From an uncultured Bacillales bacterium (GTDB lineage Bacteria > Bacillota_I > Bacilli_A > RF39 > UBA660), in contig CAMNHK010000001.1 in the NCBI GenBank assembly GCA_946539445.1, positions 9,845-73,844 on the forward strand: a stretch of 64,000 nucleotides of DNA, given 5' to 3'. Numbering within the stretch: position 1 is the first letter of the stretch; each line of letters opens with the position of its first letter. This document shows, piece by piece, positions 1-64,000 of the stretch. Under the pieces are notes generated by a model. The model was not told where the DNA came from. It ran no database searches and saw only the letters and a list, made by a program, of their open reading frames with translations. The translations under genes and the position numbers were made by a program.

Positions 1-16
1 TAGAGAAGGTGATTAT

Positions 17-589
17 ATGGATTTATCTTTATTTGAAAAGTTTGGAATTTTATTTCGTTATATCTTTTCTTCTTTTCTTTCTATAGAGATGTTCCTTTTA
101 AGCCTTCTTTTATTTATGATTTTGGTAGTTAATTTAAGAAGAAATAATCATTTGGTTCAAATGATTGCGATTGGTATTTATATCGGATTTGTTATTGGAA
201 TTCTAATTAGTTACAGTACTTATGTAAAGTCTTGTATGGATTCTTTTGTAAAAGCTATTATGAATTATATTTATTTTCCATCTACTATTGTTTATTTTTT
301 CATTATATTGTTTGTTACTGTGATGATTTTATGGACTTTGTTTAGTAAGAAGATGTCGCAATTTAAAAAAATTGTTAATTATTTATTTTTTAGCATTTTA
401 TATTTCTTTTTTATGTCCTTTGTAGCGTTGGCTGCTTATGATATGGTTGATTTATTAGATATTGCTAAACTATATCAAAATGAGACTATTTTATGTTTGG
501 TTCAGATTAGTAATTTTATTTTATTAATATGGTTATTATTTACTGGCTTTTACTATTTATTTTTCTATTTCAAAAAGAAATTTGATTAA
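17..589 (+). CDS. hypothetical polytopic membrane protein (about 6 hydrophobic segments)
   Basis: Complete ORF with a GAAGGTGAT RBS 6 nt upstream of the ATG. Translation is dominated by hydrophobic helices. No recognisable catalytic motif. Confidence 0.45.
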   Translation: MDLSLFEKFGILFRYIFSSFLSIEMFLLSLLLFMILVVNLRRNNHLVQMIAIGIYIGFVIGILISYSTYVKSCMDSFVKAIMNYIYFPSTIVYFFIILFVTVMILWTLFSKKMSQFKKIVNYLFFSILYFFFMSFVALAAYDMVDLLDIAKLYQNETILCLVQISNFILLIWLLFTGFYYLFFYFKKKFD

Positions 590-612
590 AGGATTTTAAA
601 ATCCTTTTTTTG
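588..612. terminator. bidirectional rho-independent terminator between convergent genes
   Basis: Palindrome AAAGGATTTTAAAATCCTTT followed by a T-run. It sits between the stop of the + ORF and the stop of the - VanY-like gene. Confidence 0.5.
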
Positions 613-1384
613 TGGCGTAGTACTCTTCTAAAGTAATTTTTTGATGATAAAGATGATAAGCTAGTTTTAATCCTACGTACCGATAATGCCATGGTTCATA
701 TTGATATCCTGTAATATCTTCTTTTCCTTTTGGATATCGTTCGATAAAACCATATTCATAGGCATGTTCTTTGATCCACTCATATTCATTTGTTTTATGA
801 AAATTTTCATAAGATTCTATTCCATTCGAGATATCCAAGGCTAGCCCTGTTTGATGTTCAGAATAACCTGGCCTTGCGGAATAGGTATCGGCTTTTTCTA
901 TTCCTTCTAATTTTACATATTTTTTGTATAAATTATCTTGATATTCATAACTGCGATATGCGGATATAGCATATACTGATAATCCTTTCTTTTTCATTTC
1001 TTGTGCTAACTTTTCCCAGGCATTCTTAGCTTCTTTTGAGAGATATAATTCTCTTGTTGAATAGTTCTCATTTATCTTTTCTAGTGTGGGTGGAATATAG
1101 TCTTGTCCTAAATAAAAGTGTTTATTTACTAATACGCTTTTTTTTCCAATATTAGGGGATTTTTCTGTTCCTTCATAAGGTTTTTTATCTTGCTGTAAAT
1201 TTACGGCTTGGACTACTTGTTTTTTTGTTAATAATGGTTTCTTTTTTTTATATTGTTTGTATCTTTCTTTGTAAGAATCTTTATAGTATTTTGTTTTTAT
1301 AAAGGATTCTTTCGATAGTTCTTTATTACCTAAGACTAAAGCTATTAATATTACTTCCCATAGGAGTAGTTTTTGTATTTTCAT
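596..1384 (-). CDS. secreted D-alanyl-D-alanine carboxypeptidase, VanY / peptidase M15B family
   Basis: N-terminal signal peptide. Motifs SEHQTGLALD and EPWHYRYVG match the Zn-binding signatures of VanY-type DD-carboxypeptidases. Confidence 0.75.
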   Translation of the reverse strand: MKIQKLLLWEVILIALVLGNKELSKESFIKTKYYKDSYKERYKQYKKKKPLLTKKQVVQAVNLQQDKKPYEGTEKSPNIGKKSVLVNKHFYLGQDYIPPTLEKINENYSTRELYLSKEAKNAWEKLAQEMKKKGLSVYAISAYRSYEYQDNLYKKYVKLEGIEKADTYSARPGYSEHQTGLALDISNGIESYENFHKTNEYEWIKEHAYEYGFIERYPKGKEDITGYQYEPWHYRYVGLKLAYHLYHQKITLEEYYATKKGF

Positions 1385-1442
1385 GATATCTCCTTTTATG
1401 CATAGTTTCTTTTTTATAACATATGGTTTACTAGGAGGATTT

Positions 1443-2591
1443 ATGAAAAAAATAGTATGGTTTTTAATTGGAATTTTTTTCTTCTTTCCCTTTCATACTT
1501 GGGCAGAAGAACTAATTCCTAATGCTGATAGTGGAATTTTGATGGAAGTGAGTAGTGGTAAAATTCTTTATGAGAAAGATATTCATAAAAGAGTTTCGGT
1601 TGCTTCTATGACGAAAATGGTTGCTCAAATTCTTATTTTAGAGGAAATAGAAAAAGGAACGATTCATTGGAATGATATTGTAACGGTTAGTAGTAATGCC
1701 AGTGAAATGGGAGGTAGTCAAATTTACTTAGAAGCAGGCGAGAAAATGTCTGTAGAAGATTTGATGAAGGGAATTAGTGTTGCGAGTGGAAATGATGCTA
1801 CGGTTGCAATGGCAGAATATATTAGTGGTACGGAAGAAAAATTTGTAAAACGAATGAATCAAAAAGTGTTGGGTTTAGGATTAGCCGATACTCATTTTGA
1901 AAATTGTACGGGATTGGATCAAGAAAATCATTATTCTAGTAGTTATGATATGGCAATGATTGCCAGAGAACTAATGATCCATCATCCGGATATTTTAAAG
2001 TATTCTTCTATTTATGAAGATTATTTAAGACAAAATACCGATCATAAGTTTTGGCTCGTTAATACCAATAAATTGATTGCTCAATATGAGGGGTGTGATG
2101 GATTAAAAACGGGTCATACGGATGCTGCTGGGTATTGTTTAGCAGCTACTGCTAAAAGGGGTGATCTACGTTTTATTGCTATTGTGTTAGGAGAAAAAGA
2201 TAGCAAAGTAAGAAATCGAGAGACCGTTGGACTTTTGGATTATGGATTTACGAATACAAAGGTTCATGTTTTAAAGAAAAAGGGGGAAATTGTAGATACT
2301 ATTTCATTTTCTAAAGCTACTCCTAGTCAAGCCTCTTTTCTATTACAAGATAATCTTATTGCCGTAGAAGAAGTGGGAGAATCCTCTTCTTATCACTATA
2401 AACCAATCATTCGTTCTCTTTCCTTACCTATTCAAAAAGGATCGATTGTTGGAGAGATGATTGCTTATCGTGATCAAGAGGAAATTAGTAGAGTTCCAAT
2501 TGTTGTGGACCGGGATGTACAAAAGATGAGTTTTCTTTCTCTTTTTTGGCAAGAAATTAAAAATATTTTCCTAGGAATTTTTGCATTTTAG
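1443..2591 (+). CDS. serine-type D-Ala-D-Ala carboxypeptidase (PBP5/DacA-like, peptidase S11)
   Basis: GGAGGA RBS before ATG 1443 and a signal peptide. SxxK (SMTK), SxN (SGND) and KTG (KTGHT) motifs are in the correct order and spacing. Confidence 0.85.
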   Translation: MKKIVWFLIGIFFFFPFHTWAEELIPNADSGILMEVSSGKILYEKDIHKRVSVASMTKMVAQILILEEIEKGTIHWNDIVTVSSNASEMGGSQIYLEAGEKMSVEDLMKGISVASGNDATVAMAEYISGTEEKFVKRMNQKVLGLGLADTHFENCTGLDQENHYSSSYDMAMIARELMIHHPDILKYSSIYEDYLRQNTDHKFWLVNTNKLIAQYEGCDGLKTGHTDAAGYCLAATAKRGDLRFIAIVLGEKDSKVRNRETVGLLDYGFTNTKVHVLKKKGEIVDTISFSKATPSQASFLLQDNLIAVEEVGESSSYHYKPIIRSLSLPIQKGSIVGEMIAYRDQEEISRVPIVVDRDVQKMSFLSLFWQEIKNIFLGIFAF

Positions 2592-2648
2592 ACTTTTTTC
2601 TCTCTTGGTTCTTTGATATAATATTTTTGTATAATCGGAGGTTGTAGT

Positions 2649-3596
2649 ATGGCAAAGAATAATAGTAAACCTTACAATGATAAAAAAAATACCAAAAATA
2701 GCAAAAATTCTTCTAAGAAGAAGAATATTGAAAATACTACGAAAATTCGAATTGACCGTGAACGATTAAATGATTCAGAATCTTTGGACACTAGTTTCTT
2801 AGAGGGACGTTTTTCTAAGAAAGTTCCATCTAGTAAAGAAAAAAGAGATTTGCTGATAAGCGAAAAAAGTAAAAAAATTCAAAGAGTAGAACTTTTAAAA
2901 AAATTATTTTATTCTTTATCCATTTTTTGCATATTAGTTCTTGGAATTATGGCTTTTTTTGCAAACAATCCTATTACTCTTTTTCATAAGAAAGAACGGT
3001 TAGAGGAACCTATTGCGATTCAAAAAGCAGATGATACTCTTGATCGTAATTATTTATTTGTTGGTGATTATCATACGGATGAATTTGATTTTTCTCTTTA
3101 TCATTATGACTATCATTATGTAAAAGTGAGTAGTGATGATATGACGGCTTCTGTGGTATCAAATCAATTAAGAGATTTTATTTATCAATATAATCCATCC
3201 ATTGTTTTCTTGCAGTTAGGAATGAACGATTTACAAAAAGGAGAGTCTTTTGAAACAATTCTTAAATCTTTCCATAAAATTGTTGATGGGATTCAAGCAA
3301 ATCGTCCTTATGCCACGATTTATGTAGAATCTTTATATCCAATTAATCCTTCTAATCCATATTATAATGATGGTGTTTTTGGAGATTTGGATAATTCTGA
3401 TATTCAACAATTTAATGAGGAATTAAAGGAATTGTGTGAAGAACAAAAAATTGAATATTTGGATATCTTCCAAGAGTTAGTCGAAAATGGAGCATTGAAG
3501 GACTCTTATACGGATGATGGTATTTTATTAAATGATAATGGCTATCGTCGACTTGTGAAAGTTATTAATCGAGTGATTGAGGCTGTTGAGCAATAA
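2649..3596 (+). CDS. membrane-anchored SGNH/GDSL-like hydrolase with a Lys-rich N-terminal tail
   Basis: GGAGGT RBS. Lys/Ser-rich N-terminus, one TM helix, then an FVGDY....GMNDL....DDG(I)H-like SGNH arrangement. Confidence 0.55.
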   Translation: MAKNNSKPYNDKKNTKNSKNSSKKKNIENTTKIRIDRERLNDSESLDTSFLEGRFSKKVPSSKEKRDLLISEKSKKIQRVELLKKLFYSLSIFCILVLGIMAFFANNPITLFHKKERLEEPIAIQKADDTLDRNYLFVGDYHTDEFDFSLYHYDYHYVKVSSDDMTASVVSNQLRDFIYQYNPSIVFLQLGMNDLQKGESFETILKSFHKIVDGIQANRPYATIYVESLYPINPSNPYYNDGVFGDLDNSDIQQFNEELKELCEEQKIEYLDIFQELVENGALKDSYTDDGILLNDNGYRRLVKVINRVIEAVEQ

Positions 3597-3660
3597 AAAA
3601 GTATGTTTTAAACATATTTTTTTTATTGTTTCATACAATTATTATGAAAGTGAGGAAAAA

Positions 3661-3921
3661 ATGGAAACATTAAAAGTTAGTAGTAAATCAAATCCTAATA
3701 GTGTAGCAGGGGCGTTGGCAAATGTCTTTCGTGAAAAAGGTGTTGTGGAAATTCAAGCAGTTGGGGCTGGGGCTTTGAATCAAGCGATTAAAGCTGTTGC
3801 GATTGCGCGCGGTTTTGTTGCACCTAGTGGTAAAAACCTTGTTTGTATTCCAGCCTTTCAAGATATTTCCATTGATGGTGAGGAAAGAACTGCGATTAAA
3901 TTGTTGATAGAAGCAAAATAG
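3661..3921 (+). CDS. spoVS: stage V sporulation protein S
   Basis: The 86-aa product METLKVSSKSNPNSVAGALANV...AIARGFVAPSG...CIPAF.DI.IDGEERTAIKL is near-colinear with Bacillus SpoVS. GAGGAAAAA RBS. The start is internal to the longer listed ORF. Confidence 0.85.
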   Translation: METLKVSSKSNPNSVAGALANVFREKGVVEIQAVGAGALNQAIKAVAIARGFVAPSGKNLVCIPAFQDISIDGEERTAIKLLIEAK

Positions 3922-3988
3922 CTTCTTTTTTTATACTAAAAAAAGAATTGTATGGTACAATACTTATAGAAGGTAGGGAAGATGGATT

Positions 3989-5170
3989 ATGAATGAGAAT
4001 GGTGGATATACGATATACTGTGCTCGTTGTGGTGAGGAAATGAACAGTAATTCACGGTATTGTATGAAATGTGGATATTTAAATCCAGAACATGAAGCAA
4101 ATCAATCCATGCAGCAATATATTAAAAATCAAACGAATACTTATTCCGTTGGAGGAGGATCTACTATTCCTCAAAATGAGATTACTCAACAATCTGCTAT
4201 CGGACTTGCTTATAATGCTGGAAATCGTGTTATTTGTTTTGTTACCAATTTACTCGTTTTTTTGGGTCTGAATTTTATTTTAGGTTTTTTAGCGTTTCAA
4301 ATGAACCCAACGGAGTTGAATACGATTGTTTATTCTTTTTATCCGATTACCTGTATGATTCTTTCTGTGGGTTTCCTATGGCATTATTCTTTACAATTAC
4401 TTTTTATGAAATGTAATCAAAGATGGTGGAAAGCTTGGATTCCTTTTTATAATTTTGTCGTTTTGGGAAATCTTGCTTTTCGTTCTAAGAGTATTGGATG
4501 GATTGCTTTGATTCCAGGTGTTGGTATTATTTTCTTATTAATTGTGTTTTATCGATTAGGAAAAGAATTTCAATATAATGGAATATTATGTTTATTATTA
4601 CCAATTGTTTTTATTCCACTGATTGGATATGGAACGCATTTTTATGGTAACAATCAATATGTTAGTTCTACTGATTCTAAAGTTGTGGAAAGAAACTATC
4701 GATTGCAAAAGATTTTATATCGTTTGTTCGTTGTATTTTTCTTAATAGGACTTGTATTATTTATTATCGCGAATATGACAAGTGTTAAGACTACTAGTCG
4801 TTATGTTCAAAATTATTATTATGTTTATGCTAGTAAAAAACTTGTAAAAGAAGTAGATAGTATGGTTTCGAATAATCAAGTTGTATGTAATAATCGAGAA
4901 TTTTCTCTAACTACTGGTATGTATTACTTTTATTTTGCAGATATCCGTGATGAAATATATTTGCCTCTTTATTATTTGAGAGAGCCTATATCTGCTTTTG
5001 TTATTGCGGATAGAAATGGAGAAGTTCCAAGATATTATGTCAGTATGACGGATGGCACTTATGGATTTGCTTCTACTCTTGTGGAAGAAATTACTTATAC
5101 AACACCAATAGAATATCCAAGTATTGGTATTGACCTTAATGCTCCTAATGTTTGTTATCTAAACAAATAA
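3989..5170 (+). CDS. membrane protein with N-terminal zinc-ribbon (CxxC...CxxC) and extracytoplasmic C-terminal domain
   Basis: CARCG...CMKCG zinc ribbon at the N-terminus, followed by about 5 TM helices and a 150-aa C-terminal domain. No family assignment possible. Confidence 0.45.
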   Translation: MNENGGYTIYCARCGEEMNSNSRYCMKCGYLNPEHEANQSMQQYIKNQTNTYSVGGGSTIPQNEITQQSAIGLAYNAGNRVICFVTNLLVFLGLNFILGFLAFQMNPTELNTIVYSFYPITCMILSVGFLWHYSLQLLFMKCNQRWWKAWIPFYNFVVLGNLAFRSKSIGWIALIPGVGIIFLLIVFYRLGKEFQYNGILCLLLPIVFIPLIGYGTHFYGNNQYVSSTDSKVVERNYRLQKILYRLFVVFFLIGLVLFIIANMTSVKTTSRYVQNYYYVYASKKLVKEVDSMVSNNQVVCNNREFSLTTGMYYFYFADIRDEIYLPLYYLREPISAFVIADRNGEVPRYYVSMTDGTYGFASTLVEEITYTTPIEYPSIGIDLNAPNVCYLNK

Positions 5171-5234
5171 TTCTTGCAAAACGTTTCATTTTTTACTATA
5201 ATAAATTCAAGTCGATTATTAGAACTAATAATAA

Positions 5235-5400
5235 GATGATTTAGCTTAGAGAAGTCGTGGCTGGTGAAAACGATGTAATAGTCTTATTTATCTACTCTAT
5301 AGACGAAGAAATTCCGGGGAGTCCCGTTATCAAAAAAGTGAAAGTAAGGATGGTACCGTGCAATTGCACTCCTTTGGTATCATCCTTTTTTTATTGGAAA
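5235..5400 (+). promoter_or_regulatory. T-box leader (tRNA-sensing riboswitch) upstream of the NUDIX-serS operon
   Basis: AGAGA and GGTGA stem-I-like motifs near 5246-5265. T-box core AAGGATGGTACCGTG (5346-5360) is close to the consensus AGGGTGGTACCGCG. A terminator helix AAGGATGGTACC/GGTATCATCCTT plus a T7 run follows, ending just before the RBS of the downstream gene. Confidence 0.5.
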
Positions 5401-5408
5401 GGAGAACT

Positions 5409-5843
5409 ATGGATTCGATTATTAAAACTGGTGTTGGTGTTATGATCTTGAATCAAGGAAAGATTCTTTTAGGACATCGATCCTCGAAGAGAAAAGATAC
5501 TGGTGGTATATTTGAACCGGATACTTGGACTTTGCCAGGAGGAAAGCAAGAATACTCGGAAACAGTATTTGATACGGCTATTCGGGAAATAAAAGAAGAG
5601 ACTAATTTGGATATTTCACAGTTAGAAGTATTCTCAGTCTCGGATGACTTTCAAGCGGATCGCCATTTTGTGACGATTGAAGTGATTGCTAATCATTATT
5701 CGGGAGAACTTCGAGTAATGGAACCTATTAAAGAAGATGAATGGAAATGGTTTTCTTTTGATGAATTACCAGAAAACCTATATTCTCCATCTAAAAAATT
5801 TATAGAAAAATATTTAAATAAAAGAAAAGAGGAAAAAATATGA
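5409..5843 (+). CDS. NUDIX hydrolase
   Basis: Nudix box GGKQEYSETVFDTAIREIKEETNL (Gx5Ex7REUxEExGU). GGAGAAC RBS. The stop overlaps the serS start. Confidence 0.75.
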   Translation: MDSIIKTGVGVMILNQGKILLGHRSSKRKDTGGIFEPDTWTLPGGKQEYSETVFDTAIREIKEETNLDISQLEVFSVSDDFQADRHFVTIEVIANHYSGELRVMEPIKEDEWKWFSFDELPENLYSPSKKFIEKYLNKRKEEKI

Positions 5844-7126
5844 TCGATATAAAATACATTCGAGAAAACAAAGATTTAGTGAAAGAAAATATTAAGAAAA
5901 AATTTCAAGATGAAAAACTTCCATTAGTAGATGAAGTATATGAACTTGATAAAAAAGTACGTGAAGTACAAGTAAAAGCTGATACTTTAAAAGCTGATAA
6001 GAATAAATTAAGTGGTGAAATTGGAAAATTAATGAAGGATGGTAAGAAGGACGAAGCAGAAGAAATCAAGAAAAAAATTGCTGAAACAGCTGAAGAAATT
6101 ACCAAATTAGAAGGGGAACAAGAAGAATTATCAAAATCTATCCGTGAAAAAATGATGGTTATTCCACAAATTATTGATGAATCTGTACCTATTGGTAAAG
6201 ATGATAGCGAAAATGTGGAAGTTCAAAGATTTGGAGATCCTGTAGTTCCTAGTTATGAAATTCCTTATCATGCAGATATTATTGAGAGATTAAATGGTAT
6301 GGATAAAGATGCTGCTGGTAGAACTTCTGGACAAGGATTTTATTACTTACTTGGAGATATAGCCCGTTTACATGAGGCTATGATTGCTTATGGTAGAGAT
6401 TATATGATTGACCAAGGATTTACTTATGCGATTCCACCATTTATGATTCATAGTGATGTAGTTACGGGAGTTATGTCATTCCCTGAAATGGAAGCTATGA
6501 TGTATAAAATAGAAGGGGAAGATTTATACTTAATCGGAACTTCTGAACATAGTATGATTGGTAAGTTTAAAGATCAAATTATTAAAAAAGAAGAATTGCC
6601 AATTCATATGACAAGTTATTCTCCATGTTTTAGAAAAGAAGGAGGAAGTCATGGCTTGGAAGAAAGAGGACTATATCGTGTTCATCAATTTGAAAAGCAA
6701 GAAATGATTGTTGTATGTGAACCAGAAGAATCTATGGATTGGTATAATAAGATGTGGCAATTTACGGTTAATATTTTCCGTAATATGGATATTCCTGTTC
6801 GTCAATTAGAGTGTTGTAGTGGAGATTTAGCAGATTTGAAAGTTAAATCTTGTGATATTGAAGCGTGGTCTCCTCGTCAACAAAAGTATTTTGAAGTGGC
6901 TTCTTGTAGTAATTTAGGAGATGCTCAAGCTAGACGTTTGGGAATTCGTTGTAAGGGAGAAAAGGGTACATATTATTTACATACTTTAAATAATACAGTT
7001 GTTGCTACTCCTCGTGGATTAATTGCTTTAATTGAAAATAATTATCAAGAAGATGGAAGTATTAAAATACCAAAAGTTTTACAACCATATATGGGTGGTA
7101 AAGAAGTTATTACTCCAAAGAAATAA
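5840..7126 (+). CDS. serS: seryl-tRNA synthetase
   Basis: 428 aa. N-terminal coiled-coil tRNA-binding arm and class II aaRS core motifs. Length and architecture are typical of SerRS. Confidence 0.9.
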   Translation: MIDIKYIRENKDLVKENIKKKFQDEKLPLVDEVYELDKKVREVQVKADTLKADKNKLSGEIGKLMKDGKKDEAEEIKKKIAETAEEITKLEGEQEELSKSIREKMMVIPQIIDESVPIGKDDSENVEVQRFGDPVVPSYEIPYHADIIERLNGMDKDAAGRTSGQGFYYLLGDIARLHEAMIAYGRDYMIDQGFTYAIPPFMIHSDVVTGVMSFPEMEAMMYKIEGEDLYLIGTSEHSMIGKFKDQIIKKEELPIHMTSYSPCFRKEGGSHGLEERGLYRVHQFEKQEMIVVCEPEESMDWYNKMWQFTVNIFRNMDIPVRQLECCSGDLADLKVKSCDIEAWSPRQQKYFEVASCSNLGDAQARRLGIRCKGEKGTYYLHTLNNTVVATPRGLIALIENNYQEDGSIKIPKVLQPYMGGKEVITPKK

Positions 7127-7130
7127 AAGA

Positions 7131-7160
7131 AAAAGAATATCGTTTGATATTCTTTTTTTA
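7131..7160. terminator. bidirectional terminator between serS and the convergent pilin-like gene
   Basis: AAGAATATC-GTTTG-ATATTCTT hairpin flanked by an A-run and a T-run. Confidence 0.6.
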
Positions 7161-9596
7161 TTAGAAGTAACGTAATTTGGAATTGCATTGACGATAGGTT
7201 CCGCCATTACAAGAGGTGTAGTCATAACCTGTCCAATTGCTCCAATCTGAGTACGTTTCGCATCCACAATCACTAGAACGATTATAGTAACTACAGGATC
7301 TAGTTCGACAGTTGTAAGCATAGAATCCACTTTCTGCTCCGGCACAATCCGCTAATCCGTCATAGCATTCTCCATATGGAGCGGAAGTATAAGTATTGGT
7401 ACAATTCCATCCAGACCATCCAGAGTAACTTGCACATCCAGCTGATGCACATCTTGCCCAAGTATTACAAGATCTGGTTCTTGTTCGATAGTAGGTTACA
7501 GGAGAAACGGTTAGAGAACAACTTCCTGGATTTCCTAGAATGTCATATACTGTGAAAGAAGTACTACTTTTTTGATTCGTGAAGGAAGATACATTATTGT
7601 TTCTGCAACCACTGTAAGTATCGGAACAAGAAATGGTTCCACTGACTCCATCAAAGCCTCCTGTATTAGTTTTTGTTGGGGTGCAAGAAGGCCCTGTTCG
7701 GTCTAACATAATCGTTATATTATCGTTGTAGGTTCCACAGTTTCCAGCAGCATCACAAGCACGATATTGGATGTAAGAGTATCCTTCGGCTTCTATATTA
7801 CGATAATTTCCTTGAACATCACTTTCATTGGTGGTTCTTCCAGTAGTGGTATATCGATAATAAATTCCTTTGGAAATATCATCGGTTGAATCGCTAGCTG
7901 TTGTAAATACTTTTCCAGATAACCAAGTGCCTGGCGTATAAGCGGTAAGTCCGGCATACGATGTTGGCCTTGTGTTATTGTTGTGCCATCTATAGGAATA
8001 TGTATTTGGTGTTGTTGGAGCAGTTCTATCGATGTCTGCTTGAATGAAGAAAATCGTCTCATTTCCAGCCTTATCTTTTACGGTTAGTTTTCCAGCTCTC
8101 ATTCCTTCTCCTACTAGCGAGATGTATACCGTTTCTTTTCTTTTTCCACAGTTTGTGGTGGATAAATCGGGAGCCGTAAAGAATGTTTCGGCAATTCCAT
8201 CGGGATTGGTAGCTTTATAAGTAGAATAACTTCCAGAACCTCGATTATTAATACCGGCTTTGTTTGTTTCCCACTTCCAACTATATAAGTGAAGGTCGTC
8301 GGTGAAGGTAATTTTATAGATTACTCCATACGGATAATTATCTTTATTCATCCAATTGTTAATTAAATTTTTATATTTTGTATACTGAAGTGTAGACGTT
8401 TCTGTTGATTGAGTGGTAGCTCCATTTAAGATCGAGTTACCATCTATTTCTCCAGAAGAATTTCTCTTATATCCAACTAATTCTATTTTTGGTCTTTCTA
8501 AATCGACATTGATTCGTACTCGGCAAGTATCATTTGTAAATACTAATTCACATGGATCGGTTGTTACATAGGAATTTGCAACATTTGTATTTCCTGCATT
8601 ATCTTTTACTTGAATATAAGCATATTCGGCTGATTTCTGATCATTATTTGGCCATGTTCTAGTAAACTTATCACGAATACATCCACTTCCATCTCCATCG
8701 GAACAAGTAGCTGTTAACTTACGATATTTGGTATTACTATAGACATTGACCCAATCATTTTCATTTTTTGCTTGATTGGAAATATCTACACAGTATGGTG
8801 GAGTCGTATCTTGATATTTGGCACTTCCAGATGAGTCTATGCTCGATATTTTTTCATCTAATACTCCGCCTTTAACGTTTCTTACGGTTGCTTTTACAGT
8901 GATGTAGGAAGCTTGTGTGACATCTATATAATCTTTTAGGGCTTTTTCTATTTTTATTTCTGTTTTGCCATTTCCACTTAATGTTCCCGAATTAAAAACT
9001 TCTTTTACTTCGTTGGAATTTTCATTACTAGTGGAGATTGAATAGTGATATCCATCAATTGCGATAGGAGTATCATCCCTATCTTTTCCACCTGTAAAGT
9101 TTATAATAATTTTAGCTTCTGATACGTTTTCAAAGACATGTTCGTTTTCTTCTCCAGAAGCATCTGTAAATAAGATTTGAATGGTTGGAATAGGAGCTTC
9201 TTCTTCAGTCGGAACTTCCTCATCTCCACAATATATGTGTGCTGTATAAATGTATTGATCCTTTGACTGTTTATAAACCGTGGTGTAGGATTTTTCCATG
9301 CAAGATTTACCATCTGCTTTTATATCTTCTTTTAAATAATTATTGTTTCTTAATACTGTAATTGGAATGGTGGTTGTTTCTCCAATTGCTTTTGGCATTT
9401 CACTTTTATGAGATTGCATATAACTTTCCGTAGCCATTTCTACTGTCTTTTCTTGTTCTGCCTTTTGAGTGTCTTTGCCTTTTTGAATGATTCTTGAAAT
9501 GGACATAATCGTTACAACTGATAAGATTCCTAGAATTGTTATTGCGGCTAATAATTCAATTAATGTGAATCCTTTTTTGTTATATAATTGTTTCAT
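7161..9596 (-). CDS. giant type IV prepilin-like protein (class III signal peptide) with Cys-rich C-terminal region
   Basis: N-terminus MKQLYNKKG/FTLIELLAAITILGILSVV is a canonical prepilin cleavage/methylation motif. 811 aa. The last 200 or so residues are extremely rich in Cys, Tyr, Ser, Gly, Asn and Thr. Confidence 0.7.
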   Translation of the reverse strand: MKQLYNKKGFTLIELLAAITILGILSVVTIMSISRIIQKGKDTQKAEQEKTVEMATESYMQSHKSEMPKAIGETTTIPITVLRNNNYLKEDIKADGKSCMEKSYTTVYKQSKDQYIYTAHIYCGDEEVPTEEEAPIPTIQILFTDASGEENEHVFENVSEAKIIINFTGGKDRDDTPIAIDGYHYSISTSNENSNEVKEVFNSGTLSGNGKTEIKIEKALKDYIDVTQASYITVKATVRNVKGGVLDEKISSIDSSGSAKYQDTTPPYCVDISNQAKNENDWVNVYSNTKYRKLTATCSDGDGSGCIRDKFTRTWPNNDQKSAEYAYIQVKDNAGNTNVANSYVTTDPCELVFTNDTCRVRINVDLERPKIELVGYKRNSSGEIDGNSILNGATTQSTETSTLQYTKYKNLINNWMNKDNYPYGVIYKITFTDDLHLYSWKWETNKAGINNRGSGSYSTYKATNPDGIAETFFTAPDLSTTNCGKRKETVYISLVGEGMRAGKLTVKDKAGNETIFFIQADIDRTAPTTPNTYSYRWHNNNTRPTSYAGLTAYTPGTWLSGKVFTTASDSTDDISKGIYYRYTTTGRTTNESDVQGNYRNIEAEGYSYIQYRACDAAGNCGTYNDNITIMLDRTGPSCTPTKTNTGGFDGVSGTISCSDTYSGCRNNNVSSFTNQKSSTSFTVYDILGNPGSCSLTVSPVTYYRTRTRSCNTWARCASAGCASYSGWSGWNCTNTYTSAPYGECYDGLADCAGAESGFYAYNCRTRSCSYYNRSSDCGCETYSDWSNWTGYDYTSCNGGTYRQCNSKLRYF

Positions 9597-9731
9597 CCTA
9601 TCACCTTATCTTAATTTTATATGAAATTCTAGTTTTTCTCAATAGAAAGTAGTGTCTAATGGGTGCTTTTTGATGGAAAAAATGAAACTATTTTTTGGTT
9701 GTATGATAAAATAAAATTAGGATGTGATTCT

Positions 9732-10430
9732 ATGCCTTTTTTAATAGGAGTTATTCTTTTAATCCTATTTGTTCTAATTCTATATTTTTATTTTAGAGTT
9801 CGAATTCAGAAGTTTTTAAGACAATTTGGTTTGTCTGCTCAAAATATCGGAGATATTATTGAAGAGGCAAGATTGGAAGATCAAGAACTTCCTAAGTCTC
9901 TTTCTAGTATGGATCGCATTTTTGAAAAACAAGTTCTTACGGATTTCCCAGATATGAATATTCAGGAATTAAAGAAAAAGTCCGAAAAAGAAATCCTTGA
10001 TTTTTTTCAAGCTATTGAAAGAGGAGACAGTTCTTCTTTATCTGGAAAAATTAAAAGTGCTGCTGAGAGTATGATAATGGATTTTCAAGGTAAGAATATT
10101 TCTTTTCAACAATTTCGATTCCATAATACGGTTTTATCGAATTATCATAAGAATAAGAATATTGCGACTCTTTCGTTTTCTTCCGCTTTTGAATACTATC
10201 AAAATGAGAATGGTCATTCTGTGAAATGTCAAGATCGAGCTAGAGTAGAGTATATTTATGTAATTGATGAGACGGCTATTGCTGATTCAGTTAAGGCTAT
10301 TGGAATTCATTGCCCTAATTGTGGTAGTCCTATAAAAACATTAGGAGAAAAGCATTGTAGTTATTGTGGAAGTGCAATTTTAGAAGTTGTTGGTAGAGTT
10401 TTTGTTTGTAATGATATTGTGAGATATTAA
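9732..10430 (+). CDS. membrane protein with C-terminal zinc ribbon (YdjG-like)
   Basis: Start at MPFLIGVILLILF with an upstream TAGGATGTGAT motif. N-terminal TM helix and C-terminal CPNCGS...CSYCGS ribbon. Confidence 0.5.
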   Translation: MPFLIGVILLILFVLILYFYFRVRIQKFLRQFGLSAQNIGDIIEEARLEDQELPKSLSSMDRIFEKQVLTDFPDMNIQELKKKSEKEILDFFQAIERGDSSSLSGKIKSAAESMIMDFQGKNISFQQFRFHNTVLSNYHKNKNIATLSFSSAFEYYQNENGHSVKCQDRARVEYIYVIDETAIADSVKAIGIHCPNCGSPIKTLGEKHCSYCGSAILEVVGRVFVCNDIVRY

Positions 10431-10465
10431 GGGATTTGTTATAATAAATGATAGGATGTGATAAT

Positions 10466-11368
10466 ATGTATCAAGATTCAGAAGATAATGGAATGAATTA
10501 TGGAATTGCTGCGCGAAGATTTCATTGCCGAGATTGTAATGCTAGTTTTATTTCATTAGGGTCTAAGACTATTGAGTATTGCTGTGTATGCCATAGTAAT
10601 AATATAGAGACTAAGAATGATGTATATGAAAAGAAACCTTATATTGTTCCTTTTCGTAAAACATTAGAAGATGCTAAAAATGATTATCAAAAGAAAGTTT
10701 TATTTCATCCATTAGTTCCATTTGTATTTAAATCAAAAGCAACAATTGAGGCAATCCAAAAGGTGTATTTACCGGTTATTGTTGTGGATGCTAATTTGCA
10801 AGGAACGGTTGATTTTTTAGCAGGAGATAAGACCAAAATTATGAAAGAAAAGGTTGCCTTTATTGAAACAAAAAAATATAGTGTTTTGGCCGATGTTAAT
10901 CTTAATTATCATCATATTATTTTGAATATGACTTCTAAATTACAAGATCGATTATTTCATACTATTTGTGATTATCAATTTGATCAACTATTAGAATATA
11001 ATCCAAATGCCTTAGGAGATAGTGCTATTTTGGTAGATGATAAAGATTTGAATGCAGTTGCTGATCTTGGAAGACAAAGGATTATGAAACATGCTATGGC
11101 GGTTATCAAATCTAATATTAATCATGAATTAAAGAAAGTGAATAACAATGGTGCTTTGTTAAATTTTGTCAATTCAAAAGAAGTATTAGTTCCTGTTTAT
11201 TTATTAACGGTTCATTATAAAGATAAAGATTATATTTATTTGATGAATGGAGAAAATGGGGCTGTTTCTTTAGAATTAGTATTTGGTAAAATTGAAATTA
11301 TTTTATTTAGTTTATTAATGTTTGGTCTTATCTTTTTAATCGCATTTTTAATTGCATATTTCTTATAG
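10466..11368 (+). CDS. zinc-ribbon protein with C-terminal TM anchor
   Basis: CRDCNAS...CCVCHS ribbon near the N-terminus. C-terminal hydrophobic helix ILFSLLMFGLIFLIAFLIAYFL. The same TAGGATGTGAT motif precedes the ATG. Confidence 0.5.
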   Translation: MYQDSEDNGMNYGIAARRFHCRDCNASFISLGSKTIEYCCVCHSNNIETKNDVYEKKPYIVPFRKTLEDAKNDYQKKVLFHPLVPFVFKSKATIEAIQKVYLPVIVVDANLQGTVDFLAGDKTKIMKEKVAFIETKKYSVLADVNLNYHHIILNMTSKLQDRLFHTICDYQFDQLLEYNPNALGDSAILVDDKDLNAVADLGRQRIMKHAMAVIKSNINHELKKVNNNGALLNFVNSKEVLVPVYLLTVHYKDKDYIYLMNGENGAVSLELVFGKIEIILFSLLMFGLIFLIAFLIAYFL

Positions 11369-11377
11369 GAGGTTATT

Positions 11378-12196
11378 GTGAAAAAAGGTTTATTCTATTT
11401 ATTGATTTTTACTAGTTTTTTCTTATTTTATCCTACTACTTATGCTAGTACCGTTACTTATCCAAGAACAGAGGAGGACTTTTTAGTTCCAGCAGATGTT
11501 CAAGTTACAGAAAGTAATAAGATGGATATTTTAAATACTCCTGCTGTTAATGCTAGTGAGAAATTATATGATTTTGCGGAATTGTTTTCTGATTCTGAAG
11601 AGGGAGATTTAATTCGTAAGATTCAGGAGTATAGTGTATTATCTAGATATGATTTAGCAATTGTTACTACCAATAATTTAAATGGTTTTGTAATAGGGGA
11701 TTATACGAATAATTTTTATGACTATAATGATTTTCAAAATGAAGGTATTATTTTAGTTATTTATATTGGTGGATTGGATCCTCAAATATATATGGGAACT
11801 AGTGCTTTACCTACAAGTGAGTTACAAAAGATTTATTCTGATGCTAGAATTCATCAAACTTTGGCTTATATTTATAAAGATATAAAAGATGCAAAGTATT
11901 ATAATGCGGTTGATAATTATATAAAAATTGTAAAAGGCTTCTTTGAATTGGATAATGATAAACAGTATGTTGTAGATGGAAATGGAAATTTGGTAAAACA
12001 AATTCCATGGATTGAAATTGTTATTTTAGCATCTACTTTATCTTTTATCATTGTTATTTTGTTAATCAATCGTTTGAAAAAGTATAATGTTGTTCAATAC
12101 TCTGATAATATTGAAACGAAATTAGATCCTACTTCTATTCGTGTTTCTATTACGAAAGATGAACAAGTGGATCGAGTTTTGTCAAAAGCAAAATAG
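11378..12196 (+). CDS. TPM-domain (DUF477-like) membrane protein
   Basis: Signal peptide. LYDFAELFSD.E...L...I.....Y.L.IVTTNNLNG resembles the TPM phosphatase-like fold signature. C-terminal TM helix. Confidence 0.55.
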   Translation: MKKGLFYLLIFTSFFLFYPTTYASTVTYPRTEEDFLVPADVQVTESNKMDILNTPAVNASEKLYDFAELFSDSEEGDLIRKIQEYSVLSRYDLAIVTTNNLNGFVIGDYTNNFYDYNDFQNEGIILVIYIGGLDPQIYMGTSALPTSELQKIYSDARIHQTLAYIYKDIKDAKYYNAVDNYIKIVKGFFELDNDKQYVVDGNGNLVKQIPWIEIVILASTLSFIIVILLINRLKKYNVVQYSDNIETKLDPTSIRVSITKDEQVDRVLSKAK

Positions 12197-12261
12197 TACT
12201 TTTCAAAAAAGTTATATTATTGTATAATAAAATTAATTAAATATTAGATAGGAGAGTTTTT

Positions 12262-13401
12262 ATGGGTTTAATTAAAGCTGCTGTAGGTGCTGTTAGTAGT
12301 ACACTACACGATCAATGGAAAGAGTATATTCGTTGCGAAGACCTTGGAAATGATATATTAATGAAAAGAGTTTCTACTCCAAATGGTATTATTTCTAAGG
12401 ATAGTGCTATTCAAGTTGCCCCAGGACAAATTGCTATTATTTTTGAAAATGGTAAAATCCTAGATGCTACTGCTGAAGAAGGAATCTATACTTTTGATCA
12501 ATCATCTTCACCATCATTCTTTGCTGGACAATTTGGAGATGTATTTAAAGAAATGTGGACTCGTTTCACATATAACGGTGGTGTTAATAAGGAACAAGCT
12601 GTATTCTATATTAACGCTAAAGAGATTATGGATAATAAATTTGGAACACCTGCTCCAATTCCATTCCAAGATTGGTCTCATCCAATTCCAAATCAAATGA
12701 CTGGATCTATGAGTCCATTAAGAGTAGAAGTAAAATGTTTTGGTAAATATACATTTATGATTAGCGATCCTGCATTATTTATGAGTAGAATTGCTGGAAC
12801 TGCTACTGAATATAGAAAAGAAGATATTACAGAACAAATGAGATCTGAAGTTATTGGTGCTTTCCAAAATGTGTTAAATGAATTAGGCAATAGTGCTCAT
12901 AAAGTTCCAGTATTGGAATTACCAAGTGCTACGGATGAAATTAAGAAAACAATGGATGAAAAAGTATTCGATCAACCAATTCGTGATCGTGGAATTAGCT
13001 TAGTAGGTTTCGTTGTTGAATCTGTAACATTAGATGATGAATCTAATAAGAAAATTGATAATTATGAACTTTCTTCTAACAGTTTCATGCAACAAGGAAC
13101 TCTTGTTGGTTCTTATGGAAAAGCTATCCAAGATGCTGCAAACAATCCTAATGGAGCTGCTGCTGGCATGATTGGAGTAGGAATGATGAATATGGCAAGC
13201 GGAGGAATGATTGGAGGAGCTGCTCAAGGAGCCTTCCAAAATCAAGGTACAACGGCTGCTGTTGATCCATTTAATAATGGAGTTGCTGCTGCACCTGCTC
13301 AAGGAGCTGCACAACCAGCTGAAGGAGGATTCTGCCCTAACTGTGGAACTCCTGCAAATGGAGCAAATTTCTGTTCTAAATGTGGAACTAAATTAAAATA
13401 A
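12262..13401 (+). CDS. SPFH/band-7 domain protein, YdjI-like, with Gly/Ala-rich linker and C-terminal zinc ribbon
   Basis: N-terminus MGLIKAAVGAVSSTLHDQWKEYIRC matches the conserved start of the Bacillus YdjI family. C-terminal CPNCGT...CSKCGT. Confidence 0.65.
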   Translation: MGLIKAAVGAVSSTLHDQWKEYIRCEDLGNDILMKRVSTPNGIISKDSAIQVAPGQIAIIFENGKILDATAEEGIYTFDQSSSPSFFAGQFGDVFKEMWTRFTYNGGVNKEQAVFYINAKEIMDNKFGTPAPIPFQDWSHPIPNQMTGSMSPLRVEVKCFGKYTFMISDPALFMSRIAGTATEYRKEDITEQMRSEVIGAFQNVLNELGNSAHKVPVLELPSATDEIKKTMDEKVFDQPIRDRGISLVGFVVESVTLDDESNKKIDNYELSSNSFMQQGTLVGSYGKAIQDAANNPNGAAAGMIGVGMMNMASGGMIGGAAQGAFQNQGTTAAVDPFNNGVAAAPAQGAAQPAEGGFCPNCGTPANGANFCSKCGTKLK

Positions 13402-13407
13402 GAATAA

Positions 13408-13439
13408 AAAGCTATCAACGAAAGTTGATAGTTTTTTTG
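13408..13439 (+). terminator. rho-independent terminator
   Basis: GCTATCAAC-GAAA-GTTGATAGT hairpin plus T7. Confidence 0.7.
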
Positions 13440-13610
13440 TATAATTATATTCTTTTTTTCCATACTATTATTAGTGTAAAGGTCCATATATAAGTTCTTT
13501 ATTTCTTCTTTTTATTTTTTTTAAAAAAAGTATTGATTATCTTTTTATTTCTTTGTTTTTCAACAAAATATGAAGGATAAGAATTTTTTATAACTCCTTT
13601 TTTTAGCAGT

Positions 13611-13639
13611 TTGACACTAATTTTATCTTTTGTTAGAAT
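13611..13639 (+). promoter_or_regulatory. sigma-A-type promoter (TTGACA-17-TAGAAT)
   Basis: Consensus -35 and near-consensus -10 with 17-nt spacing, about 35 nt upstream of the ankyrin gene. Confidence 0.5.
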
Positions 13640-13671
13640 AGAAAACTGTCATGGACAAAGAGGTGTTTGAT

Positions 13672-14358
13672 ATGACAAATCAAGAATTACAAGTATATCA
13701 ATCTTGTAAGGAAGAACCATCGTTGATTTTTAGTATTATTAAGCAAGGGGCTTATGATGTTGCTTTTGACTTGATTAATAATAATATTGTTAATGTTAAT
13801 ACAGTAGATGGTGTTGGTAATGATGTCGTTATGCGTTTTTTGAAAGCTAGACAATATGATTATGTAATTGATTTGATGAAAAAAAGAAATTGGAATGTAA
13901 ACCATATGAATCAAGAGGGAAATACCTTTGGACATATTCTAGCTCAAGATAACTCTGTAATGGCTGTTAAAGTTGTTGAACAATTAACTAAAAAGAAAAA
14001 TTATATTCCCAATTTAAAAAACCATAAAGGTGAGACTGCAATGGATATTGCTCTTTCAAATCATTATTTATGTACTGCTTTTAAATTGTTGGAAGATGAG
14101 CGTTTTAATAATATTGATGTATTTTCTTTTAAAAACTTGTTTGATGTTAGTATTAAAAATAAAGTATATGGAAAATATTCTAAGATTACGAATTTGGAAA
14201 TTATTGTAGAGAATTTGGAAAAGAAAGAATTGAATTCTGGAATGAAAGATTTAGTGGATCATATTTCCGATAATATGGATGCCATTAAAAAAGATATTAT
14301 GAATAATCGTTCTACTGTTTTGGAATCTATTATTCATTATTATATGGTTACGGAATAG
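13672..14358 (+). CDS. ankyrin-repeat protein
   Basis: GAGGTG RBS. At least four 33-residue units with the ankyrin G-TPLH-like pattern (GNDVVMRFL, GNTFGHILA, GETAMDIAL). Confidence 0.55.
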   Translation: MTNQELQVYQSCKEEPSLIFSIIKQGAYDVAFDLINNNIVNVNTVDGVGNDVVMRFLKARQYDYVIDLMKKRNWNVNHMNQEGNTFGHILAQDNSVMAVKVVEQLTKKKNYIPNLKNHKGETAMDIALSNHYLCTAFKLLEDERFNNIDVFSFKNLFDVSIKNKVYGKYSKITNLEIIVENLEKKELNSGMKDLVDHISDNMDAIKKDIMNNRSTVLESIIHYYMVTE

Positions 14359-14443
14359 AGCTTAGGCTCTATTTTTTTGACTTTTATTGGGTTTTGGTGT
14401 AAAATATAGTGCGTTTTATGGGGTGGTTCTTGTGGAAGTATGG

Positions 14444-15103
14444 ATGGATCAAGAAAAACTTTTTTTTACTGATAAAGAAATTGATTCCATGTTCGTGGGA
14501 GATGGAGAAGAAGGATTTGTTCTTCGATATAATGGATCGGCTTTGAAATTCTATTATCCTAATTCTCGAAAGTATCGTTTATCGGAAGAAGATTGTATTA
14601 AGATGATAGAGATTCCTACGGAACGTATTTTGTTACCAAGGGGAAATCTATATGATAAACATCATAATTTTATTGGATATTATACCGATTATATTCATGC
14701 TCATTATATTGGGGATATCATGAAATTAAAAATTAAGGAATTTGTTGCCCAGTTAGAAGAAGTTTATGATGAAATATTTTTATTAAGTGATCATCTTATC
14801 TCTTTGGAAGATTTTTGTTTGAGTAATTTTTGCTATAACCATGGATTTTATTTTGTTGATCCTGGTAGTTATGAATTTGAAAAAGATAAGTCTAATTCTT
14901 CTTTATTAGGACATAATCAACAAGAATTTTCTAATTTTGTAGTTCAATCTATTTTGGGATATTTCGGTGCTCGCTCTAGTAAAAAGAAACAACGTTTTTT
15001 ATCAGATTATTTTTTAGGAGTGGATTATCTTCCTGATATCCTAAAAGAGGATGCAAAAGAAGATGAAACCGTAAAGAAATATGTAAAAAGAATAATCTCT
15101 TAA
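14444..15103 (+). CDS. hypothetical protein
   Basis: ORF with good coding periodicity. Start uncertain: the listed ORF begins at 14387. No recognisable motifs. Confidence 0.4.
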   Translation: MDQEKLFFTDKEIDSMFVGDGEEGFVLRYNGSALKFYYPNSRKYRLSEEDCIKMIEIPTERILLPRGNLYDKHHNFIGYYTDYIHAHYIGDIMKLKIKEFVAQLEEVYDEIFLLSDHLISLEDFCLSNFCYNHGFYFVDPGSYEFEKDKSNSSLLGHNQQEFSNFVVQSILGYFGARSSKKKQRFLSDYFLGVDYLPDILKEDAKEDETVKKYVKRIIS

Positions 15104-15160
15104 CTTGTGTTATTTTTTTTTTTACGTTATTATAGATACGAATGAAATGGAAGTGGTGTT

Positions 15161-16573
15161 ATGCATTTGCCAGATTATAAGGAAGCAAGAACTCGTGATC
15201 ATAGAGATTATCAAAGAATTTCTTATGAAGTCGATTCTGCTGTTCAAAATAAATATAAAGGAAAAACTTTTTTTATTAAAACGTATGGATGTCAAATGAA
15301 TGAACATGATAGTGAAAATATTGAAGCTTTTCTTTCTTATTTAGGATTTTCTAAAGTAGATAATTATTTGAAAGCAGATTTAGTTTGGTTAAATACATGT
15401 AGTATTCGGGAGAATGCTCATAATAAAGCTTTTGGAATGCTTGGTCGTTTGAAACATTTAAAGAATGAGAAAAAAGATTTATTAATTGGATTAAGTGGCT
15501 GTATGGCTCAAGAGGTTAGTGTAGTAGAGACTATTATGCGAGATTATCCATTTGTTAATTTTGTGGTAGGAACTCATAATTTACATCAATTACCTTCTAT
15601 TATTGATAAGGCCATTGTAGAGAATCAACAACAAATTGAGGTTTTTTCTCGTGAAGGAGATTTGATAGAAGGGTTACCAGTTGTTCGAGCAAATTCCTAT
15701 AAAGCTTATGTTAATATTATTTATGGTTGTGATAAATTCTGTACTTATTGTATTGTTCCTTATACGAGAGGTAGAGAGCGTAGTAGAGCCAAAGAAGATA
15801 TTTTAAAAGAGATTGATGAGTTGATTCAAGATGGATATAAAGAAGTAACATTGTTGGGACAAAATGTAAATGCATATGGAAAAGACTTATATGAGAATTA
15901 TCATTTAGGAGATTTATTAGAGGAGATTGCTTTAAAAAATATCCCAAGAATCCGTTTTATGACTTCTCATCCTTGGGATTTTAACGATCGCATGATTGAA
16001 GTAATTGCGAAATATCCTAATATTATGCCTAGTGTTCATTTACCAGTCCAAAGTGGCTCTAGTCGAATTCTAAAATTAATGGGACGAAGATATACGCGTG
16101 AGAGTTATTTGGAACTATTCCATAAAATAAAAGATACTATTCCGGGAGTTAGTATTTCTACTGATATTATTGTAGGATTTCCTGGGGAAACGGAAGAGGA
16201 TTTTCAAGAAACTCTTAGTTTGGTTCATGAATGTCAGTATGATAATGCCTTTACTTTTATTTTTTCTACGCGAGAAGGAACTCCAGCTTGTAAATTACCG
16301 GATAATGTTTCTTTAGAAGAGAAAGAAGAAAGACTTCATCGTTTAAATGAAGTAGTCAATACTTATTTTTTAGAGAATAATAAAAAACTAGAAGGACAGG
16401 TTTTGAAGGTAATGGTAGAGGGAGTATCAGATAAAAAAGACATGTATTATGGATATAGCGAGACGAATAAACTAATAAATTTTTCTTCTAGTCAAGAAGT
16501 TAAACCTGGAGATATCATCGATGTTTTGATTACTTCGGCTAAAACATGGAGCTTAGATGGAAAAGTTGAATAA
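15161..16573 (+). CDS. miaB: tRNA-i6A37 methylthiotransferase
   Basis: FFIKTYGCQMNEHDSE UPF0004 N-domain. Radical-SAM CxxxCxxC (CTYCIVPY). C-terminal TRAM domain. Confidence 0.9.
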   Translation: MHLPDYKEARTRDHRDYQRISYEVDSAVQNKYKGKTFFIKTYGCQMNEHDSENIEAFLSYLGFSKVDNYLKADLVWLNTCSIRENAHNKAFGMLGRLKHLKNEKKDLLIGLSGCMAQEVSVVETIMRDYPFVNFVVGTHNLHQLPSIIDKAIVENQQQIEVFSREGDLIEGLPVVRANSYKAYVNIIYGCDKFCTYCIVPYTRGRERSRAKEDILKEIDELIQDGYKEVTLLGQNVNAYGKDLYENYHLGDLLEEIALKNIPRIRFMTSHPWDFNDRMIEVIAKYPNIMPSVHLPVQSGSSRILKLMGRRYTRESYLELFHKIKDTIPGVSISTDIIVGFPGETEEDFQETLSLVHECQYDNAFTFIFSTREGTPACKLPDNVSLEEKEERLHRLNEVVNTYFLENNKKLEGQVLKVMVEGVSDKKDMYYGYSETNKLINFSSSQEVKPGDIIDVLITSAKTWSLDGKVE

Positions 16574-16889
16574 AGCGTTAGAGGAACTGATTGCGGTTTT
16601 AAAAAATTCAGTGGAATATCAGAATTGTATTAAAATTCGTGAACAAATGAATCAAAGTAGTGATATAAAAAATAAAATTCAAAAAATAAAAGATTGTCAA
16701 AAAAAATATATTCGTAGTCAATATGATGAATCGGTCTATGAAGAACTTTGTTTCTTAGAAAGAGAATTAAATGAAATTCCCATCTATCATGTTTATTTAG
16801 AAAACTTGGAAAAAGTAAATGAAAAGATTGATTATATTCGAGATTCTTTCAATCAATATTTTTATGATTTGCTTAATAAAAAAAACTAG
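16557..16889 (+). CDS. YmcA/YlbF-family regulatory protein (RicA-like)
   Basis: Small helical protein immediately downstream of miaB, as ymcA is in Bacillus. The helical-hairpin composition fits this family. Confidence 0.55.
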   Translation: MEKLNKALEELIAVLKNSVEYQNCIKIREQMNQSSDIKNKIQKIKDCQKKYIRSQYDESVYEELCFLERELNEIPIYHVYLENLEKVNEKIDYIRDSFNQYFYDLLNKKN

Positions 16890-16897
16890 GATTTTTC

Positions 16898-17521
16898 CTA
16901 GTATTTTTTTATTAATTCTATTATTTCGTTGGCTGTTTTGTTGATGAAGTCTTCTACGGCTGTTATATCAAGAGTATATGTTTTTTCTGATTTGGAATTT
17001 TCAATTAATATTCCCATTTTGTTTAAAAGAATATCTAGACTTTCAACGGGAACTTCTTTTATATTTGTTTTTGGAATTACAAATTCTTCATAAAATAGTG
17101 ATAATTCCAAATCATATTTTTCAATAATACGGATATTTAAATTTGTGTAATCCGAATAAAGCATATTACGCATTTCTTCTGGAGTTGTTTGAATAATTGT
17201 TCCATCTAGTAGTTTTATAGAATTGTTTGCGGTTATATTTGGCATAAATTCTTCGAACCACTTTTTATCGGCATATAGATGAGTAAAGTAACCTAAATCA
17301 AAAGAATTATATTTGAAAAAAGGATATCTTTTTATAAACAAGTTAATATTTGGAACATCCTCTAAGGTATTGATTAAGAAATGAGATTCTTCTTTACTTC
17401 TACCAATTTGTTTGGATATATCTGGCGCAATAGCTCCTAAATAATAGTCTTTTATGTTGTCGACTGCCATTCTTTCTTTTACTTTTTTTGCTATTGCTAA
17501 ATGAATGATTGTTGAAGCCAT
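16898..17521 (-). CDS. hypothetical protein (possible Zn-dependent phospholipase-C-like fold)
   Basis: Starts with an H....A.....LG.IAPD pattern. The assignment is weak. Confidence 0.3.
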   Translation of the reverse strand: MASTIIHLAIAKKVKERMAVDNIKDYYLGAIAPDISKQIGRSKEESHFLINTLEDVPNINLFIKRYPFFKYNSFDLGYFTHLYADKKWFEEFMPNITANNSIKLLDGTIIQTTPEEMRNMLYSDYTNLNIRIIEKYDLELSLFYEEFVIPKTNIKEVPVESLDILLNKMGILIENSKSEKTYTLDITAVEDFINKTANEIIELIKKY

Positions 17522-17625
17522 ATATGATTCCTCCTATTATTTTTATTATATCATTAAATTTTAATATTTGTTTTTTTTTAGTACTTTTTTTCTTCCTTTT
17601 ACATATATTACAATGGGAGGCAGTT

Positions 17626-18141
17626 ATGGCTAATTATCGTGAAATTGTTACAAAAGCTATTGTATCGAAAGGAAAGAAACTTTTTACTTCGGAAAATAGT
17701 GTTGTAGTAGAGAATCCATCTACTATATTAGGATGTTGGATTATTAATCATAATTTCCATGGAGTTAAAAAAGGGAATGATATTCAAATAGAAGGAAATT
17801 ACGATGTTAATATTTGGTATTCTTATGATAATGATTCTAAGACCAATGTCGTGAAGGAAGTAGATCATTACCAAGAGATTGTTCACATGCGTGATGTAGA
17901 AGGAGTTAGTGGAGAAGAAATTATGGTTCGTAGTTTGAAACAGCCAAATTGTGTAAAGGCGGAAATTCAAGGAAATACGATTCATTACGTAGTGGAAAAA
18001 GAATTAGGAATTGAACTATTAGGAGACGTGAAAGTGAAAGTAGAAACGGCAGAAGAAGATCCTTGGGATGATATTGCAGAAGAAAAAAGTCAGGGACCAG
18101 ATGATACGATTCGAGAAAACTTTATTGAAGAAACGATTTAA
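17626..18141 (+). CDS. cotE: spore coat morphogenetic protein CotE
   Basis: MANYREIVTKAIVSKGKK...ILGCWIINH...YDVNIWYSYDNDSKTNVV and an acidic C-terminal tail align closely with Bacillus CotE. GGGAGG RBS before ATG 17626. Confidence 0.8.
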   Translation: MANYREIVTKAIVSKGKKLFTSENSVVVENPSTILGCWIINHNFHGVKKGNDIQIEGNYDVNIWYSYDNDSKTNVVKEVDHYQEIVHMRDVEGVSGEEIMVRSLKQPNCVKAEIQGNTIHYVVEKELGIELLGDVKVKVETAEEDPWDDIAEEKSQGPDDTIRENFIEETI

Positions 18142-18185
18142 AATAATACTCAATGAGTATTGTTTTTTTTGTCAACAAAAAAGTG

Positions 18186-18213
18186 TTGACATCTTTTTTC
18201 ATTTTTTATATAA
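18186..18213 (+). promoter_or_regulatory. sigma-A-type promoter for rpsP (TTGACA-16-TATAAT) with overlapping 8-bp inverted repeat
   Basis: Consensus hexamers. TGTCAACA-N6-TGTTGACA inverted repeat (18170-18191) overlaps the -35. Confidence 0.55.
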
Positions 18214-18245
18214 TATCATTGTTATTTAGAAATGGAGGGAAAAAA

Positions 18246-18518
18246 ATGGCAGTAAAATTAAGATTAACAAGAATGGGTGCTAAAAAAAGACCTACTTATA
18301 GAATAGTTGCTACTGATTCGCGTCGTCCTCGTGATGGTGAATATCTAGAACTAATCGGAACCTATTCACCAGTTGGAGAATGCGAAGTTAAAATAAATGA
18401 AGAACTTGCTCTTAAATGGTTAAACACAGGAGCTGTTCCAACCGATACTGTTAGAAACTTATTTAGCAAAGAAGGAATCATGAAGAAATTTGCTGATTCT
18501 AAAAAGAAAGGTAACTAG
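18246..18518 (+). CDS. rpsP: 30S ribosomal protein S16
   Basis: [31 protein letters not shown] is a highly conserved S16 start. Confidence 0.95.
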
Positions 18519-18520
18519 TT

Positions 18521-18769
18521 ATGAATTTAGTTGAATTAACGGAAGAAATTGTTAAATCATTAGTAGTAAATGCTGATGCCGTTAGCGTTAAAGAGTTTCC
18601 TACAGAAGATGAAAAATCAATCCTTATTCAAGTAATGGTTGAAGAGGATGATATCGGAAGAGTTATTGGTAAAGAAGGACGTACTGCTAATGCCATTCGT
18701 ACATTGGTACAAGCTAGTAGTGCTTTACATGATAACAAATATGTAAAAATCGATATTGATAAATTTTAG
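18521..18769 (+). CDS. KH-domain RNA-binding protein (YlqC-like)
   Basis: GRVIGKEGRTANAIR KH GxxG loop. Conserved position downstream of rpsP. Confidence 0.85.
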   Translation: MNLVELTEEIVKSLVVNADAVSVKEFPTEDEKSILIQVMVEEDDIGRVIGKEGRTANAIRTLVQASSALHDNKYVKIDIDKF

Positions 18770-18967
18770 AAAGTTTTATACTTTCTTTTTTTTTACGTAA
18801 ACTAAAGATAGAATCTTTTGTTTATTTTTCGTTTTTTTTATTTTGTGCTAAAATACTATAGTATGGAAGGTTAACCTTTCAAGAATTATTTCTATTTTTT
18901 CTTCGATTCGAGAAGAACTTTAAAAAATGTTATTTCTGTAGTATCATATAGTATGAGGAGAGATATT

Positions 18968-19678
18968 ATGAAGGATAACTTAATAATACCAAATCATATT
19001 GGGATTATTATGGATGGAAATGGAAGATGGGCACAAGAGAGAGGATTGCCCCGTACCATGGGACATCAACATGCTGTTGGAACATTAAAAAAATTATGTA
19101 TATATATGGCTGATTGTGGAGTAAAGTATTGCTCTTTGTATGCTTTTTCTACTGAGAATTTTAAAAGAGAACTTTCAGAAGTGGAATTTTTAATGAACTT
19201 ATTTATTAGTTCTTTTCGAAAAGAATTTGATTTTATCAAAGAAAAAAAAGTTAGAGTTCTTTTTTCTGGACGAAGGGAACCTTTACCCGAAAAAGTATTG
19301 GAAGCAATGGATGAATTGGTAGAAGATACAAAAGATAATAAAGCTTTAACTTTAAATATTTGCTTGAATTATGGATCTCATGCTGAAATCGTTGATACCA
19401 CGAAAAAGATATGTGAATGGTATCGGGAAGGAAAAATTGCTTTAGGAGATATTACAGAAGATTTCATTCAAAAGAATCTTTATCAAGATTTACCTCCTTT
19501 GGATTTTGTGATTCGAACCAGTGGAGAATTGAGATTAAGTAATTTTATGATGTATCAAGCAAGTTATGCAGAATTTTATTTTCCAAAAGTATATTTTCCA
19601 GATTTTTCTTGTGAAGAGTTTGATAAAGCTATTTTGGAGTTTAATAATCGGAATCGTAGATTCGGAGGTGTCAAATGA
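18968..19678 (+). CDS. uppS: undecaprenyl pyrophosphate synthase
   Basis: HIGIIMDGNGRWA substrate-binding motif. GAGGAGAG RBS. Confidence 0.9.
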   Translation: MKDNLIIPNHIGIIMDGNGRWAQERGLPRTMGHQHAVGTLKKLCIYMADCGVKYCSLYAFSTENFKRELSEVEFLMNLFISSFRKEFDFIKEKKVRVLFSGRREPLPEKVLEAMDELVEDTKDNKALTLNICLNYGSHAEIVDTTKKICEWYREGKIALGDITEDFIQKNLYQDLPPLDFVIRTSGELRLSNFMMYQASYAEFYFPKVYFPDFSCEEFDKAILEFNNRNRRFGGVK

Positions 19679-20475
19679 AAACTAGAATAATTAGTTCTAT
19701 TATTGTAGTACTTATATTTTTACCATTTTTAATTATAGGAGAACTACCTTTTGCTATTTTTATGTCTATTCTTAGTGTACTTGGATTATATGAATTATTA
19801 AGGGTACGTGAAAGTAAAAAGAAGTTTCCTTTATTACTTAAAATTATTGCTTATTTGTTAACCGTTTATTTTTGTATGTATAATACAGGTTCTATTGATT
19901 TTCATTATATGATGGATTATCGAGTTATGTCGTTTATCATTTTCTTATTTTTATGTCCTATGGTTTTTATTAATGATAGTAAACGTTATAATTTGAATGA
20001 TGCTTTATTTTTAATTGGATCTACTTTATTTATTGGATTTAGTTTTAATTTGATTATTATAATACGTAATTTTGATATTACTTATATCATATATTTATTA
20101 TTGATTACGACTATTACCGATACATTTGCGTTGTTTACAGGATCTTTAATTGGAGAACATAAATTATGCCCTAAAATCAGTCCTAAGAAGACTATAGAAG
20201 GTTTAGTAGGTGGTGTTCTTATGGGAACTTTTGCTGCAACGGCTTTCTATAATACAGTTATTCATCCTACTATGTCTCTTGTATTTGTAATTTTTGTTAC
20301 ACTTGCTTTATGTTTAGTGGGTCAATTGGGAGATTTGGTTTTTTCTTCTATTAAACGTTATTATGAAGTAAAAGATTTCTCTGAATTGATTCCAGGACAT
20401 GGTGGAATATTAGATCGTTTTGATAGTTTGATATTTGTAACGATGGCTTTTATTTTAGTATTTGGTATTTTATAG
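19675..20475 (+). CDS. cdsA: phosphatidate cytidylyltransferase
   Basis: Polytopic protein with the C-terminal CdsA signature region (K..SP.KT.EG..GG and the DR.DS tail). Position after uppS. Confidence 0.85.
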   Translation: MKTRIISSIIVVLIFLPFLIIGELPFAIFMSILSVLGLYELLRVRESKKKFPLLLKIIAYLLTVYFCMYNTGSIDFHYMMDYRVMSFIIFLFLCPMVFINDSKRYNLNDALFLIGSTLFIGFSFNLIIIIRNFDITYIIYLLLITTITDTFALFTGSLIGEHKLCPKISPKKTIEGLVGGVLMGTFAATAFYNTVIHPTMSLVFVIFVTLALCLVGQLGDLVFSSIKRYYEVKDFSELIPGHGGILDRFDSLIFVTMAFILVFGIL

Positions 20476-20486
20476 GAGGGATTCTT

Positions 20487-21539
20487 GTGTCAGTTATTAT
20501 TAATTTACTTTTATTTATAATAATTCTTGGTGTTATTGTATTCGTTCATGAATTTGGACATTTTATTTGGGCCAAGATTACCGGTGTTTACGTCTATGAA
20601 TTTGCGATTGGAATGGGACCTAAGATATGGGGCTTTCGAAAAGGAGAGACTGAGTATAATTTAAGAGCCATTCCTATTGGTGGCTTTTGTCAATTAGCAG
20701 GGGAAGATTTGGATGATGATGAATTACAAAAGGTTCCTAAAGATCGTCGATTACAATCGAAAAAACCATGGCAAAGATTTTTGATTATGGTATTTGGACC
20801 AATGAATAATTTTATTCTAGCGGTTTTATTACTATTCTTTATTTCTTTGGTATGGGGTGGAACTACTTTATCTCCCGTTATTACGAATATTGAAAAAGAC
20901 TCTGCTGCTGAAAAAGTAGGAATTCAAGAAGGAGATATGGTTGTTGAGATCAATCATCATAAAATAAAGACGAGTGATGATATTTCTCTTTATTTAGCGG
21001 TATCTGATCCAAAAAAAACAAATACTATTACGGTTATTAAAGAAGATAATTCTAAAAAGACTTATAAAATTAAGGCTAAAAAAATAAAAGAAGATGGTAA
21101 AGAAACTTATCGATATGGTATTGGTATTCGACAGAAAAAAACAAAAGGTTTTGGAGCTGCTATCATCTATACTTATAAAAAGACCGTTTCCATTTTCAAG
21201 CAAATGTTTGTAACCGTTGGTTATTTGTTTACTGGTAAGATTCATTTAAATCAATTATCTGGACCGGTTGGTATTTATTCGATTGTTGGTCAACAGAGAA
21301 GTGGAGGAATTGCTAATTTATTATATTTAATGGCTTTCTTAAGTATTAATGTTGGCTTTATTAATTTATTGCCAATTCCAGCTTTTGATGGTGGTCATAT
21401 ATTGTTTATTATTATTGAATTGATTAAAGGTTCTCCTGTTAATCCAGAATTGGAGAACAAGATTCATACATTTTTCTTAATCTTATTGATGCTTTTAATG
21501 GTTGTCATTACGATTAACGATATTTTACGTTTGTTTTAA
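20487..21539 (+). CDS. rseP: RIP site-2 zinc metalloprotease (RseP/RasP family) with PDZ domain
   Basis: HEFGHF motif in the first TM helix. A PDZ domain in the middle. C-terminal LDGG motif. GTG start with TAGGAGGG RBS. Confidence 0.85.
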   Translation: MSVIINLLLFIIILGVIVFVHEFGHFIWAKITGVYVYEFAIGMGPKIWGFRKGETEYNLRAIPIGGFCQLAGEDLDDDELQKVPKDRRLQSKKPWQRFLIMVFGPMNNFILAVLLLFFISLVWGGTTLSPVITNIEKDSAAEKVGIQEGDMVVEINHHKIKTSDDISLYLAVSDPKKTNTITVIKEDNSKKTYKIKAKKIKEDGKETYRYGIGIRQKKTKGFGAAIIYTYKKTVSIFKQMFVTVGYLFTGKIHLNQLSGPVGIYSIVGQQRSGGIANLLYLMAFLSINVGFINLLPIPAFDGGHILFIIIELIKGSPVNPELENKIHTFFLILLMLLMVVITINDILRLF

Positions 21540-21615
21540 AAGATTATCTTGTTCTTTTTTGATTCGAGGGATATAATTGGGTTAGTCTAAAAGAGATTTT
21601 TTAGAGGTGAGTAAT

Positions 21616-21867
21616 ATGCAATTTTGGTATATAACATTACTTGTTTTTGCTTGTGTATTCTTAATACTTGGAATCCTTATGGATTGTTTGCAAAGAAAAT
21701 ATGAAAAGCAAGAGATTGAGCAGACGATTACGCAAACTTTACGAATTCGCAATATTGATCCAGTGAAAAAAAAGAAAGGACCTGTTAATGAAAATACAGG
21801 ACCAGTCATTATAAAAAGTGAGTTATTAGAGGAAAGTTTAGAATTATATGATGATGAGAAAATATAG
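21616..21867 (+). CDS. small hypothetical membrane protein
   Basis: AGAGGTGA RBS. One TM helix then a charged tail. Confidence 0.35.
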   Translation: MQFWYITLLVFACVFLILGILMDCLQRKYEKQEIEQTITQTLRIRNIDPVKKKKGPVNENTGPVIIKSELLEESLELYDDEKI

Positions 21868-21920
21868 TTTCTAACTTTTCTCTTTTTTTTTGGTATAATA
21901 CTAATAGTGGAGGTGATACC

Positions 21921-24089
21921 GTGATTGCTGGCGTTTTAGTTGAAATATCGAATAAAAATGTAGATCGAGTATTTGAGTATTCGGTTCCGGAGACTCTAAA
22001 AAAAGATATACAAGTTGGAATCCGTGTATTAGTTCCTTTTGGGAAACAAACCTTAGAGGGTTTTGTTTTAGAAATAAAAGAAGAAAAAACAACGGGAAAA
22101 GAGTTACGGGATATATTGAATGTAGTTGACTCGGACGTCGTATTGACTGAAGAGTTACTACTTCTTGGGAAAAAAATACAAGAAAAAACTTTAGCCTCTT
22201 TAATTAGTTGCTATCAAGTAATGTTACCCAAGGCTTTAAAAGCAAAGAATGGATCTAAAGTATCTATTCGATATGAGTCTTTTTATCGGTTTCAACCGGT
22301 TCCTAATGTTTCCTTTACCAAAAAACAACAGGAAATTGTAAATTATGTAGAGAAGAGAACCATTGTTTCTAAAAAAGAGTTGAATGATTTTTCTACGAGT
22401 AGTATTAAATCTTTAATTGCTAAGGGAGTATTATTAGAAGAAAAAAAAGAACGTTACCGTGTTCAATACACAGAATCGTCTCTTAGCAAAAAAGAATTAA
22501 CCGAGGAGCAACAAAAAGTTGTATCAGAAGTGGTTCAACAGACTCAACAGAATTATTTGCTGTACGGAGTTACTGGAAGTGGAAAAACAGAAGTATATAT
22601 GGAAATCATTGATTTCTATCTAAAGCAAGGGAAAAGTAGTATTGTTTTGGTTCCAGAGATTAGTTTAACTCCTCAGATGATTGAACGTTTTCAAAAAAGA
22701 TTTGGGGATAAAATAGCTGCTATTCATTCAGGACTTAGTGATGGAGAGAAGTATGATGAGTGGAGACGTATTGCACGGGGAGAAGTTTCTATTGTTATTG
22801 GAGCCAGAAGTGCTATATTTGCTCCTTTAAAAAATATTGGGATCATTATTATTGATGAAGAGCATAGTGAGTCTTATAAGCAGAGTGATCCTAATCCTCG
22901 ATATGATGCTAGAGAAGTTGCTATTATGAGAAGTGAATATCATCATTGTTCGGTGTTAATGGGAAGTGCTACCCCATCTTTAGAAGCGATGGCAAGGGCT
23001 CAAAAGGGTGTTTTTCATTTATTGATGCTTCCTCATCGTGTGAATGGAAGAAGTCTTCCACCAGTGGATATTATTGATATGAATCAGGAAATGAAGCATT
23101 CTCATGGCCATTTTTCTAAACCTCTTATGGATGCTATTCAAGAACGCTTGAGGCGAAAAGAGCAAATTATTCTCTTATTAAACCGAAGAGGTTACGCTTC
23201 TTTTGTTACTTGTAAAAACTGTGGATATACTTTTAAATGTCCGAATTGTGATATAACATTAACGTATCATAAGAGTAGTAATACATTACGCTGTCACTAT
23301 TGCGGATATGGGGAGAAAGGATACCGAGAATGTCCCGAGTGTAAGGAAGAATCTTTGACGAATCTGGGAGTTGGTACTCAAAAGATTGAAGAAGAATTAC
23401 AACGCATTTTTCAGGATGTGCGTGTTCTTCGAATGGATTATGATACAACTAGTCGAAAGGGAAAACATGAAGAAATAATTTCGGATTTTCGTGATGGAAA
23501 GTATGATATTTTATTAGGAACTCAAATGGTGGCCAAAGGATTAGACTTTGCAAATGTTACTTTGGTAGGAGTTATCAATGCTGATACTTCTCTTAATATT
23601 CCAGATTTTCGTAGTAGTGAAAAAACATTTTCTCTTTTGGATCAAGTGGCTGGAAGAAGTGGCAGAAGTGAAAAAGAAGGAAGAGTTATCTTGCAAACCT
23701 TCAATCCAGATCATTATGCCATTGCTTTAACCAAAAATCATGATTATATGAGCTTTTATCAAAAAGAAATGGAGATTCGTAGGAGATTAAAGTATCCTCC
23801 TTATTACTATTTATGTGATATACGTATCAAAGGAAAAGATGCGATGATGGTTTTTCAAGAGGCTTTAAAAATCAAAAAAAGTTTAGAGCGAAACTTAGTA
23901 AATATGATTCTATTAGGTCCAAGTAATGCTGGGGTCTTTAAAATAAATAATATTTATTCTTATCATATTATCTTAAAATATAAAAAAGAGGATTCTTTGT
24001 ATCCGTTGTTGAAAAAGATATTGGATCATTATCAGACAAATGTAAAGATAAAAATTGATATTGACTTTAATCCTAGTCAAATGTTATGA
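21921..24089 (+). CDS. priA: primosomal protein N-prime (replication restart helicase)
   Basis: Walker A GVTGSGKT. DEEH box. Cys-rich zinc-binding insert CKNCGY...CPNCD...CHYCGY. GTG start with GGAGGTGA RBS. Confidence 0.9.
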   Translation: MIAGVLVEISNKNVDRVFEYSVPETLKKDIQVGIRVLVPFGKQTLEGFVLEIKEEKTTGKELRDILNVVDSDVVLTEELLLLGKKIQEKTLASLISCYQVMLPKALKAKNGSKVSIRYESFYRFQPVPNVSFTKKQQEIVNYVEKRTIVSKKELNDFSTSSIKSLIAKGVLLEEKKERYRVQYTESSLSKKELTEEQQKVVSEVVQQTQQNYLLYGVTGSGKTEVYMEIIDFYLKQGKSSIVLVPEISLTPQMIERFQKRFGDKIAAIHSGLSDGEKYDEWRRIARGEVSIVIGARSAIFAPLKNIGIIIIDEEHSESYKQSDPNPRYDAREVAIMRSEYHHCSVLMGSATPSLEAMARAQKGVFHLLMLPHRVNGRSLPPVDIIDMNQEMKHSHGHFSKPLMDAIQERLRRKEQIILLLNRRGYASFVTCKNCGYTFKCPNCDITLTYHKSSNTLRCHYCGYGEKGYRECPECKEESLTNLGVGTQKIEEELQRIFQDVRVLRMDYDTTSRKGKHEEIISDFRDGKYDILLGTQMVAKGLDFANVTLVGVINADTSLNIPDFRSSEKTFSLLDQVAGRSGRSEKEGRVILQTFNPDHYAIALTKNHDYMSFYQKEMEIRRRLKYPPYYYLCDIRIKGKDAMMVFQEALKIKKSLERNLVNMILLGPSNAGVFKINNIYSYHIILKYKKEDSLYPLLKKILDHYQTNVKIKIDIDFNPSQML

Positions 24090-24126
24090 AATATGTTATT
24101 CTTATAATGGAATAGAGGTGTCAAAA

Positions 24127-24480
24127 ATGAATTATAATCCAGATGATGACAATGATAAACTAACGAACCTTCATAATGACTATTTTCATCGAGTAGCAGC
24201 AGGTGAAGATCCAGATGATATCGATGAAGATTATGCGGATGATTATTATGATCGCGATTTAGATGATGATGATGATGAAAAACCAAGTGATTTGGTGGAG
24301 TTAGAGTTTAATAAAAAGAATCGTGAAAATTATGAAAATCTAATGCAAGACTCTTCTACGAACCTAGATGGTTATTGGGATAAGAATAATCCAACTGTTA
24401 AAATGATATTAATGATTCTAGGTGGAATCATCATATTAGGGGTTTCTTATTATGTAATTGCCTATTTTTCATCTAGATAA
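24127..24480 (+). CDS. highly acidic hypothetical protein with C-terminal TM anchor
   Basis: GAGGTG RBS. Asp/Glu-rich N-terminal half. C-terminal helix ILMILGGIIILGVSYYVIAYF. Confidence 0.45.
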   Translation: MNYNPDDDNDKLTNLHNDYFHRVAAGEDPDDIDEDYADDYYDRDLDDDDDEKPSDLVELEFNKKNRENYENLMQDSSTNLDGYWDKNNPTVKMILMILGGIIILGVSYYVIAYFSSR

Positions 24481-24512
24481 TCTTGATAGAAATATTCTAG
24501 GGAGGTGATAAA

Positions 24513-25682
24513 GTGTTAGAGGATATCATCCAGCGTAAAGATGTATCTTTATTTATGGAAGAAATACAGAATAATGAGCGTTATTTTCAAAAAACAAGTA
24601 AAAATTTATTTGATCACTCTTTTTATGTATCGAAAGAATTAGCACTTTTCATCTTTTATGAATCATTATTTCAATATCGATTATTGTTTGAGGATGATTA
24701 TTTATTAGAAGAATTTTTAGATCAATTGCGAAAAATCTATAAAAAATTTGATTGCTTTGAAGATATTCGCGAAGGGGTTCATAAAATTCTGTGTAAGTTG
24801 CTTTGCTACCAATTAAATATTTCTGATATTCATCAGAAGGAAGCTCGTGAAAAATTGATTTCTTATGTTTATAATCGATATGTGTTAAATGGATATTATA
24901 TTCATGGCTTTCAATGTAGTTATTCTCCTTTTATAGGAGAAAATGGATTTGTTCCTGAAATCTATGAAAATTATTATTCCCGTTTTATGAAAGCTAGAGA
25001 TATTTTGGAAAAGTATCATATTAAGGGAGTTCTTACTAAAAATTTTCGTCAGTCAAAGGTTTATTTTACTGGGGATTTTGTAATGGGATGCTATTACTCT
25101 TTATATGCTCCCATGTATTTTTATAAATTTATTTTGAATTGTGACTTTTTTGGAAAAAGAATTCGAAAAGATTTTTATTTGAAAGATAATCTATCTCTTG
25201 TGATTAGTCACTTGAAAAGGTTTATGTCTTCTCGTATGGTAAAAGAGAGTGATCAAAATTTTATTTTAGATTTGGTAACAGATGAATGGAATTTGATTCA
25301 TCGAGAGAAAAGAAATATTTCTTTATTGTTGGTTAAGAAAAGAATGTTTTCGGCTCCTGTGAAAGAGTTAAGTGATTATTTGGATGATTCTAGAAATATT
25401 TATGAATTGATTGATGCATTACTTAATTCTAAAAATAATAATATTGAATATATGGATGCTTTGCGTCCAGAACAATTTGAGATTGTTTCTCTTCCTTTTC
25501 CTTATTTGCAGAATACAAATGAAGAAGAGGAAAATTTAGAAGAAGAATATAATCAAAAAGAACAAGAAGTAGGATTGGATTTTTTAAATGTCTATGGAAA
25601 TGTTTCCGTTCTTCTATTACTTGGTTCTGTTTTTGTTACAATAGGGGTTATTATTAGTATATTTATGGTCCTAAGGGGGTAA
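24513..25682 (+). CDS. hypothetical protein (389 aa, C-terminal TM anchor) occupying the position normally held by def between priA and fmt
   Basis: GTG start with GGGAGGTGATAAA RBS. No recognisable motifs. Confidence 0.45.
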   Translation: MLEDIIQRKDVSLFMEEIQNNERYFQKTSKNLFDHSFYVSKELALFIFYESLFQYRLLFEDDYLLEEFLDQLRKIYKKFDCFEDIREGVHKILCKLLCYQLNISDIHQKEAREKLISYVYNRYVLNGYYIHGFQCSYSPFIGENGFVPEIYENYYSRFMKARDILEKYHIKGVLTKNFRQSKVYFTGDFVMGCYYSLYAPMYFYKFILNCDFFGKRIRKDFYLKDNLSLVISHLKRFMSSRMVKESDQNFILDLVTDEWNLIHREKRNISLLLVKKRMFSAPVKELSDYLDDSRNIYELIDALLNSKNNNIEYMDALRPEQFEIVSLPFPYLQNTNEEEENLEEEYNQKEQEVGLDFLNVYGNVSVLLLLGSVFVTIGVIISIFMVLRG

Positions 25683-25686
25683 TAAA

Positions 25687-26616
25687 ATGAAAGTTGTTTT
25701 TATGGGTACACCAGAATTTGCCGTTCCTGTTCTTCAGGGATTGATTGATCATTATGAAGTAGTGGGAGTTGTTAGTCAGCCAGATAAGATGGTTGGAAGA
25801 CATCAAGAGTTGAAGGCTACTCCTATTAAAGAGTTGGCTCTTTCTTATCACATTCCTGTTTTTCAACCTATTAAAATAAGAGAAGATTATCAAGCTATTT
25901 TGGATTTAGATCCAGATATGATTGTAACATGTGCTTATGGGCAAATTATTCCAAAAGCGATTCTTGATTATCCAAAACTTGGATGTATCAATGTTCATGC
26001 GTCTTTGTTACCAAAATTAAGAGGTGGAGCTCCTATTCATAAAGCAATTATTGATGGTTATAATAAAACAGGTATTACCATTATGTATATGGATGAAAAG
26101 ATGGATAACGGCGATATTATTTTGCAAAGGGAAACTCCAATTTTAGATAGTGATAATTTAGAAAGTTTACATGATCGTTTAAGCGTGATGGGTAAGGAAT
26201 TATTGTTGGAAGCTTTACCTAGTATTATTGATGGAACGAATGAGAGAATTCCTCAAAAAGAAGAAGAAGTTACCTTTGGTTTTAATATTAAAAGAGAGGA
26301 AGAGCATATTTCTTTTGATCGAACCAGTCGGGAAATATTTAATTTAATTCGTGGACTTTCTCCTGTTCCAAGTGCGAATGCGATTCTTTTTGGTCAAGAG
26401 ATGAAGATATATGAAAGTGTTCTTTTGGATAAGACCTATCCAAATGCTTCTTGTGGGGAAATAGTCGATATTAATTCTATGGGTATTGTTGTTGCAACGA
26501 AAGATGGTTCTATTTGTCTCACAAAAGTAAAACCATTTGGGAAAAAAATGATGGACGCTAAAAGTTATGTAAATGGAATTGGCAAAGATAAATTAATTGG
26601 TCAGGTGTTTGAATAA
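25687..26616 (+). CDS. fmt: methionyl-tRNA formyltransferase
   Basis: MKVVFMGTPEFAVP start. HASLLPKLRGGAPI formyltransferase active-site region. Confidence 0.9.
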   Translation: MKVVFMGTPEFAVPVLQGLIDHYEVVGVVSQPDKMVGRHQELKATPIKELALSYHIPVFQPIKIREDYQAILDLDPDMIVTCAYGQIIPKAILDYPKLGCINVHASLLPKLRGGAPIHKAIIDGYNKTGITIMYMDEKMDNGDIILQRETPILDSDNLESLHDRLSVMGKELLLEALPSIIDGTNERIPQKEEEVTFGFNIKREEEHISFDRTSREIFNLIRGLSPVPSANAILFGQEMKIYESVLLDKTYPNASCGEIVDINSMGIVVATKDGSICLTKVKPFGKKMMDAKSYVNGIGKDKLIGQVFE

Positions 26617-27311
26617 TGAAAAAGAATTGGGAATGGTTTCAAGAATTTCGGAAAAAACCAGGAGGAAAAGCAATTCTTTTCTTTGGCTTTTATTTCTTGT
26701 TTTTTCTATTGATTTATTTTTATGCTCATACGAGTGCTCGTACTTATCGAACGGTGGAAGAATATGAGAGGGGAACTCCGTATCACTTTTCGATTGATGA
26801 TTTATTGAAAAATAATTATCATTTTTCTTATATTATCTCTGTTGATGGAAATAAATATATCTATGTTGGTGAAAGAGAAGATAACAGGATTTCTTTTACC
26901 TATAATAATCAAGAATATTATGGAATCGATGGGGTTTATTATTTAAAGAAAGAGGAATGGGAAGAAGTAGATTCTCCTATTTTATATGAACCTTTATTAA
27001 GTGTTAGTAATGTTTTTTCGTTACTAGATTATGCTACTTATGACTCTAAAACTTCTTATGAGAGTGGTAAAACGAATTATAATTTTTTGATTTCTACCAA
27101 TACGATTAATCAGGTTATTAATCAATTGGATAGTGATTTTATGGAGGAACCTAATATGATTGTTTTAAGTTCGGGTTCTGATAATAAAGTCAATCAGATT
27201 TTATGGAATTTAGATAGTTATTGTGTTTTAAATTCTTTGTGTGAGAAATCTATGAAAATTGAATTAAAATATAGTTCCTTTGGAGAAATTCAGCTGGAAC
27301 AACCTTTTTGA
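26616..27311 (+). CDS. hypothetical membrane-anchored protein
   Basis: N-terminal TM helix then a soluble domain. No motifs. Confidence 0.4.
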   Translation: MKKNWEWFQEFRKKPGGKAILFFGFYFLFFLLIYFYAHTSARTYRTVEEYERGTPYHFSIDDLLKNNYHFSYIISVDGNKYIYVGEREDNRISFTYNNQEYYGIDGVYYLKKEEWEEVDSPILYEPLLSVSNVFSLLDYATYDSKTSYESGKTNYNFLISTNTINQVINQLDSDFMEEPNMIVLSSGSDNKVNQILWNLDSYCVLNSLCEKSMKIELKYSSFGEIQLEQPF

Positions 27312-27385
27312 TTTGAATTTTTTGTCGAATTTTGTTGAAAAAATGAGAAAATTATGATATTTTTCTTTTAGAAAGGAGATTTGTT

Positions 27386-27874
27386 ATGGATTCAATTACT
27401 TTTATAACATCTTATTTGACTTTTTATTTAAAAGGGGAAATTTCTAAAGAAAAGAATTTTATCAAATTTAAAATTCCAAACACAATTTTAGGATTTATTC
27501 CACTTGGAGCTGCTAAAAAGACAGTTGCAATTAATCAAATTGCTTCTACTGATACTGATTTCAGACTTCAATTTAAACAATTAGTTGTTGGTGTTATTCT
27601 TGCTATTGTTGGTTTAGCTTGTATGGGTGATTCATTCTTTGCAGGATTAATTTTATTAGCACTTGGAGTTCTTGGCGCACTTAACGCTTTCCAAACAGCT
27701 TTACTTGTTAATACTACTGCTGGTGAATCTGTAGTTCTATTCTTTGTAATCTTTGAAAAAGCAAAAGCAGAACAAGCTTCTCAAATGATTAATGATTTAG
27801 TATCTGGAAGAATGGACGATACAAATACTCGTGAGCAAACGGATAGAGTTGTTGACGCTATCAATAATAAATAG
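27386..27874 (+). CDS. hypothetical membrane protein
   Basis: Two central TM helices. No motifs. Confidence 0.4.
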   Translation: MDSITFITSYLTFYLKGEISKEKNFIKFKIPNTILGFIPLGAAKKTVAINQIASTDTDFRLQFKQLVVGVILAIVGLACMGDSFFAGLILLALGVLGALNAFQTALLVNTTAGESVVLFFVIFEKAKAEQASQMINDLVSGRMDDTNTREQTDRVVDAINNK

Positions 27875-27952
27875 TTTTAGAAAAGAGAGATGCCTCTCTT
27901 TTTTATTTTGTTTCTTTATTGTATAATAGTTATAGTTTTGGAAGTGATACTT

Positions 27953-28975
27953 ATGAAAAATATTTATGGATGTACCTTAGAAGATTTGGAAAAATATTTT
28001 ATTCAAATAGGATCTCGAAAATTTCATGCTTTACAATTATTTAGTTGGCTGTATGAAAAGAGAATCGAAGATTATTCTATGATTACTAATATCAAAAAAG
28101 AGGTTTTAGATTCTTTATCAAAAGAGTATTCTATTGCAAGACTTCAAATCGTAGATGTTCAAGAAGATACCGATGTTTGTAAGTATTTATTTGAGTTAGA
28201 AGATAAAGAGCATATTGAGGCTGTTTTGATGAGACATGATTATGGAAATAGTATTTGTATTTCTAGCCAAGTTGGTTGCAATATGGGATGTAAATTTTGT
28301 GAGTCTGGAAGAAGAAAAAAAGTTCGAAATTTAGAGACTTATGAGATGGTATTACAATTACTAATGATTGAGAAATTATTGGGAGAAAGAATTAGTCATG
28401 TTGTAGTGATGGGAATTGGAGAACCTTTTGATAATTATGATAATTTGATTCGTTTCTTTGAAATTATCAATCATCCTAAGGGTCTAGCTATTGGAGCTCG
28501 ACATATTACGGTATCGACTTGTGGACTCGTTCCTAAAATATTAGAGTTTAGTACTTTTCCTCTTCAAATTAATTTAGCCATTAGTTTGCATGCTCCTAAT
28601 AATGAGGTTCGTGATCGAATCATGCCTATTAATAAAGCTTATCCATTAGAAGTATTAATTCCTGCTATTAAGACTTATTTGGAGAGGACCAATCGTCGTG
28701 TTACATTTGAATATATTCTATTAAAAGATATCAATGATAGTGACGAATGTGCTTTAGAATTATCTCATTTAGTGAAGGATATTAATTGCTATATTAATCT
28801 TATTCCTTATAACGAAACCAATAATTTAGATTTCATGCGAACAAATACTGTTCAAATTATGCGTTTTTATGATATACTTAAAAAGAATAATATCAATGTA
28901 ACAATTCGAAAAGAATTTGGCGGTAAGATTAGTGCCGCATGTGGACAGCTTAGAAGTAAGAAGGAGGAACTATGA
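27953..28975 (+). CDS. rlmN: 23S rRNA/tRNA adenine-C2 methyltransferase, radical SAM
   Basis: CNMGCKFC radical-SAM cluster motif. Conserved downstream Cys (AACGQL). Position upstream of stp-prkC. Confidence 0.85.
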   Translation: MKNIYGCTLEDLEKYFIQIGSRKFHALQLFSWLYEKRIEDYSMITNIKKEVLDSLSKEYSIARLQIVDVQEDTDVCKYLFELEDKEHIEAVLMRHDYGNSICISSQVGCNMGCKFCESGRRKKVRNLETYEMVLQLLMIEKLLGERISHVVVMGIGEPFDNYDNLIRFFEIINHPKGLAIGARHITVSTCGLVPKILEFSTFPLQINLAISLHAPNNEVRDRIMPINKAYPLEVLIPAIKTYLERTNRRVTFEYILLKDINDSDECALELSHLVKDINCYINLIPYNETNNLDFMRTNTVQIMRFYDILKKNNINVTIRKEFGGKISAACGQLRSKKEEL

Positions 28976-29718
28976 AATCTTTTTATATGACAGATCCTGG
29001 TAAGGTTCGTAATCATAATGAAGATAGCGTAATTATCGTAAAAAACGATGAGGATAGTTATTTGATGGCTATTGCGGATGGAATGGGTGGACATTCTGCT
29101 GGGGAAGTAGCTTCTTCGATTGCGATTCGTTATTTGGGAAAACATTTTAAAGAAAGTTTCCGAAATATGAGCAAAGTAGATGCTGTTAATTGGATTCGAG
29201 ATTCTGTAGATGAAATTAATACATTAATTTTTCAACATGAAAAAACTCATCCGGAAAGTAAAGGAATGGGGACTACTTTGGTAATGGCTGTTTTAACAAA
29301 AGAATATCTTTTATTTGGAAACGTAGGAGATTCTAGTGGATTTGTAATGAAAGATAAAAAATTACATAAAGTCACTTATGATCATACCCTTGTTAATTTA
29401 CTTGTAAGTGCGGGAGAGTTGACGAAAGAAGAGGCTAGTGTGCATCCTAAGAAAAATGTGTTGATGAAAGCTTTAGGAGCTTCTTTAGAGGTTGATGTCG
29501 ATATTTTTGATTGTGATATGGATATTTCGGAAATTCTATTATCGAGTGATGGATTAACTGGAATGTTAGAAAGAGAACATATTGAAAAAGTTCTTTTAGG
29601 AGAAGGAACCATTGAAGATAAAGTAATTAAGTTGATTAATAAAGCAAATAACAGAGGTGGAACAGATAACATTTCCGTTGCTTATTTGATTCGCAATGAA
29701 GAAGGTGAAGATAAGTGA
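28972..29718 (+). CDS. stp: PP2C-family Ser/Thr phosphatase
   Basis: MAIADGMGGHSAGEVAS metal-binding motif. Adjacent to the PASTA kinase. Confidence 0.85.
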   Translation: MKSFYMTDPGKVRNHNEDSVIIVKNDEDSYLMAIADGMGGHSAGEVASSIAIRYLGKHFKESFRNMSKVDAVNWIRDSVDEINTLIFQHEKTHPESKGMGTTLVMAVLTKEYLLFGNVGDSSGFVMKDKKLHKVTYDHTLVNLLVSAGELTKEEASVHPKKNVLMKALGASLEVDVDIFDCDMDISEILLSSDGLTGMLEREHIEKVLLGEGTIEDKVIKLINKANNRGGTDNISVAYLIRNEEGEDK

Positions 29719-31550
29719 TAACAAAGGGGCAAAAGATAAATGATCGCTATGAAGTCATTCGATCAATTGGTGAAGGTGGAATGGCTAATGTTTATCTAGG
29801 ATATGATACGATACTAGATCGAAATGTGGCTATTAAAGTATTACGTGGGGATTTGGCTAACGATGAGAAATTTGTACGTAGATTTCAAAGAGAAGCGTTG
29901 TCAGCTTCCTCTTTAGCACATCCTAATATTGTTGAGATGTATGATGTTGGGGAAGACGATGGTACTTATTACATCGTTATGGAATATGTCGATGGTAAGA
30001 CTTTAAAACAATTATTGAAAAAGAGGGGAAGTCTTACCTTAAGTGAAGCTATTGATATTATGAGTCAATTAACCGATGGTATGGCTCATGCTCATGATTC
30101 TTATATTATTCACAGAGATTTAAAACCTCAGAATATTATGATTCGTGATGATGGCCAGATTAAAATAACGGATTTCGGAATTGCTATGGCACTTAATTCT
30201 ACGCAATTAACGCAGACGAATTCTGTTATGGGAAGTGTTCATTATTTACCACCGGAACAAGCTAGTGGAAAAGGATGTACCATTAAAAGTGATATTTATT
30301 CTATGGGAATTATCTTTTATGAACTATTAACGGGTTCTTTACCATTTAGAGGAGATAATGCCGTAGAAATTGCTTTAAAACATATGAGAGAGCCTCTTCC
30401 TAGTTTGAGAGAAGAGAATCCTTCTATTCCTCAAAGTATTGAAAATATTATTCGACGTGCTACTGCGAAAAATCCAAAAAATCGTTATGATAATGCTCGT
30501 AGTATGCATGAGGATTTATTAACAGCATTAAACGAAGAGCGAATGAATGAACCAGTTTATCAATATAAATATCCAGAAAATGAAAATGAAACTAAAAAAT
30601 CTAAAAAGGCAGAAGAGGAGAAACAAGAGGCTTTAGAGGATGCTAAAATTGAAGCTATTGGTTCTGATACGACAACTGAAGAAGTAACGACTCCAATGGA
30701 AGATATTGAAGTAGAAGATAAGAGTGATAAAAAGAGTAAAATTATTATTATCATTTTGGCAGTTATCTTTGTATTAATTGCTTTGGGATTATTAGCTGTC
30801 TTCTTCTTATTACCAGAAGTATCCAATCAAGAATCGGTTACGATTCCAAATTGTGAAAATTTGAAAGTAAGTGCTTGTGAGAAAAAACTTTTGGATGCTG
30901 GATTTGAAGTTAATACGGAAATAAAGACCGTTCCTTCTTCTTTGATTGATAAAAATCGTGTTGTGAAAACCGATCCTGAAAAAGGAAGAAGTATTAAGAA
31001 AGGTACGGTTGTTACCATTTATAAATCTTCTGGTGAAGACACTTATGCGTTAGAAGATTATACTGGAAGTAATGCAATTGAAATTAAAACTCGATTAGAA
31101 GAAAAATATGGCTTAATTGTTACGATTGAAAAGAAAGATGTTGATACTTCTGAAAAAGAATATGCAGAAGATGAAATCATTGGTCAATCTTTAGAAGTTG
31201 GTGCTTTGGTTCGCAGTGGAGATTCTCTTGTATTGTATACTCCAAATATTGTGGAAACCTTCCCAGATATGGTAGCTGAAGGATGGAGTTTGAGTGATGT
31301 AGAAGTATTCTGCAACAAGTATGGATTGATTCTTGAAAAAACAGAGCAAGAAACTACCGCTTATGCAGAAGGAACTATTATTTCTCAAAATATGCCAAAA
31401 GGACGTAAAATCATCGCAGGAACTACTTTAAGAGTAACGGTTGCTGTTAAACCAAAACCAAAACCAGAACCAACTCCAGAACCTGAACCAAATACTGGTG
31501 ATGGTAATTCTGAAGGTGGAAATACCTCTGGTGATAAAGAAAATGAATAA
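29715..31550 (+). CDS. prkC: PASTA-domain Ser/Thr protein kinase
   Basis: HRDLKPQNIM and DFGIA kinase motifs. TM helix. Three PASTA-like repeats. Pro/Glu-rich tail. Confidence 0.9.
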   Translation: MITKGQKINDRYEVIRSIGEGGMANVYLGYDTILDRNVAIKVLRGDLANDEKFVRRFQREALSASSLAHPNIVEMYDVGEDDGTYYIVMEYVDGKTLKQLLKKRGSLTLSEAIDIMSQLTDGMAHAHDSYIIHRDLKPQNIMIRDDGQIKITDFGIAMALNSTQLTQTNSVMGSVHYLPPEQASGKGCTIKSDIYSMGIIFYELLTGSLPFRGDNAVEIALKHMREPLPSLREENPSIPQSIENIIRRATAKNPKNRYDNARSMHEDLLTALNEERMNEPVYQYKYPENENETKKSKKAEEEKQEALEDAKIEAIGSDTTTEEVTTPMEDIEVEDKSDKKSKIIIIILAVIFVLIALGLLAVFFLLPEVSNQESVTIPNCENLKVSACEKKLLDAGFEVNTEIKTVPSSLIDKNRVVKTDPEKGRSIKKGTVVTIYKSSGEDTYALEDYTGSNAIEIKTRLEEKYGLIVTIEKKDVDTSEKEYAEDEIIGQSLEVGALVRSGDSLVLYTPNIVETFPDMVAEGWSLSDVEVFCNKYGLILEKTEQETTAYAEGTIISQNMPKGRKIIAGTTLRVTVAVKPKPKPEPTPEPEPNTGDGNSEGGNTSGDKENE

Positions 31551-31559
31551 AGGAGATTT

Positions 31560-32399
31560 ATGAAAGGACAAATTGTAAAAATAAGTAGTGATTTATATTT
31601 TGTAAATTATGAAGATACAGTTTATCCTTGTAAATGTCGTGGAATATTTCGTAAAGAACATATTACTCCAGTTGTGGGGGACTATGTTCTTTTCAGTAGA
31701 GAAAAACATTTAATTGAAGAAGTTTGTCCAAGAAAAAATTGCTTTGATCGACCTAAGGTTAGTAATATTGATCAAGCTTTCTTAATTACTAGTTTACGTT
31801 ATCCTGATTTTTCCCTTCATTTATTGGATAAGTTTATTGTATTGATGGAAATGAATCATGTAGTGCCTATTATTTGTATTACGAAAGATGATTTGGTAAC
31901 GGATCAGGAATTGGTGGAAATTCGTTCCGTATTACAATATTATGAAAATCTTGGGTATACCGTTCTTTTCCGTAATGAGATTGATAAAATAAAAGAATAT
32001 TTAAAAGGGAAAACGAGTGTTTTTACTGGACAAACAGGAGCTGGAAAAAGTACTTTATTAAATACTTTAAATCCGGATTGGAATTTAGAGACGGGAGAGA
32101 TTTCCATGGCTTTGGGACGTGGAAAACATACTACCCGAGTGGTTGAACTGTTTGACTTTTTTGGAGGAAAAGTAATGGATACTCCTGGATTTTCTTCTTT
32201 GGAGTTTACTGGATATACGAAGGAACAAATACGAGACGCTTTTATAGAATTTTCTATGTATCCATGTCCTTTTAAAGATTGTAGTCATACAAAAGAAGCT
32301 GAATGTGTTGTGAAGAAGGAAGTTTTGGAGAATCATATTATGAAGAGTCGATATCTTCATTATTTAGATTTTATAGGAGTTGATTATAATGAAAATTAG
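31560..32399 (+). CDS. rsgA: ribosome small-subunit biogenesis GTPase
   Basis: Circularly permuted GTPase with GQTGAGKSTLLNTL and a C-terminal zinc finger (CPF.DCSHTKEAEC). Confidence 0.85.
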   Translation: MKGQIVKISSDLYFVNYEDTVYPCKCRGIFRKEHITPVVGDYVLFSREKHLIEEVCPRKNCFDRPKVSNIDQAFLITSLRYPDFSLHLLDKFIVLMEMNHVVPIICITKDDLVTDQELVEIRSVLQYYENLGYTVLFRNEIDKIKEYLKGKTSVFTGQTGAGKSTLLNTLNPDWNLETGEISMALGRGKHTTRVVELFDFFGGKVMDTPGFSSLEFTGYTKEQIRDAFIEFSMYPCPFKDCSHTKEAECVVKKEVLENHIMKSRYLHYLDFIGVDYNEN

Positions 32400-33015
32400 T
32401 GCATCTTTTTTAAGTAGTAAAAACATTCCTTTGGATTTACAAAAATTAAATGATACCGATGTTGATTATATTCATGTGGATATAATGGATGGTAAATTTG
32501 TGAAAAATAAAACGATGCCATTTCGCGAAATGCGTCATATTTATGAATATACTTCGAAGAGATTAGATGTGCATTTGATGGTGGAAGATCCATCTCATTA
32601 TATTCCATTATATGCGGAATTAAATACGGAATGTATTACCATTCATGTTGAGATAGAGGAAGATATTCTTAAAGATTTGGAAATGATTAAAAGTTATTCT
32701 ATTAAGTGTGGTTTAGCCATTCATCCAGATACGAAAGTGAATGCTTTAATTCCTTATTTACCATATTTAGACGAAATTATTGTTATGAGCGTGGTTCCAG
32801 GAGAAGGGGGACAAACCTTTTTACCAGGAACTAAGGAAAAGATTCATGAATTAAGAGAATTACTAAATTCTTACCATATTCCTGCTCTTATTAATGTGGA
32901 TGGGGGCATTAATAATATTACGAAAATGGAATGCCAAGAAGCCGATATTTTAACTTCTGGTAGTTATATTGTCCTTAGTGATAATTTTCAAGAAAAAATA
33001 TCTAGTTTAAGATAA
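32389..33015 (+). CDS. rpe: ribulose-phosphate 3-epimerase
   Basis: HVDIMDG and VMSVVPG..GQ.F motifs. Confidence 0.85.
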   Translation: MKISASFLSSKNIPLDLQKLNDTDVDYIHVDIMDGKFVKNKTMPFREMRHIYEYTSKRLDVHLMVEDPSHYIPLYAELNTECITIHVEIEEDILKDLEMIKSYSIKCGLAIHPDTKVNALIPYLPYLDEIIVMSVVPGEGGQTFLPGTKEKIHELRELLNSYHIPALINVDGGINNITKMECQEADILTSGSYIVLSDNFQEKISSLR

Positions 33016-33058
33016 ATAGTTATGATATAATCTATTGTATAGAATAGGAGTTGATATT

Positions 33059-34024
33059 GTGAATACGAACGAAACGAATAATCAAAATGTTCAACCAACA
33101 ATGTTTACACCACCTACAGGAGCTGCAGTCCCTGAGAATTCAGCACCTGTTTTAGATACGACTACTAATATTCCTGTTTTAGGAGAAACACAAACTTTGC
33201 CTGTAGTTAATGACGAAGTTCCGGTATTAGATACAACCGCCGCAATTCCTGTTGTTCCTACGGAAGCAGCACCAGTTCCTGAGAATACTGCTTCTATGGC
33301 ACCTGTTACGGCTGAGGTTCCTGTACTTGATTCTACTACTACGATTCCAGTAGTTCCTACTGCTATGGCGAATACACAGAATACAGCGCCTGTAGTTAGT
33401 AATCCTAATCCAGTTGGTGGAGATACTGGTGGTGTGGTTCCTGAAAATTTAAAAAGTGTGGAAATTAATTATAAACCACCAAGTAAATTTAAGACTTTTT
33501 TATTGATTGTGTTTTTTGTTTTCTTGATTGCTTTTGTTATCTTTTTACCTGAGATAACGACTATGATTAATTTATATAAAGCAGGAGATTTAAACTATAC
33601 TCCTGAAAAGATTACAACTGGTAAATTGAAATGTACGTTGGATACGAATACTACGAATTTAGATAAGTCTTATGATTTAACTTATAATTTTACGGATAAT
33701 AAATTGGAAAAAACAAGTTTTATTATTACGACACGTGGGGATGCTACATTAGATGAGGCAACATTAGATGAGTTAGCACAAACTTGTCAATCTCTAGCAA
33801 CGAATGTGGAATCTTTAGAAGGTATTACGGTTCAATGTAGTTATACGGATGGAAAATTAGTAGAAACGCAACACTTTGATTTGAAAAATATGAATGTTGA
33901 CGAAGTAGATGAAGCTTTTATTGAAGCTGGTGGTAATAATCCAGAGTATCAATATGGTCAAGATATGGATATTATTGAAAGATCTATGAATGCTTCTGGG
34001 TATACTTGCAAGAGAGAAGGTTAG
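33059..34024 (+). CDS. hypothetical membrane protein with Pro/Val/Thr-rich repeats
   Basis: Repeats of VP(V)LDTTT.IPVVP, then a TM helix and a C-terminal globular domain. Confidence 0.4.
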   Translation: MNTNETNNQNVQPTMFTPPTGAAVPENSAPVLDTTTNIPVLGETQTLPVVNDEVPVLDTTAAIPVVPTEAAPVPENTASMAPVTAEVPVLDSTTTIPVVPTAMANTQNTAPVVSNPNPVGGDTGGVVPENLKSVEINYKPPSKFKTFLLIVFFVFLIAFVIFLPEITTMINLYKAGDLNYTPEKITTGKLKCTLDTNTTNLDKSYDLTYNFTDNKLEKTSFIITTRGDATLDEATLDELAQTCQSLATNVESLEGITVQCSYTDGKLVETQHFDLKNMNVDEVDEAFIEAGGNNPEYQYGQDMDIIERSMNASGYTCKREG

Positions 34025-34084
34025 AAAAAGTCAAGTCTTATCTTGTCTTTTTCTTTTTGCTATGATAATCAGGAGGTGTATAAA

Positions 34085-36241
34085 ATGAATGATGAAATTA
34101 TAAAGGAAATTGCCAATGATTTACAGATACGCGAAGAACAAGTTCGTACGGTTTTGAAATTATTAGAAGAAGATAATACCATTCCCTTTATTGCGCGATA
34201 TCGAAAAGAAGCAACGGGAGCTTTGGATGAAGAAGCCATTCGAAAGATTCAAGAAGTTTATTTATATCAAGAAAACTTGTTGAAGAGAAAAGAAGATGTT
34301 ATTCGTTTGATTGATGAAAAAGGAATGTTAACTGATGATATTCGTCAGTCTATTCTTGCTTGTAGTAAACTCGTTGAAGTAGAGGATATTTATCGCCCTT
34401 ATAAAGAAAAAAAGAAGACGAAGGCTACAGAAGCTATTGCTTTGGGATTGGAGCCACTTGCAAAAATGATGATGACTTTTCCTATGACAGGAGATATGGA
34501 GTCTCTATCCAAAAAATTTGTTCATGATAAAGTGGATACGATGGAAAAGGCGATTCAAGGAGCTTGTGATATTATAGCAGAGTGGATTAGTGATAATGCT
34601 TTTTATCGTAAATGGATTCGTGGTTATTTTTATCGAAATGGTATTGTGATGTCTAATCTTAAAAAGGGAGCCGAAGATAAAGAGGCTATTTACGAAATGT
34701 ATTATTCTTATCAAGAACCAGTTAAGTCTATTAAACCTCATCGTATTTTAGCTTTAAATCGTGGGGAAAAAGAAAAAGTATTAACGGTTTCCATTGATGT
34801 TAATAAAGATGAAATACTCGCATATTTGGAAAAGAAAGTTATTAAAAATGATAAGAGTTTTGTTACTTCTTATGTGAAAAAGGCAATAGAAGATTCTTAT
34901 AAAAGATTAATTGAGCCCTCTATTGAAAGAGAAATCCGTAGTGACTTAAGTGAAAAGGGAGAGGAAGCTGCCATTGAGAATTTTGGAAAAAATTTAGAGG
35001 CATTGCTACTGACTCCACCCATTAAGGAAAAAGTTGTACTCGCTTTTGATCCTGGATATGTTAATGGTTGTAAGATTGCTGTAGTGGATAAAAATGGAAA
35101 GTATTTAGATAGTACGGTTATTAAACCTTTTTTAAATAGTATCAGTGCCGATAAAATAAAAGCTTGCAAAGAAGAAATTGTTAAATTAATTCGTAAATAT
35201 CAAGTAGATATTATATCTATTGGAAATGGGACTGCTTCTCGGGAATCTGAAAAGTTCTGTGCTGAGATGATTGCGGAATACAAACTTCCTTGTAAGTATG
35301 TTATTGTTAGTGAAGCGGGAGCATCTATTTATTCTGCTTCTTTACAAGCTATTGAAGAGTTCCCAGATTTAGCAGTGGAAAAAAGAAGTGCTGTTAGTAT
35401 TGGTAGAAGAATTCAAGATCCTTTGGCAGAACTTGTTAAAATTCCTCCAGAGGGAATCGGAGTAGGACTTTATCAACATGATGTATCTCCTAAAAACTTG
35501 TCTAATTCTTTAGACTTTGTGGTTGAAAAATGTGTGAATAGTGTTGGTGTTAATGTAAATACTGCTTCCGCATCTTTATTAAGTTATGTATCTGGAATTG
35601 GAAAAACTGCCATTAAAAAGATTATTGATTATCGAGAAAGTGTTGGAAAGATTACTTCTCGTGAAGAGATAAAAAAGAAAAAGTTATTGACGGATAAAGC
35701 TTATGAACAAGCTATTGGATTTTTACGAATTCAAGGAGGAGATAATGTATTAGATTCTACCGCAATCCATCCAGAGAGTTATCCAATTGCTAATCAAATT
35801 TTAAAGGATTTAGGCGAGAATACTTCGAAAGTTGGTAGTGATGAAATTATTCAAAAATTGAATTCAATTTCTTTAGAAGAAGCTGCTAAAAAATATCAAA
35901 CGGATTTGTATACGTTACAAGATGTTGTGGAATCATTAAAAAAGCCTAATTTGGATCCAAGAGATGAATATCCACAGCCTATTTTAAAAAGTAACATACT
36001 TGATATCAAAGATTTACATATTGGAGATAAGTTACAAGGTACGGTTCGTAATGTTGTGGATTTTGGTTTATTTATTGATATTGGATTACATGATGATGGA
36101 CTTGCTCATATCTCTAAATTAAGTAAGAATTATGTAAAACATCCTTCAGACTTATTTAGTGTTGGAGATATTGTAGATTGTTACGTAGATGATATTTCTT
36201 TAGAAAAAAATAAAGTTAGTTTATCCTTAATCCCAAGATAA
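34085..36241 (+). CDS. tex: transcription accessory protein Tex (S1-domain)
   Basis: IPFIARYRKE N-terminal signature. YqgF and HhH regions. C-terminal S1 domain. GGAGGTG RBS. Confidence 0.9.
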   Translation: MNDEIIKEIANDLQIREEQVRTVLKLLEEDNTIPFIARYRKEATGALDEEAIRKIQEVYLYQENLLKRKEDVIRLIDEKGMLTDDIRQSILACSKLVEVEDIYRPYKEKKKTKATEAIALGLEPLAKMMMTFPMTGDMESLSKKFVHDKVDTMEKAIQGACDIIAEWISDNAFYRKWIRGYFYRNGIVMSNLKKGAEDKEAIYEMYYSYQEPVKSIKPHRILALNRGEKEKVLTVSIDVNKDEILAYLEKKVIKNDKSFVTSYVKKAIEDSYKRLIEPSIEREIRSDLSEKGEEAAIENFGKNLEALLLTPPIKEKVVLAFDPGYVNGCKIAVVDKNGKYLDSTVIKPFLNSISADKIKACKEEIVKLIRKYQVDIISIGNGTASRESEKFCAEMIAEYKLPCKYVIVSEAGASIYSASLQAIEEFPDLAVEKRSAVSIGRRIQDPLAELVKIPPEGIGVGLYQHDVSPKNLSNSLDFVVEKCVNSVGVNVNTASASLLSYVSGIGKTAIKKIIDYRESVGKITSREEIKKKKLLTDKAYEQAIGFLRIQGGDNVLDSTAIHPESYPIANQILKDLGENTSKVGSDEIIQKLNSISLEEAAKKYQTDLYTLQDVVESLKKPNLDPRDEYPQPILKSNILDIKDLHIGDKLQGTVRNVVDFGLFIDIGLHDDGLAHISKLSKNYVKHPSDLFSVGDIVDCYVDDISLEKNKVSLSLIPR

Positions 36242-36244
36242 TAG

Positions 36245-36266
36245 AGAATTGTCAATTGACAATTCT
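36245..36266. promoter_or_regulatory. 22-bp perfect palindrome (tex terminator and/or operator)
   Basis: AGAATTGTCAATTGACAATTCT lies immediately after the tex stop and about 60 nt upstream of the repeat-protein gene. It can form a 9-bp stem with an AATT loop, or be read as ATTGT-N6-ACAAT. Confidence 0.5.
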
Positions 36267-36328
36267 TTTCCTTTCATTCTCTTCTTTTGTTGATAAAAGA
36301 ACGGTATAATTATAGTAGGGTGTTTCGT

Positions 36329-38473
36329 ATGCAAAGAAAAAGACGTATCCTAAAAAGTAGAAGAAATAGAACAATGAATCTAATATTTTATAGTATATTA
36401 GGTCTTTTTGCATTTCTAGGAATTGGATATGCAACTCTTAGAACAACCTTAAATATTGGTGGTACAGTAACGGTTAAAAAATATACAGTTCCAGTGATAC
36501 AGCAAACTTCTTATTCTGATACTACCGCTTTTCGTAGTAGTACTTATAAAGAAAAAATAAAGATTATTAATTTAGATGATGAAATCAATCCACCAGCGAA
36601 TGTAATCGATAGCTGGGATGTAGGAGCGAATCAAAATGGAGATGTCATGGCATATATTACCGCCAATCAAGATGATAATACAAAGTATGATCTAACTATT
36701 CAAGGAGATGGATCATTATATGCTAATCCTAATAGCCAGTATCTCTTTGGCTTCTTAACTGGAGTAGATGCAATCAACAATATCGATGCTTTAAATACTT
36801 CTTTGGTTACTGATATGTCTTCTATGTTTGCTTATACAGGCCATAACAGTACAGTATTTACCCTAGATTTAGGAGATAAATTTGATACAAGTAATGTAAC
36901 AAATATGGGATCTATGTTTTACTGTACAGGATTTAGTAGTACAGTCTTCACCTTAGATTTAGGAGATAGATTTGATACGAGTAAAGTTACAAATATGTCT
37001 GATATGTTTTCTGAAATAGGCTATAATAGTACAGTCTTCACCTTAGATTTAGGAGATAAATTTGATACAAGTAATGTAAAAAATATGTCTGATATGTTTT
37101 ATTATACTGGTTATAAAAGTACAGTCATGACTTTAGATTTAGGAAGCTTATTTGATACCTCAAAAGTAACAGATATGTCTAGTATGTTTTTGTATACCGG
37201 CTATAGTAGCCCAGTATTTGAGCTAAATATAGGAGATAACTTTGATACTTCAAATGTAACGAAGATGGAGTATATGTTTTATAATACAGGCTATAAGAGT
37301 ACAGTATTTACCCTAGATTTAGGAGATAAATTTGATACAAGTAAAGTAACAAATATGTCACAAATGTTTGCTTATACAGGCTATAACAGTACAGTATTTA
37401 CCCTAGATTTAGGAGATAAATTTGATACAAGTAATGTAACAAATATGCAGTCTATGTTTTACTGTACAGGATTTAGTAGTACAGTATTTACCCTAGATTT
37501 AGGAGAACATTTTGACACCAGTCAAGTCGCAAATATGTCTTCTATGTTTAACTGTACAGGATTTAGTAGTACAGTATTTACCCTAGATTTAGGAGATCAA
37601 TTTGATACCTCCAATGTAACGAATATGTCTCATATGTTTGCTTCTACAGGATATAGTAGTACTATTTTTACTTTAAACTTAGGAGGGAAGTTTAATACAA
37701 GTAAAGTCACAAATATGTCTCAAATGTTTAGCCAAACAGGTTATACCAACACAGTATTTACCTTAGATTTAGGAGAACATTTTGACACCAGTCAAGTCGC
37801 AAATATGTCTTATATGTTTGCTTATACAGGCTATAACAGTACAGTATTTACCCTAGATTTAGGCGATTACTTTGATACAAGTAAAGTTACGGATATGTCT
37901 AGTATGTTTAGTAGTACGGGATATAAAAGTACCGTTTTCACATTAGATTTAGGGAATTTGTTTGATACGAGTCAAGTAACGAATATGTATAATATGTTTA
38001 GCCAAACAGGTTATACCAACACAGTATTTACCTTAGATTTAGGAGAACATTTTGACACCAGTCAAGTCGCAAATATGTCTTCTATGTTTAACCGTACAGG
38101 ATTTAGTAGTACAGTATTTACCCTAGATTTAGGAGATAAATTTGATACGAGTCAAGTAACAAAAATGGAAGCTATGTTTTACAGTACAGGCTATAGTAGT
38201 ACTGCCTTCACCTTAGATTTAGGAGATAAATTTGATACAAGTAAAGTAACAAATATGACTAATATGTTTAATAGTACGGGATATTCCAATAATACATTCA
38301 CACTGGATTTATCTACATTTGATTTTAGTGCAGTTACTTCCTATTCTAATATTTTTTACGACTGGAAAACTACTCAAAAAATCTATGTAAAAGATGCTAG
38401 TGATCAGAGTTGGATTTTAACACATAGTGGAAATAGAAATTTGACTACTGCAAACGTATTAATAAAAACTTAA
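36329..38473 (+). CDS. surface protein made of about 19 tandem 26-residue repeats (DUF285 / Listeria-Mycoplasma 26-residue repeat type)
   Basis: Signal-anchor N-terminus. Repeating unit FTLDLGDKFDTSNVTNMSxMFxxTGYxST is the DUF285 26-residue repeat signature, including the N-[VM]-T-[NDK]-M-S-x-M-F core. Confidence 0.7.
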   Translation: MQRKRRILKSRRNRTMNLIFYSILGLFAFLGIGYATLRTTLNIGGTVTVKKYTVPVIQQTSYSDTTAFRSSTYKEKIKIINLDDEINPPANVIDSWDVGANQNGDVMAYITANQDDNTKYDLTIQGDGSLYANPNSQYLFGFLTGVDAINNIDALNTSLVTDMSSMFAYTGHNSTVFTLDLGDKFDTSNVTNMGSMFYCTGFSSTVFTLDLGDRFDTSKVTNMSDMFSEIGYNSTVFTLDLGDKFDTSNVKNMSDMFYYTGYKSTVMTLDLGSLFDTSKVTDMSSMFLYTGYSSPVFELNIGDNFDTSNVTKMEYMFYNTGYKSTVFTLDLGDKFDTSKVTNMSQMFAYTGYNSTVFTLDLGDKFDTSNVTNMQSMFYCTGFSSTVFTLDLGEHFDTSQVANMSSMFNCTGFSSTVFTLDLGDQFDTSNVTNMSHMFASTGYSSTIFTLNLGGKFNTSKVTNMSQMFSQTGYTNTVFTLDLGEHFDTSQVANMSYMFAYTGYNSTVFTLDLGDYFDTSKVTDMSSMFSSTGYKSTVFTLDLGNLFDTSQVTNMYNMFSQTGYTNTVFTLDLGEHFDTSQVANMSSMFNRTGFSSTVFTLDLGDKFDTSQVTKMEAMFYSTGYSSTAFTLDLGDKFDTSKVTNMTNMFNSTGYSNNTFTLDLSTFDFSAVTSYSNIFYDWKTTQKIYVKDASDQSWILTHSGNRNLTTANVLIKT
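36780..38300 (+). repeat. tandem 78-bp coding repeats with blocks of near-identity
   Basis: Units such as ACAGTATTTACCCTAGATTTAGGAGATAAATTTGATACAAGTAA recur many times. Blocks of about 100 bp at about 37500 and about 38040 are almost identical. Confidence 0.75.
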
Positions 38474-38500
38474 AAGAACCAAATGATTGGTTCTTTTTTA
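38474..38500. terminator. bidirectional terminator
   Basis: AAGAACCAA-ATGAT-TGGTTCTT hairpin flanked by an A-run and a T-run. It sits between convergent stops. Confidence 0.65.
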
Positions 38501-39133
38501 GTAATGCAATATAATTTTCTTTCCTATGATTTCGATGAACCCATCTTCTTTTAGATATTTGATTTCTCTTGCCATTGCACTTCTATCAACGGATAAGTAA
38601 TTTGCTAGTTCTGTATAAGAAGTATTCATTTTAATGGTTTTGGATCCATCTTTTGTTTTCTTCTCTATATATTTGAAATAAGAGAGTAGTTTGTCTCTTG
38701 TAGTCTTTTTTGTGAGTAGTTCAATTCTTATATTTCTAGTATTTAATTGTTCTGTTAGGATTTTGATTAGGTTTTTAATAAAGATGATGTAGAAATCATT
38801 TTTAAAGATTTCATCATTGGTGATTTGATTATATTCAATGAATGTGATTTCTGTATCTTCTTTTGTGATACAGGAGATTCCTTCTTCTTGAATGGAGGAG
38901 GTTAAGGATCCAAATACTTCTCCTGTTTCTAATTCTTCTATGACGGTTTTACTTCCTGCATAATCTGTATAGATACATTCAATACTACCAGAATCAATTA
39001 AAGCAATGAAATCTTCTCGGTTTACATTTGACAAGACGTTTACATTTCGTTTAAATTTTTGAGTACTTGCCTTTAGAATTTTCTTTAATTTCAACAATTC
39101 TTTTTCAGAAATATTTTCAAATAATTTTATCAT
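38498..39133 (-). CDS. Crp/Fnr-family transcriptional regulator (cNMP-binding domain plus C-terminal HTH, no Fnr Cys cluster)
   Basis: GGTGAT RBS before ATG at 39133. C-terminal T..ELA..L..SR..V.R.L HTH typical of the Crp family. Beta-roll region upstream. Confidence 0.75.
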   Translation of the reverse strand: MIKLFENISEKELLKLKKILKASTQKFKRNVNVLSNVNREDFIALIDSGSIECIYTDYAGSKTVIEELETGEVFGSLTSSIQEEGISCITKEDTEITFIEYNQITNDEIFKNDFYIIFIKNLIKILTEQLNTRNIRIELLTKKTTRDKLLSYFKYIEKKTKDGSKTIKMNTSYTELANYLSVDRSAMAREIKYLKEDGFIEIIGKKIILHY

Positions 39134-39160
39134 TTTTATCACCTTAAAAAAAATTATAGC

Positions 39161-39182
39161 AAAAAATGTAAAGTGTTGCAAA
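39161..39182. promoter_or_regulatory. 22-bp Crp-like palindromic operator candidate in the divergent regulator/nrdD promoter region
   Basis: AAGTGTTGCAAATGCAACACTT has TGTTG-N6-CAACA arms. This is the same 5-6-5 geometry and 22-bp length as Crp/Fnr sites. Confidence 0.45.
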
Positions 39183-39250
39183 TGCAACACTTTGTTTTGC
39201 TTTTTTATGATATGATGATTTTATAAAAAATAAGAAAGAGGTCAAAGGTT

Positions 39251-41440
39251 ATGAAGGTTATCAAGAGAGATGGTCATGCGGTCGAATACATGCCATCTAA
39301 AATCGAAGATGCCATCGAAAAAGCAAACTTGGAAGTGGAAGAAGAAGATAGGGCTTCTTCAACACAGATTAAAAATATTATCAAGTATATTGAACAGTTA
39401 GGAAAAAAGAGAATCCTTGTAGAAGATATACAAGATATTATTGAAATGAAATTAATGAGTATTGGAAAGTTTGCTTTGGCAAAACATTATATTACGTATC
39501 GCTATCGTAGGGAACTAGTGAGACGTAGTAATACGACAGATCAATCAATTAGGGAGTTGATTGATGGTGGTAGTGAATACTGGAATACAGAGAATTCCCA
39601 TAAAGATGCGAAAGTAGTGACAACACAAAGAGACTATTTAGCGGGAATTACAAGTACGGATATTACGAAGAGATTTTTACTTCCTGAGGATATTGTGGAA
39701 GCTCATGAAGCAGGAATTATCCATTTTCATGATGCGGATTATTATGCACAAAATGCATTACATAATTGTGATTTGATTAATCTAGAAGATATGCTTCAAA
39801 ATGGAACGAATATGAATGGTGTGATGATTGAAAAGCCTCATCGCTTTTTAACGGCGATGTCTATTGCGACTCAAATTATTACGGCTGTTACTTCTTCTCA
39901 ATATGGAGGAGCAACGATTACTCTTACTCATTTAGCTCCTTTTGTGAAAAGTAGTAGAGAGTACTATGAGAAAAAATATAAAGCTAGAAAATTATCCAAA
40001 GAACAAATTGAAAAGTTTGTAGAAGAAGATTTAAAAAAAGAAATTACGGATGGAGTTCAAACGTTCCAATATCAAATTAATTCTTTAACCAATACGAATG
40101 GACAAGTTCCTTTCTTAAGTGTCAATATGTATTTAGGAGAGACAGATGAATATAAAGAAGAACTTGCGATGATTATTGAAGAAGTCTTAAAACAAAGAAT
40201 TGAAGGAATGAAAAATGAAAAAGGAGTTTGGATTACTCCAGCATTTCCTAAACTTTTATATGTGTTAGAAGAAGATAATGTACGTCCAAAGAGTAAGTAT
40301 TATTATCTTACAAAATTAGCGGCGAAATGTACGGCGAAAAGAATGGTACCTGACTATATTTCTGAAAAAGTGATGAAAGAGTTAAAGAAAAATGAATTGG
40401 GAGAAGGGGATTGTTATCCATGTATGGGTTGTCGATCTTTCTTAACACCTGACAGAACCATTTCTCTTGGAAATATGGCAAAGGCAAAGAACTATGTTCC
40501 GGGTAAGGGAAAATATTATGGAAGATTTAATCAAGGGGTTGTTACTTTAAATCTTGTAGATGTTGCGTTAAGTAGTCATCAGGATATGGATGAATTTTGG
40601 AAGATATTGGATGATCGTTTAGAGATTTGTCATCGTGCTCTACAATGTCGTCATAAGAGATTATCAAGAGTTACAAGTGATGTTGCGCCTATTTTGTGGC
40701 AACATGGAGCTCTTGCTCGATTAGAAAAGGGAGAGTCTATTCATGAATTGTTGCATCATGGATATTCTACGATTTCTCTTGGGTATGCTGGTCTTTATGA
40801 ATGTGTGAAATATATGACAGGACATTCTCATACAGATAATGGGGAAGGAAAAGAATTTGGATTATCTGTTATGCAAAAGTTAAATGATGCTTGCAAAGTT
40901 TGGAAAGAAGCAGAAGACATTGATTATTCTGTTTATGGAACTCCTATTGAATCAACGACCTATAAGTTTGCACAAGCTTTAAGAGATCGTTTTGGAGTGA
41001 TTAAGGGAATTACTGATCGAGATTATATTACGAATAGTTATCATGTTCCTGTTTTTGAAGAAATTGATGCTTTTACAAAATTAAAGTTAGAAAGTGAGTT
41101 TCAAAGACTTTCTCCAGGAGGAGCTATTTCTTATATTGAAACCGCTGATTTGAATCATAATATAGATTCTGTATTAGAAGTAATTCATTTTATTTATGAT
41201 AATATCATGTATGCAGAATTAAATACAAAGTCTGATTATTGTCAAGCATGTGGATTTGATGGAGAAATCTTAATTGATGATAATTTGGAATGGTATTGTC
41301 CAAATTGTGGAAATCGAGATCAAACGAAAATGAATGTAGCTCGTCGTACTTGTGGTTATATCGGAAATAATTTCTGGAATCGTGGTAGAACCCAAGAAAT
41401 CAAAGAGAGAGTGATTCATTTGGATAATAAGGATTTATAA
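39251..41440 (+). CDS. nrdD: anaerobic ribonucleoside-triphosphate reductase
   Basis: ATP-cone N-terminus. C-terminal CxxC..CxxC zinc site. Glycyl-radical motif RRTCGYIG. Confidence 0.92.
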   Translation: MKVIKRDGHAVEYMPSKIEDAIEKANLEVEEEDRASSTQIKNIIKYIEQLGKKRILVEDIQDIIEMKLMSIGKFALAKHYITYRYRRELVRRSNTTDQSIRELIDGGSEYWNTENSHKDAKVVTTQRDYLAGITSTDITKRFLLPEDIVEAHEAGIIHFHDADYYAQNALHNCDLINLEDMLQNGTNMNGVMIEKPHRFLTAMSIATQIITAVTSSQYGGATITLTHLAPFVKSSREYYEKKYKARKLSKEQIEKFVEEDLKKEITDGVQTFQYQINSLTNTNGQVPFLSVNMYLGETDEYKEELAMIIEEVLKQRIEGMKNEKGVWITPAFPKLLYVLEEDNVRPKSKYYYLTKLAAKCTAKRMVPDYISEKVMKELKKNELGEGDCYPCMGCRSFLTPDRTISLGNMAKAKNYVPGKGKYYGRFNQGVVTLNLVDVALSSHQDMDEFWKILDDRLEICHRALQCRHKRLSRVTSDVAPILWQHGALARLEKGESIHELLHHGYSTISLGYAGLYECVKYMTGHSHTDNGEGKEFGLSVMQKLNDACKVWKEAEDIDYSVYGTPIESTTYKFAQALRDRFGVIKGITDRDYITNSYHVPVFEEIDAFTKLKLESEFQRLSPGGAISYIETADLNHNIDSVLEVIHFIYDNIMYAELNTKSDYCQACGFDGEILIDDNLEWYCPNCGNRDQTKMNVARRTCGYIGNNFWNRGRTQEIKERVIHLDNKDL

Positions 41441-41931
41441 TGCGATATCATAAGATACGAAAGATGGATATTTCGAATGGTCCAGGAGTTCGGGTATCCA
41501 TTTTCTTTCAGGGATGTAGTTTTCATTGTAAAGGATGCTTTAATCCGGAAACTTGGGATTTTCAAGGAGGAGAAGAATTTGGAGAAGAACAAATTCAGAG
41601 GATTCTTGAGTTGGCTCGAGAAGATTATATTACAGGTCTTTCTATTTTAGGGGGAGAACCAATGCATCCTAATACGATTGAGGGTACTTTGATGCTTACT
41701 AAAAGATTTAAAAAAGCTTATCCTTCTAAGACAATCTGGGCTTGGTCTGGATTTTTATTGGAAGACTTAATGGGAAAAGAGGTTTTGTCTTATTTAGATG
41801 TACTAGTAGATGGACCTTTTGTGGAGTCTCTTCGAAATCCTAATTTGAAATGGAAGGGATCTTCCAATCAACGTGTCATTGATGTTTCGAAAAGTTTAAA
41901 AGAAAACAAAGTAATATTATATGAGGAGTGA
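41440..41931 (+). CDS. nrdG: anaerobic RNR activating protein
   Basis: CSFHCKGCFNPETW radical-SAM motif. 163 aa. ATGA overlap with nrdD. Confidence 0.88.
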   Translation: MRYHKIRKMDISNGPGVRVSIFFQGCSFHCKGCFNPETWDFQGGEEFGEEQIQRILELAREDYITGLSILGGEPMHPNTIEGTLMLTKRFKKAYPSKTIWAWSGFLLEDLMGKEVLSYLDVLVDGPFVESLRNPNLKWKGSSNQRVIDVSKSLKENKVILYEE

Positions 41932-41936
41932 AATAT

Positions 41937-42395
41937 ATGAAAAAATGTAGAGGATTTGAAATTGCGAAAGGTTGGGAAGATAAAGATATTCATTTACCGG
42001 TTCGAAAAACCGCTCATTCGGCTGGTTATGATGTGGAAGCAGCAGAGGATATTGTTATACCTAAGTTTGTTCCTGGTATTAAACCAACGTTAATTCCCAC
42101 AGGATTAAAAGCATATTGTGGAGAAGATGAATGCTATTTGCTATTAAATCGTAGTAGTGGTCCGAAAAAAGGATTTTTAATGGCTAATAGTGTTGGCTTA
42201 ATCGATAGTGATTATTATGAGAATCCAGATAATGATGGACATTTCTTTTTTGCCTATTTTAATTGCAGTGATCATGATATTGAGGTGAAAAAAGGAGATG
42301 TTATTGGACAAGTAGTATTCCAAAAATATCTTATTTGTGATGATGATCAAGCAACCGGAAAAAGAACTGGTGGATTTGGTTCCACAGATAAATAA
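41937..42395 (+). CDS. dut: dUTP diphosphatase
   Basis: Trimeric dUTPase motifs (AGYD, GLIDSDY, R.GGFGSTD). TGAGGAG RBS. Confidence 0.8.
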   Translation: MKKCRGFEIAKGWEDKDIHLPVRKTAHSAGYDVEAAEDIVIPKFVPGIKPTLIPTGLKAYCGEDECYLLLNRSSGPKKGFLMANSVGLIDSDYYENPDNDGHFFFAYFNCSDHDIEVKKGDVIGQVVFQKYLICDDDQATGKRTGGFGSTDK

Positions 42396-42457
42396 AGATT
42401 TCATTGCTTTTCTCTTTTTTATTCGATACAATTATTATGAAGGATAAGGTGAAAGAA

Positions 42458-42985
42458 ATGAAAAAGAATATGAAACTGATTCTTGCTTTAATTATTTCTT
42501 TGGTTCTTTTTTTTACGGTTATTATACTTATTTCAAAAGCGAATAAGAATATTGAGATTACCAAAGAAGTTCGACAAGAATTAAGAAGTTTAATACCAAC
42601 TCATTGTGGTGGGTATGATGAAGAATTGTATCAAGATAAAAAAATTGTACCAGAAGATATTTCAAAGAAAACCAATGAAGATTGTAGTTCCAAGGATATA
42701 CATTTAACTTTTACAAGTGAGAAATCGATTACAGTTTCTAGGAAAAAAGTGTATTTATATGATTATGTTCTGATTTATTCTTTGTATGGTGAAGGGGAAG
42801 ACCACATACAATGGGCTAATCAATATAATCATTTTCAAAAGGAATTAAAGGTTCAGTTTATGGAAGGAAATCAGGCAAAACCAACGAAGGAGTCCTTTTT
42901 AGAGTATGCTCGTGTTTATAAGTATACTTTTAAGAAGGAAAAAGATGGTTTTCATTTATTAAGTGTTGAACCTGTAAAATCTTAA
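42458..42985 (+). CDS. hypothetical secreted/membrane-anchored protein
   Basis: AAGGTGAAAG RBS. N-terminal signal anchor. No motifs. Confidence 0.4.
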   Translation: MKKNMKLILALIISLVLFFTVIILISKANKNIEITKEVRQELRSLIPTHCGGYDEELYQDKKIVPEDISKKTNEDCSSKDIHLTFTSEKSITVSRKKVYLYDYVLIYSLYGEGEDHIQWANQYNHFQKELKVQFMEGNQAKPTKESFLEYARVYKYTFKKEKDGFHLLSVEPVKS

Positions 42986-43047
42986 TTTTGGAAATTTACA
43001 AATGAATAATTCTTTGTTAAAATTAAATAATAGAGGTGGTATGTGAA

Positions 43048-46000
43048 ATGATAAAGGCTAGAAAAAAAATTTTTGTACTTGTTATATTTGCTTTCATTGC
43101 GGCAATTTCTGTTTTTGGAATACTGAAATTAAAAAATTATTATAGTTCTTCTATCGGACAGAATAACAAGGAATATCGTTATGAAGATAGTTATGTAGAC
43201 TATGTTTCAGAAATTGATTATAGTACTTTAGATGAAGGTACGGTTTATGTTAATAAAAAAGTAGAAGTAGAGGATGAAACCCCTGAAGATATTTTCTTTA
43301 TTACATTATCAAGTTATGCTCCTTATTTGACTTCTCAAGATTCTTATGTAACAGAAGATATTTTGTTTGAAGATGTGCTTGGCGATTTTGTTTCTTTTTC
43401 TTATATTGTTAGTCTAGATGATAATGGAACTATCTATAGTGAGGCTAATGAAGAACAAATTAGCGGAGGTTCTCGCTATACTTGGGATGCTTTCCCTGGA
43501 ATGTATGTAGAAACTGTTTCAGACGATTCTGATATCGTTACCGTTAAATGGTTTATTCCTCAAGAATTAACGACTCATCATTTTGATTTGAAATATTCTG
43601 CTACTGTTAATGGTTCTGATTATTGGGAAGATCTTCCTTATGTAAATGATTATACTCGTACTGGAATGTATCAGTCTAATAATTCTTGTATTGCTACCTA
43701 TAATCTAACAAATGCTAGTTATTATCAAGCTATCAGCGAAGAAAAAGAAGAATTGGATCAAAATGTTTTTTGGGAACACAATGAAACTGGATTAGAACAA
43801 AATAAATACGCTCGTCGTTCTTCGATTGATGGAAATCAAGTAACAGTAGAACTTGGAAATGTTGGACGTTTCTATTATTATGGTGGATTTACCGTTACGA
43901 CGATTTATGAAGGGGTAGATCCAGATGAATATCCTGAATATACAGAGGAATTTCGATATGGAGATTCTTACTGTGCATATGAGCCTGATACTTTGGATCC
44001 AACTAGTTTAATTAGTGCTTATAATGATGCTACTGATAGTGATGATCCTTGTGGTGTAATTGATGGGTCCGATGTAACTGTTACATTATCTTATGAAGAT
44101 ACAGCAAAACCAATTAACTATACTGTTTATTATTATTCAGACGTTAACATTTTAGATTTCTATACGGATACTACAACAGAAAGAGAAGTTTGTCCTACTA
44201 TTAAAAATTTTGATGGTTATCGATATACTGGAACGGATACTTGTTTCCCTATTAGTGAAACTAGTTACGAAATCTATTTGCCTTATGAGAAAATTGCAAG
44301 TTACACTGTAACGACTCACTATGTTGATCTTAATAACAATCAGGAATTTAGTACACCTAAAGTAGATACATACAATGATGGTGATGAGTATTATACCGTT
44401 ATCGCTGAATTTGCTGGTTATGAATATGATTCTGATTCTGGAAATACTTATGGAACAGTTCATGAAAATATTGATGTTTATTATTACTATTACTCTACTG
44501 GTGGAAGTAGTGTCTCTTCTATTTCTTTTATGTATAAGGATTTAGATGGAAATACAATTAAGCCTTTAACTAGTGTTACGGTTGATAAGGGGTCTCAGTA
44601 TTGTGTAGGTTCTGCACCTACTATTACCGGGTATGAATATGTTTCAACGACTTTTCCAGATAATCAAGAATGTTTTAATGTTGAAGGAGATGCATATTTA
44701 GTTATTTACAATTATCGATTAAATAAAGTTACTTTCACTTTTAATTATTATGCACATAGTGATCAAGGTGATGGTGATGAAGTGATTCATATTCCTACTT
44801 CGAAGGAATACAATGTTGGTTATGCTTACAATATTACACCATTAGAAATTGAAAACTATACATTTGATACTTCTTCAGAGCCTCTTCAAGGAACTGTTAC
44901 AAGTAATTTAGAGATAAATTTATATTATGTACCTAAGGTAGCTAATTATACAGTTCGAGTTTCTTATTTAGGAGAAGATCGAGATCAAACATATACAGGT
45001 ACTCTTAATTATGGAGATAATTATGATTTCAGTATTTATCAAGATACTTCTTCTGATTATTCTCTATATAGTACAGAGGGTGATTCTGTTTCTGGTGTTG
45101 TTAATCAAGATACTTATGAAGTTACTTTCTATTATATGAGGCGTCAAGTAACATTAACAAATCATTTTGTTGATACTAGTTATCAAGAGGTTGCTACTTC
45201 TACAACTGCCATTGCTAATTATGGAACAAATATCAATGATTATATATTAACGGGGGATAGTATACCATCTATTGAAGGATATACTTATTTAAGAACAGAG
45301 CATGATGGTGGCGATACAGTAGATAGTAGTAATACCGGAATTTGGTATATTTATCAAATGAAGAGTTCTACTATTACGGTTCATTATGTGACGGAAGATG
45401 GTCAAACGATTCAAGAAGATTCTAGTTATACAAAGAATTATTTTGATACTTATAGTGTAGAGCCTCCAACTATTTTTGGTTATCTATATAAAGAAGTTAG
45501 AGGAGATGCCACTTCTGCTACGATTAATAAAGATTCTTATGATATTACGTTTGTATATCAAGTAAAACCAGCTACTTTGACCGTTCATCATTATTCTAAT
45601 GATGGAAATGATACTAAAGTTGCAAGTGACGAAGTATTTGATTTACATTATTTTGATACATATCAAACTTCTGCTGTTGATACTACGAATTTAGATTATG
45701 AGTTTGATCGTGTTTCTGGAGATCCTGTTAATGGAACGATGGAAAAAGATAGTGTTGAAGTTACTTATTATTATGCTATTAAACGTGGAACCGTAAAGAC
45801 TTACCATTATTTATATGATAATGGAGAAACTACTACTACGGTTGCTCCTATGGTTAGTAACACTTACGATTATGGAACTAATTATACAACCGAGTCTTCT
45901 AGTGAGGCTTTGGTAGAATATGATTTCTATTCTCGTAGTACGAATTATGTAGGAGTTGTTCGTGAGCCTGTTATTGAAGTATATTATTACTATCAAGTAA

Positions 46001-46992
46001 AAAGTAGTGGTTTAACCACTAGTGTTAGTCAAACTGCCACTGAGAAAATAACCAGTTTAGATACTCCAGTATCTTATGAAATTACGTATGATGCTGCTAT
46101 TGAAAACTATACAGGAGATGCTACTATTACTCTTGTAGATACTCTTCCATATGCTATTAATGTTTCAGAATCTAATTTAGATGGTGGAACTTACAATGAA
46201 AGTGATCGTACGATTACTTGGACCGTTAATTGGAATGGTATTGATGGTAGTGGTTCTAAGAAAATTACTAAAAACTTAACCATGGCTTATTTAGAGATTT
46301 CTCCTTATGAAAGGGTTATGGTTAATGAAGTAAAAGGTAAGATTGTTACCGATGAGGATCAACGTGAAGTCGTTAATCAAACTTCTACTGCTATTGAAAT
46401 TAAAGGAAAGATTTTGGTTCATTTCTTAGAGGTAGATACGAATCGTGAATTATCTGCTACGGTTGAACATGAAGATTTAGTAGGAGAAAGATATGTAGTA
46501 ACTCCTGCTGATATTCCAGGATTTGAAGTAGTGGAAGGTCCTGATACAGAAGAATATGTAGTTGAGATGGATGTCCAAGAAATCACTTATTACTACGATG
46601 TTCGTCATTTAAAGATTCAAACTATTGTTAATGGCAATGGTGGAACTGTTGAAGGAGACGAAACCGTTTTATGGGGTGAAGATTCTACCGATGACAAGAT
46701 TGTTGTTAAGGCAGATGAAGGATATGTTATTCAAAGTATTGTTATTAATGGTACAAATTTGAATATTCCACTTAACCAAACAGAATATACGATTGATGCT
46801 TTCAAAGAAATGATGGAAGATAAAGTAATTGAAGTTACTTTCCATAAGGGATTAATTGTTAATCCAGAAACATCCAATCCATTTACAAGATTATGGCTTG
46901 CTCTTATCCCTGCTTTAATAGCATTCGGAGTTTATAAGAAAGATTCTTTAAAGAAAATTTATCGTCGTGTAAGTCATTCTATTAGTAAATAA
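43048..46992 (+). CDS. very large surface adhesin with MucBP-like repeats and a DUF11-like domain. Putative non-canonical C-terminal sorting signal.
   Basis: Signal anchor. At least 8 modules ending in the Y.VT.YY(V/M) beta-strand signature typical of MucBP. TITLVDTLPY...DRTITWTV resembles the DUF11 conserved repeat. C-terminus NPETS plus a hydrophobic stretch plus a KK.RR tail. Confidence 0.6.
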   Translation: MIKARKKIFVLVIFAFIAAISVFGILKLKNYYSSSIGQNNKEYRYEDSYVDYVSEIDYSTLDEGTVYVNKKVEVEDETPEDIFFITLSSYAPYLTSQDSYVTEDILFEDVLGDFVSFSYIVSLDDNGTIYSEANEEQISGGSRYTWDAFPGMYVETVSDDSDIVTVKWFIPQELTTHHFDLKYSATVNGSDYWEDLPYVNDYTRTGMYQSNNSCIATYNLTNASYYQAISEEKEELDQNVFWEHNETGLEQNKYARRSSIDGNQVTVELGNVGRFYYYGGFTVTTIYEGVDPDEYPEYTEEFRYGDSYCAYEPDTLDPTSLISAYNDATDSDDPCGVIDGSDVTVTLSYEDTAKPINYTVYYYSDVNILDFYTDTTTEREVCPTIKNFDGYRYTGTDTCFPISETSYEIYLPYEKIASYTVTTHYVDLNNNQEFSTPKVDTYNDGDEYYTVIAEFAGYEYDSDSGNTYGTVHENIDVYYYYYSTGGSSVSSISFMYKDLDGNTIKPLTSVTVDKGSQYCVGSAPTITGYEYVSTTFPDNQECFNVEGDAYLVIYNYRLNKVTFTFNYYAHSDQGDGDEVIHIPTSKEYNVGYAYNITPLEIENYTFDTSSEPLQGTVTSNLEINLYYVPKVANYTVRVSYLGEDRDQTYTGTLNYGDNYDFSIYQDTSSDYSLYSTEGDSVSGVVNQDTYEVTFYYMRRQVTLTNHFVDTSYQEVATSTTAIANYGTNINDYILTGDSIPSIEGYTYLRTEHDGGDTVDSSNTGIWYIYQMKSSTITVHYVTEDGQTIQEDSSYTKNYFDTYSVEPPTIFGYLYKEVRGDATSATINKDSYDITFVYQVKPATLTVHHYSNDGNDTKVASDEVFDLHYFDTYQTSAVDTTNLDYEFDRVSGDPVNGTMEKDSVEVTYYYAIKRGTVKTYHYLYDNGETTTTVAPMVSNTYDYGTNYTTESSSEALVEYDFYSRSTNYVGVVREPVIEVYYYYQVKSSGLTTSVSQTATEKITSLDTPVSYEITYDAAIENYTGDATITLVDTLPYAINVSESNLDGGTYNESDRTITWTVNWNGIDGSGSKKITKNLTMAYLEISPYERVMVNEVKGKIVTDEDQREVVNQTSTAIEIKGKILVHFLEVDTNRELSATVEHEDLVGERYVVTPADIPGFEVVEGPDTEEYVVEMDVQEITYYYDVRHLKIQTIVNGNGGTVEGDETVLWGEDSTDDKIVVKADEGYVIQSIVINGTNLNIPLNQTEYTIDAFKEMMEDKVIEVTFHKGLIVNPETSNPFTRLWLALIPALIAFGVYKKDSLKKIYRRVSHSISK

Positions 46993-47087
46993 AAGTCAGT
47001 GCTAGTGCATTGACTTTTTCTTTTTATTTGCATTTTTTTCTAAAATATGATATAATTAAGCCCAGTTAAAAAAGAGGGGGTTATATT

Positions 47088-48374
47088 ATGAGTAATAAAT
47101 GGAAAGCTGGATTATTAGCAGGTGTCATTGCAGGTTCTGTTATGATTGTAGGTTGTCATTCTAAAAATAAAGATGATGTTGTTTTACCTACTGAGGAGGC
47201 TACTATTACAGAAGTATCCAATGAGCATCTTACTACGGCTTTTGTTTTTTCAGAAGATGGAGAAACTTATTTAGGAGAAATGGAAGTAAATCCTAATATT
47301 TATGATATTTTGTTTTCGCATGGATATTCTTTAGTGGATAATCCTGATATTTCTAGAGAAACTTTAGATTCTTATCAATTTGAAGAATTTCAAAATTCTA
47401 TCGGAGTAACTTCTACTGATGTTAACTTCCGTAATGGACCTAGTACGGATTATGATATTATGGATTCTTTTTATCCAAATACTCCAATTTCATTGGTTGC
47501 TAGATGTGAAAATGGTTGGTATTTAGTAGCAAAAGAGGGTCGTTTAGGCTTTATTCGTGGAGATTATATTGATCAAGTTAGTGAAGAGAATTTGACCACT
47601 CAATTGAGTCAATTATCGGAGGTTGTTCCGGTTGTTTGTGCGATTACGAACGTTAATGTCCGTCCAGATCCAAGTACTACTTATACGGAGTATGGAACTT
47701 TACCTTGTGGTAGTTACTTAGAAATGCTTGAAAGATTAGACAATGGTTGGTATAAAGTTCGTTATGAAGATAAAATTGGTTACGTATGTGGAGATTATGT
47801 ACGTGAACAATGTGCTTTTTCTGGAGAAAATTTACCAATCGTAACAATGCATACAAATGCTAATTTATATTCTTCTCCTTATGGGGATAAAATTGGATCT
47901 ATTCCTACTTATGAAATTGCTCGTGTTGGTGGAGAAGTAGGTGGATATTATTATGTGGAAAGTAATGGACAAATAGGATTCGTGGAAAAAGGAGATTGTA
48001 CTACTCTTCAAGGAGTTTATGTTATAGTAGATATCAGTGAACAGAAAGTTACTTTATACCAAAATGGAGAAGTCTTATTAGTAACAGATGTTGTAACAGG
48101 AAAAGATTCCACCCCAACGGATTTAGGATTATTTAGTTTACAAGCGAAAACAGAAGATACTTACTTAACTGGTGAGGATTATTCGGTTCATGTAAATTAC
48201 TGGATGCCATATAATGGTGGAGAAGGATTGCATGATGCTACTTGGAGAAGTTCCTTTGGAGGACAAATCTATCATAATAGTGGAAGTCATGGATGTGATA
48301 ACTTACCATTAGATGCTGCTCGTACTATCTATGAAAATATTGAAGTAGGAGATAAAGTTTTAGTTAAAAATTAA
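47088..48374 (+). CDS. lipoprotein with three SH3b-like domains and a C-terminal L,D-transpeptidase (YkuD) domain
   Basis: Lipobox IVGC. Three repeats of a VNFR.GPST/VRPDPST...GWY.V pattern. C-terminal HNSGSHGCDN motif characteristic of the Ldt active site. Confidence 0.7.
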   Translation: MSNKWKAGLLAGVIAGSVMIVGCHSKNKDDVVLPTEEATITEVSNEHLTTAFVFSEDGETYLGEMEVNPNIYDILFSHGYSLVDNPDISRETLDSYQFEEFQNSIGVTSTDVNFRNGPSTDYDIMDSFYPNTPISLVARCENGWYLVAKEGRLGFIRGDYIDQVSEENLTTQLSQLSEVVPVVCAITNVNVRPDPSTTYTEYGTLPCGSYLEMLERLDNGWYKVRYEDKIGYVCGDYVREQCAFSGENLPIVTMHTNANLYSSPYGDKIGSIPTYEIARVGGEVGGYYYVESNGQIGFVEKGDCTTLQGVYVIVDISEQKVTLYQNGEVLLVTDVVTGKDSTPTDLGLFSLQAKTEDTYLTGEDYSVHVNYWMPYNGGEGLHDATWRSSFGGQIYHNSGSHGCDNLPLDAARTIYENIEVGDKVLVKN

Positions 48375-48378
48375 TTTA

Positions 48379-48408
48379 GAATAGCAAATGCTATTCTTTT
48401 TTTTTGTT
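48379..48408 (+). terminator. rho-independent terminator
   Basis: AGAATAGCA-AAT-GCTATTCT hairpin plus T-run. Confidence 0.7.
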
Positions 48409-48471
48409 GTTTTGTCGAATGGGTGGAAAGACTTTTTGGTTTGAGGTATTCTTGTTTTGGAAAGGAGGAAT

Positions 48472-49083
48472 ATGGAAGAACTCTTAAACTATGAGGGCTT
48501 GGTGTATCATATCATTACGAAGTATTCTCATCATTATGACCGAGAGGATTTGTATCAAGTTGGTATGATAGGACTTATGGATGCATATCGACATTATAAA
48601 AAGGACTTTTCTACTAAGTTTTCTACTTTTGCTTATTATTATATTGTCGGTGAAATTCATAAATATATTCGAGAAAGTAGTAGTTTAAAAGTGGGTAGAG
48701 ATATTGTTGAATTAAAGAAGAAATTATTAAAAGCAAAAGAAGTTATGGCTCAAAGATTAGGACGAGAACCTACTAACTTAGAATTATCTCTTTTTCTAGA
48801 TATTGAGGAAAAAGAAGTAGATATGGCTCTACTGGCAACGGAAGAAGTGCATCCGTTGGAAGAAGTAGAAGAATTTTATCAAACATTTGATGATACGAGT
48901 CCTGAAATTTTAGATTTGAAATTAGAACTTGATAAATTGCCTAAAGAAGAAAAAGAATTAATTCAAGCTCGTTATTTTGAGGATCTAACCCAAAAAGAGG
49001 TTTCCTCTCGTATGGGAATCAGTCAAGTACAGGTTTCTAGACAAGAAAGTAAAATATTACAAAAATTAAGAAGTCGTTTATAA
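48472..49083 (+). CDS. group-3 sporulation-type sigma factor (SigF/SigG family)
   Basis: AAGGAGGAAT RBS. Region 2 (YQVGMIGLMDAYRHY). Region 4 ends in GISQVQVSRQESKIL, near-identical to the SigF/SigG/SigB ISQVQVSRLEKKIL signature. Only 204 aa. Immediately upstream of spoVA genes. Confidence 0.7.
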   Translation: MEELLNYEGLVYHIITKYSHHYDREDLYQVGMIGLMDAYRHYKKDFSTKFSTFAYYYIVGEIHKYIRESSSLKVGRDIVELKKKLLKAKEVMAQRLGREPTNLELSLFLDIEEKEVDMALLATEEVHPLEEVEEFYQTFDDTSPEILDLKLELDKLPKEEKELIQARYFEDLTQKEVSSRMGISQVQVSRQESKILQKLRSRL

Positions 49084-49128
49084 GGTATTATTTTTCTTTT
49101 TTGGTTCAAATTAATCATAGGTGATACT

Positions 49129-49572
49129 ATGAGAGATTCTTTTTATGAGGAAATTGCGGATTTACATAAAGCCAGGGAAAATAAAATAAAAAATGCTTTT
49201 TTATCTTTTCTTTGTGGTGGTGTTCTAGGATTATTGGGAGAGGGAATTGTGGAAATTCTTGTTTCATTCTTTTCTTTATCTAGGGAGGATGGACTTGTAT
49301 GGATGCTGATATTATTCATTTTTTTGGCTAGTTTTCTTACTTCTCTTGGTATATTTGATCGAATGGTTACTATTTTTCGTTGTGGCTTGTTAATTCCTAT
49401 AACTGGTTTTGCTCATTCTATGACTAGTTGTTGTTTGGATACCAAGACGGAAGGACTCATTTATGGAATGGGGTCCAATGCCTTTAAGTTAGCGGGGACG
49501 GTTTTATTTTATGGAGTTAGTTCCGCTTTTCTATTAGGAGCCGTTCGGTATTTGATTGAGGTGATTGCATGA
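49129..49572 (+). CDS. spoVAC: stage V sporulation protein AC
   Basis: 147-aa 4-TM protein of the SpoVAC/SpoVAEb fold. First gene of a C-D-Eb triad. Confidence 0.7.
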   Translation: MRDSFYEEIADLHKARENKIKNAFLSFLCGGVLGLLGEGIVEILVSFFSLSREDGLVWMLILFIFLASFLTSLGIFDRMVTIFRCGLLIPITGFAHSMTSCCLDTKTEGLIYGMGSNAFKLAGTVLFYGVSSAFLLGAVRYLIEVIA

Positions 49573-50564
49573 CCATCCATTATCAAAATGTGTATCTACA
49601 GGATACGGCTTGTGTATGTGGCCCTTATGAAAAAAAAGGTCCACTTGGAAAGTACTTTGATAAGACATATTCTGATTTTTATTGCGGAGAATCTTCTTTT
49701 GAAAAAGCAGAAGTAAAAATGGTAAAAGATTCGATTCAATGTTTACTTAAAAAAAGTTCTCTTGCGAAGGAAGATATTGATTTGGTAGTAGGAGGAGATT
49801 TGCTCAATCAAATAACAGCGACTACTTATGGGAGTTATGGAGTTGGACAAGGTTTTGTAGGAATTTATGGTGCTTGTAGTAGTAGTGTTTTGGGATTAAT
49901 CCTTGGTTCTACTTTTATTGAAAATGGTTTTGCATCGAATGTGATTGGAGTTGTTTCTTCTCATAATTTAACCAGTGAAAAACAATTTCGTTATCCTATT
50001 GAATATGGAGCCCCTAGACCGAACAGTGCTACTTTTACAGCAACGGGGGCTGCTAGTTGTTTGTTAACTTCTCAAAAATCTAGTATTCGAATGGAATGTG
50101 CAACCATTGGAAGAAGTATTGATTATGGTCAGAATGATTCCAATGATATGGGTCGTGTAATGGCTCCCGCTGCTATTGATACTCTAACTCGTCACTTTCA
50201 AGAGACGGGTAGAGGTGTGGAAGACTATGATTGGATTCTAACTGGGGACCTAGGTGTTTATGGAAAAGAAATTGTGAAAGAATATCTATTAAAAAAATAT
50301 TCTATTGATTTAGAGAAAAAGTATGATGATTGCGGTGTTTTGCTTTACGATTTAGAAAAACAGAAGGAAGTAAAAGCAGGTGGTAGTGGTCCAGCTTGTA
50401 GTCCATTAGTTGTTTATTCTTATTTTGTTTCTCAATTAAGAAAAAAGAAAATTAAAAGAATTTTGTTTTTAGCGACAGGTGCTTTATTTTCTCCTTTATT
50501 TTTATATCAAAAAGAAAATATTCTTTCCATTTGTCATGCTGTTAGTTTGGAGGTGGTCGATTGA
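49569..50564 (+). CDS. spoVAD: stage V sporulation protein AD
   Basis: Thiolase-like fold. VGGDLLNQ and GIYGACSS motifs match SpoVAD. Confidence 0.8.
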   Translation: MTIHYQNVYLQDTACVCGPYEKKGPLGKYFDKTYSDFYCGESSFEKAEVKMVKDSIQCLLKKSSLAKEDIDLVVGGDLLNQITATTYGSYGVGQGFVGIYGACSSSVLGLILGSTFIENGFASNVIGVVSSHNLTSEKQFRYPIEYGAPRPNSATFTATGAASCLLTSQKSSIRMECATIGRSIDYGQNDSNDMGRVMAPAAIDTLTRHFQETGRGVEDYDWILTGDLGVYGKEIVKEYLLKKYSIDLEKKYDDCGVLLYDLEKQKEVKAGGSGPACSPLVVYSYFVSQLRKKKIKRILFLATGALFSPLFLYQKENILSICHAVSLEVVD

Positions 50565-50911
50565 AACTGATTTATTCCTTTTTATTTTGTGGGATGATAT
50601 GTATGATTAGTCAAATTGTTTTAGATCACTCTAAATTATCTCCAGGACATATTACTTCTATTTTAGTGGTTTTGGGAGCTTTTATGGACCTTTTTCATTG
50701 GTATGATACCCTTATTAAGGTCGTTGGAGCTGGCGCTTCTTTACCTATTTGTAGTTTTGGTCATTCTTTGATACATGCTACTTTAAAGAGTGCCCAGGCA
50801 AATGGATTTTTAGGTTTATTTACTGGGATGTTTGATTTAACATCTGGTGGTATTGTGGCAACTATTCTTTTTTCTTTTCTTTTTTCTCTCCTTTTTCATG
50901 CGAGAGATTAA
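50561..50911 (+). CDS. spoVAE: stage V sporulation protein AEb
   Basis: 116-aa membrane protein, paralogous in composition to the upstream SpoVAC-like gene. Conserved position after spoVAD. Confidence 0.7.
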   Translation: MKLIYSFLFCGMICMISQIVLDHSKLSPGHITSILVVLGAFMDLFHWYDTLIKVVGAGASLPICSFGHSLIHATLKSAQANGFLGLFTGMFDLTSGGIVATILFSFLFSLLFHARD

Positions 50912-50914
50912 AAA

Positions 50915-50950
50915 AACTTTCCACTGTTTTTGTGGAAAGTTTATTTTTGT
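50915..50950. terminator. bidirectional terminator
   Basis: AAACTTTCCAC-TGTTTTT-GTGGAAAGTTT hairpin between convergent genes. Confidence 0.7.
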
Positions 50951-51243
50951 TTGGATATTTCAATTATTTTGTTCATATCATCATCTTTGGCAATGATGTT
51001 TTTATGGGATTGATGACATTTATTACATTGATAGAGTATTTTGTAAGTATCTTTATATTTTTCTATTCCTATTGGTTCTAATAATCCTTTACATGGATTT
51101 GTGCGATCTCCTGGATTGATATCTACATGTTTGGAATAAAGGCAGTGGGGGCAGTGATCTCTGGAAGTATAGCCTAAGGGAGTTACTTCTTTTTGACAGT
51201 GTTCACAGATAAAACCTTCGTCTAATTCTTGAAATCGTTTCAT
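50941..51243 (-). CDS. RNHCP-domain zinc-finger protein
   Basis: RDHCPHC...CKG...C.KC arrangement with the RxHCPxC signature. GGTGGTGATA RBS before ATG at 51243. Confidence 0.5.
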   Translation of the reverse strand: MKRFQELDEGFICEHCQKEVTPLGYTSRDHCPHCLYSKHVDINPGDRTNPCKGLLEPIGIEKYKDTYKILYQCNKCHQSHKNIIAKDDDMNKIIEISKQK

Positions 51244-51329
51244 AGTATCACCACCTTCATTATAGCTTATTTTTGACAAAAATGGAATTATGTAGTATAA
51301 TATAGCCAAATTTTGAGGGGGATTTTAAA

Positions 51330-52361
51330 ATGGATTGGAAAAAGTATATTGCGACAATATTAGCGCTTGCGGCAATTATTTCTGTAGGAAAGAGTTTGGG
51401 TAAAGATGAAGAAAAATCTAGTGGTTCTAATATTGTTATTCCTAGAATAACTCCTGCTGCTCAAACAGAAGTTACTCCACAACCAAGCAATATGTATGCA
51501 ATTGTTAATGAAAGTGTTTATCACAATTTAGTCGAGGCAAAACGTAATTTTGAGCAATTATTTCAAAATGGGGATGTAAGTTCTCAATTAAAGAGTCATG
51601 GTATTTCTTTATCAGGAGATAATGCCGACTTTATTCGATCAAATGCTAAAAGTATTTATGATACGATTTGTAGTTATATTCAATCTTTTGAAAAGGGAGA
51701 TTCAAATGCTTGCTACAGCTTTGGAGCCTCTTTGTATGACTACTATTATCATACTTTAAGTAGAGAGTATTTATATAATGTTATGGTGGCATCTCAATTA
51801 CCATCTGCTTATCAAGGTAGCTTTTCAGCAAATCCATATGATTCTTATGGTAATATTTGTTTACAAAATGGTAATAAGATTTGTTTTATTGGTGGAAGTG
51901 ATGATTTAGTTTGTCCTACACCTTATTATGGAGATTATTATAATGACATGTATGTTCGCAGTGAGTGGTATAAACATTTACCATCTATCTTATGTGACTA
52001 TTATGGAGTATTAAAAAATAGTGATGGCGATAATGGTATTTGTTATATTATGAATGAAGCAAGAGCAGAACGTTATTGTTCAGGAGAGTGGGCTTCTATT
52101 AAAGAGGATGGACAATCTATCTATGGATTTAATGCCCATGATGCTCGTGTTGTTTGGGACTATAATGCTAATTGTTATATCTTTGTTGGTCCTAATGATG
52201 AAGTATATGGACCTTTGACTTCTAGTGAGGCTAGTCGAGTAAATGGTATTAATACGGTACAAGATGCTCTTGTATTAAATGAAGGAAGTCCTTATACAGT
52301 TGATTCTTGTATTCGTGATATGCTAGGAAGACAAAGTGCTAAAACTTATATTTATTATTAA
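51330..52361 (+). CDS. secreted Cys-rich hypothetical protein
   Basis: GAGGGGGA RBS and a signal peptide. About 14 Cys residues. Confidence 0.45.
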   Translation: MDWKKYIATILALAAIISVGKSLGKDEEKSSGSNIVIPRITPAAQTEVTPQPSNMYAIVNESVYHNLVEAKRNFEQLFQNGDVSSQLKSHGISLSGDNADFIRSNAKSIYDTICSYIQSFEKGDSNACYSFGASLYDYYYHTLSREYLYNVMVASQLPSAYQGSFSANPYDSYGNICLQNGNKICFIGGSDDLVCPTPYYGDYYNDMYVRSEWYKHLPSILCDYYGVLKNSDGDNGICYIMNEARAERYCSGEWASIKEDGQSIYGFNAHDARVVWDYNANCYIFVGPNDEVYGPLTSSEASRVNGINTVQDALVLNEGSPYTVDSCIRDMLGRQSAKTYIYY

Positions 52362-52365
52362 TGAA

Positions 52366-52396
52366 AAAGAATAGTTTTCCGCTATTCTTTTTTTAT
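52366..52396 (+). terminator. rho-independent terminator
   Basis: AAGAATAG-TTTTCCG-CTATTCTT hairpin plus T7. Confidence 0.65.
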
Positions 52397-52429
52397 GTTA
52401 TAATTTTGATATAGTGCGGAGTGATACTT

Positions 52430-53152
52430 ATGGAAATGAATTTAAAGATACAAGATTTTGAAGGCCCTTTGGATTTATTACTTCATTTGATTAAAGAATC
52501 TAAGATGGATATCATGAATATTGAAATTGAAGTGATAACGAAACAATATATGGATTTCCTTCATCAACAAGAGAAAATGAATTTGGAAGTTTCTTCTGAA
52601 TATTTAGTTCTTGCTTCTGAATTGTTGGAAATAAAATCGAGGCTATTGCTTCCTAATAATCAAGTGGAAAGTGATGAAGTAGAGGAAGATCCTAGAGAAG
52701 AATTGGTTCAAAGATTATTAGAGTATCAAGCCTATAAAGATATTACAAAGTTATTACAAGAAAAAGAATTATTACGTAGAGATATTTATACGAAAATGCC
52801 AGAAAACATTCAAAATTATGTGGAGGAACAAAAAGAGATTCATAGTGATGTTACTTTGGATGATTTGATTCAAGCGTTTCAAAAGTATTATCAAAGAAAA
52901 TTAGATTCTCGTCCTTTAAAAACAAAAGTAACCGTTAATGAAATTAGCGTATCTTCCCGTTGTAGGGATATTAAGAAGTTATTAAAGAGTAAAAAAAGAG
53001 TATCTTTTTTTGAATTGTTTCCCATTGTATCTAAAGAATATATTGTAGCAACTTTTTTGGCAATTTTAGAGATGGCTAAAAATCGAGAATTAAGAATAAC
53101 GCAAAATGATGCGTTTGATGACATTATTTGTGAGGTGTTAGAAAGTGAATAA
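52430..53152 (+). CDS. scpA: segregation and condensation protein A
   Basis: FEGPLDLLLHLI kleisin N-terminal signature. Confidence 0.8.
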   Translation: MEMNLKIQDFEGPLDLLLHLIKESKMDIMNIEIEVITKQYMDFLHQQEKMNLEVSSEYLVLASELLEIKSRLLLPNNQVESDEVEEDPREELVQRLLEYQAYKDITKLLQEKELLRRDIYTKMPENIQNYVEEQKEIHSDVTLDDLIQAFQKYYQRKLDSRPLKTKVTVNEISVSSRCRDIKKLLKSKKRVSFFELFPIVSKEYIVATFLAILEMAKNRELRITQNDAFDDIICEVLESE

Positions 53153-53723
53153 AGCAGTTTTGGAAGGATTATTATTTGTCGTTGGAGAAGATGGACTAAC
53201 GCTCGATCAAATTGAAGATGTTTTAGAAATAGGAGAAGAAGAATCTCATAATCTTATTATGGAATTAAAAAAAGATTATGAAGATGATAGTAGAGGACTT
53301 CGAATTGATTTTTTAGGGAATCGTTTTAAACTTACTACGAAATTTGAACATAAAAAGTATTATCAAAAATTAATTGAAAATCCTGAAACTAATACTTTGT
53401 CTCAAGCTGCTTTAGAGACACTAGCAATTATTGCCTATAATGAACCTATTACGAGAGTTCAAGTGGATGCGATTCGTGGGGTTGGTTCTACGTCTATCAT
53501 TCGTAAGTTGGTTGCGAAAGGTTTTATCAAAGAAAGTGGAAGAAGTGATATACCTGGTAGACCAATTTTATATGAAACAACCAATGAGTTTTTAGATTAT
53601 TTTGGATTGTCTTCGGTAGAAGATTTACCAAATATTGAAGATATTATTGAAACAAGTCCTGAAGAAGTAGATGATAATACCGATTTATATACTTCTCGCT
53701 ATGAAGAGGTTGAAGAATCTTAA
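53145..53723 (+). CDS. scpB: segregation and condensation protein B
   Basis: Tandem winged-helix composition (LEALLFV-like start, AALETLAIIAYNEPITR). Overlaps the scpA stop. Confidence 0.85.
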   Translation: MNKAVLEGLLFVVGEDGLTLDQIEDVLEIGEEESHNLIMELKKDYEDDSRGLRIDFLGNRFKLTTKFEHKKYYQKLIENPETNTLSQAALETLAIIAYNEPITRVQVDAIRGVGSTSIIRKLVAKGFIKESGRSDIPGRPILYETTNEFLDYFGLSSVEDLPNIEDIIETSPEEVDDNTDLYTSRYEEVEES

Positions 53724-53792
53724 AAATCGAATGGATTCCATGAAAAAAATGTTTGTTTTTTAAAAAAATATGGTATAATCTAATTGTTACTG

Positions 53793-53878
53793 CTTCCATG
53801 GCGGAATTGGTAGACGCGGCAGACTCAAAATCTGCTTCTAGCGATAGAGTTCCGGTTCAAGTCCGGATGGGAGCACCA
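53793..53878 (+). tRNA. tRNA-Leu (anticodon CAA)
   Basis: GCTTCCA acceptor stem pairing with TGGGAGC. GGAATTGGTAGAC D-arm. Anticodon loop CTCAAAA. Long variable arm. GGTTCAAGTCC T-arm. Encoded CCA. Confidence 0.85.
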
Positions 53879-53888
53879 ATTAGAATTT

Positions 53889-53915
53889 GACTCGACTTGT
53901 GTCGAGTTTTTTTAT
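53889..53915 (+). terminator. rho-independent terminator after tRNA-Leu
   Basis: ACTCGAC-TTGT-GTCGAGT hairpin plus T8. Confidence 0.75.
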
Positions 53916-53975
53916 TAGTCCTTGTCTATCATAGAAATGGCATGATATAATTTGAAATAGGATAGGAGTTATTGT

Positions 53976-54497
53976 ATGCGAAAGATATATTTTGTTTTAA
54001 CTTATTCTGGATCGATATTGTCTAAAATTGTTAAGACTTATACGGGAACAGAATTTTCTCATGTATCTCTTTCTTTGGATGAGAATCTAGATGAAATGTA
54101 TAGTTTTGGACGCTTAAATGCCTACAATCCTTTTATAGGTGGATTTGTACAAGAGTCTCCAAAATTTGGTACTTTTAAGCGATTTTATAATACGAAAAGC
54201 AAAATATATTCCCTTGAAGTTAGTGAAGAACAATATGAATCAATCCAATCGTTGATTCATACGATGTTAGAAGAAAAAAAAGATTATCGTTTTAATACAA
54301 TTGGGTTATTTGCGGTAGCTCTTCATCTAAAAGTACGCAGAGAAAAATGCTTTTATTGTGCTGAATTTGTAAAGTATGTGTTAGATTCTTCTAACTTAGA
54401 ATTGGCTCTTCCAGAGTTAATAAAACCAGATGATTTTGAGAATTTAGAAGGATGCCAAGTTATTTATTATGGGAAGTTAAACCAATATCGTGTATAA
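53976..54497 (+). CDS. hypothetical protein, possibly permuted papain-like (YiiX/DUF830-type) hydrolase
   Basis: An early His (FSHVSL) and a later Cys (CAEFV) are in the order seen in permuted NlpC/P60-like amidases. Weak. Confidence 0.35.
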   Translation: MRKIYFVLTYSGSILSKIVKTYTGTEFSHVSLSLDENLDEMYSFGRLNAYNPFIGGFVQESPKFGTFKRFYNTKSKIYSLEVSEEQYESIQSLIHTMLEEKKDYRFNTIGLFAVALHLKVRREKCFYCAEFVKYVLDSSNLELALPELIKPDDFENLEGCQVIYYGKLNQYRV

Positions 54498-54523
54498 GTT
54501 ACTATTTTTTTAATTTTATGTAT

Positions 54524-54552
54524 TGATTTCATACTTTTTTAATGTTACAATC
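54524..54552 (+). promoter_or_regulatory. sigma-A-type promoter (TTGATT-17-TACAAT)
   Basis: Hexamers with 17-nt spacing, about 70 nt upstream of the first TasA-like gene. TTGTAC...GTACAA inverted motifs lie just downstream. Confidence 0.45.
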
Positions 54553-54619
54553 TTATTGTACATAGTAGGAAAGGTGGCATTGCGCGTACAACAAATATAT
54601 AGAAACAATGGGTGATTGA

Positions 54620-55321
54620 ATGAAAAATGAAGTAGAGGTAAAGGCCCAAACAATTTACAAAAGAGAATTGACTAAAAAATTTGTAAAGGTATTATTTTTA
54701 CTTTTGTTGATTTTGGTGTCAGTTATCTATTTGGTTTTATATGTTGTTTATCAAGGCGGAAAGTTTACTGTTACTTTGGACAAAAACTTATCCAATCGAA
54801 AAAATGTCTTTTTATCGGAAACTGGTAAGTTTTCTGGAAAGACTCGAGAGTTGAAAACTGAGACGATTCATTATATGGATAATATCTCTATCAATTGGAT
54901 ACCAGAAAATATTGATCAAGAAAAAACGGGATCACATAATGGCGACAATTATATCGCTTATACATTCTATGTGGTGAATGCCGGTAAAGAAAAAGTTCAT
55001 TATTGGTATGAAATTGATATTGATGATAGTATTTTGAATGTTGATGAGGCAATTCGTATTATGATTATTCGAAATGGTGAAAGAGTTGTCTATGCTAAAA
55101 AAAGTATTGTAGATGGAGAGCCTGAGAAAGGTACGACAAAATTTGTTTCAGATACTGTTGCAGTACTGGAACAAAGAAAAGATTTCAAACCGAATTCTAA
55201 AGACCGCTATACCGTGGTAATTTGGATTGAAGGGGATGACCCAGAGTGCAAAAATGATCTCTTGGGCGGTGAAATTAAATTGCACATGGATTTTACTGAG
55301 GAACATATTGATAAGAAATAG
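54620..55321 (+). CDS. membrane-anchored TasA/camelysin-like protein, paralog 1
   Basis: N-terminal signal anchor. C-terminal IWIEGDDPEC...LGGEIKLHMDF block is shared with the next gene (MWIEGQDVDCEDH...LAFSLQFSIN). Beta-rich composition. Confidence 0.5.
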   Translation: MKNEVEVKAQTIYKRELTKKFVKVLFLLLLILVSVIYLVLYVVYQGGKFTVTLDKNLSNRKNVFLSETGKFSGKTRELKTETIHYMDNISINWIPENIDQEKTGSHNGDNYIAYTFYVVNAGKEKVHYWYEIDIDDSILNVDEAIRIMIIRNGERVVYAKKSIVDGEPEKGTTKFVSDTVAVLEQRKDFKPNSKDRYTVVIWIEGDDPECKNDLLGGEIKLHMDFTEEHIDKK

Positions 55322-55338
55322 AAGAAGGAGTTTTAAGT

Positions 55339-56343
55339 ATGGCAAAGAAAGAAAATAGAAAAAGTAGAAAGAGAAGAAAGATTCTTTTAGCAATCATTAT
55401 GATTTTATTTGTTGGCGTTGTTTTAACAACTTCAACTTATGCATGGTTTACTGCTAATACAACTGTTACAGTTAATACCATCGATGTAAATGTTTCTACA
55501 TCAGCAGGTTTACAAATTTCTGCAGATGCTAGAGATTGGAAAGCAATCTTAACAAATAACGATTTGTTAAATGCTAGTTGGACTGGTAAGATTAACCAAA
55601 TTCCAAATGGAAGTGATGAAGTTACTGTTCCAGTATCTACTATTGGTAATGTAGATTCTAATGGACTTATGGAAATGTATCGTGGTACAGTAGAAACTAA
55701 AACGAGTGATGGTAGTAATATTTTAACAGCTATTAAATCTACCGAGACAGATGGAACATCTGGAGACTTTATAGCATTCGATTTGTTCTTCTTATCTTCT
55801 GAAAAACAAATGATTTATTTAACTTCTGAATCTAGTGTAGTATTTAGTGGTAGTGCCGATAAAGGTATTCAAAACGCAGCTCGTGTTGCCTTAATTAAGG
55901 AAGGTTCTGTTGCTTATGGTGCTGATCCATCAACTGCTTGGGCTATTAAAGGTAATTTAGCTAAGTTAATTTGGGAACCAAATTTTGATGTTCATAAAGC
56001 TTCTGGTGTTTCTAATGCATCTTTAGTTTATGGAAAAACTACTTCAACAAGTGGGGCTGCTAAATTATCTTATTATGGTGTTAAAGCTCCTATTGCTTTA
56101 GGAGATGAAGTTGCATTAAATGATACAAGTAGTACATGGTTTGCTCCAGTTACAACCGTTGAATCTCCAGCTTCTGGAATTCCAACTACACAATATATTC
56201 AAGCATTTGAAGTAGAAGAAGGAATTACAAAAGTTCGTATTTACATGTGGATTGAAGGTCAAGATGTTGACTGTGAAGACCATGCTTCTGGTAGTGCTTT
56301 AGCATTTAGTTTACAATTCAGTATTAACGATAAAGCTGATTAA
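55339..56343 (+). CDS. TasA/camelysin-like secreted protein with SipW-cognate-type signal peptide, paralog 2
   Basis: N-terminus KKILLAIIMILFVGVVLTTSTYAWFTANTTV resembles the SipW-cognate class (TasA/CalY: ...GTWAAF(N/T)D). AAGGAG RBS. Shared C-terminal block with paralog 1. Confidence 0.55.
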   Translation: MAKKENRKSRKRRKILLAIIMILFVGVVLTTSTYAWFTANTTVTVNTIDVNVSTSAGLQISADARDWKAILTNNDLLNASWTGKINQIPNGSDEVTVPVSTIGNVDSNGLMEMYRGTVETKTSDGSNILTAIKSTETDGTSGDFIAFDLFFLSSEKQMIYLTSESSVVFSGSADKGIQNAARVALIKEGSVAYGADPSTAWAIKGNLAKLIWEPNFDVHKASGVSNASLVYGKTTSTSGAAKLSYYGVKAPIALGDEVALNDTSSTWFAPVTTVESPASGIPTTQYIQAFEVEEGITKVRIYMWIEGQDVDCEDHASGSALAFSLQFSINDKAD

Positions 56344-56358
56344 TAAAATGATTGATAA

Positions 56359-56388
56359 AAGCCTTCCTTATCGAAGGCTTTTTATTCT
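56359..56388 (+). terminator. rho-independent terminator
   Basis: AAGCCTTC-CTTATC-GAAGGCTT hairpin plus T-run. Confidence 0.7.
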
Positions 56389-56400
56389 ATGAGGTGTTTT

Positions 56401-56535
56401 ATGGATTCTATACAAGAAATTAGTAATTTAACAGATGAACAATTGCTGGAGTTATTTCAAATTGTTTCAGCTCATTTACAATACTTACAAAGTTGTATTT
56501 TAGATCCTTCTATAGGAGGTGAAGAAGATGAGTAA
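56401..56535 (+). CDS. unlisted 44-codon ORF (helical mini-protein)
   Basis: GAGGTG RBS 5 nt before ATG 56401. MDSIQEISNLTDEQLLELFQIVSAHLQYLQS... The stop overlaps the start of the next gene. Not in the supplied ORF track because it is under 60 aa. Confidence 0.3.
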   Translation: MDSIQEISNLTDEQLLELFQIVSAHLQYLQSCILDPSIGGEEDE

Positions 56536-58153
56536 TTTTGAAGATTTAAAAATTATGAAAGAAATCAATGTTGATAAAAATCATATTGATAATTTTGTTT
56601 TGGAAACAGAAGAAGGAACCAAGAGAACTAAGGAAAAATTTTATCGTCAAGCAGCTCTACAGCGTAATGAGTATGTTGATAGACAAATTCAAAAATTTAA
56701 TCTTTATCTTGGCAAAATAAAAGAAGAGTTAAAACTTCGTTATCATAACGAAATTCCAGTTTCCAATGAAGAGAACCATAATCAAAATTTACAAAAAGTA
56801 GATGATTTATTGAATTGTATTTTTTTGAATTCTAATATTTCAGATAGTTTTAAGTTAAGAATTGATTTTGTAATTTCTTCTATTCAGGATACTACTACCT
56901 TGGAAGATTTAAATTCTATTTTGAAAGAGTTTATGGATTGTTTTTCTAAGGTTGGAGTTCGTTTAACCATAGATGATTTTAAATATACGATGTTTACGGA
57001 ACGCTTTATGGTTTCTTTCTTTAAAAACCCAGATTTTCAAGATATGAAAGCTATTTTTGAGAAGATTTTCTTTGCGTGCCCAGATATTAAGTTACAGATT
57101 AAGATGAATTTGCGCGAGATTGTTCAAAAATATGCCAAAGAGTTAGCAAATGGTGTTTCTATTGAAAAAACGAAGTGTTTTAATGAGTGCGGAGTTACTT
57201 CTGCTAATGTCATTGATACTTACGTATCTACTCGTCATCGTGTCGGTACCGATATTGCGGTGGACGAATATAATAATACAAAGGTATTCTTGGAAAAAGA
57301 AAAGAGAATTGATGATTATTTATTAGGAGCAGGAGTTCGTGATAAAAACTATGATACTTTCGTTGTAAATGGTGGAAGTTATAGTTCTTTGTCGGATGAC
57401 GATAAATTGCGTTATAATTCTGCTATTATGGGATTTTATTTAACCTTAAATGAGTTAAAGAAATATTATCAATATGAATTCATTATTAAAGATTTAGTAG
57501 AACGCTATAAAAATAAAGATAGTGTTAAAACTCAATATGCTTCTAAGAAAAAAGAAATTGAGAAAGAAGAAAAAGTACGCGCTGCTCTATATAAACAATA
57601 TCAAAAAGCTAATGGAGTAGGGTTGTTTGCCAAGAAGAGCGAAGAAAAAGCTAATTTGGCTATGCTTAAGATGAATGAGCAAATTAAGAAACTTGATAGC
57701 TTATATGCTGAATATAATGATTTGGATATTACTTATCAATTATCTAAATTAAATGATTCTGCTACTATATATGATTTGTTTTTGACGTCTTTAACTTGCT
57801 TTTCATTTTTGGAAAAGTGTTTTATGAGCCAAGAGGAGTTTGCTGCTAAGCCTTTAAAAGAAAATATAAAGGAATATTTCCGTTTCTTATATAATCCGAA
57901 TAATAATTTTTTACGTAAGATCAATGTCTTCGCGGATTATGATATAGCAGCTATTGTAGCAGAAAAATATCGTTTATTAGATTTAAATGTTTTGGATGAA
58001 ATGATTAACCAAGAATCTATTTCTACCACTTTGGATACGGTTGGATTTATCAATTTAATTCAAAATATCGAACGTTCTAAAACGTCTTTACAGACTATTT
58101 CTAATTTGTGTAAGATGAAAGATATTATATCTGATGGAGAAGATGCTTTATAA
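56528..58153 (+). CDS. hypothetical cytoplasmic protein (542 aa)
   Basis: GGAGGTGA RBS before ATG 56528. No signal peptide. No recognisable motifs. Confidence 0.45.
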   Translation: MSNFEDLKIMKEINVDKNHIDNFVLETEEGTKRTKEKFYRQAALQRNEYVDRQIQKFNLYLGKIKEELKLRYHNEIPVSNEENHNQNLQKVDDLLNCIFLNSNISDSFKLRIDFVISSIQDTTTLEDLNSILKEFMDCFSKVGVRLTIDDFKYTMFTERFMVSFFKNPDFQDMKAIFEKIFFACPDIKLQIKMNLREIVQKYAKELANGVSIEKTKCFNECGVTSANVIDTYVSTRHRVGTDIAVDEYNNTKVFLEKEKRIDDYLLGAGVRDKNYDTFVVNGGSYSSLSDDDKLRYNSAIMGFYLTLNELKKYYQYEFIIKDLVERYKNKDSVKTQYASKKKEIEKEEKVRAALYKQYQKANGVGLFAKKSEEKANLAMLKMNEQIKKLDSLYAEYNDLDITYQLSKLNDSATIYDLFLTSLTCFSFLEKCFMSQEEFAAKPLKENIKEYFRFLYNPNNNFLRKINVFADYDIAAIVAEKYRLLDLNVLDEMINQESISTTLDTVGFINLIQNIERSKTSLQTISNLCKMKDIISDGEDAL

Positions 58154-58213
58154 TTTGTAATATTTTTATGATTGTGATATTATTATCTTAGTAAGATAGG
58201 AGAATACAATACT

Positions 58214-59110
58214 ATGAAGAGAATCTATTATTTCTTATTAGCTGTACTTGCAGTATTCTTTTTCCCTGTATTGGCTTTTGCTCAAGAATCTAGTGATTTT
58301 GTAATTGATTTTTCTAAAATCCATTATGATGTAGATACTTCTTCTAAAGAGTTAAAAGCTTTACAATTGTTGTTAGATGAAGGGGTATTTTATAATACTT
58401 CTTTTGATGATGCTATCTCGAATAAATCTTATACTTTGGTTTATCATAATGGAAAAACGGGACTTCTTTATGTGAACCCTTTAACAGGTGAATTTTTGCC
58501 CCAAAATGAAACTATTGAGTATGAATTAGAAGATGATTCTTTTGAAGAGTATGATCGTATTGTTGTTTTATTTCAACCTTTTCAAGGTGATGATTCTGAT
58601 ACGCTAGTTTTAAACTATACTTCGCGTGAGGCCTTCCTTGATAGTCCAGATGTTGGTAAAATAATACTTGATTATCTTGTTGAAAAAAAGAAAATTTCTA
58701 TTTTGGAAGATAAGGATACTGATATGGTTTATCTTTCAAATTCGGATGGTAAGACGTTGCTTTCCTATTCTCTTAATGATGATGGTGCTTATACTGTTTT
58801 CGCAGATGTTTCTGAAAGTGATAATATTTCATTGGATTTAGATGATGAGTTTTATACCTATTTCTTTCGCAGATATGGTCATCCATTACCCCAAAACTAT
58901 CAAAAGGTTCAAGTCTTGTTTCATACCGTTCAATTGAAAACAGTGGATAGAGAAGTACAGACTATTTCTCACAATCCAGTTTCTAGAACACATAATTATG
59001 TGGCTTGTGGACTTATTTTTCTTGGTATGATTGTGGTATGTGGTGGATTATACTTGCTGGATGGATTGATTCGTAAAAAAATATTAAAAAAACAGTCGCA
59101 AAAACTATAA
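58214..59110 (+). CDS. hypothetical secreted protein with C-terminal TM anchor
   Basis: Signal peptide ...VLAFAQE. Acidic ectodomain. C-terminal helix GLIFLGMIVVCGGLYLL plus a basic tail. Confidence 0.45.
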   Translation: MKRIYYFLLAVLAVFFFPVLAFAQESSDFVIDFSKIHYDVDTSSKELKALQLLLDEGVFYNTSFDDAISNKSYTLVYHNGKTGLLYVNPLTGEFLPQNETIEYELEDDSFEEYDRIVVLFQPFQGDDSDTLVLNYTSREAFLDSPDVGKIILDYLVEKKKISILEDKDTDMVYLSNSDGKTLLSYSLNDDGAYTVFADVSESDNISLDLDDEFYTYFFRRYGHPLPQNYQKVQVLFHTVQLKTVDREVQTISHNPVSRTHNYVACGLIFLGMIVVCGGLYLLDGLIRKKILKKQSQKL

Positions 59111-59180
59111 AATCTCTTTTATAGTTTTTTTTTCTGTGTTATAATGTAGGTTAGAAGAATAGATAGTGGTGGTGATTAGA

Positions 59181-64000: not shown

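Follow-up and report, generated by a model that had tools for sequence, protein, structure and literature searches.

A modular type IV prepilin-like protein with a cysteine-rich tail, a candidate filament-displayed adhesin of uncultured gut Bacilli

Modular pilins, in which further modules are grafted onto a pilin module, are known from more than 1,200 examples in 264 architectures (Raynaud et al., 2021, PMC8179133). They explain new functions of otherwise simple type IV filaments, and the characterised examples carry one recognisable extra domain. Two of them, PilB (pilin plus vWA) and PilC (pilin plus lectin) of the monoderm Firmicute Streptococcus sanguinis, act as adhesins (PMC8179133); they are ~450-490 aa long and encoded in the pil locus. 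CofB/TcpB of ETEC and Vibrio cholerae add to their pilin domain a beta-repeat and a beta-sandwich domain on a flexible linker; located at the tip, they initiate the pilus (PMC8179133). The Kil pili of Myxococcus carry large pilins at their tips that can be exchanged for one another; the genes for these pilins lie at scattered loci, and many disulfides are predicted in them (PMC12075869). Class III signals also serve the surface display of large non-pilin functional proteins, the substrates of the archaeal bindosome in Sulfolobus (PMC3047682). Sortase-anchored Ig-repeat adhesins of the MSCRAMM type, finally, present a distal binding region on a tandem Ig-like stalk at the monoderm surface.

The protein described here is encoded in a stretch of 64,000 nucleotides from an uncultured Bacillales bacterium, which as a whole is called the window below. 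Like PilB and PilC, it combines a class III signal with a predicted pilin module (aa 10-125), a short linker and then modules that are not specific to pili, the arrangement of a modular pilin in a monoderm Firmicute, with adhesion from the filament tip as the expected role. It departs from them in its five predicted Ig-like domains, its unrecognised 11-Cys module and the position of its gene away from the machinery; a known functional domain signature of the kind found in modular pilins is missing, with no Pfam, NCBIfam or PDB match past the pilin region. The likeness to KilN of the Myxococcus xanthus Kil Tad pilus (PMC12075869) lies in large paralogous pilins whose base is conserved and whose distal domain varies and is predicted to be rich in disulfides, in scattered loci and in the proposed interchange of tips on one machine. 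Kil pilins, however, are Tad/Flp-type proteins of a diderm, have another fold and assemble into heterotrimers together with two minor pilins whose genes lie beside theirs, whereas genes of the present family stand alone or in same-family tandem arrays without partner minor pilins. CofB/TcpB share the succession of a pilin domain and further beta domains but are type IVb, ~520 aa long, trimeric, not Cys-rich and encoded within the pilus operon, and a PDB profile search detected no sequence similarity of the family to them. Bindosome substrates lack the bacterial Glu5 and pilin head and depend on the Bas system, whereas the present family retains the full bacterial pilin signature. MSCRAMM-type adhesins are Cys-free and of opposite polarity and anchorage; here the protein would be anchored by its N-terminal pilin helix, with the Cys-rich tip at the C-terminal end.

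An 811-aa ORF had been placed at 7161-9596 in a preliminary description made from the DNA sequence, and it is indeed present, with an ATG start (Table 1). Its location on the minus strand had been left unstated. The textbook class III signal (KKG/FTLIELL) proposed for its N-terminus is borne out by profile searches. The sequence MKQLYNKKG/FTLIELLAAITILGIL matches the N-methylation domain of Pfam (N_methyl, PF07963) with 30.7 bits against a cut-off of 21.2, the search that the preliminary description had suggested, and also matches TIGR02532 with 30.2 bits against a cut-off of 16.3. The signal, MKQLYNKKG/FTLIELLAAITILGILSVVTIM, consists of a short basic leader ending in Gly, Phe+1, Glu+5 and ~20 hydrophobic residues, with prepilin-peptidase cleavage predicted after Gly9, and a six-frame translation of the window contains this motif solely in the 811-aa ORF. 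Assignment as a ComG competence pseudopilin (ComGC/GD/GE/GF/GG) was rejected: the NCBIfam equivalog cut-offs are not reached (ComGE 27.5 of 49 bits, ComGC 20.5 of 75, ComGF 18.8 of 80), and the matches are confined to the N-terminal 60 residues. A sortase-anchored surface adhesin was likewise discarded, as the protein has no Sec signal, LPXTG motif or C-terminal TM segment and ends in CNSKLRYF.

The predicted head of the protein is that of a pilin. In the AF2 model a long alpha1 helix (aa 12-62) lies on a small beta-sheet (aa 74-120; strands 74-78, 104-109 and 115-120), with pLDDT 83-90. The module contains Phe+1, Glu+5 and Gly14 in mature numbering and the pair Cys99/Cys123, a candidate for the disulfide that closes the C-terminal loop (D-region) of pilin heads; across an alignment of 59 sequences E14 and C123 are invariant, and conservation reaches at least 90 % at F10, G23 and C99. 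Glu5 of type IV pilins is needed for filament assembly, not for cleavage. A PDB profile search with the family yielded matches solely to alpha1 of type IV pilins (Geobacter PilA-N, S. sanguinis PilE1). Together with the signal matches and the modelled alpha1 and sheet, this agrees with the earlier classification as a type IV prepilin-like protein.

Behind an acidic, Pro-rich linker (aa 126-137, PTEEEAPIPT), the model predicts five beta-sandwich domains, D1 to D5, with pLDDT 80-97, of which D3 and D4 form the best-modelled region (mostly 94-97). Foldseek matches of this rod are tandem Ig-like extenders of RTX adhesins, macroglobulins and cytokine receptors, and for D1 they are only generic tandem Ig/FN3-like ones. 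D2 contains the motifs C-x-D-G-x-G-S-G-C and V-K-D-N-A-G-N, and the equivalent repeats of homologues give weak Big_13/Big_3_2 matches. The family motifs NxWMNxxNYPxGV, HLxxWKWETN and EGxRxGxLTVxDKAGN mark D3, which has no Pfam match even at E<=10; the same is true of aa 130-640 as a whole and of the tail. In the predicted structure the last strand of D5 (aa 699-710, VTYYRTRTRSCN) lies paired with the strand at the C-terminus. NCBIfam returned nothing significant beyond the pilin N-terminal region, and core and tail have no sequence relatives in the PDB. The predicted architecture runs from a small pilin module through five beta-sandwich domains to a variable module, rich in Cys, at the C-terminus.

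Table 1. Features of the locus, in window positions, and the basis of each assignment.
Feature	Position	Strand	Basis or detail
Complete ORF, 811-aa prepilin-type modular protein	7161..9596	(-)	stop codon 7161-7163; ATG start
Sigma-70-like promoter candidate TTGAGA-17-TAAAAT	9614..9642	(-)	10/12, consensus match only
Shine-Dalgarno AAGGTGA	~9601-9607	(-)	sequence reading
Leader peptide, aa 1-9 (MKQLYNKKG)	9570..9596	(-)	Pfam N_methyl and TIGR02532 matches
Pilin module, aa 10-125	9222..9569	(-)	AF2 model and 59-sequence alignment
Predicted beta-sandwich D1, aa 138-251, 0 Cys	8844..9185	(-)	AF2, pLDDT ~80-90
Predicted beta-sandwich D2, aa 268-364, 5 conserved Cys	8505..8795	(-)	AF2 model and alignment
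Predicted domain D3, aa 370-522	8031..8489	(-)	AF2 model and family motifs
Predicted beta-sandwich D4, aa 531-631, ends ACDAAGNCG	7704..8006	(-)	AF2 model and alignment
Predicted beta-sandwich D5, aa 637-710, 5 Cys	7467..7688	(-)	AF2 model
Cys-rich tail, aa 711-811, 11 Cys	7164..7466	(-)	sequence, AF2 model
AT-rich 18-bp inverted repeat	7124..7163	.	89 % complementary, 4-nt loop

The tail is extraordinarily rich in Cys, as first noticed, although the number originally given, more than 25 in the last ~200 residues, has to be corrected: this region holds 18, the tail itself 11, and 26 is the count for the whole protein. Against the background of 1.26 % Cys in the 56 other window ORFs counted (19,225 residues), the tail is enriched with a binomial p of 7e-8, and for the last 200 residues p is 1e-10; in the window's other surface proteins Cys makes up only 0.4-0.75 %. 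Homologues with the same Cys pattern, which the preliminary description proposed to seek, exist. The closest, at 71 % identity, keeps all 11 tail Cys, and the counts by protein are 11/11 in P0002, 10/11 in P0008 and 10/11 in P0097; across the family, the last 200 residues contain a median of 14 Cys. These comparisons support the view that the tail is a conserved feature and not a low-complexity artefact. Relatives of the tail were collected by local BLAST among family members, since a tail-only homologue search returned a single fragment (P0121), the word index having probably failed on the tail composition.

Structure prediction of the C-terminal region, also proposed at the outset, gave no tail fold in two AlphaFold runs: aa 711-788 have pLDDT ~30 both in the full-length protein with 59 sequences and in D5 plus tail with 9 tail-sharing sequences, and order is limited to a predicted terminal strand at aa 800-810. 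No ligand-binding fold is recognised in the tail, from these models or from Pfam and PDB sequence searches. Two copies of a C..GC..YSxWSxW-like motif occur in it. True TSP_1 motifs (W..W..C..CG.G.QT) are present at the C-terminal tip of 8 family members (P0045, P0107 and six more), and these relatives, with the WSGW/WSNW and RTRTR strings of the tail, had suggested a thrombospondin repeat here as well. By the definition used, such a repeat has a WxxW strand, a CSxTCGxG turn, an RxR strand and six conserved Cys and is detectable by Pfam. The query tail gives no TSP_1 (PF00090) match at E<=10, and its hhalign comparison with the family's own repeats reached a probability of 0.7 %; the idea was rejected and the resemblance in the WSGW and RTRTR strings is superficial.

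The core (aa 130-640) defines a large family. Searched against 1.84 billion representatives, it recovered 413 clusters at 50 % identity, 298 of them at E<=1e-10, from uncultured low-GC "Bacilli" metagenome genomes. Member length has a median of ~1040 aa and a maximum of 1832 aa, and 183 of the 212 long members exceed 860 aa, the maximum in the survey of Raynaud et al. (2021). The core nearly always starts at residue 125-150 of the match, right behind the pilin module. A prepilin motif search, which itself requires Glu+5, fits 197 of the 212 long members; among these, the residue at -1 is a Gly in 186 cases and an Ala in the other 11, 188 have Gly14 in mature numbering, and the median leader has 9 aa. 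Most homologues can be aligned over aa 1-640 only, and the domains matched in them are Big_13, Big_3_2, DUF7743 and TSP_1. Within one array of five paralogues the cores are 60-89 % identical and the C-terminal parts 26-84 %. The genes of the family occur singly as orphans or side by side in tandem arrays; the stalks that they encode are conserved and the tips diverge. A scan of genome contigs was dominated by generic KGFTLIELL matches, and only L007 (aa 1-641) and L008 (aa 7-639) matched beyond the pilin module; no relatives were found in phage or plasmid collections. Giant Cys-tailed pilins had been put forward as an undescribed class. For the class this is not supported, since modular pilins are known (PMC8179133); this particular family and its tail, however, are apparently undescribed, because the core has no Pfam or NCBIfam match and literature searches returned no description of either.

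Closer examination of the locus shows that the pilin gene is an accessory insertion. It is a single gene on the strand opposite to its neighbours, close relatives, with a SerRS that is 94 % and 90 % identical, do not have it at this locus, and its GC content is 36-38 % versus 28-31 %. The insertion site has no tRNA gene and no convincing flanking repeats, and the neighbouring ORFs scanned include no mobile-element gene. The inverted repeat at its 3' end, between the stop codons of the convergent serS and pilin genes, is a candidate bidirectional terminator and gives a weak, sub-threshold Rfam hairpin match; no riboswitch or other RNA element was found upstream of the gene. As the preliminary description had observed, pilus assembly genes are not nearby: the 64 kb contain no assembly ATPase, platform or prepilin peptidase. 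Domain searches of window ORFs of at least 165 aa found no T2SSE, T2SSF, Peptidase_A24 or PilM/N/O, and neither a T2SSE Walker A nor an A24 motif turned up in a regex scan. The eight family loci examined have no prepilin peptidase, assembly ATPase or platform within 10 kb, and no pilD/comC gene or pil/com operon occurs in the window, its alternative contigs or the relatives' loci. A possible companion gene was also considered and dropped: giant pilins at the rpmF-addB site are followed by a membrane protein of ~240 aa, to which the neighbouring ORF of 255 aa in the window shows no relationship.

The explanation that we favour, with somewhat better than even confidence, is that its product is a modular type IV pilin acting as a filament-displayed adhesin. 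The precursor would enter the membrane via its class III signal. Cleavage after Gly9 and methylation of Phe+1 would be the work of a prepilin peptidase whose gene lies elsewhere. A type IV filament machine likewise encoded elsewhere, of the type IV pilus or the Com pilus kind, could extract the 802-aa mature protein and incorporate it through the hydrophobic alpha1N helix with its conserved Glu5 and Gly14. The subunit would sit at the filament tip or be a rare decorating subunit, because its ~680-aa C-terminal extension cannot pack into the filament body. This extension would form a rod of five beta-sandwich domains, ~20 nm long, ending in a disulfide-knotted module of ~100 aa and 11 Cys as the variable ligand-binding end. 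Paralogues and orthologues would have the head and stalk in common and differ by exchange or divergence of the tip, resulting in an adhesin repertoire on a single machine for these uncultured anaerobic gut Bacilli. The family as a whole would probably be a set of pilus-displayed adhesins. PilB, PilC and the Kil tip pilins are precedents for this explanation. Against it count the surroundings of the genes, with no peptidase, ATPase or platform in the window or within 10 kb of the eight loci, and the tail, with its low pLDDT and no recognised ligand-binding fold.

The orphan position of the gene also suits a cell-surface protein that is anchored like a pilin and never enters a filament, a reading we judge rather unlikely. 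The class III signal would then serve membrane insertion, peptidase processing and anchoring by alpha1N, and the Ig-like rod would cross the thick wall to expose the Cys-rich module. All family genes examined lie away from pilus machinery, often beside housekeeping genes, and the protein is very large. Unrelated orphan large pilin-like ORFs in similar low-GC Bacilli, such as five tandem ORFs of ~685 aa in L067, suggest a general strategy of surface display, for which the archaeal bindosome, with its sugar-binding proteins bearing class III signals, offers a precedent (PMC3047682). Yet even the bindosome requires a dedicated type IV-like assembly system, and the invariant Glu+5, the near-invariant Gly14 and the complete pilin head with its conserved Cys pair weaken this reading, because these features serve filament assembly and would be superfluous for mere anchoring. 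The solitary insertion, its inverted orientation, its raised GC content and the empty locus in the relatives could instead mark a gene that is decaying or has no function, or a remnant that was acquired horizontally and has no machine to work with, such as the leftover of a lost pilus system. We consider this very improbable: the 2.4-kb ORF is intact and has a Shine-Dalgarno sequence and a promoter-like site ahead of it, the same or almost the same protein occurs on at least six metagenome contigs from several assemblies, all domain motifs and all conserved Cys are kept, and hundreds of relatives are intact.

A separate question concerns the tail, for which stabilisation by either disulfides or metal had been proposed, with C..C and CxC as its typical contexts. 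Those contexts are in fact depleted: in the 212 family tails CxxC occurs 135 times versus 214 in shuffled sequences and CxC 112 times versus 219, and CC is also rarer than in shuffles. The query tail has one CxC (CGC) and no CxxC. The total Cys count is even in 144 of 197 family members (p 7e-11, with related sequences counted as independent). Because of this even-Cys bias and the depletion of CxxC and CxC, disulfides are favoured over metal binding, and bond formation is predicted. A zinc-ribbon or metal-cluster Cys domain was rejected for the tail, as of the paired CxxC/CxC ligand motifs the query has only the one CxC, and both are depleted in the family. More broadly, the tail might be a metal-binding (Zn/Fe) or redox-active module and not a disulfide knot, with its Cys kept reduced in the anaerobic gut lumen and coordinating metals or bonding intermolecularly to host mucins. 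We think this quite improbable, even though the bacterium is anaerobic (NrdD and NrdG are encoded in the window), Firmicutes are largely without Dsb systems (PMC2823432), the Cys numbers of the tail alone (11) and of D5 (5) are odd, and the tail fold is not predictable. The spacings typical of metal sites are those depleted, the even-Cys bias over whole proteins is strong, D5 and tail together have 16 Cys, an even number, and the tail contains no His, so that a His/Cys ligand pattern is missing. Against a disulfide-knotted tail, which would require an oxidative folding route, stands the general view that proteins exported by Firmicutes do not form disulfides systematically (PMC2823432).

The present family extends the principle of modular pilins to five to eight or more Ig-like domains with interchangeable Cys-rich tips. 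If displayed on filaments, its members are likely determinants of the clade's attachment to mucus, host cells and other microbes. The absence of the ~500-aa conserved core and of the tail from Pfam, NCBIfam and the PDB makes both candidates for new domain families. The 26-50 Cys per exported family protein contradict the 'cysteine exclusion' rule of Firmicutes and thereby raise the question of oxidative folding in anaerobic monoderms. A wider and speculative reading, which we hold to be unlikely, is that this clade of abundant, uncultured, anaerobic, spore-forming gut Bacilli has in a single type IV filament machine a universal platform for the display of genome-scattered, horizontally shuffled giant pilins (0.8-1.8 k aa), whose disulfide-knotted tips, including host-matrix-mimicking bacterial thrombospondin repeats, set the specificity of attachment. 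Were it true, anaerobic Firmicutes would possess an unrecognised extracytoplasmic capacity for oxidative folding, and pilin anchoring, not sortase, would be one of the main ways in which this lineage attaches large adhesins.

The preliminary description had placed an 811-aa ORF with a class III signal at 7161-9596, with no pilus assembly genes nearby, and on these points it stands. The position is exact, with an ATG start on the minus strand, preceded by a Shine-Dalgarno sequence (AAGGTGA) and a promoter-like element (TTGAGA-17-TAAAAT). The N-terminus, MKQLYNKKG followed by FTLIELLAAITILGILSVVTIM, matches both Pfam N_methyl (PF07963) and TIGR02532 above their curated cut-offs and holds the only class III motif in a six-frame translation of the window. 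All window ORFs of at least 165 aa were scanned against Pfam or NCBIfam, and none encodes an assembly ATPase, platform protein, prepilin peptidase or PilM/N/O.

The pilin gene lies on the strand opposite to almost all of its neighbours and converges on serS, with an AT-rich hairpin between the two stop codons; its GC content is 36-38% versus 28-31% in the flanks. Two relatives with 94% and 90% identical SerRS have no pilin gene at this locus, serS leading to the TPM/SPFH cluster either immediately or across a single short ORF of 79 aa. The pilin gene is therefore an accessory single-gene insertion at the serS locus. On its other side, a divergently transcribed cluster encodes two zinc-ribbon/TM proteins without family assignment, of 255 and 306 aa, together with a TPM-domain protein and an SPFH/Band-7 protein bearing a zinc ribbon; relatives keep the TPM-SPFH part beside serS, and the first ORF is variable (loci L091, L092).

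The window is chromosomal housekeeping and sporulation DNA, with products that include VanY, PBP5, SpoVS, SerRS, MiaB, YlbF, CotE, S16, UppS, RseP, PriA, Fmt, RlmN, PknB, Tex, NrdD, SpoVAD and ScpAB; SpoVAC/AEB and NrdG were recognised by eye only, in translated sequence. This gene content points to an anaerobic spore-former, of 31% GC. Because SerRS is 90-93% identical to NCBI proteins labelled 'MAG: Bacilli bacterium', the host is, on sequence grounds, an uncultured lineage of Bacilli; it has many relatives in metagenomes, some of them filed under 'Tenericutes'. Together, sporulation genes and lineage labels indicate a spore-forming, uncultured gut clade.

Elsewhere in the window, a SipW-type signal peptidase and a protein with a signal peptide of the SipW-dependent type are accompanied by three unannotated ORFs; at loci L005, L006 and L093, giant pilins have similar Peptidase_S24, DUF5305 and DUF6273 clusters a few kb further downstream. 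A 728-aa protein consists almost wholly of DUF285 'Mycoplasma' repeats (eight stretches, E 5e-106), an unusual surface-repeat protein in a spore-former. The C-terminus of a 1318-aa surface protein with a MucBP domain reads VNPETSNPF, a hydrophobic stretch and then KK, which may be a sortase sorting signal of non-canonical type; just past the window's left edge, an alternative contig carries a sortase gene. A reading frame with no Pfam or NCBIfam match, at least 1195 codons long, is cut off by the window's right end.

A whole-protein search returned 253 relatives, almost all of which are metagenome proteins of 750-1360 aa that lack annotation and carry N_methyl. Exhaustive HMMER searching of 1.84 billion representatives with the core (aa 130-640) yielded 413 clusters (50% identity), 298 of them with E<=1e-10; phage and plasmid collections contained no relatives. 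The core match starts almost always at residue 125-150 of the matched protein, and a recognisable class III motif is present in 197 of the 212 members of at least 700 aa. Among these 197, position -1 is Gly (186) or Ala (11), 192 have Phe+1 and 188 have Gly14 (mature numbering), and the median leader is 9 residues; Glu+5 is invariant in a 59-sequence alignment. The motif-less members have miscalled start codons (M[IV]ELL...) or are fragments, except P0189, an 1832-aa homologue with an ordinary N-terminal signal peptide, no class III signal and a core that begins only after about 1000 residues, so that the core can also exist apart from a pilin.

An AlphaFold2 model from 59 family sequences (mean pLDDT 82) predicts a pilin module (helix aa 12-62, sheet aa 74-120, conserved Cys99/Cys123 pair) joined by an acidic, Pro-rich linker to five beta-sandwich domains, D1-D5, that terminate in D-x-A-G-N motifs. 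Foldseek against the PDB finds tandem Ig/FN3-like arrays of a generic kind, from RTX adhesin extender regions, macroglobulins and cytokine receptors, and the equivalent repeats of homologues match Big_13, Big_3_2 and DUF7743 weakly; longer relatives have more copies of a Cys-containing repeat. The proposed C-terminal tip domain is captured in part: the terminal strand (aa 800-810), predicted to pair with strand 699-710, is the one element placed with some confidence, but aa 711-788 have a pLDDT of about 30, and a second run on D5 plus the tail (nine tail-sharing sequences) was no better.

The cysteine count of this region had been overstated. Instead of more than 25, the last 200 residues hold 18, the whole protein 26 and the tail proper (aa 711-811) 11. 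Even so, the enrichment has strong statistical support: against a background of 1.26% Cys in the other window ORFs, the binomial p is 7e-8 in the tail and 1e-10 over the last 200 residues, and three large putative surface proteins of the window contain no more than 0.4-0.75%. The protein's cysteine load is also an outlier among Firmicutes, whose exported proteins are reported to exclude cysteine (PMC2823432). Cys-rich C-termini are family-wide (median 14 Cys in the last 200 residues, range 1-28). The C..C and CxC contexts originally stressed do not characterise them, CxxC, CxC and CC being rarer in family tails than in shuffles, and the Cys number is even in 144 of 197 members (p 7e-11, indicative only, as related sequences are treated as independent). 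Because of this bias and depletion, the sequences favour disulfides over metal sites in the tails.

The tail is no low-complexity artefact, since its Cys pattern recurs in three homologues: P0002, the closest (62% identity overall), has a 71% identical tail with all 11 Cys, and P0008 and P0097 keep 10 of 11 at 43% and 36% identity. Composition-corrected BLAST finds this tail type, one of several in the family, in only about 6-9 of 236 members. Canonical thrombospondin type 1 repeats (TSRs; W..W..C..CG.G.QT), an animal-type adhesion module here on bacterial pilins, lie in the C-terminal region of eight members, two of them (P0045, P0107) above the Pfam TSP_1 cut-off. The tail under study holds TSR-like strings (WSGW/WSNW, RTRTR) and was rejected as a TSR: it has no Pfam match, and in an hhalign comparison with the TSRs of the family itself the probability is 0.7%. 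Because the tail of P0005, the closest relative by core, is different while P0008 and P0097, with more distant cores, share this one, we infer that the sequences suggest module exchange between cores and tails.

At eight other family loci, 10-kb flanks contain no adjoining pilus machinery. Two sites recur. Between rpmF and addB-addA lie one to five giant pilins (L004, L007, L088, L089), with a membrane protein of about 240 aa often behind each of them; at L007 and L088 this protein is unannotated and follows every pilin. At the other site, a pilin gene lies between PPIase and dCMP deaminase-GlyRS genes (L005, L006, L087). L093, which carries P0002, shows the GlyRS side alone, its contig beginning at the pilin gene. 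The tandem arrays between rpmF and addB/addA (L004, L088) have conserved cores and divergent C-terminal parts, and in the five-paralogue array, carried by a JGI contig of 73 kb, identity is 60-89% between cores and only 26-84% between C-terminal parts. Other low-GC 'Bacilli', 'Tenericutes' and Erysipelotrichaceae genomes contain, as orphans, large pilin-like ORFs (320-1240 aa) from other families; at L067, for example, five ORFs of about 685 aa, poor in cysteine, lie in tandem; none of the tabulated loci of this kind adjoins pilus machinery.

Coordinates of features in the pilin, the window and related loci
Feature	Location	Remarks
Beta-sandwich domains D1-D5	about aa 138-251, 268-364, 370-522, 531-631, 637-710	AlphaFold2 prediction
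Zinc-ribbon/TM, TPM, SPFH cluster	window 9663-13401	
Sporulation genes	window 3577-3921, 17509-18141, 48457-50911	SpoVS, CotE, SpoVAD (Pfam); SpoVAC/AEB (eye); small sigma factor
DUF285-repeat protein	window 36287-38473	
MucBP surface protein	window 43036-46992	
SipW-type peptidase cluster	window 54620-60413	
Protein with SipW-dependent-type signal peptide	window 55339-56343	TIGR04088
SipW-type signal peptidase	window 59166-60413	TIGR02228 above cut-off
Right-end reading frame	window 60415-63999	
Sortase gene	L001 19594-20262	
Tandem pilin array	L004 (JGI Ga0376451_0000167) 1-13699	at least 4 paralogues; fifth member P0043 listed on same contig
Tandem pilin array	L088 10001-17179	2 paralogues
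Other-family pilin-like ORFs	L067 4012-14773; L023 9995-12914; L010 5460-11002; L046 568-2991; L063 9429-11365	
TSR carriers	P0045 aa 1106-1153; P0107 aa 631-676	also P0098, P0122, P0141, P0144, P0194, P0215

By sequence and predicted fold the protein is a type IV pilin, and its architecture is that defined for modular pilins; it falls below the ComG equivalog cut-offs, and neither TSP_1 (tail), zinc-ribbon-like patterns nor sortase-substrate features fit it. Giant pilin-like proteins in general are a class already described. The family itself is absent from Pfam, NCBIfam, the PDB and the searched literature: Pfam finds nothing in its core up to E<=10, no NCBIfam match past the pilin N-terminal region is significant, and among solved structures the family profile matches the alpha1 helix of type IV pilins and nothing else. 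It is set apart from known modular pilins by a conserved core of about 500 aa, Cys-rich tips, orphan or tandem genes in uncultured gut Bacilli, and size, its median length of about 1040 aa (over 860 aa in 183 of 212 members) going beyond the largest surveyed, 860 aa (PMC8179133).

We consider it probable that this protein is a modular type IV pilin, a rod presenting an adhesive, disulfide-stabilised tip. Glu5, Gly14 and a full pilin head are assembly features, and because all are conserved they form the strongest argument for filament entry rather than mere anchoring. They also count against the main rival, a pilin-anchored, wall-spanning surface protein that would not be incorporated into a filament; comparable to the archaeal bindosome (PMC3047682), it seems to us unlikely. 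Less likely again is a metal-binding tail, which the even-Cys bias and the depletion of CxxC, CxC and CC across the family make improbable, and that the gene is a non-functional remnant, also ranked below the anchored protein, we regard as very improbable indeed.

The modular-pilin reading is backed by PilB and PilC of S. sanguinis, which are adhesive modular pilins (PMC8179133), and by the Kil pilus of Myxococcus, whose large, disulfide-rich tip pilins are interchangeable and encoded at scattered loci (PMC12075869). We infer cleavage, filament display, disulfide formation and adhesion as follows: a prepilin peptidase would cut after Gly9, the subunit would be taken up via alpha1N by a type IV filament machine whose genes lie elsewhere, and the five-domain rod would hold out the variable, disulfide-stabilised C-terminal module as an adhesive tip.

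Follow-up and report, generated by a model that had tools for sequence, protein, structure and literature searches.

The membrane proteins YdjG and YdjH and the SPFH protein YdjI have a single experimental model, that of a device hooking PspA to the membrane in Bacillus subtilis, which raises the question of what such a module does where no pspA lies beside it. We address this question for a 64-kb stretch of DNA (the window) from an uncultured gut Bacilli bacterium, in which four same-strand open reading frames, here called g1 to g4 (positions 9732 to 13401), form a chromosomal operon. YdjGHI-type modules are already known; the variant described here lacks a neighboring PspA and carries an additional protein, g1, with a putative Tim44-like domain and a zinc ribbon. 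We consider it somewhat probable that the operon encodes a YdjI-type SPFH membrane scaffold together with its membrane adaptors, and the results described here point away from PspA anchoring. In B. subtilis, YdjG and YdjH are needed to bring the soluble YdjI to the membrane, and deletion of ydjI alters membrane fluidity (PMC8581546). Moreover, cell-shape defects follow from deletions of ydjG and ydjH and not from those of pspA or ydjI (PMC8581546), so that PspA-independent roles are already indicated by this earlier work.

A preliminary description of this DNA had reported four codirectional genes for two zinc-ribbon membrane proteins, a TPM protein and an SPFH protein. This composition is borne out by the reading frames listed in Table 1, by the positions of their transmembrane (TM) segments and ribbons, and by Pfam matches to PF04536 and PF13421. 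The operon start had been placed at 9718, where there is no start codon; ATG 9732, preceded by an AGGA ribosome-binding site about 10 nucleotides (nt) upstream, agrees with the N termini of homologs, while some gene callers chose GTG 9663. The intergenic gaps within the operon measure 35 nt (g1-g2), 9 nt (g2-g3) and 65 nt (g3-g4), and its GC content equals that of the flanks. The closing terminator folds with −15.5 kcal/mol (z = −8.0; 0/200 shuffles equal or better); in the terminator scan this hairpin was listed for the minus strand. The operon promoter presumably lies in the divergent intergenic region, for which a consensus scan returned no plus-strand sigma-70-like site; a promoter-like site with an 11/12 match is located farther downstream, at 13611 to 13639, ahead of the next gene. 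Rfam gave no match in 9300 to 13900, and NCBIfam gave no informative match for any of the four proteins.

Table 1. Coordinates of the four genes and of the flanking signals (positions in the window)
Feature	Position	Strand	Length	Description
Divergent intergenic region	9597..9731	.		Between minus-strand pilin-like gene and g1
g1	9732..10430	+	232 aa	TM + putative, divergent Tim44/NTF2-like domain + zinc ribbon
g2	10466..11368	+	300 aa	YdjG homolog, one ribbon, C-terminal TM
g3	11378..12196	+	272 aa	YdjH-like, signal peptide + TPM + TM
g4	12262..13401	+	379 aa	YdjI-type SPFH, Band_7_1 + linker + zinc ribbon
Intrinsic terminator	13406..13440	+		Hairpin then U7 run, closes operon

The closest described counterpart is the sigma-W-controlled operon of B. 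subtilis (Scholz et al. 2021, PMC8581546; Popp et al. 2022, PMC9239133; Ravi et al. 2024, PMC11237479), whose gene order, pspA-ydjG-ydjH-ydjI, was confirmed as previously stated and is the same, from ydjG onward, as that of g2-g3-g4. All three proteins are homologous between the two operons, in which Pfam detects the same families, and they share the published architecture "ZnR(s)+TM -> SIG+TPM+TM -> Band-7+ZnR" (PMC11237479), including a low-complexity stretch between Band-7 domain and ribbon. The assignment to the YdjG, YdjH and YdjI families thus held in similarity searches (E-values of 1e-28, 1e-10 and 1e-18, respectively), for which we used the exact UniProt sequence YDJG_BACSU and, for YdjH, YdjI and PspA, the sequences of the B. 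subtilis locus L086. The window differs from B. subtilis in the addition of g1 and in the lack of a pspA gene upstream or within 64 kb. Also, unlike in the sigma-W-regulated operon, a pattern search detected no sigW-type promoter motif (TGAAAC-N15-18-CGT[AC]) upstream of the module, either in the window or in 74 relatives.

The SPFH protein g4 matches Band_7_1 (PF13421, E = 1.9e-20; 73.9 bits, cutoff 24), the same Pfam family as YdjI, and aligns with YdjI at 25% identity over the full length (BLASTP). This alignment includes the C-terminal ribbon (FCPNCGT...NFC..CG.KL), noted beforehand as CPNCG...CSKCG, which in g4 follows a Gly/Ala/Met-rich low-complexity linker. The supposed resemblance of the two N termini did not hold: YdjI begins with MSFFRNQL (PMC8581546 primer), residue 13 of g4 aligns with residue 2 of YdjI, and the conserved MGLIKA start is an extension relative to YdjI that is typical of the wider SPFH family. 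No TM helix was predicted in g4, whose highest 19-residue Kyte-Doolittle mean is 1.24 (threshold, 1.6), and the protein is therefore predicted to be soluble and to lack a membrane anchor of its own. An SPFH scaffold encoded with a small membrane partner is also found in the flotillin/stomatin-NfeD operons (B. subtilis floT-yuaF and floA-yqeZ; E. coli qmcA-ybbJ), with roles in membrane fluidity and organization (PMC8581546). However, the SPFH proteins of these operons are self-anchored through a TM helix or hairpin, and their partner is NfeD, whereas g4 is predicted to be soluble, belongs to Band_7_1, and has its own ribbon and ribbon-bearing anchors as partners. Since g4 has no TM segment, the count of four nearby proteins combining a ribbon with a TM helix, as given in the preliminary description, drops to three; the clustering of ribbons itself stands, with CxxC...CxxC motifs in 7 of the 61 reading frames of the window, 3 of them in this operon.

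The two membrane partners shared with B. subtilis are g2 and g3. As judged by profile comparison, g2 is a true homolog of YdjG, its family aligning with YdjG over 262 columns from the second ribbon of YdjG onward (hhalign probability 99.8%, E = 9.8e-29). It carries a single N-terminal CxxC...CxxC ribbon, aligned to that second ribbon, in place of the two N-terminal ribbons of YdjG (PMC11237479). The ribbon is followed by a β-rich cytoplasmic domain with a conserved ...LVPVY...MNGENG motif and by a C-terminal TM tail anchor (residues ∼265 to 300 hydrophobic; AF2 helix 275 to 299). The AF2 model of g2 (pLDDT 84.8) had no meaningful fold match in a Foldseek search of the PDB (probabilities of 0.14 or less). 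A single-ribbon YdjG-like protein is also present at locus L095. The TPM domain of g3 (PF04536, E = 1.4e-14; 54.6 bits, cutoff 22.1) aligns with that of YdjH at 27% identity (BLASTP, E = 1e-10). It is preceded by a signal peptide, MKKGLFYLLIFTSFFLFYPTTYAS, read off the sequence, and followed by one TM helix (208 to 234), so that the domain is predicted to be extracytoplasmic and a tail of 38 amino acids cytoplasmic. This tail (RLKKYNVVQYSD...SKAK) is short and not glycine-rich, differs from the low-complexity or coiled-coil region described after the TM helix of YdjH (PMC11237479), and was not covered by any BLASTP alignment with the YdjH tail.

The ribbons could be read differently, namely, as nucleic acid-binding elements of a membrane-tethered regulator of transcription or translation rather than parts of a scaffold. 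The TF_Zn_Ribbon domain of YdjG "is known to bind DNA" (PMC9239133), and NCBI names YdjG "TFIIB-type zinc ribbon-containing protein." However, g2 lacks precisely the first ribbon of YdjG, the bearer of the PF08271 match, and has no Pfam ribbon match itself; neither Pfam nor NCBIfam revealed a helix-turn-helix or other DNA-binding domain in g1 to g4. Short CPxCG ribbons, moreover, often serve as protein-protein interaction or structural modules. We consider a regulator of this kind improbable.

The remaining gene, g1, had been regarded as a duplicate of the YdjG-like ribbon gene. We ruled out this paralogy, because g1 and the g2 family align only over the 39 columns of the ribbon, and g1 is thus a distinct protein. 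It consists of an N-terminal TM helix, a central region, a C-terminal CPNCG...CSYCG zinc ribbon and a conserved VF.CNDIVRY tail. Across the 207 relatives in its family the ribbon is the sole Pfam domain, and g1 itself gave no Pfam match at E ≤ 0.1, Tim44 (PF04280) included. Residues ∼57 to 177 nevertheless may form a cytoplasmic, divergent Tim44/NTF2-like domain, an assignment that is transitive and below threshold: a homolog of g1 from locus L093 (hhalign 99.9%) matches Pfam Tim44 with E = 7.7e-6 and 26.5 bits, under the cutoff of 29.6. The AF2 model of g1 has a core of three helices and three long strands, with low confidence in ribbon and tail, and weakly matches mL45, PARC6 and Tim44 in Foldseek (E-values of 1.6e-3 or weaker). 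Searched against PDB sequences, the g1 profile matched ribosomal ribbon proteins, in the ribbon only. Single-sequence hhalign comparisons of g1 with Tim44-like proteins were likewise confident over the ribbon only, and a relaxed alignment was collinear at low confidence.

A pairing like that of g1 and g4 occurs in Clostridia, where Monoglobus pectinilyticus encodes a Tim44-like ribbon protein (WP_320691497) immediately 5′ of a Band_7_1 SPFH protein (WP_320691496). The Monoglobus-type partner resembles g1 in having a TM helix, an NTF2/Tim44-like domain (putative in g1), a CPNCG...C.YCG ribbon near the C terminus and a short conserved tail. The putative domain in g1 has diverged too far for a PF04280 match, however, and the window adds the YdjG/YdjH pair to this dyad. 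A full-text search of a limited collection of papers returned none treating bacterial Tim44-like proteins together with SPFH proteins.

To place these pairings in context, we compiled 10 neighborhoods of related SPFH genes outside the clade by single look-ups, a small and nonrandom sample in which several contigs extend over only 1.5 to 4.5 kb. The Tim44-like ribbon gene lies directly 5′ of the SPFH gene in 4 of them (Monoglobus, a bioreactor contig, L092 and L093), showing that a g1-type protein is a recurrent SPFH partner in its own right and that this second class of adaptor recurs in distant Firmicutes. A YdjG-like protein, with or without TPM, adjoins the SPFH gene in another 4 (Enterococcus, L097, L094 and L095), and PspA does so in none of the 10. 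PspA-less triads of SPFH, YdjG-like and TPM proteins are found in Enterococcus gallinarum (WP_005472382/WP_003127086/WP_003127085) and on one gut metagenome contig. The three families of the E. gallinarum triad are the same as those of g2 to g4, but the genes are ordered I-G-H, both ribbons are retained in the YdjG-like protein, and a Tim44-like g1 is missing.

The preliminary description had correctly stated that no pspA lies beside the module: we found none upstream or anywhere in the window. More broadly, PspA (PF04012) had no match in the 64-kb window, in 84 clade loci (±8 kb) or in the 10 outside contexts in phmmer searches with E. coli and B. subtilis seeds at E ≤ 10; as a positive control, the B. 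subtilis pspA was recovered with the E. coli seed (E = 3.7e-17). The suggestion that its absence here is unusual does not stand, given how seldom PspA is linked in the contexts sampled. This bears on the possibility that the module plays the classical Psp role with unlinked genes, YdjG/H acting as receptor and YdjI as adaptor for an ESCRT-III protein of the PspA/LiaH type whose gene lies elsewhere in the genome. Homologs of all three B. subtilis partners are indeed present (g2, g3 and g4), and in B. subtilis itself YdjI is required for PspA foci and the ydj genes are set off from pspA by a terminator (PMC8581546). However, PspA is absent from all the loci searched, so its linkage is not conserved, while an obligate partner would be expected to be linked; furthermore, g4 is conserved like housekeeping genes even where no adjacent partner remains. 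We regard the unlinked arrangement as rather unlikely.

The pattern of conservation distinguishes g4 from its partners. The gene order serS-(g1)-g2-g3-g4-ank-miaB is kept in 80 species genomes, across which g4 shows 73 to 83% identity, the range of the close relatives to which the alignment-based genome search was confined. Compared with their counterparts in the window, g4 proteins have a median identity of 78%, similar to that of MiaB (79%); the medians for g1, g3 and g2 are 49%, 36% and 29%, respectively. All 57 genomes with a complete serS-to-g4 interval contain g4, accompanied by g2 and g3 in 29, by g1, g2 and g3 in 23 and by g1 only in 2, with no adjacent partner in 3. This shows that g4 is the invariant, highly conserved core of the module, whereas its anchors are variable and fast evolving.

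The same data speak against a mobile antiphage or abortive-infection module built from an SPFH protein and zinc-ribbon sensors. SPFH proteins and ribbons do occur in some defense systems, and the downstream ankyrin-like gene weakly matches the PADLOC model PDC-M72A (E = 1.9e-6). However, g1 to g4 had no PADLOC match, and their sole PHROGs match was a weak one of g3 to phrog_13605, of unknown function (E = 0.0072), which leads us to reject both the defense and the phage readings. The occupation of one core-genome site, flanked by serS and miaB, throughout 80 species, the housekeeping-level constraint on g4, the unremarkable GC content and the lack of integrases or repeats in the list of window reading frames likewise make such a module extremely unlikely.

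Returning to the scaffold with its membrane adaptors, we propose, by analogy with YdjG/H and YdjI of B. subtilis (PMC8581546), that g1, g2 and g3 would bring g4 to the membrane's inner face, and that g4 may there oligomerize into a scaffold influencing membrane fluidity and processes associated with the envelope. Docking might be the task of the ribbons, which all cytoplasmic components (g1, g2 and g4) carry; this is the most conjectural step of the scheme. The SPFH protein would be the functional core, with interchangeable adaptors of the YdjG/YdjH type, of the Tim44-like ribbon type or, as here, of both, and PspA would be an optional client linked to it in the Bacillus lineage rather than an obligatory part. 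The constraint on the SPFH protein, close to that on MiaB across 80 species, the rarity of PspA linkage and the recurrence of the Tim44-like ribbon adaptor together suggest that the primary role is PspA-independent membrane organization. More tentatively, YdjI-type SPFH proteins might be autonomous, widespread scaffolds that use either YdjG/YdjH or the undescribed Tim44-like ribbon adaptor as receptors, with PspA as a client in Bacillus only and with a near-essential, ESCRT-III-independent housekeeping role in the present clade; we see this wider reading as possible but short of probable. The g1 proteins constitute an unannotated family, which we flag for domain curation, and the current annotation of the E. 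gallinarum triad goes no further than SPFH, hypothetical and TPM proteins.

The preliminary description had recognized four co-directional genes, and this is borne out by the tightly spaced plus-strand ORFs at 9732-13401, which encode a putative Tim44-like-ribbon protein (g1), a YdjG-like protein (g2), a YdjH-like protein (g3), and a YdjI-type SPFH protein (g4), with a suitably spaced AGGA/GGAG ribosome-binding site ahead of each. Given this tight spacing, the terminator after g4, and a promoter-like site for the next gene, g1-g4 are a discrete transcription unit. For the terminator hairpin, the predicted folding energy is -15.5 kcal/mol (z = -8), a value that no sequence among 200 shuffles reached. 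A consensus scan of the 135-nt intergenic region 5' of g1 found no plus-strand consensus promoter, and Rfam gave no match within 9300-13900. A pattern search for a sigW-type promoter motif was negative in the window and 74 relatives, so that the sequence gives no evidence of ECF-type stress control. The GC content is ~30% across the whole window.

Features of the window discussed in the text
Feature	Position	Strand	Description
SpoVS homolog	3577-3921		sporulation protein
Ribbon + TM protein	3989-5170		N-terminal zinc ribbon, five predicted TM helices (DUF5684), ~120-aa C-terminal domain
Prepilin-type protein, 811 aa	7161-9596	-	PF07963/TIGR02532 N-terminal methylation motif; upstream neighbor of g1
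g1	9732-10430	+	ORF
g2	10466-11368	+	ORF
g3	11378-12196	+	ORF
g4	12262-13401	+	ORF
Terminator	13406-13440		hairpin then U7, directly 3' of g4; RNA folding
Promoter-like site	13611-13639		11/12 match, ahead of the gene downstream of g4
Ankyrin-repeat-like protein, ~230 aa	13651-14358		weak Ank_2 match; own strong promoter
CotE homolog	17509-18141		sporulation protein

The central identification of g2, g3, and g4 as homologs of YdjG, YdjH, and YdjI proved correct, since each matches its counterpart from the B. subtilis locus, where the order is pspA (PF04012), ydjG (PF08271), ydjH (PF04536), and ydjI (PF13421 plus ribbon). The g2 family (16 sequences) aligns with YdjG, named "PspA localization factor YdjG" in UniProt (YDJG_BACSU), at an hhalign probability of 99.8% (E 9.8e-29, 262 columns). 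By BLASTP, g3 shares 27% identity with YdjH over the TPM domain (E 1e-10), and g4 shares 25% identity with YdjI end to end, ribbon included (E 1e-18). The g2 protein has a CxxC...CxxC ribbon at its N terminus and a TM helix at its extreme C terminus but, unlike B. subtilis YdjG, lacks the first ribbon, as the hhalign alignment begins at the second ribbon of YdjG; it is thus a new, single-ribbon YdjG variant. Its AF2 model (pLDDT 84.8, pTM 0.76) contains very long beta-hairpins with strands of ~25-30 residues, and because Foldseek found no solved structure resembling it, YdjG appears to have a structurally uncharacterized fold. In g3, a signal peptide is followed by the TPM domain (PF04536, 54.6 bits) and a single TM helix.

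The g1 protein, with a TM helix at its N terminus and a CPNCG...CSYCG ribbon at its C terminus, had been taken for a duplicate of g2. This can be ruled out, because the two profiles align over the 39-column ribbon only. The ribbon is also the only Pfam domain in the g1 family (~207 clusters). The AlphaFold model (mean pLDDT 74.5, core 80-93) consists of the TM helix together with three further helices and three long strands in antiparallel arrangement. In a Foldseek search of the PDB, it matches mL45 (a Tim44-like mitoribosomal protein), the NTF2-like domains of ARC6/PARC6, and human Tim44 best, all weakly (E 1.6e-3 or worse). Four other contexts independently support a Tim44-like reading. At locus L093, an SPFH gene of 44% identity is preceded by a gene whose product is clearly a g1 homolog (hhalign 99.9%, E 5.5e-37) and matches Pfam Tim44 with an E value of 7.7e-6 (26.5 bits, just below the 29.6-bit cutoff). 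Genuine Tim44-domain proteins with a CPNCG...C.YCG ribbon near the C terminus are encoded directly upstream of Band_7_1 SPFH genes both in Monoglobus pectinilyticus (one carries the NCBI name "TIM44-like domain-containing protein") and on a bioreactor contig, and at L092 a 765-aa protein holding two Tim44-like-ribbon units precedes the SPFH gene. We therefore regard g1, with moderate confidence, as a divergent TM-Tim44-like-ribbon protein and as representing a second class of protein that recurrently partners SPFH. This adaptor class is apparently undescribed; a full-text search of one literature library found no paper treating a Tim44-like domain together with SPFH in bacteria.

The four-cysteine ribbon motif is present in 7 of 61 nonoverlapping window ORFs, 3 of them in the g1-g4 operon. 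An earlier count of four ribbon-plus-TM proteins holds for g1, g2, and the protein at 3989, which is unrelated to the operon, but not for g4, in which no TM segment is predicted from sequence. The g4 protein consists of Band_7_1 (PF13421, 73.9 bits), a linker rich in Gly, Ala, and Met, and a C-terminal CPNCG...CSKCG ribbon. Its MGLIKA start had been likened to that of Bacillus YdjI, mistakenly: B. subtilis YdjI begins MSFFRNQL (PMC8581546, primer sequence; BLASTP alignment) and lacks the N terminus typical of the wider family. Among 47 diverse family members, MG[LF]I[KR]A...DQW.E (12262-12300 in the window) is nearly invariant, with M1 and G2 fully so, and this element might serve in membrane binding or oligomerization.

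The window's exact contig was found again in gut metagenomes, and a species-representative genome collection contains at least 418 stretches with a g4 relative, the best 80 of which come from MAGs labeled Bacilli, Erysipelotrichaceae, "Tenericutes/Mollicutes," or Candidatus Faecimonas. The module keeps a single chromosomal position, serS-(g1)-g2-g3-g4-ankyrin-like gene-miaB, showing that it belongs to the ancestral core genome and is no island. This fixed location speaks against a defense or phage origin of the module, which is further disfavored by the lack of PADLOC matches to g1-g4 and by a sole, weak PHROGs match (g3 to phrog_13605, unknown function, E 0.0072). The ankyrin-like gene, which almost all related genomes keep in synteny 3' of g4 (median identity 59%), has a weak PADLOC match to PDC-M72A (E 1.9e-6). 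The gene for the pilin-like protein, whose long C-terminal region is rich in Cys, Thr, and Ser, is an insertion between serS and the module, shared by the closest relatives only and missing there in most of 80 related genomes. In many relatives, among them L023, L042, and L082, the first module gene begins only ~50-100 nt past serS, so that the two may be cotranscribed there, while the insertion parts them in the window.

Among 57 genomes with a complete serS-to-g4 interval, 29 carry g2-g3-g4, 23 carry g1-g2-g3-g4, 2 carry g1 and g4, and 3 carry g4 alone. Median identities to the window are 87% for SerRS, 79% for MiaB, and 78% for g4, compared with 49% for g1, 36% for g3, and 29% for g2. Together, these data show that g4 is the invariant, strongly constrained core, conserved at a housekeeping level in this uncultured gut Bacilli lineage, whereas the anchors g1-g3 are variable, fast evolving, and partly dispensable or interchangeable.

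When the stop-to-stop ORFs of the 64-kb window and of 84 related loci were searched by phmmer (E <= 10) with E. coli and B. subtilis PspA as seeds, none matched, while the E. coli seed recovered B. subtilis pspA at an E value of 3.7e-17; the absence of PspA from the g1-g4 neighborhood is therefore real. The preliminary description had noted this absence, but the implied oddness does not stand. Among more distantly related family members (30-53% identity, along with two records annotated "plasmid"), all 10 independent contexts sampled likewise lacked a local PspA gene; the sample is small and nonrandom, and several of its contigs span just 1.5-4.5 kb. The lack of an adjacent PspA gene is thus the common state of the sampled SPFH subfamily, not an anomaly. 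A YdjG-like partner lies beside the SPFH gene in 4 of these 10 contexts (L094, L095, L097, where the order is SPFH-ZnR_TF-TPM after prfB, and Enterococcus gallinarum, with SPFH-YdjG-TPM), a Tim44-like-ribbon partner in another 4 (L088, L090, L092, and L093), and neither in 2 (L089 and L099). At L095/L096 (1227-3824), the SPFH gene is preceded by genes for a 318-aa single-ribbon YdjG-like protein and then a 109-aa signal-peptide/TM protein without TPM, an arrangement that may be a minimal version of G-H-I. A solitary and more distantly related Band_7_1 SPFH gene was found at L099/L100 (6001-9271), flanked by a Mur-ligase gene on one side and by MatE/MurJ-like and amidase_3 genes on the other, a cell wall context that recalls the peptidoglycan synthesis phenotype of B. 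subtilis ydjG/H mutants.

In B. subtilis, YdjI is soluble and requires YdjG and YdjH for its membrane foci, and YdjH is reported to interact with both YdjI and PspA; the membrane becomes more rigid when YdjI is lost, and loss of YdjG/H causes stress-dependent shape defects not seen on loss of PspA or YdjI (PMC8581546). We lean toward a model in which an oligomeric g4 scaffold would be tethered under the membrane by g1 (N-anchored, with its Tim44-like domain in the cytoplasm), g2 (tail-anchored and cytoplasmic), and g3 (TPM domain on the outer side, short tail in the cytoplasm), with the ribbons on every cytoplasmic component as possible docking elements and PspA as no obligatory part. A PspA gene may lie elsewhere in these genomes, but that such an unlinked PspA is the client of the module seems less likely. 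The first, sequence-only reading was thus mostly correct, with the family assignment right, and the new elements of the module, namely g1 with its adaptor class, the single-ribbon g2, and the strong conservation of g4, are modest. In this lineage, whose MAGs are often labeled Tenericutes/Mollicutes or Erysipelotrichaceae, the presence of SpoVS and CotE homologs in the window suggests that the gut Bacilli group is, or once was, spore forming.

Follow-up and report, generated by a model that had tools for sequence, protein, structure and literature searches.

What kind of protein is encoded by the long in-frame repeat array at positions 36329–38473, and does the array change its size quickly enough to vary within a population? 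The gene lies in a 64,000-nt stretch of DNA, referred to here as the window, from an uncultured, low-GC lineage of Bacilli from gut or rumen. A sequence-only reading had described a surface protein of about 19 near-identical 26-residue repeats, prone to recombination and possibly variable. The gene probably encodes an exported DUF285/PARCEL coil scaffold, adhesin-like by analogy, that diversifies over strain-to-species time and does not act as a high-frequency switch. The features on which the argument rests are collected in Table 1.

Table 1. Features of the repeat gene and its immediate surroundings (positions in the window).
Feature	Position	Strand	Details and basis
Palindromic terminator-like hairpin 3' of tex, left bracket of the gene	36243..36268	.	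terminator scan
TATAAT hexamer, perfect, 19 nt 5' of the start codon	36305..36310	+	read from sequence
AGGGTG, putative RBS	36316..36321	+	read from sequence
CDS, DUF285/PARCEL repeat protein	36329..38473	+	714 aa plus stop; ORF, PF03382, TIGR02167
Leader, aa 1–35	36329..36433	+	basic n-region QRKRRILKSRRNR, hydrophobic helix NLIFYSILGLFAFLGIG, GYA, then TLRTTLNIGG
Non-repeat N-terminal cap domain, aa 36–146, mostly beta	36434..36766	+	AF2 pLDDT >90 from residue 51
Degenerate first unit, N-cap	36767..36856	+	48–64% identity to core units; partial HMM match
Exact 65-nt block	36843..36907	+	recurs at 37383–37447, offset 540
Sixteen full 90-bp / 30-residue units	36857..38296	+	TRF, register, unit identities, AF2 strands
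120-nt block	37481..37600	+	97.5% identity to 38021–38140, offset 540 = 6 units
Exact 88-nt block, unit 10/11 junction	37724..37811	+	exact-repeat scan; identical to 37994–38081, offset 270 = 3 units
Exact 88-nt block, other copy, unit 13/14 junction	37994..38081	+	exact-repeat scan
Degenerate last unit, C-cap (FTLDLSTFDFSAVTSYSNIF...)	38297..38386	+	register, unit identities, HMM
Conserved C-terminal tail (…QKIYVKDASDQSWILTHSGNRNLTTANVLIKT) and stop	38387..38473	+	sequence; AF2 helix 690–699
Bidirectional terminator hairpin, right bracket of the gene, common to the convergent Crp/Fnr-type regulator gene	38472..38497	.	terminator scan
Convergent Crp/Fnr-family regulator gene, 211 aa	38498..39133	-	Pfam HTH_Crp_2 / cNMP_binding

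The gene is one intact ORF, from an ATG at 36329 to a stop codon at 38471–38473 in the ORF scan of the window. The public annotation of the source contig has an identical gene call, and the gene limits first proposed are thereby confirmed. Its product belongs, as an ordinary member, to a known bacterial family of repeat surface proteins (DUF285/PARCEL). Pfam DUF285 (PF03382) matches in eight stretches and scores 349.4 bits (cutoff 25; E 5.2e-106), and TIGR02167 scores 178.6 bits (cutoff 30), which bears out the initial assignment to a DUF285-type repeat. There are 4,798 homologues at E ≤ 1e-10, and those with names are BspA-family LRR surface proteins. The score for the lipoprotein-family model NF045896 (Mbov_0838 family), 82.7 bits, lies below its cutoff of 500.

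The array is indeed tandem and in frame, but its period is 30 residues (90 bp) rather than 26 residues (78 bp). TRF reports a 90-bp period at 36813–38284 with a score of 1282 and 16.4 copies, far above chance, and 17 of 17 spacings are exactly 30 residues by TRF, register and HMM; TRF and the direct register reject the 78-bp period, and the unit matrix agrees. The 18 HMM matches correspond to 16 full units with one degenerate cap unit per end. The array is about 490 aa long in total, the extent seen by the sequence-only reading; the unit count and unit length given there are not confirmed. The period also departs from the canonical 25–26-residue length of PARCEL/TIGR02167 repeats, and the best 120 homologues contain 642 spacings of 30 residues versus 6 of 26. 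A 270-bp higher-order repeat, also reported by TRF, was rejected because its 76% matches are no better than the 75% of the 90-bp period. The unit consensus is FTLDLGDKFDTSKVTNMSyMFyyTGYsSTV. About 9–10 scaffold positions per unit are invariant (L3, G6, F9, T11, S12, V14, M17, M20, F21, G25), and eight are hypervariable (7, 8, 13, 18, 19, 22, 23 and 27; entropy 1.6–2.6 bits), giving the periodic conserved hydrophobic scaffold and hypervariable polar positions that characterise PARCEL/TIGR02167 repeats.

How similar are the units to one another? Pairs of units share 75.2% of their DNA on average (range 63–98), and only two of the 120 pairs reach at least 90% identity, namely units 1 and 7 (95%) and units 8 and 14 (97.8%). 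Among units, dN is 0.23 and the median pairwise dS is 0.69. Near-identity across the array, the mark of a hypervariable size-variation locus, is thus not found. Identity is instead concentrated in a patchy mosaic of in-frame exact repeats of 88, 65, 59 and 50 nt, the longest being the 88-nt block, with every offset a multiple of 90. The duplicated blocks noticed earlier near 37500 and 38040 are real and correspond to the 120-nt block and its counterpart; the 3- and 6-unit offsets are a few patchy identical blocks and form no regular superrepeat. Hence, near-identity of the units is true locally and was overstated as a general property. DNA palindromy of the PARCEL type was also sought and rejected: the repeat-coding DNA has no inverted repeats of at least 40 nt, the dyad score of the consensus unit is no better than that of codon shuffles (60% of shuffles attain the same score), and the array has 2 inverted 9-mer matches versus a control mean of 32.

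The AF2 model (pLDDT 89.5, pTM 0.73) predicts a helix at residues 2–39, a low-confidence linker at 38–49, and then one 5-residue strand per unit, at 176–180, 206–210 and so on to 626–630, exactly 30 residues apart. The protein is thus predicted to be an LRR-like solenoid, capped at both ends, to which each repeat contributes a short parallel strand. Every meaningful match that Foldseek finds in the PDB is an LRR protein (TLR8, Nogo receptor, LRG1, InlP). These matches are weak, with a best E of 6.5e-4 and a query-normalised TM-score of 0.15–0.16, reaching 0.32 at best for the Nogo-receptor targets, which are shorter, and a sequence search of the PDB with the window protein gave no match. The coils would form a right-handed-LRR-like solenoid with an invariant strand, VFTLD, in each, and binding specificity would depend on the variable loop residues as well as on coil number. 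The whole architecture comprises a basic and hydrophobic leader, a small beta cap and sixteen 30-residue coils, followed by a degenerate C-cap and then a conserved C-tail.

Together, the HMM matches and the model bear out a DUF285/PARCEL-type protein with a putative N-terminal export leader. A motif of the leader, GYAxLxxxLxIxG, is present in 39 of 120 homologues, and it is one of three leader types that precede homologous arrays, the others being prepilin (GFTLIE) and SipW/TasA leaders. In the family-model search, the leader was recognised by no model; the N-terminal cap domain likewise has no family match of its own. The leader (MQRKRR…LGIGYATL) contains no Cys and therefore no lipobox, and so the protein, unlike the Mycoplasma and Listeria prototypes, is not a lipoprotein. 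The family had been described as best known from those genera; membership of DUF285 stands, and the lipoprotein character of the prototypes does not carry over. The C-terminus (…NRNLTTANVLIKT) lacks an LPXTG motif, a hydrophobic stretch and a basic tail. Anchoring as a lipoprotein or as an LPXTG adhesin was thus rejected, and the window protein has no recognised wall-binding domain. With no lipobox, LPXTG motif or wall-binding domain, release of the mature protein, instead of attachment to the surface, is possible. By analogy, its role may be that of a cell-surface or secreted, adhesin-like binding scaffold.

The gene would be monocistronic, lying between two conserved terminator hairpins in a variable tex / crp-nrdD interval. 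The left hairpin is kept in the relatives L085 and L088 with two substitutions, and the right hairpin is 100% conserved in both. The regulator gene forms the right edge of the variable interval and adjoins nrdD in almost all relatives in the synteny table. Upstream of the start codon, the TATAAT hexamer is possibly a −10 element, without a good −35, and a promoter scan found no complete two-hexamer site upstream of the gene. The Rfam search around the gene returned no RNA element at E ≤ 1. The only opposite-strand ORF of at least 60 aa that overlaps the gene is 60 aa long and crosses its 5' end (36252–36434), with none inside the repeat array. The composition of the gene is native (GC 31.0% versus 31.5%, and a GC3 resembling that of its neighbours), and alongside this native composition its presence is patchy and its identity mosaic among relatives. 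An origin from a phage or mobile element was considered and is not favoured: no transposase, integrase or phage gene was found next to the gene, the composition is native, and the phage homologues are distant, all matches being below 40% identity.

Does the locus differ among relatives? Eighty related MAG loci were obtained with NrdD. All sequences compared are short-read metagenome assemblies in which arrays often end contigs (L005, L007, L011), and the homologue set includes truncated members (P0121–P0127). The tex–regulator interval contains no DUF285 gene in L006, L009, L012, L014, L015 and others, one in L010, two in tandem in L007 and L011, and a DUF285 paralogue of 26-residue period plus a sipW/tasA-like cluster in L020. 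Orthologues at this one locus have 13 units in L085 and L010, 13–14 in L087, 16 in the window, 18–19 in L011, 21 in L007 and 24–25 in L088. Applied to these relatives, the repeat count that had been suggested for strains as a check gives 13 to 25 units, variable as in other PARCEL/TIGR02167 ORFs, and the early suspicion that the gene is variable holds for both the locus and the repeat number. Unit identity between the arrays of the window and L085 averages 76.1%, about the same as within the window array, which makes unit orthology untraceable and single duplication or deletion events impossible to reconstruct; a unit-by-unit comparison of the same two arrays gave no diagonal signal, with best matches of 73–88% scattered. 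The L085 array has one unit pair with 100% identity.

Identity along the gene varies sharply between alleles. For example, L088 is 99% identical to the window at the 3' end of tex and 97.6% identical over the C-tail plus terminator (38384–38506), versus 68% in the leader, 57–74% in the array and 72–80% in the regulator. L005, the genome closer to the window, has 94–98% DNA identity in the regulator and 91–94% in nrdD, with only 77% in the tail and 58% in the terminator. The N-terminal cap domain is 82–87% identical to those of L085 and L088, and the C-cap unit is 91% identical to that of L085 and 57% identical to that of L088/L003. L003 combines the 25-unit allele (99.9% identity to L088) with a regulator 100% identical to that of the window, and a 25-unit allele flanked by near-window sequence indicates allele replacement by recombination. 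L003, the key contig for this conclusion, could be a chimera: its coverage is 2.9x, and the switch falls within an 83-nt stretch that is identical in three sequences (38424–38506). Over 12.3 kb, L105 matches the window at 99.85% identity; it comes from the same metagenome as L088 and overlaps the end of L088 by 29 nt. Exact-protein look-ups with the DUF285 protein, Tex, the regulator, NrdD and NrdG led to no contigs other than the source contig, L003 and L105, and the exact 714-aa product of the window was found on two contigs. A cluster look-up for further alleles of the same species found nothing, a JGI scan gave related loci of which none is conspecific, and the non-repeat N-terminal domain, used as the query for homologues, had only seven matches, mostly truncated. 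The variation observed is mainly divergence or replacement of whole alleles, together with presence or absence, on an evolutionary time scale.

An alternative is that the array is a hypermutable, contingency-like locus in which slippage or unequal recombination generates heterogeneity in repeat number within populations. Such a locus would fit the exact in-frame repeats of 50–88 nt, the two unit pairs at 95–98% identity, the spread of 13 to 25 units among orthologues and the frequent breaks of assemblies within DUF285 arrays. It is nonetheless unlikely, since 118 of the 120 unit pairs fall below 90% identity, the units are old (dS about 0.7), and the near-equality of identity within and between arrays speaks against array-wide homogenisation. 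Moreover, two independent metagenomes carry the 25-unit allele in collinear form, with 3 substitutions and 0 indels over 2,517 nt, which argues against rapid slippage, and the 714-aa product recurs unchanged. The original suggestion of a recombination-prone array is thus upheld by the exact repeats and the differences in count, and its implied fast slipped-strand change in size is not. Under the preferred explanation of slow diversification, the patches of exact identity would reflect occasional in-frame duplication, deletion or conversion of units within the array, and whole alleles would be gained, lost, tandemly duplicated, or replaced via homologous recombination in the conserved ends. The pace would be that of strain-to-species divergence, with no high-frequency slipped-strand switch.

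A second alternative concerns what the protein does. The protein could be neither an adhesin anchored in the membrane nor a simply released product: cleavage behind GYA by a SipW-like peptidase could allow it to join, or attach to, an extracellular fibre of the TasA/camelysin type, with the conserved, strand-prone segment TLRTTLNIGGTVTV as the linking strand. The end of the leader (…LGIGYA-TLRTTLNIGGTVTV) is similar to that of a TasA-like protein at 55339–56343 (…TSTYA-WFTANTTVTVN), residues 38–49 are disordered in the monomer model, and prepilin-type and SipW-type leaders also precede homologous arrays. The sipW/tasA-like cluster of L020 directly adjoins a DUF285 gene whose leader is of the window type. 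The window itself has a weak S24/S26 peptidase at 59166–60413 (Pfam E 2.9e-4), 27% identical to the SipW-like ORF of L020, but this match is under the Pfam cutoff (20.9 versus 23.3 bits) and lies 21 kb from the DUF285 gene. Given also that the leader is matched by no family model and that GYA could equally be cut by an ordinary type I signal peptidase, incorporation into a fibre is improbable. The same doubt attaches to a broader proposal, that the 30-residue DUF285 solenoids of this Bacilli lineage would be passengers of extracellular fibres and not of the membrane, with interchangeable leaders of the three types. They would be joined by a donor strand like TLRTTLNIGGTVTV once the SipW-like peptidase encoded 21 kb downstream had processed the leader, and the gene between its terminators would be exchanged between strains as a cassette that alters what the fibre binds; we consider it a long shot. 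A scaffold exported by its leader and capped at both ends is still the preferred reading. Least likely is that short-read assembly created the allelic variation as an artefact (chimeras and collapsed or expanded arrays) around a stable, vertically inherited core gene: L003 does change parent within a stretch common to both parents, L088 and L105 break at a common 29-mer within the conserved hairpin, and related genes are often truncated where contigs end. Against this, independent projects yielded complete genes of differing unit number within longer contigs (L010, whose contig is 172 kb long, L085, L087 and L088), and contiguous sequence shows the gene absent, present or tandemly duplicated with conserved tex and regulator genes on either side. 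In addition, L003 is 99.9% identical to L088, and the longest exact repeat of the window array is shorter than a typical read.

How does the window protein compare with known systems? PARCEL/DUF285 proteins, such as LppQ/LppC of Mycoplasma mycoides and Drp of M. agalactiae, have the same core, [WF]DTSxVTxMxxMF, with a hydrophobic return segment after it, and likewise form variable-number tandem arrays with a conserved hydrophobic scaffold and hypervariable polar positions (Röske et al. 2010, PMC2996958). They likewise have membrane-targeting leaders and occupy strain-variable genome regions; in mycoplasmas they are expressed, strain-variable surface lipoproteins in the most variable parts of the genome (PMC2996958, PMC2824730). 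In contrast, the window array has a period of 30 residues rather than 25 and no detectable DNA dyad symmetry, and the protein is not a lipoprotein and has no adjacent mobile-element genes. TIGR02167, a family of 26-residue repeats in Listeria and other Firmicutes, has the core LDLSxFDTSxVTxMxxMF in common with the window protein, and L020 carries a genuine paralogue of this type at the same locus. The window unit is four residues longer: the strand is followed by one additional residue (LDLG-DK-FDTS), and the return loop has gained three (xxTGYxSTVFT versus xxxxxLxT). The TIGR02167 model therefore aligns only piecewise. In group B Streptococcus alpha C/Rib and Mycoplasma Vlp/Vsa proteins, the DNA of the repeats is essentially identical, and length varies within lineages. 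These proteins likewise have long in-frame repeats whose length can be changed by recombination, whereas the window units are on average three-quarters identical and the 25-unit allele is stable in two samples. The sole functionally tested Firmicute example found is AJ89_07570 of L. lactis IBB477 (DUF285 + MucBP + Big_3), whose deletion lowers adhesion to mucin and polystyrene (PMC5071367). It has a DUF285 region like the window protein but is multi-domain and associated with the cell wall, whereas the window protein has only a capped DUF285 array and lacks a wall anchor.

What are the implications of these findings? Variable-number surface repeats of the DUF285/PARCEL type were already known, and in principle little is added to that. 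First, the repeat number and the whole allele differ between related genomes, and the gene does not look like one that varies rapidly on the fly. Second, the interval from tex to crp/nrdD is a syntenic site for studying the diversification of surface proteins in uncultured, small-genome gut Bacilli, with gain, loss, duplication, change in unit number and allele replacement as its modes, and this diversification could bear on strain tracking and host interaction. Third, the 30-residue sub-type is dominant in MAGs of gut and rumen Bacilli, and descriptions of the 25/26-residue family omit it; no solved structure of the family is known. Fourth, the predicted fold is an LRR-like strand solenoid and differs from the amphipathic helical array put forward in 2010 with the definition of PARCEL.

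The predicted short-strand, capped solenoid is shared with classical LRR proteins (InlP, TLR ectodomains, Nogo receptor) and with the BspA-type TpLRR. Classical LRRs have their variability on the strand face, whereas the strand face of the window array (a ladder of T and D) is invariant and the variability lies in the loops. BspA/TpLRR is a separate Pfam family (LRR_5). The NCBI pipeline labels DUF285 family proteins “BspA family leucine-rich repeat surface protein”.

The DUF285 repeat gene belongs to a known family, in a 30-residue sub-type, and sits in a recombining accessory locus. Its product matches Pfam DUF285 with an E-value of 5e-106 and scores 178.6 bits with TIGR02167 ("PARCEL repeat-containing surface protein"), for which the cutoff is 30; with the HMM of the Mycoplasma lipoprotein family NF045896 it scores far under the family cutoff. 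The same gene call is carried by ENA contig ERZ28612970 scaffold_450, which is identical to the window. The sequence-only reading, which had proposed about 19 near-identical units of 26 residues (78 bp), holds in part: the repeat gene, the array length and the duplicated blocks stand, and the period and the general near-identity do not. Tandem Repeats Finder reports a single array at 36813-38284 with a period of 90 bp (16.4 copies, 75% matches, score 1282), and a unit HMM finds 18 matches in the gene, all spaced by exactly 30 residues. The period of 26 is wrong because the protein register and the unit HMM both give 30-residue units; that figure comes from the name of the TIGR02167 model and is no property of the window sequence. 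The total repeat length had been estimated correctly, the count of units had not (see table). The 30-residue form is not a rarity: in the best 120 of 4,798 protein homologues, 642 motif spacings are 30 residues and 6 are 26. The homologues with a name, which come from Bacilli MAGs, are called "BspA family leucine-rich repeat surface protein". The leaders before the 30-residue arrays of these 120 proteins include GYAxLxxxLxIxG (39/120), prepilin-type GFTLIELL (PF07963; 16/120), a SYAYWQ type (about 18) and, in a few cases, a camelysin/SipW-like type (PF12389); some of the proteins also have VWA or Listeria-Bacteroides repeat domains.

Features of the repeat gene and of other genes in the window
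Feature	Position	Strand	Remark
329-aa protein gene	33035-34024	+	upstream of tex
Terminator-like hairpin	36243-36268		after tex; left bracket of repeat gene
Perfect TATAAT	36305-36310		read from sequence
DUF285 repeat gene	36329-38473	+	single intact ORF, 714 codons
Degenerate unit before array core	36767-36856	+	protein register
16 full 30-residue units	36857-38296	+	protein register
Degenerate unit after array core	38297-38386	+	protein register
Terminator-like hairpin	38472-38497		right bracket; common to repeat gene and convergent regulator gene
Crp/Fnr-type regulator gene	38498-39190 (mechanical ORF)	-
MucBP protein gene	43036-46992	+	1,318 aa
TasA/camelysin-like cluster	54620-60413	+
TasA-like protein	55339-56343	+	334 aa; SipW-cognate-like leader (…TSTYAWFTANTTVTVN)
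SipW-like peptidase	59166-60413	+	415 aa; weak Peptidase_S24/S26 match, E 2.9e-4, under Pfam cutoff

How does the array vary? The units are old copies under purifying selection. The mean identity of the 16 units is 75.2% for DNA (range 63-98) and 70% for protein, with a median dS of 0.69 and dN of 0.23 (Nei-Gojobori). Many units had been described as near-identical; most are 63-88% identical, and two of the 120 pairs, units 1/7 (95%) and 8/14 (97.8%), reach 90%. There are exact patches of 88 nt (37724-37811 and 37994-38081), 65 nt (36843 and 37383), 59 nt (37494 and 38034) and 50 nt, with offsets that are all multiples of 90, and the blocks of about 100 bp reported near 37500 and 38040 are indeed duplicated (37481-37600 and 38021-38140, 97.5% identical). 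The identical patches run across unit boundaries instead of matching whole units, so they likely reflect conversion or duplication rather than clean recent amplification. Recombination in the array is possible and has occurred, as had been suggested. A fast slipped-strand mechanism is not supported by the data, for three reasons. First, the units are mostly too divergent, within the range of identities just given. Second, a 25-unit allele is length-stable in two samples. Third, the exact product of the window gene occurs on two contigs.

The DUF285 locus is a variable island. When species-representative genomes were scanned with NrdD, 80 MAG loci (NrdD identity 82-97%) were recovered from "Bacilli bacterium" lineages of the gut and rumen; the regulator adjoins nrdD in 72 of them, and about 30, mostly those of closer relatives, have tex no more than about 10 kb upstream. 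The tex-regulator interval is highly variable among related loci. It holds a small phosphoesterase gene only (L006, L009), nothing (L015), unrelated membrane proteins (L012, L014, L018), one DUF285 gene (L010), or a tandem pair of 30-residue-type DUF285 genes whose upstream copy is truncated by the contig end (L007, 2-3332; L011, 1-3907). In L020, it holds a sipW/tasA-like cluster and a DUF285 gene of 26-residue period. The L020 locus is from a roe deer rumen MAG (JAFVEF010000006.1). Besides the DUF285 protein, its interval (2537-8737) encodes a protein of 710 aa, two that are TasA-like, a SipW-like signal peptidase and a 232-aa membrane protein; the repeats of the DUF285 protein truly have a period of 26 residues, and its leader is of the GLGYAYLRTDLSIVG type. 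Compared with this paralogue at the same locus, the window units are longer by one residue after the strand and by three in the return loop. A regulator-based scan of JGI metagenomes added L085, L087 and L088. The orthologues have the N-cap domain and C-tail in common and differ in unit number, as expected from the proposed variability: 13 in L085 and L010, 13-14 in L087, 16 in the window, 18-19 in L011, 21 in L007 and 24-25 in L088. Units of the window array are as similar to those of L085 (mean identity 76.1%) as to one another, and no unit-by-unit orthology is visible between the two arrays, though the N-terminal domain is ~85% identical. The array interior turns over faster than the ends, without array-wide homogenisation.

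Whole alleles may also be exchanged. L003, a 3.2-kb ENA contig (ERZ12302821, coverage 2.9), shares with the window, at 100% identity, 742 nt of regulator gene, intergenic and upstream sequence; its C-tail is 96.6% identical and its array only 57-74%. Its DUF285 gene encodes at least 827 aa, and the array is 99.9% identical, with no indels over 2,517 nt, to that of L088 from a different metagenome (AUXO), whose regulator is only 72-80% identical to that of the window. The parent switch falls within 83 nt that do not differ among the three sequences (window 38424-38506), and two readings of L003 stand, a natural recombinant and an assembly chimera. L003 aside, the sequence identities are phylogenetically incongruent. 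Between L088 and the window, the last 113 nt of tex are 99% identical and the tail plus terminator 97.6%, and the upstream intergenic region and leader 66-68%; between L005 and the window the pattern is reversed, and the regulator is 94-98% identical and nrdD 91-94%, and the tail 77% and the terminator 58%. L105, like L088 from the AUXO metagenome, matches the window at 99.85% identity along 12,280 nt that begin 90 nt upstream of nrdD. Its first 29 nt overlap the end of L088 by an exact 29-mer (window 39161-39189) that lies in a conserved hairpin between regulator and nrdD (39168-39195), which fits an assembly-graph branch point from strain variants. Both hairpins bracketing the repeat gene are kept in L085 and L088, and they could offer homology for whole-gene swapping. 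A promoter scan found no full consensus upstream of the gene, and no Rfam family matches 36000-39400. The mechanical ORF of the regulator opens at a GTG and has 230 aa; an internal ATG (39133; 211 aa) is the start in the public gene call and by conservation in relatives.

How closely does the gene resemble PARCELs? These are defined by a 25-residue motif with amphipathic periodicity; their arrays vary in unit number, their leaders target the membrane, and their DNA shows dyad symmetry and is linked to mobile elements (PMC2996958). The window gene shares the core motif with its scaffold/hypervariable pattern, and its orthologues likewise vary in unit number; it differs in its period. No dyad symmetry was detected: the array contains no inverted repeats of ≥40 nt, and its dyad score and inverted 9-mer counts are not above those of codon-shuffled controls. 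The gene is native in GC and GC3 and has no mobile genes on either side.

An AlphaFold2 model built with a 56-sequence alignment (pLDDT 89.5, pTM 0.73) predicts a helix (residues 2-39), a linker modelled with low confidence (38-49), a beta cap domain, a solenoid in which a 5-residue strand (VFTLD) recurs every 30 residues, and a C-terminal helix (690-699). Strand residues are invariant, and by unit entropy the hypervariable positions (7, 8, 13, 18, 19, 22, 23 and 27) fall in predicted loops. No close solved structure exists: Foldseek finds only weak PDB matches to LRR proteins (best TLR8, E 6.5e-4; also Nogo receptor, LRG1 and InlP, query-normalised TM-scores 0.15-0.16), and phmmer finds no match among PDB sequences. 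The product is likely exported because its leader has a basic n-region and a hydrophobic core of 17-19 residues followed by GYA; the leader may be cleaved after Ala35 or serve as an anchor. On inspection, the leader has no Cys and the C-terminus no LPXTG.

What might the protein do? By analogy, it may be a binding scaffold or adhesin. Adhesion of L. lactis to mucin and polystyrene depends in part on a protein with DUF285 (PMC5071367), and mycoplasmas express DUF285/PARCEL proteins as surface lipoproteins that vary among strains and whose genes lie in the most variable parts of the genome (PMC2996958, PMC2824730). Fibre display after SipW-type processing is conceivable, if improbable, because the leader end resembles that of the TasA-like protein in the window, a putative SipW-like peptidase (27% identical to a SipW-like ORF of L020) is encoded in the same cluster, and leaders of prepilin type and SipW type also precede homologous arrays.

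Other genes in the window deserve mention. The MucBP protein has four MucBP domains (E 1e-29) and is a putative second large adhesin, 4.5 kb downstream of the repeat gene; its gene is also on L105, where the DNA is 99.85% identical. The 329-aa protein has one TM segment, and its N-terminal half is internally repetitive and rich in Pro, Thr and Val (…VPVLDTT…IPVVPTE…); its match to DUF1307 is weak (E 2.3e-4, under cutoff). The organism is a walled and probably spore-forming Firmicute, since 47000-51500 and L105 encode SpoVAC/SpoVAD/SpoVAEB, a sigma factor of sporulation type, a YkuD L,D-transpeptidase and a PASTA kinase, although the public records of related MAGs carry labels that vary among Mollicutes, Tenericutes and Mycoplasma.
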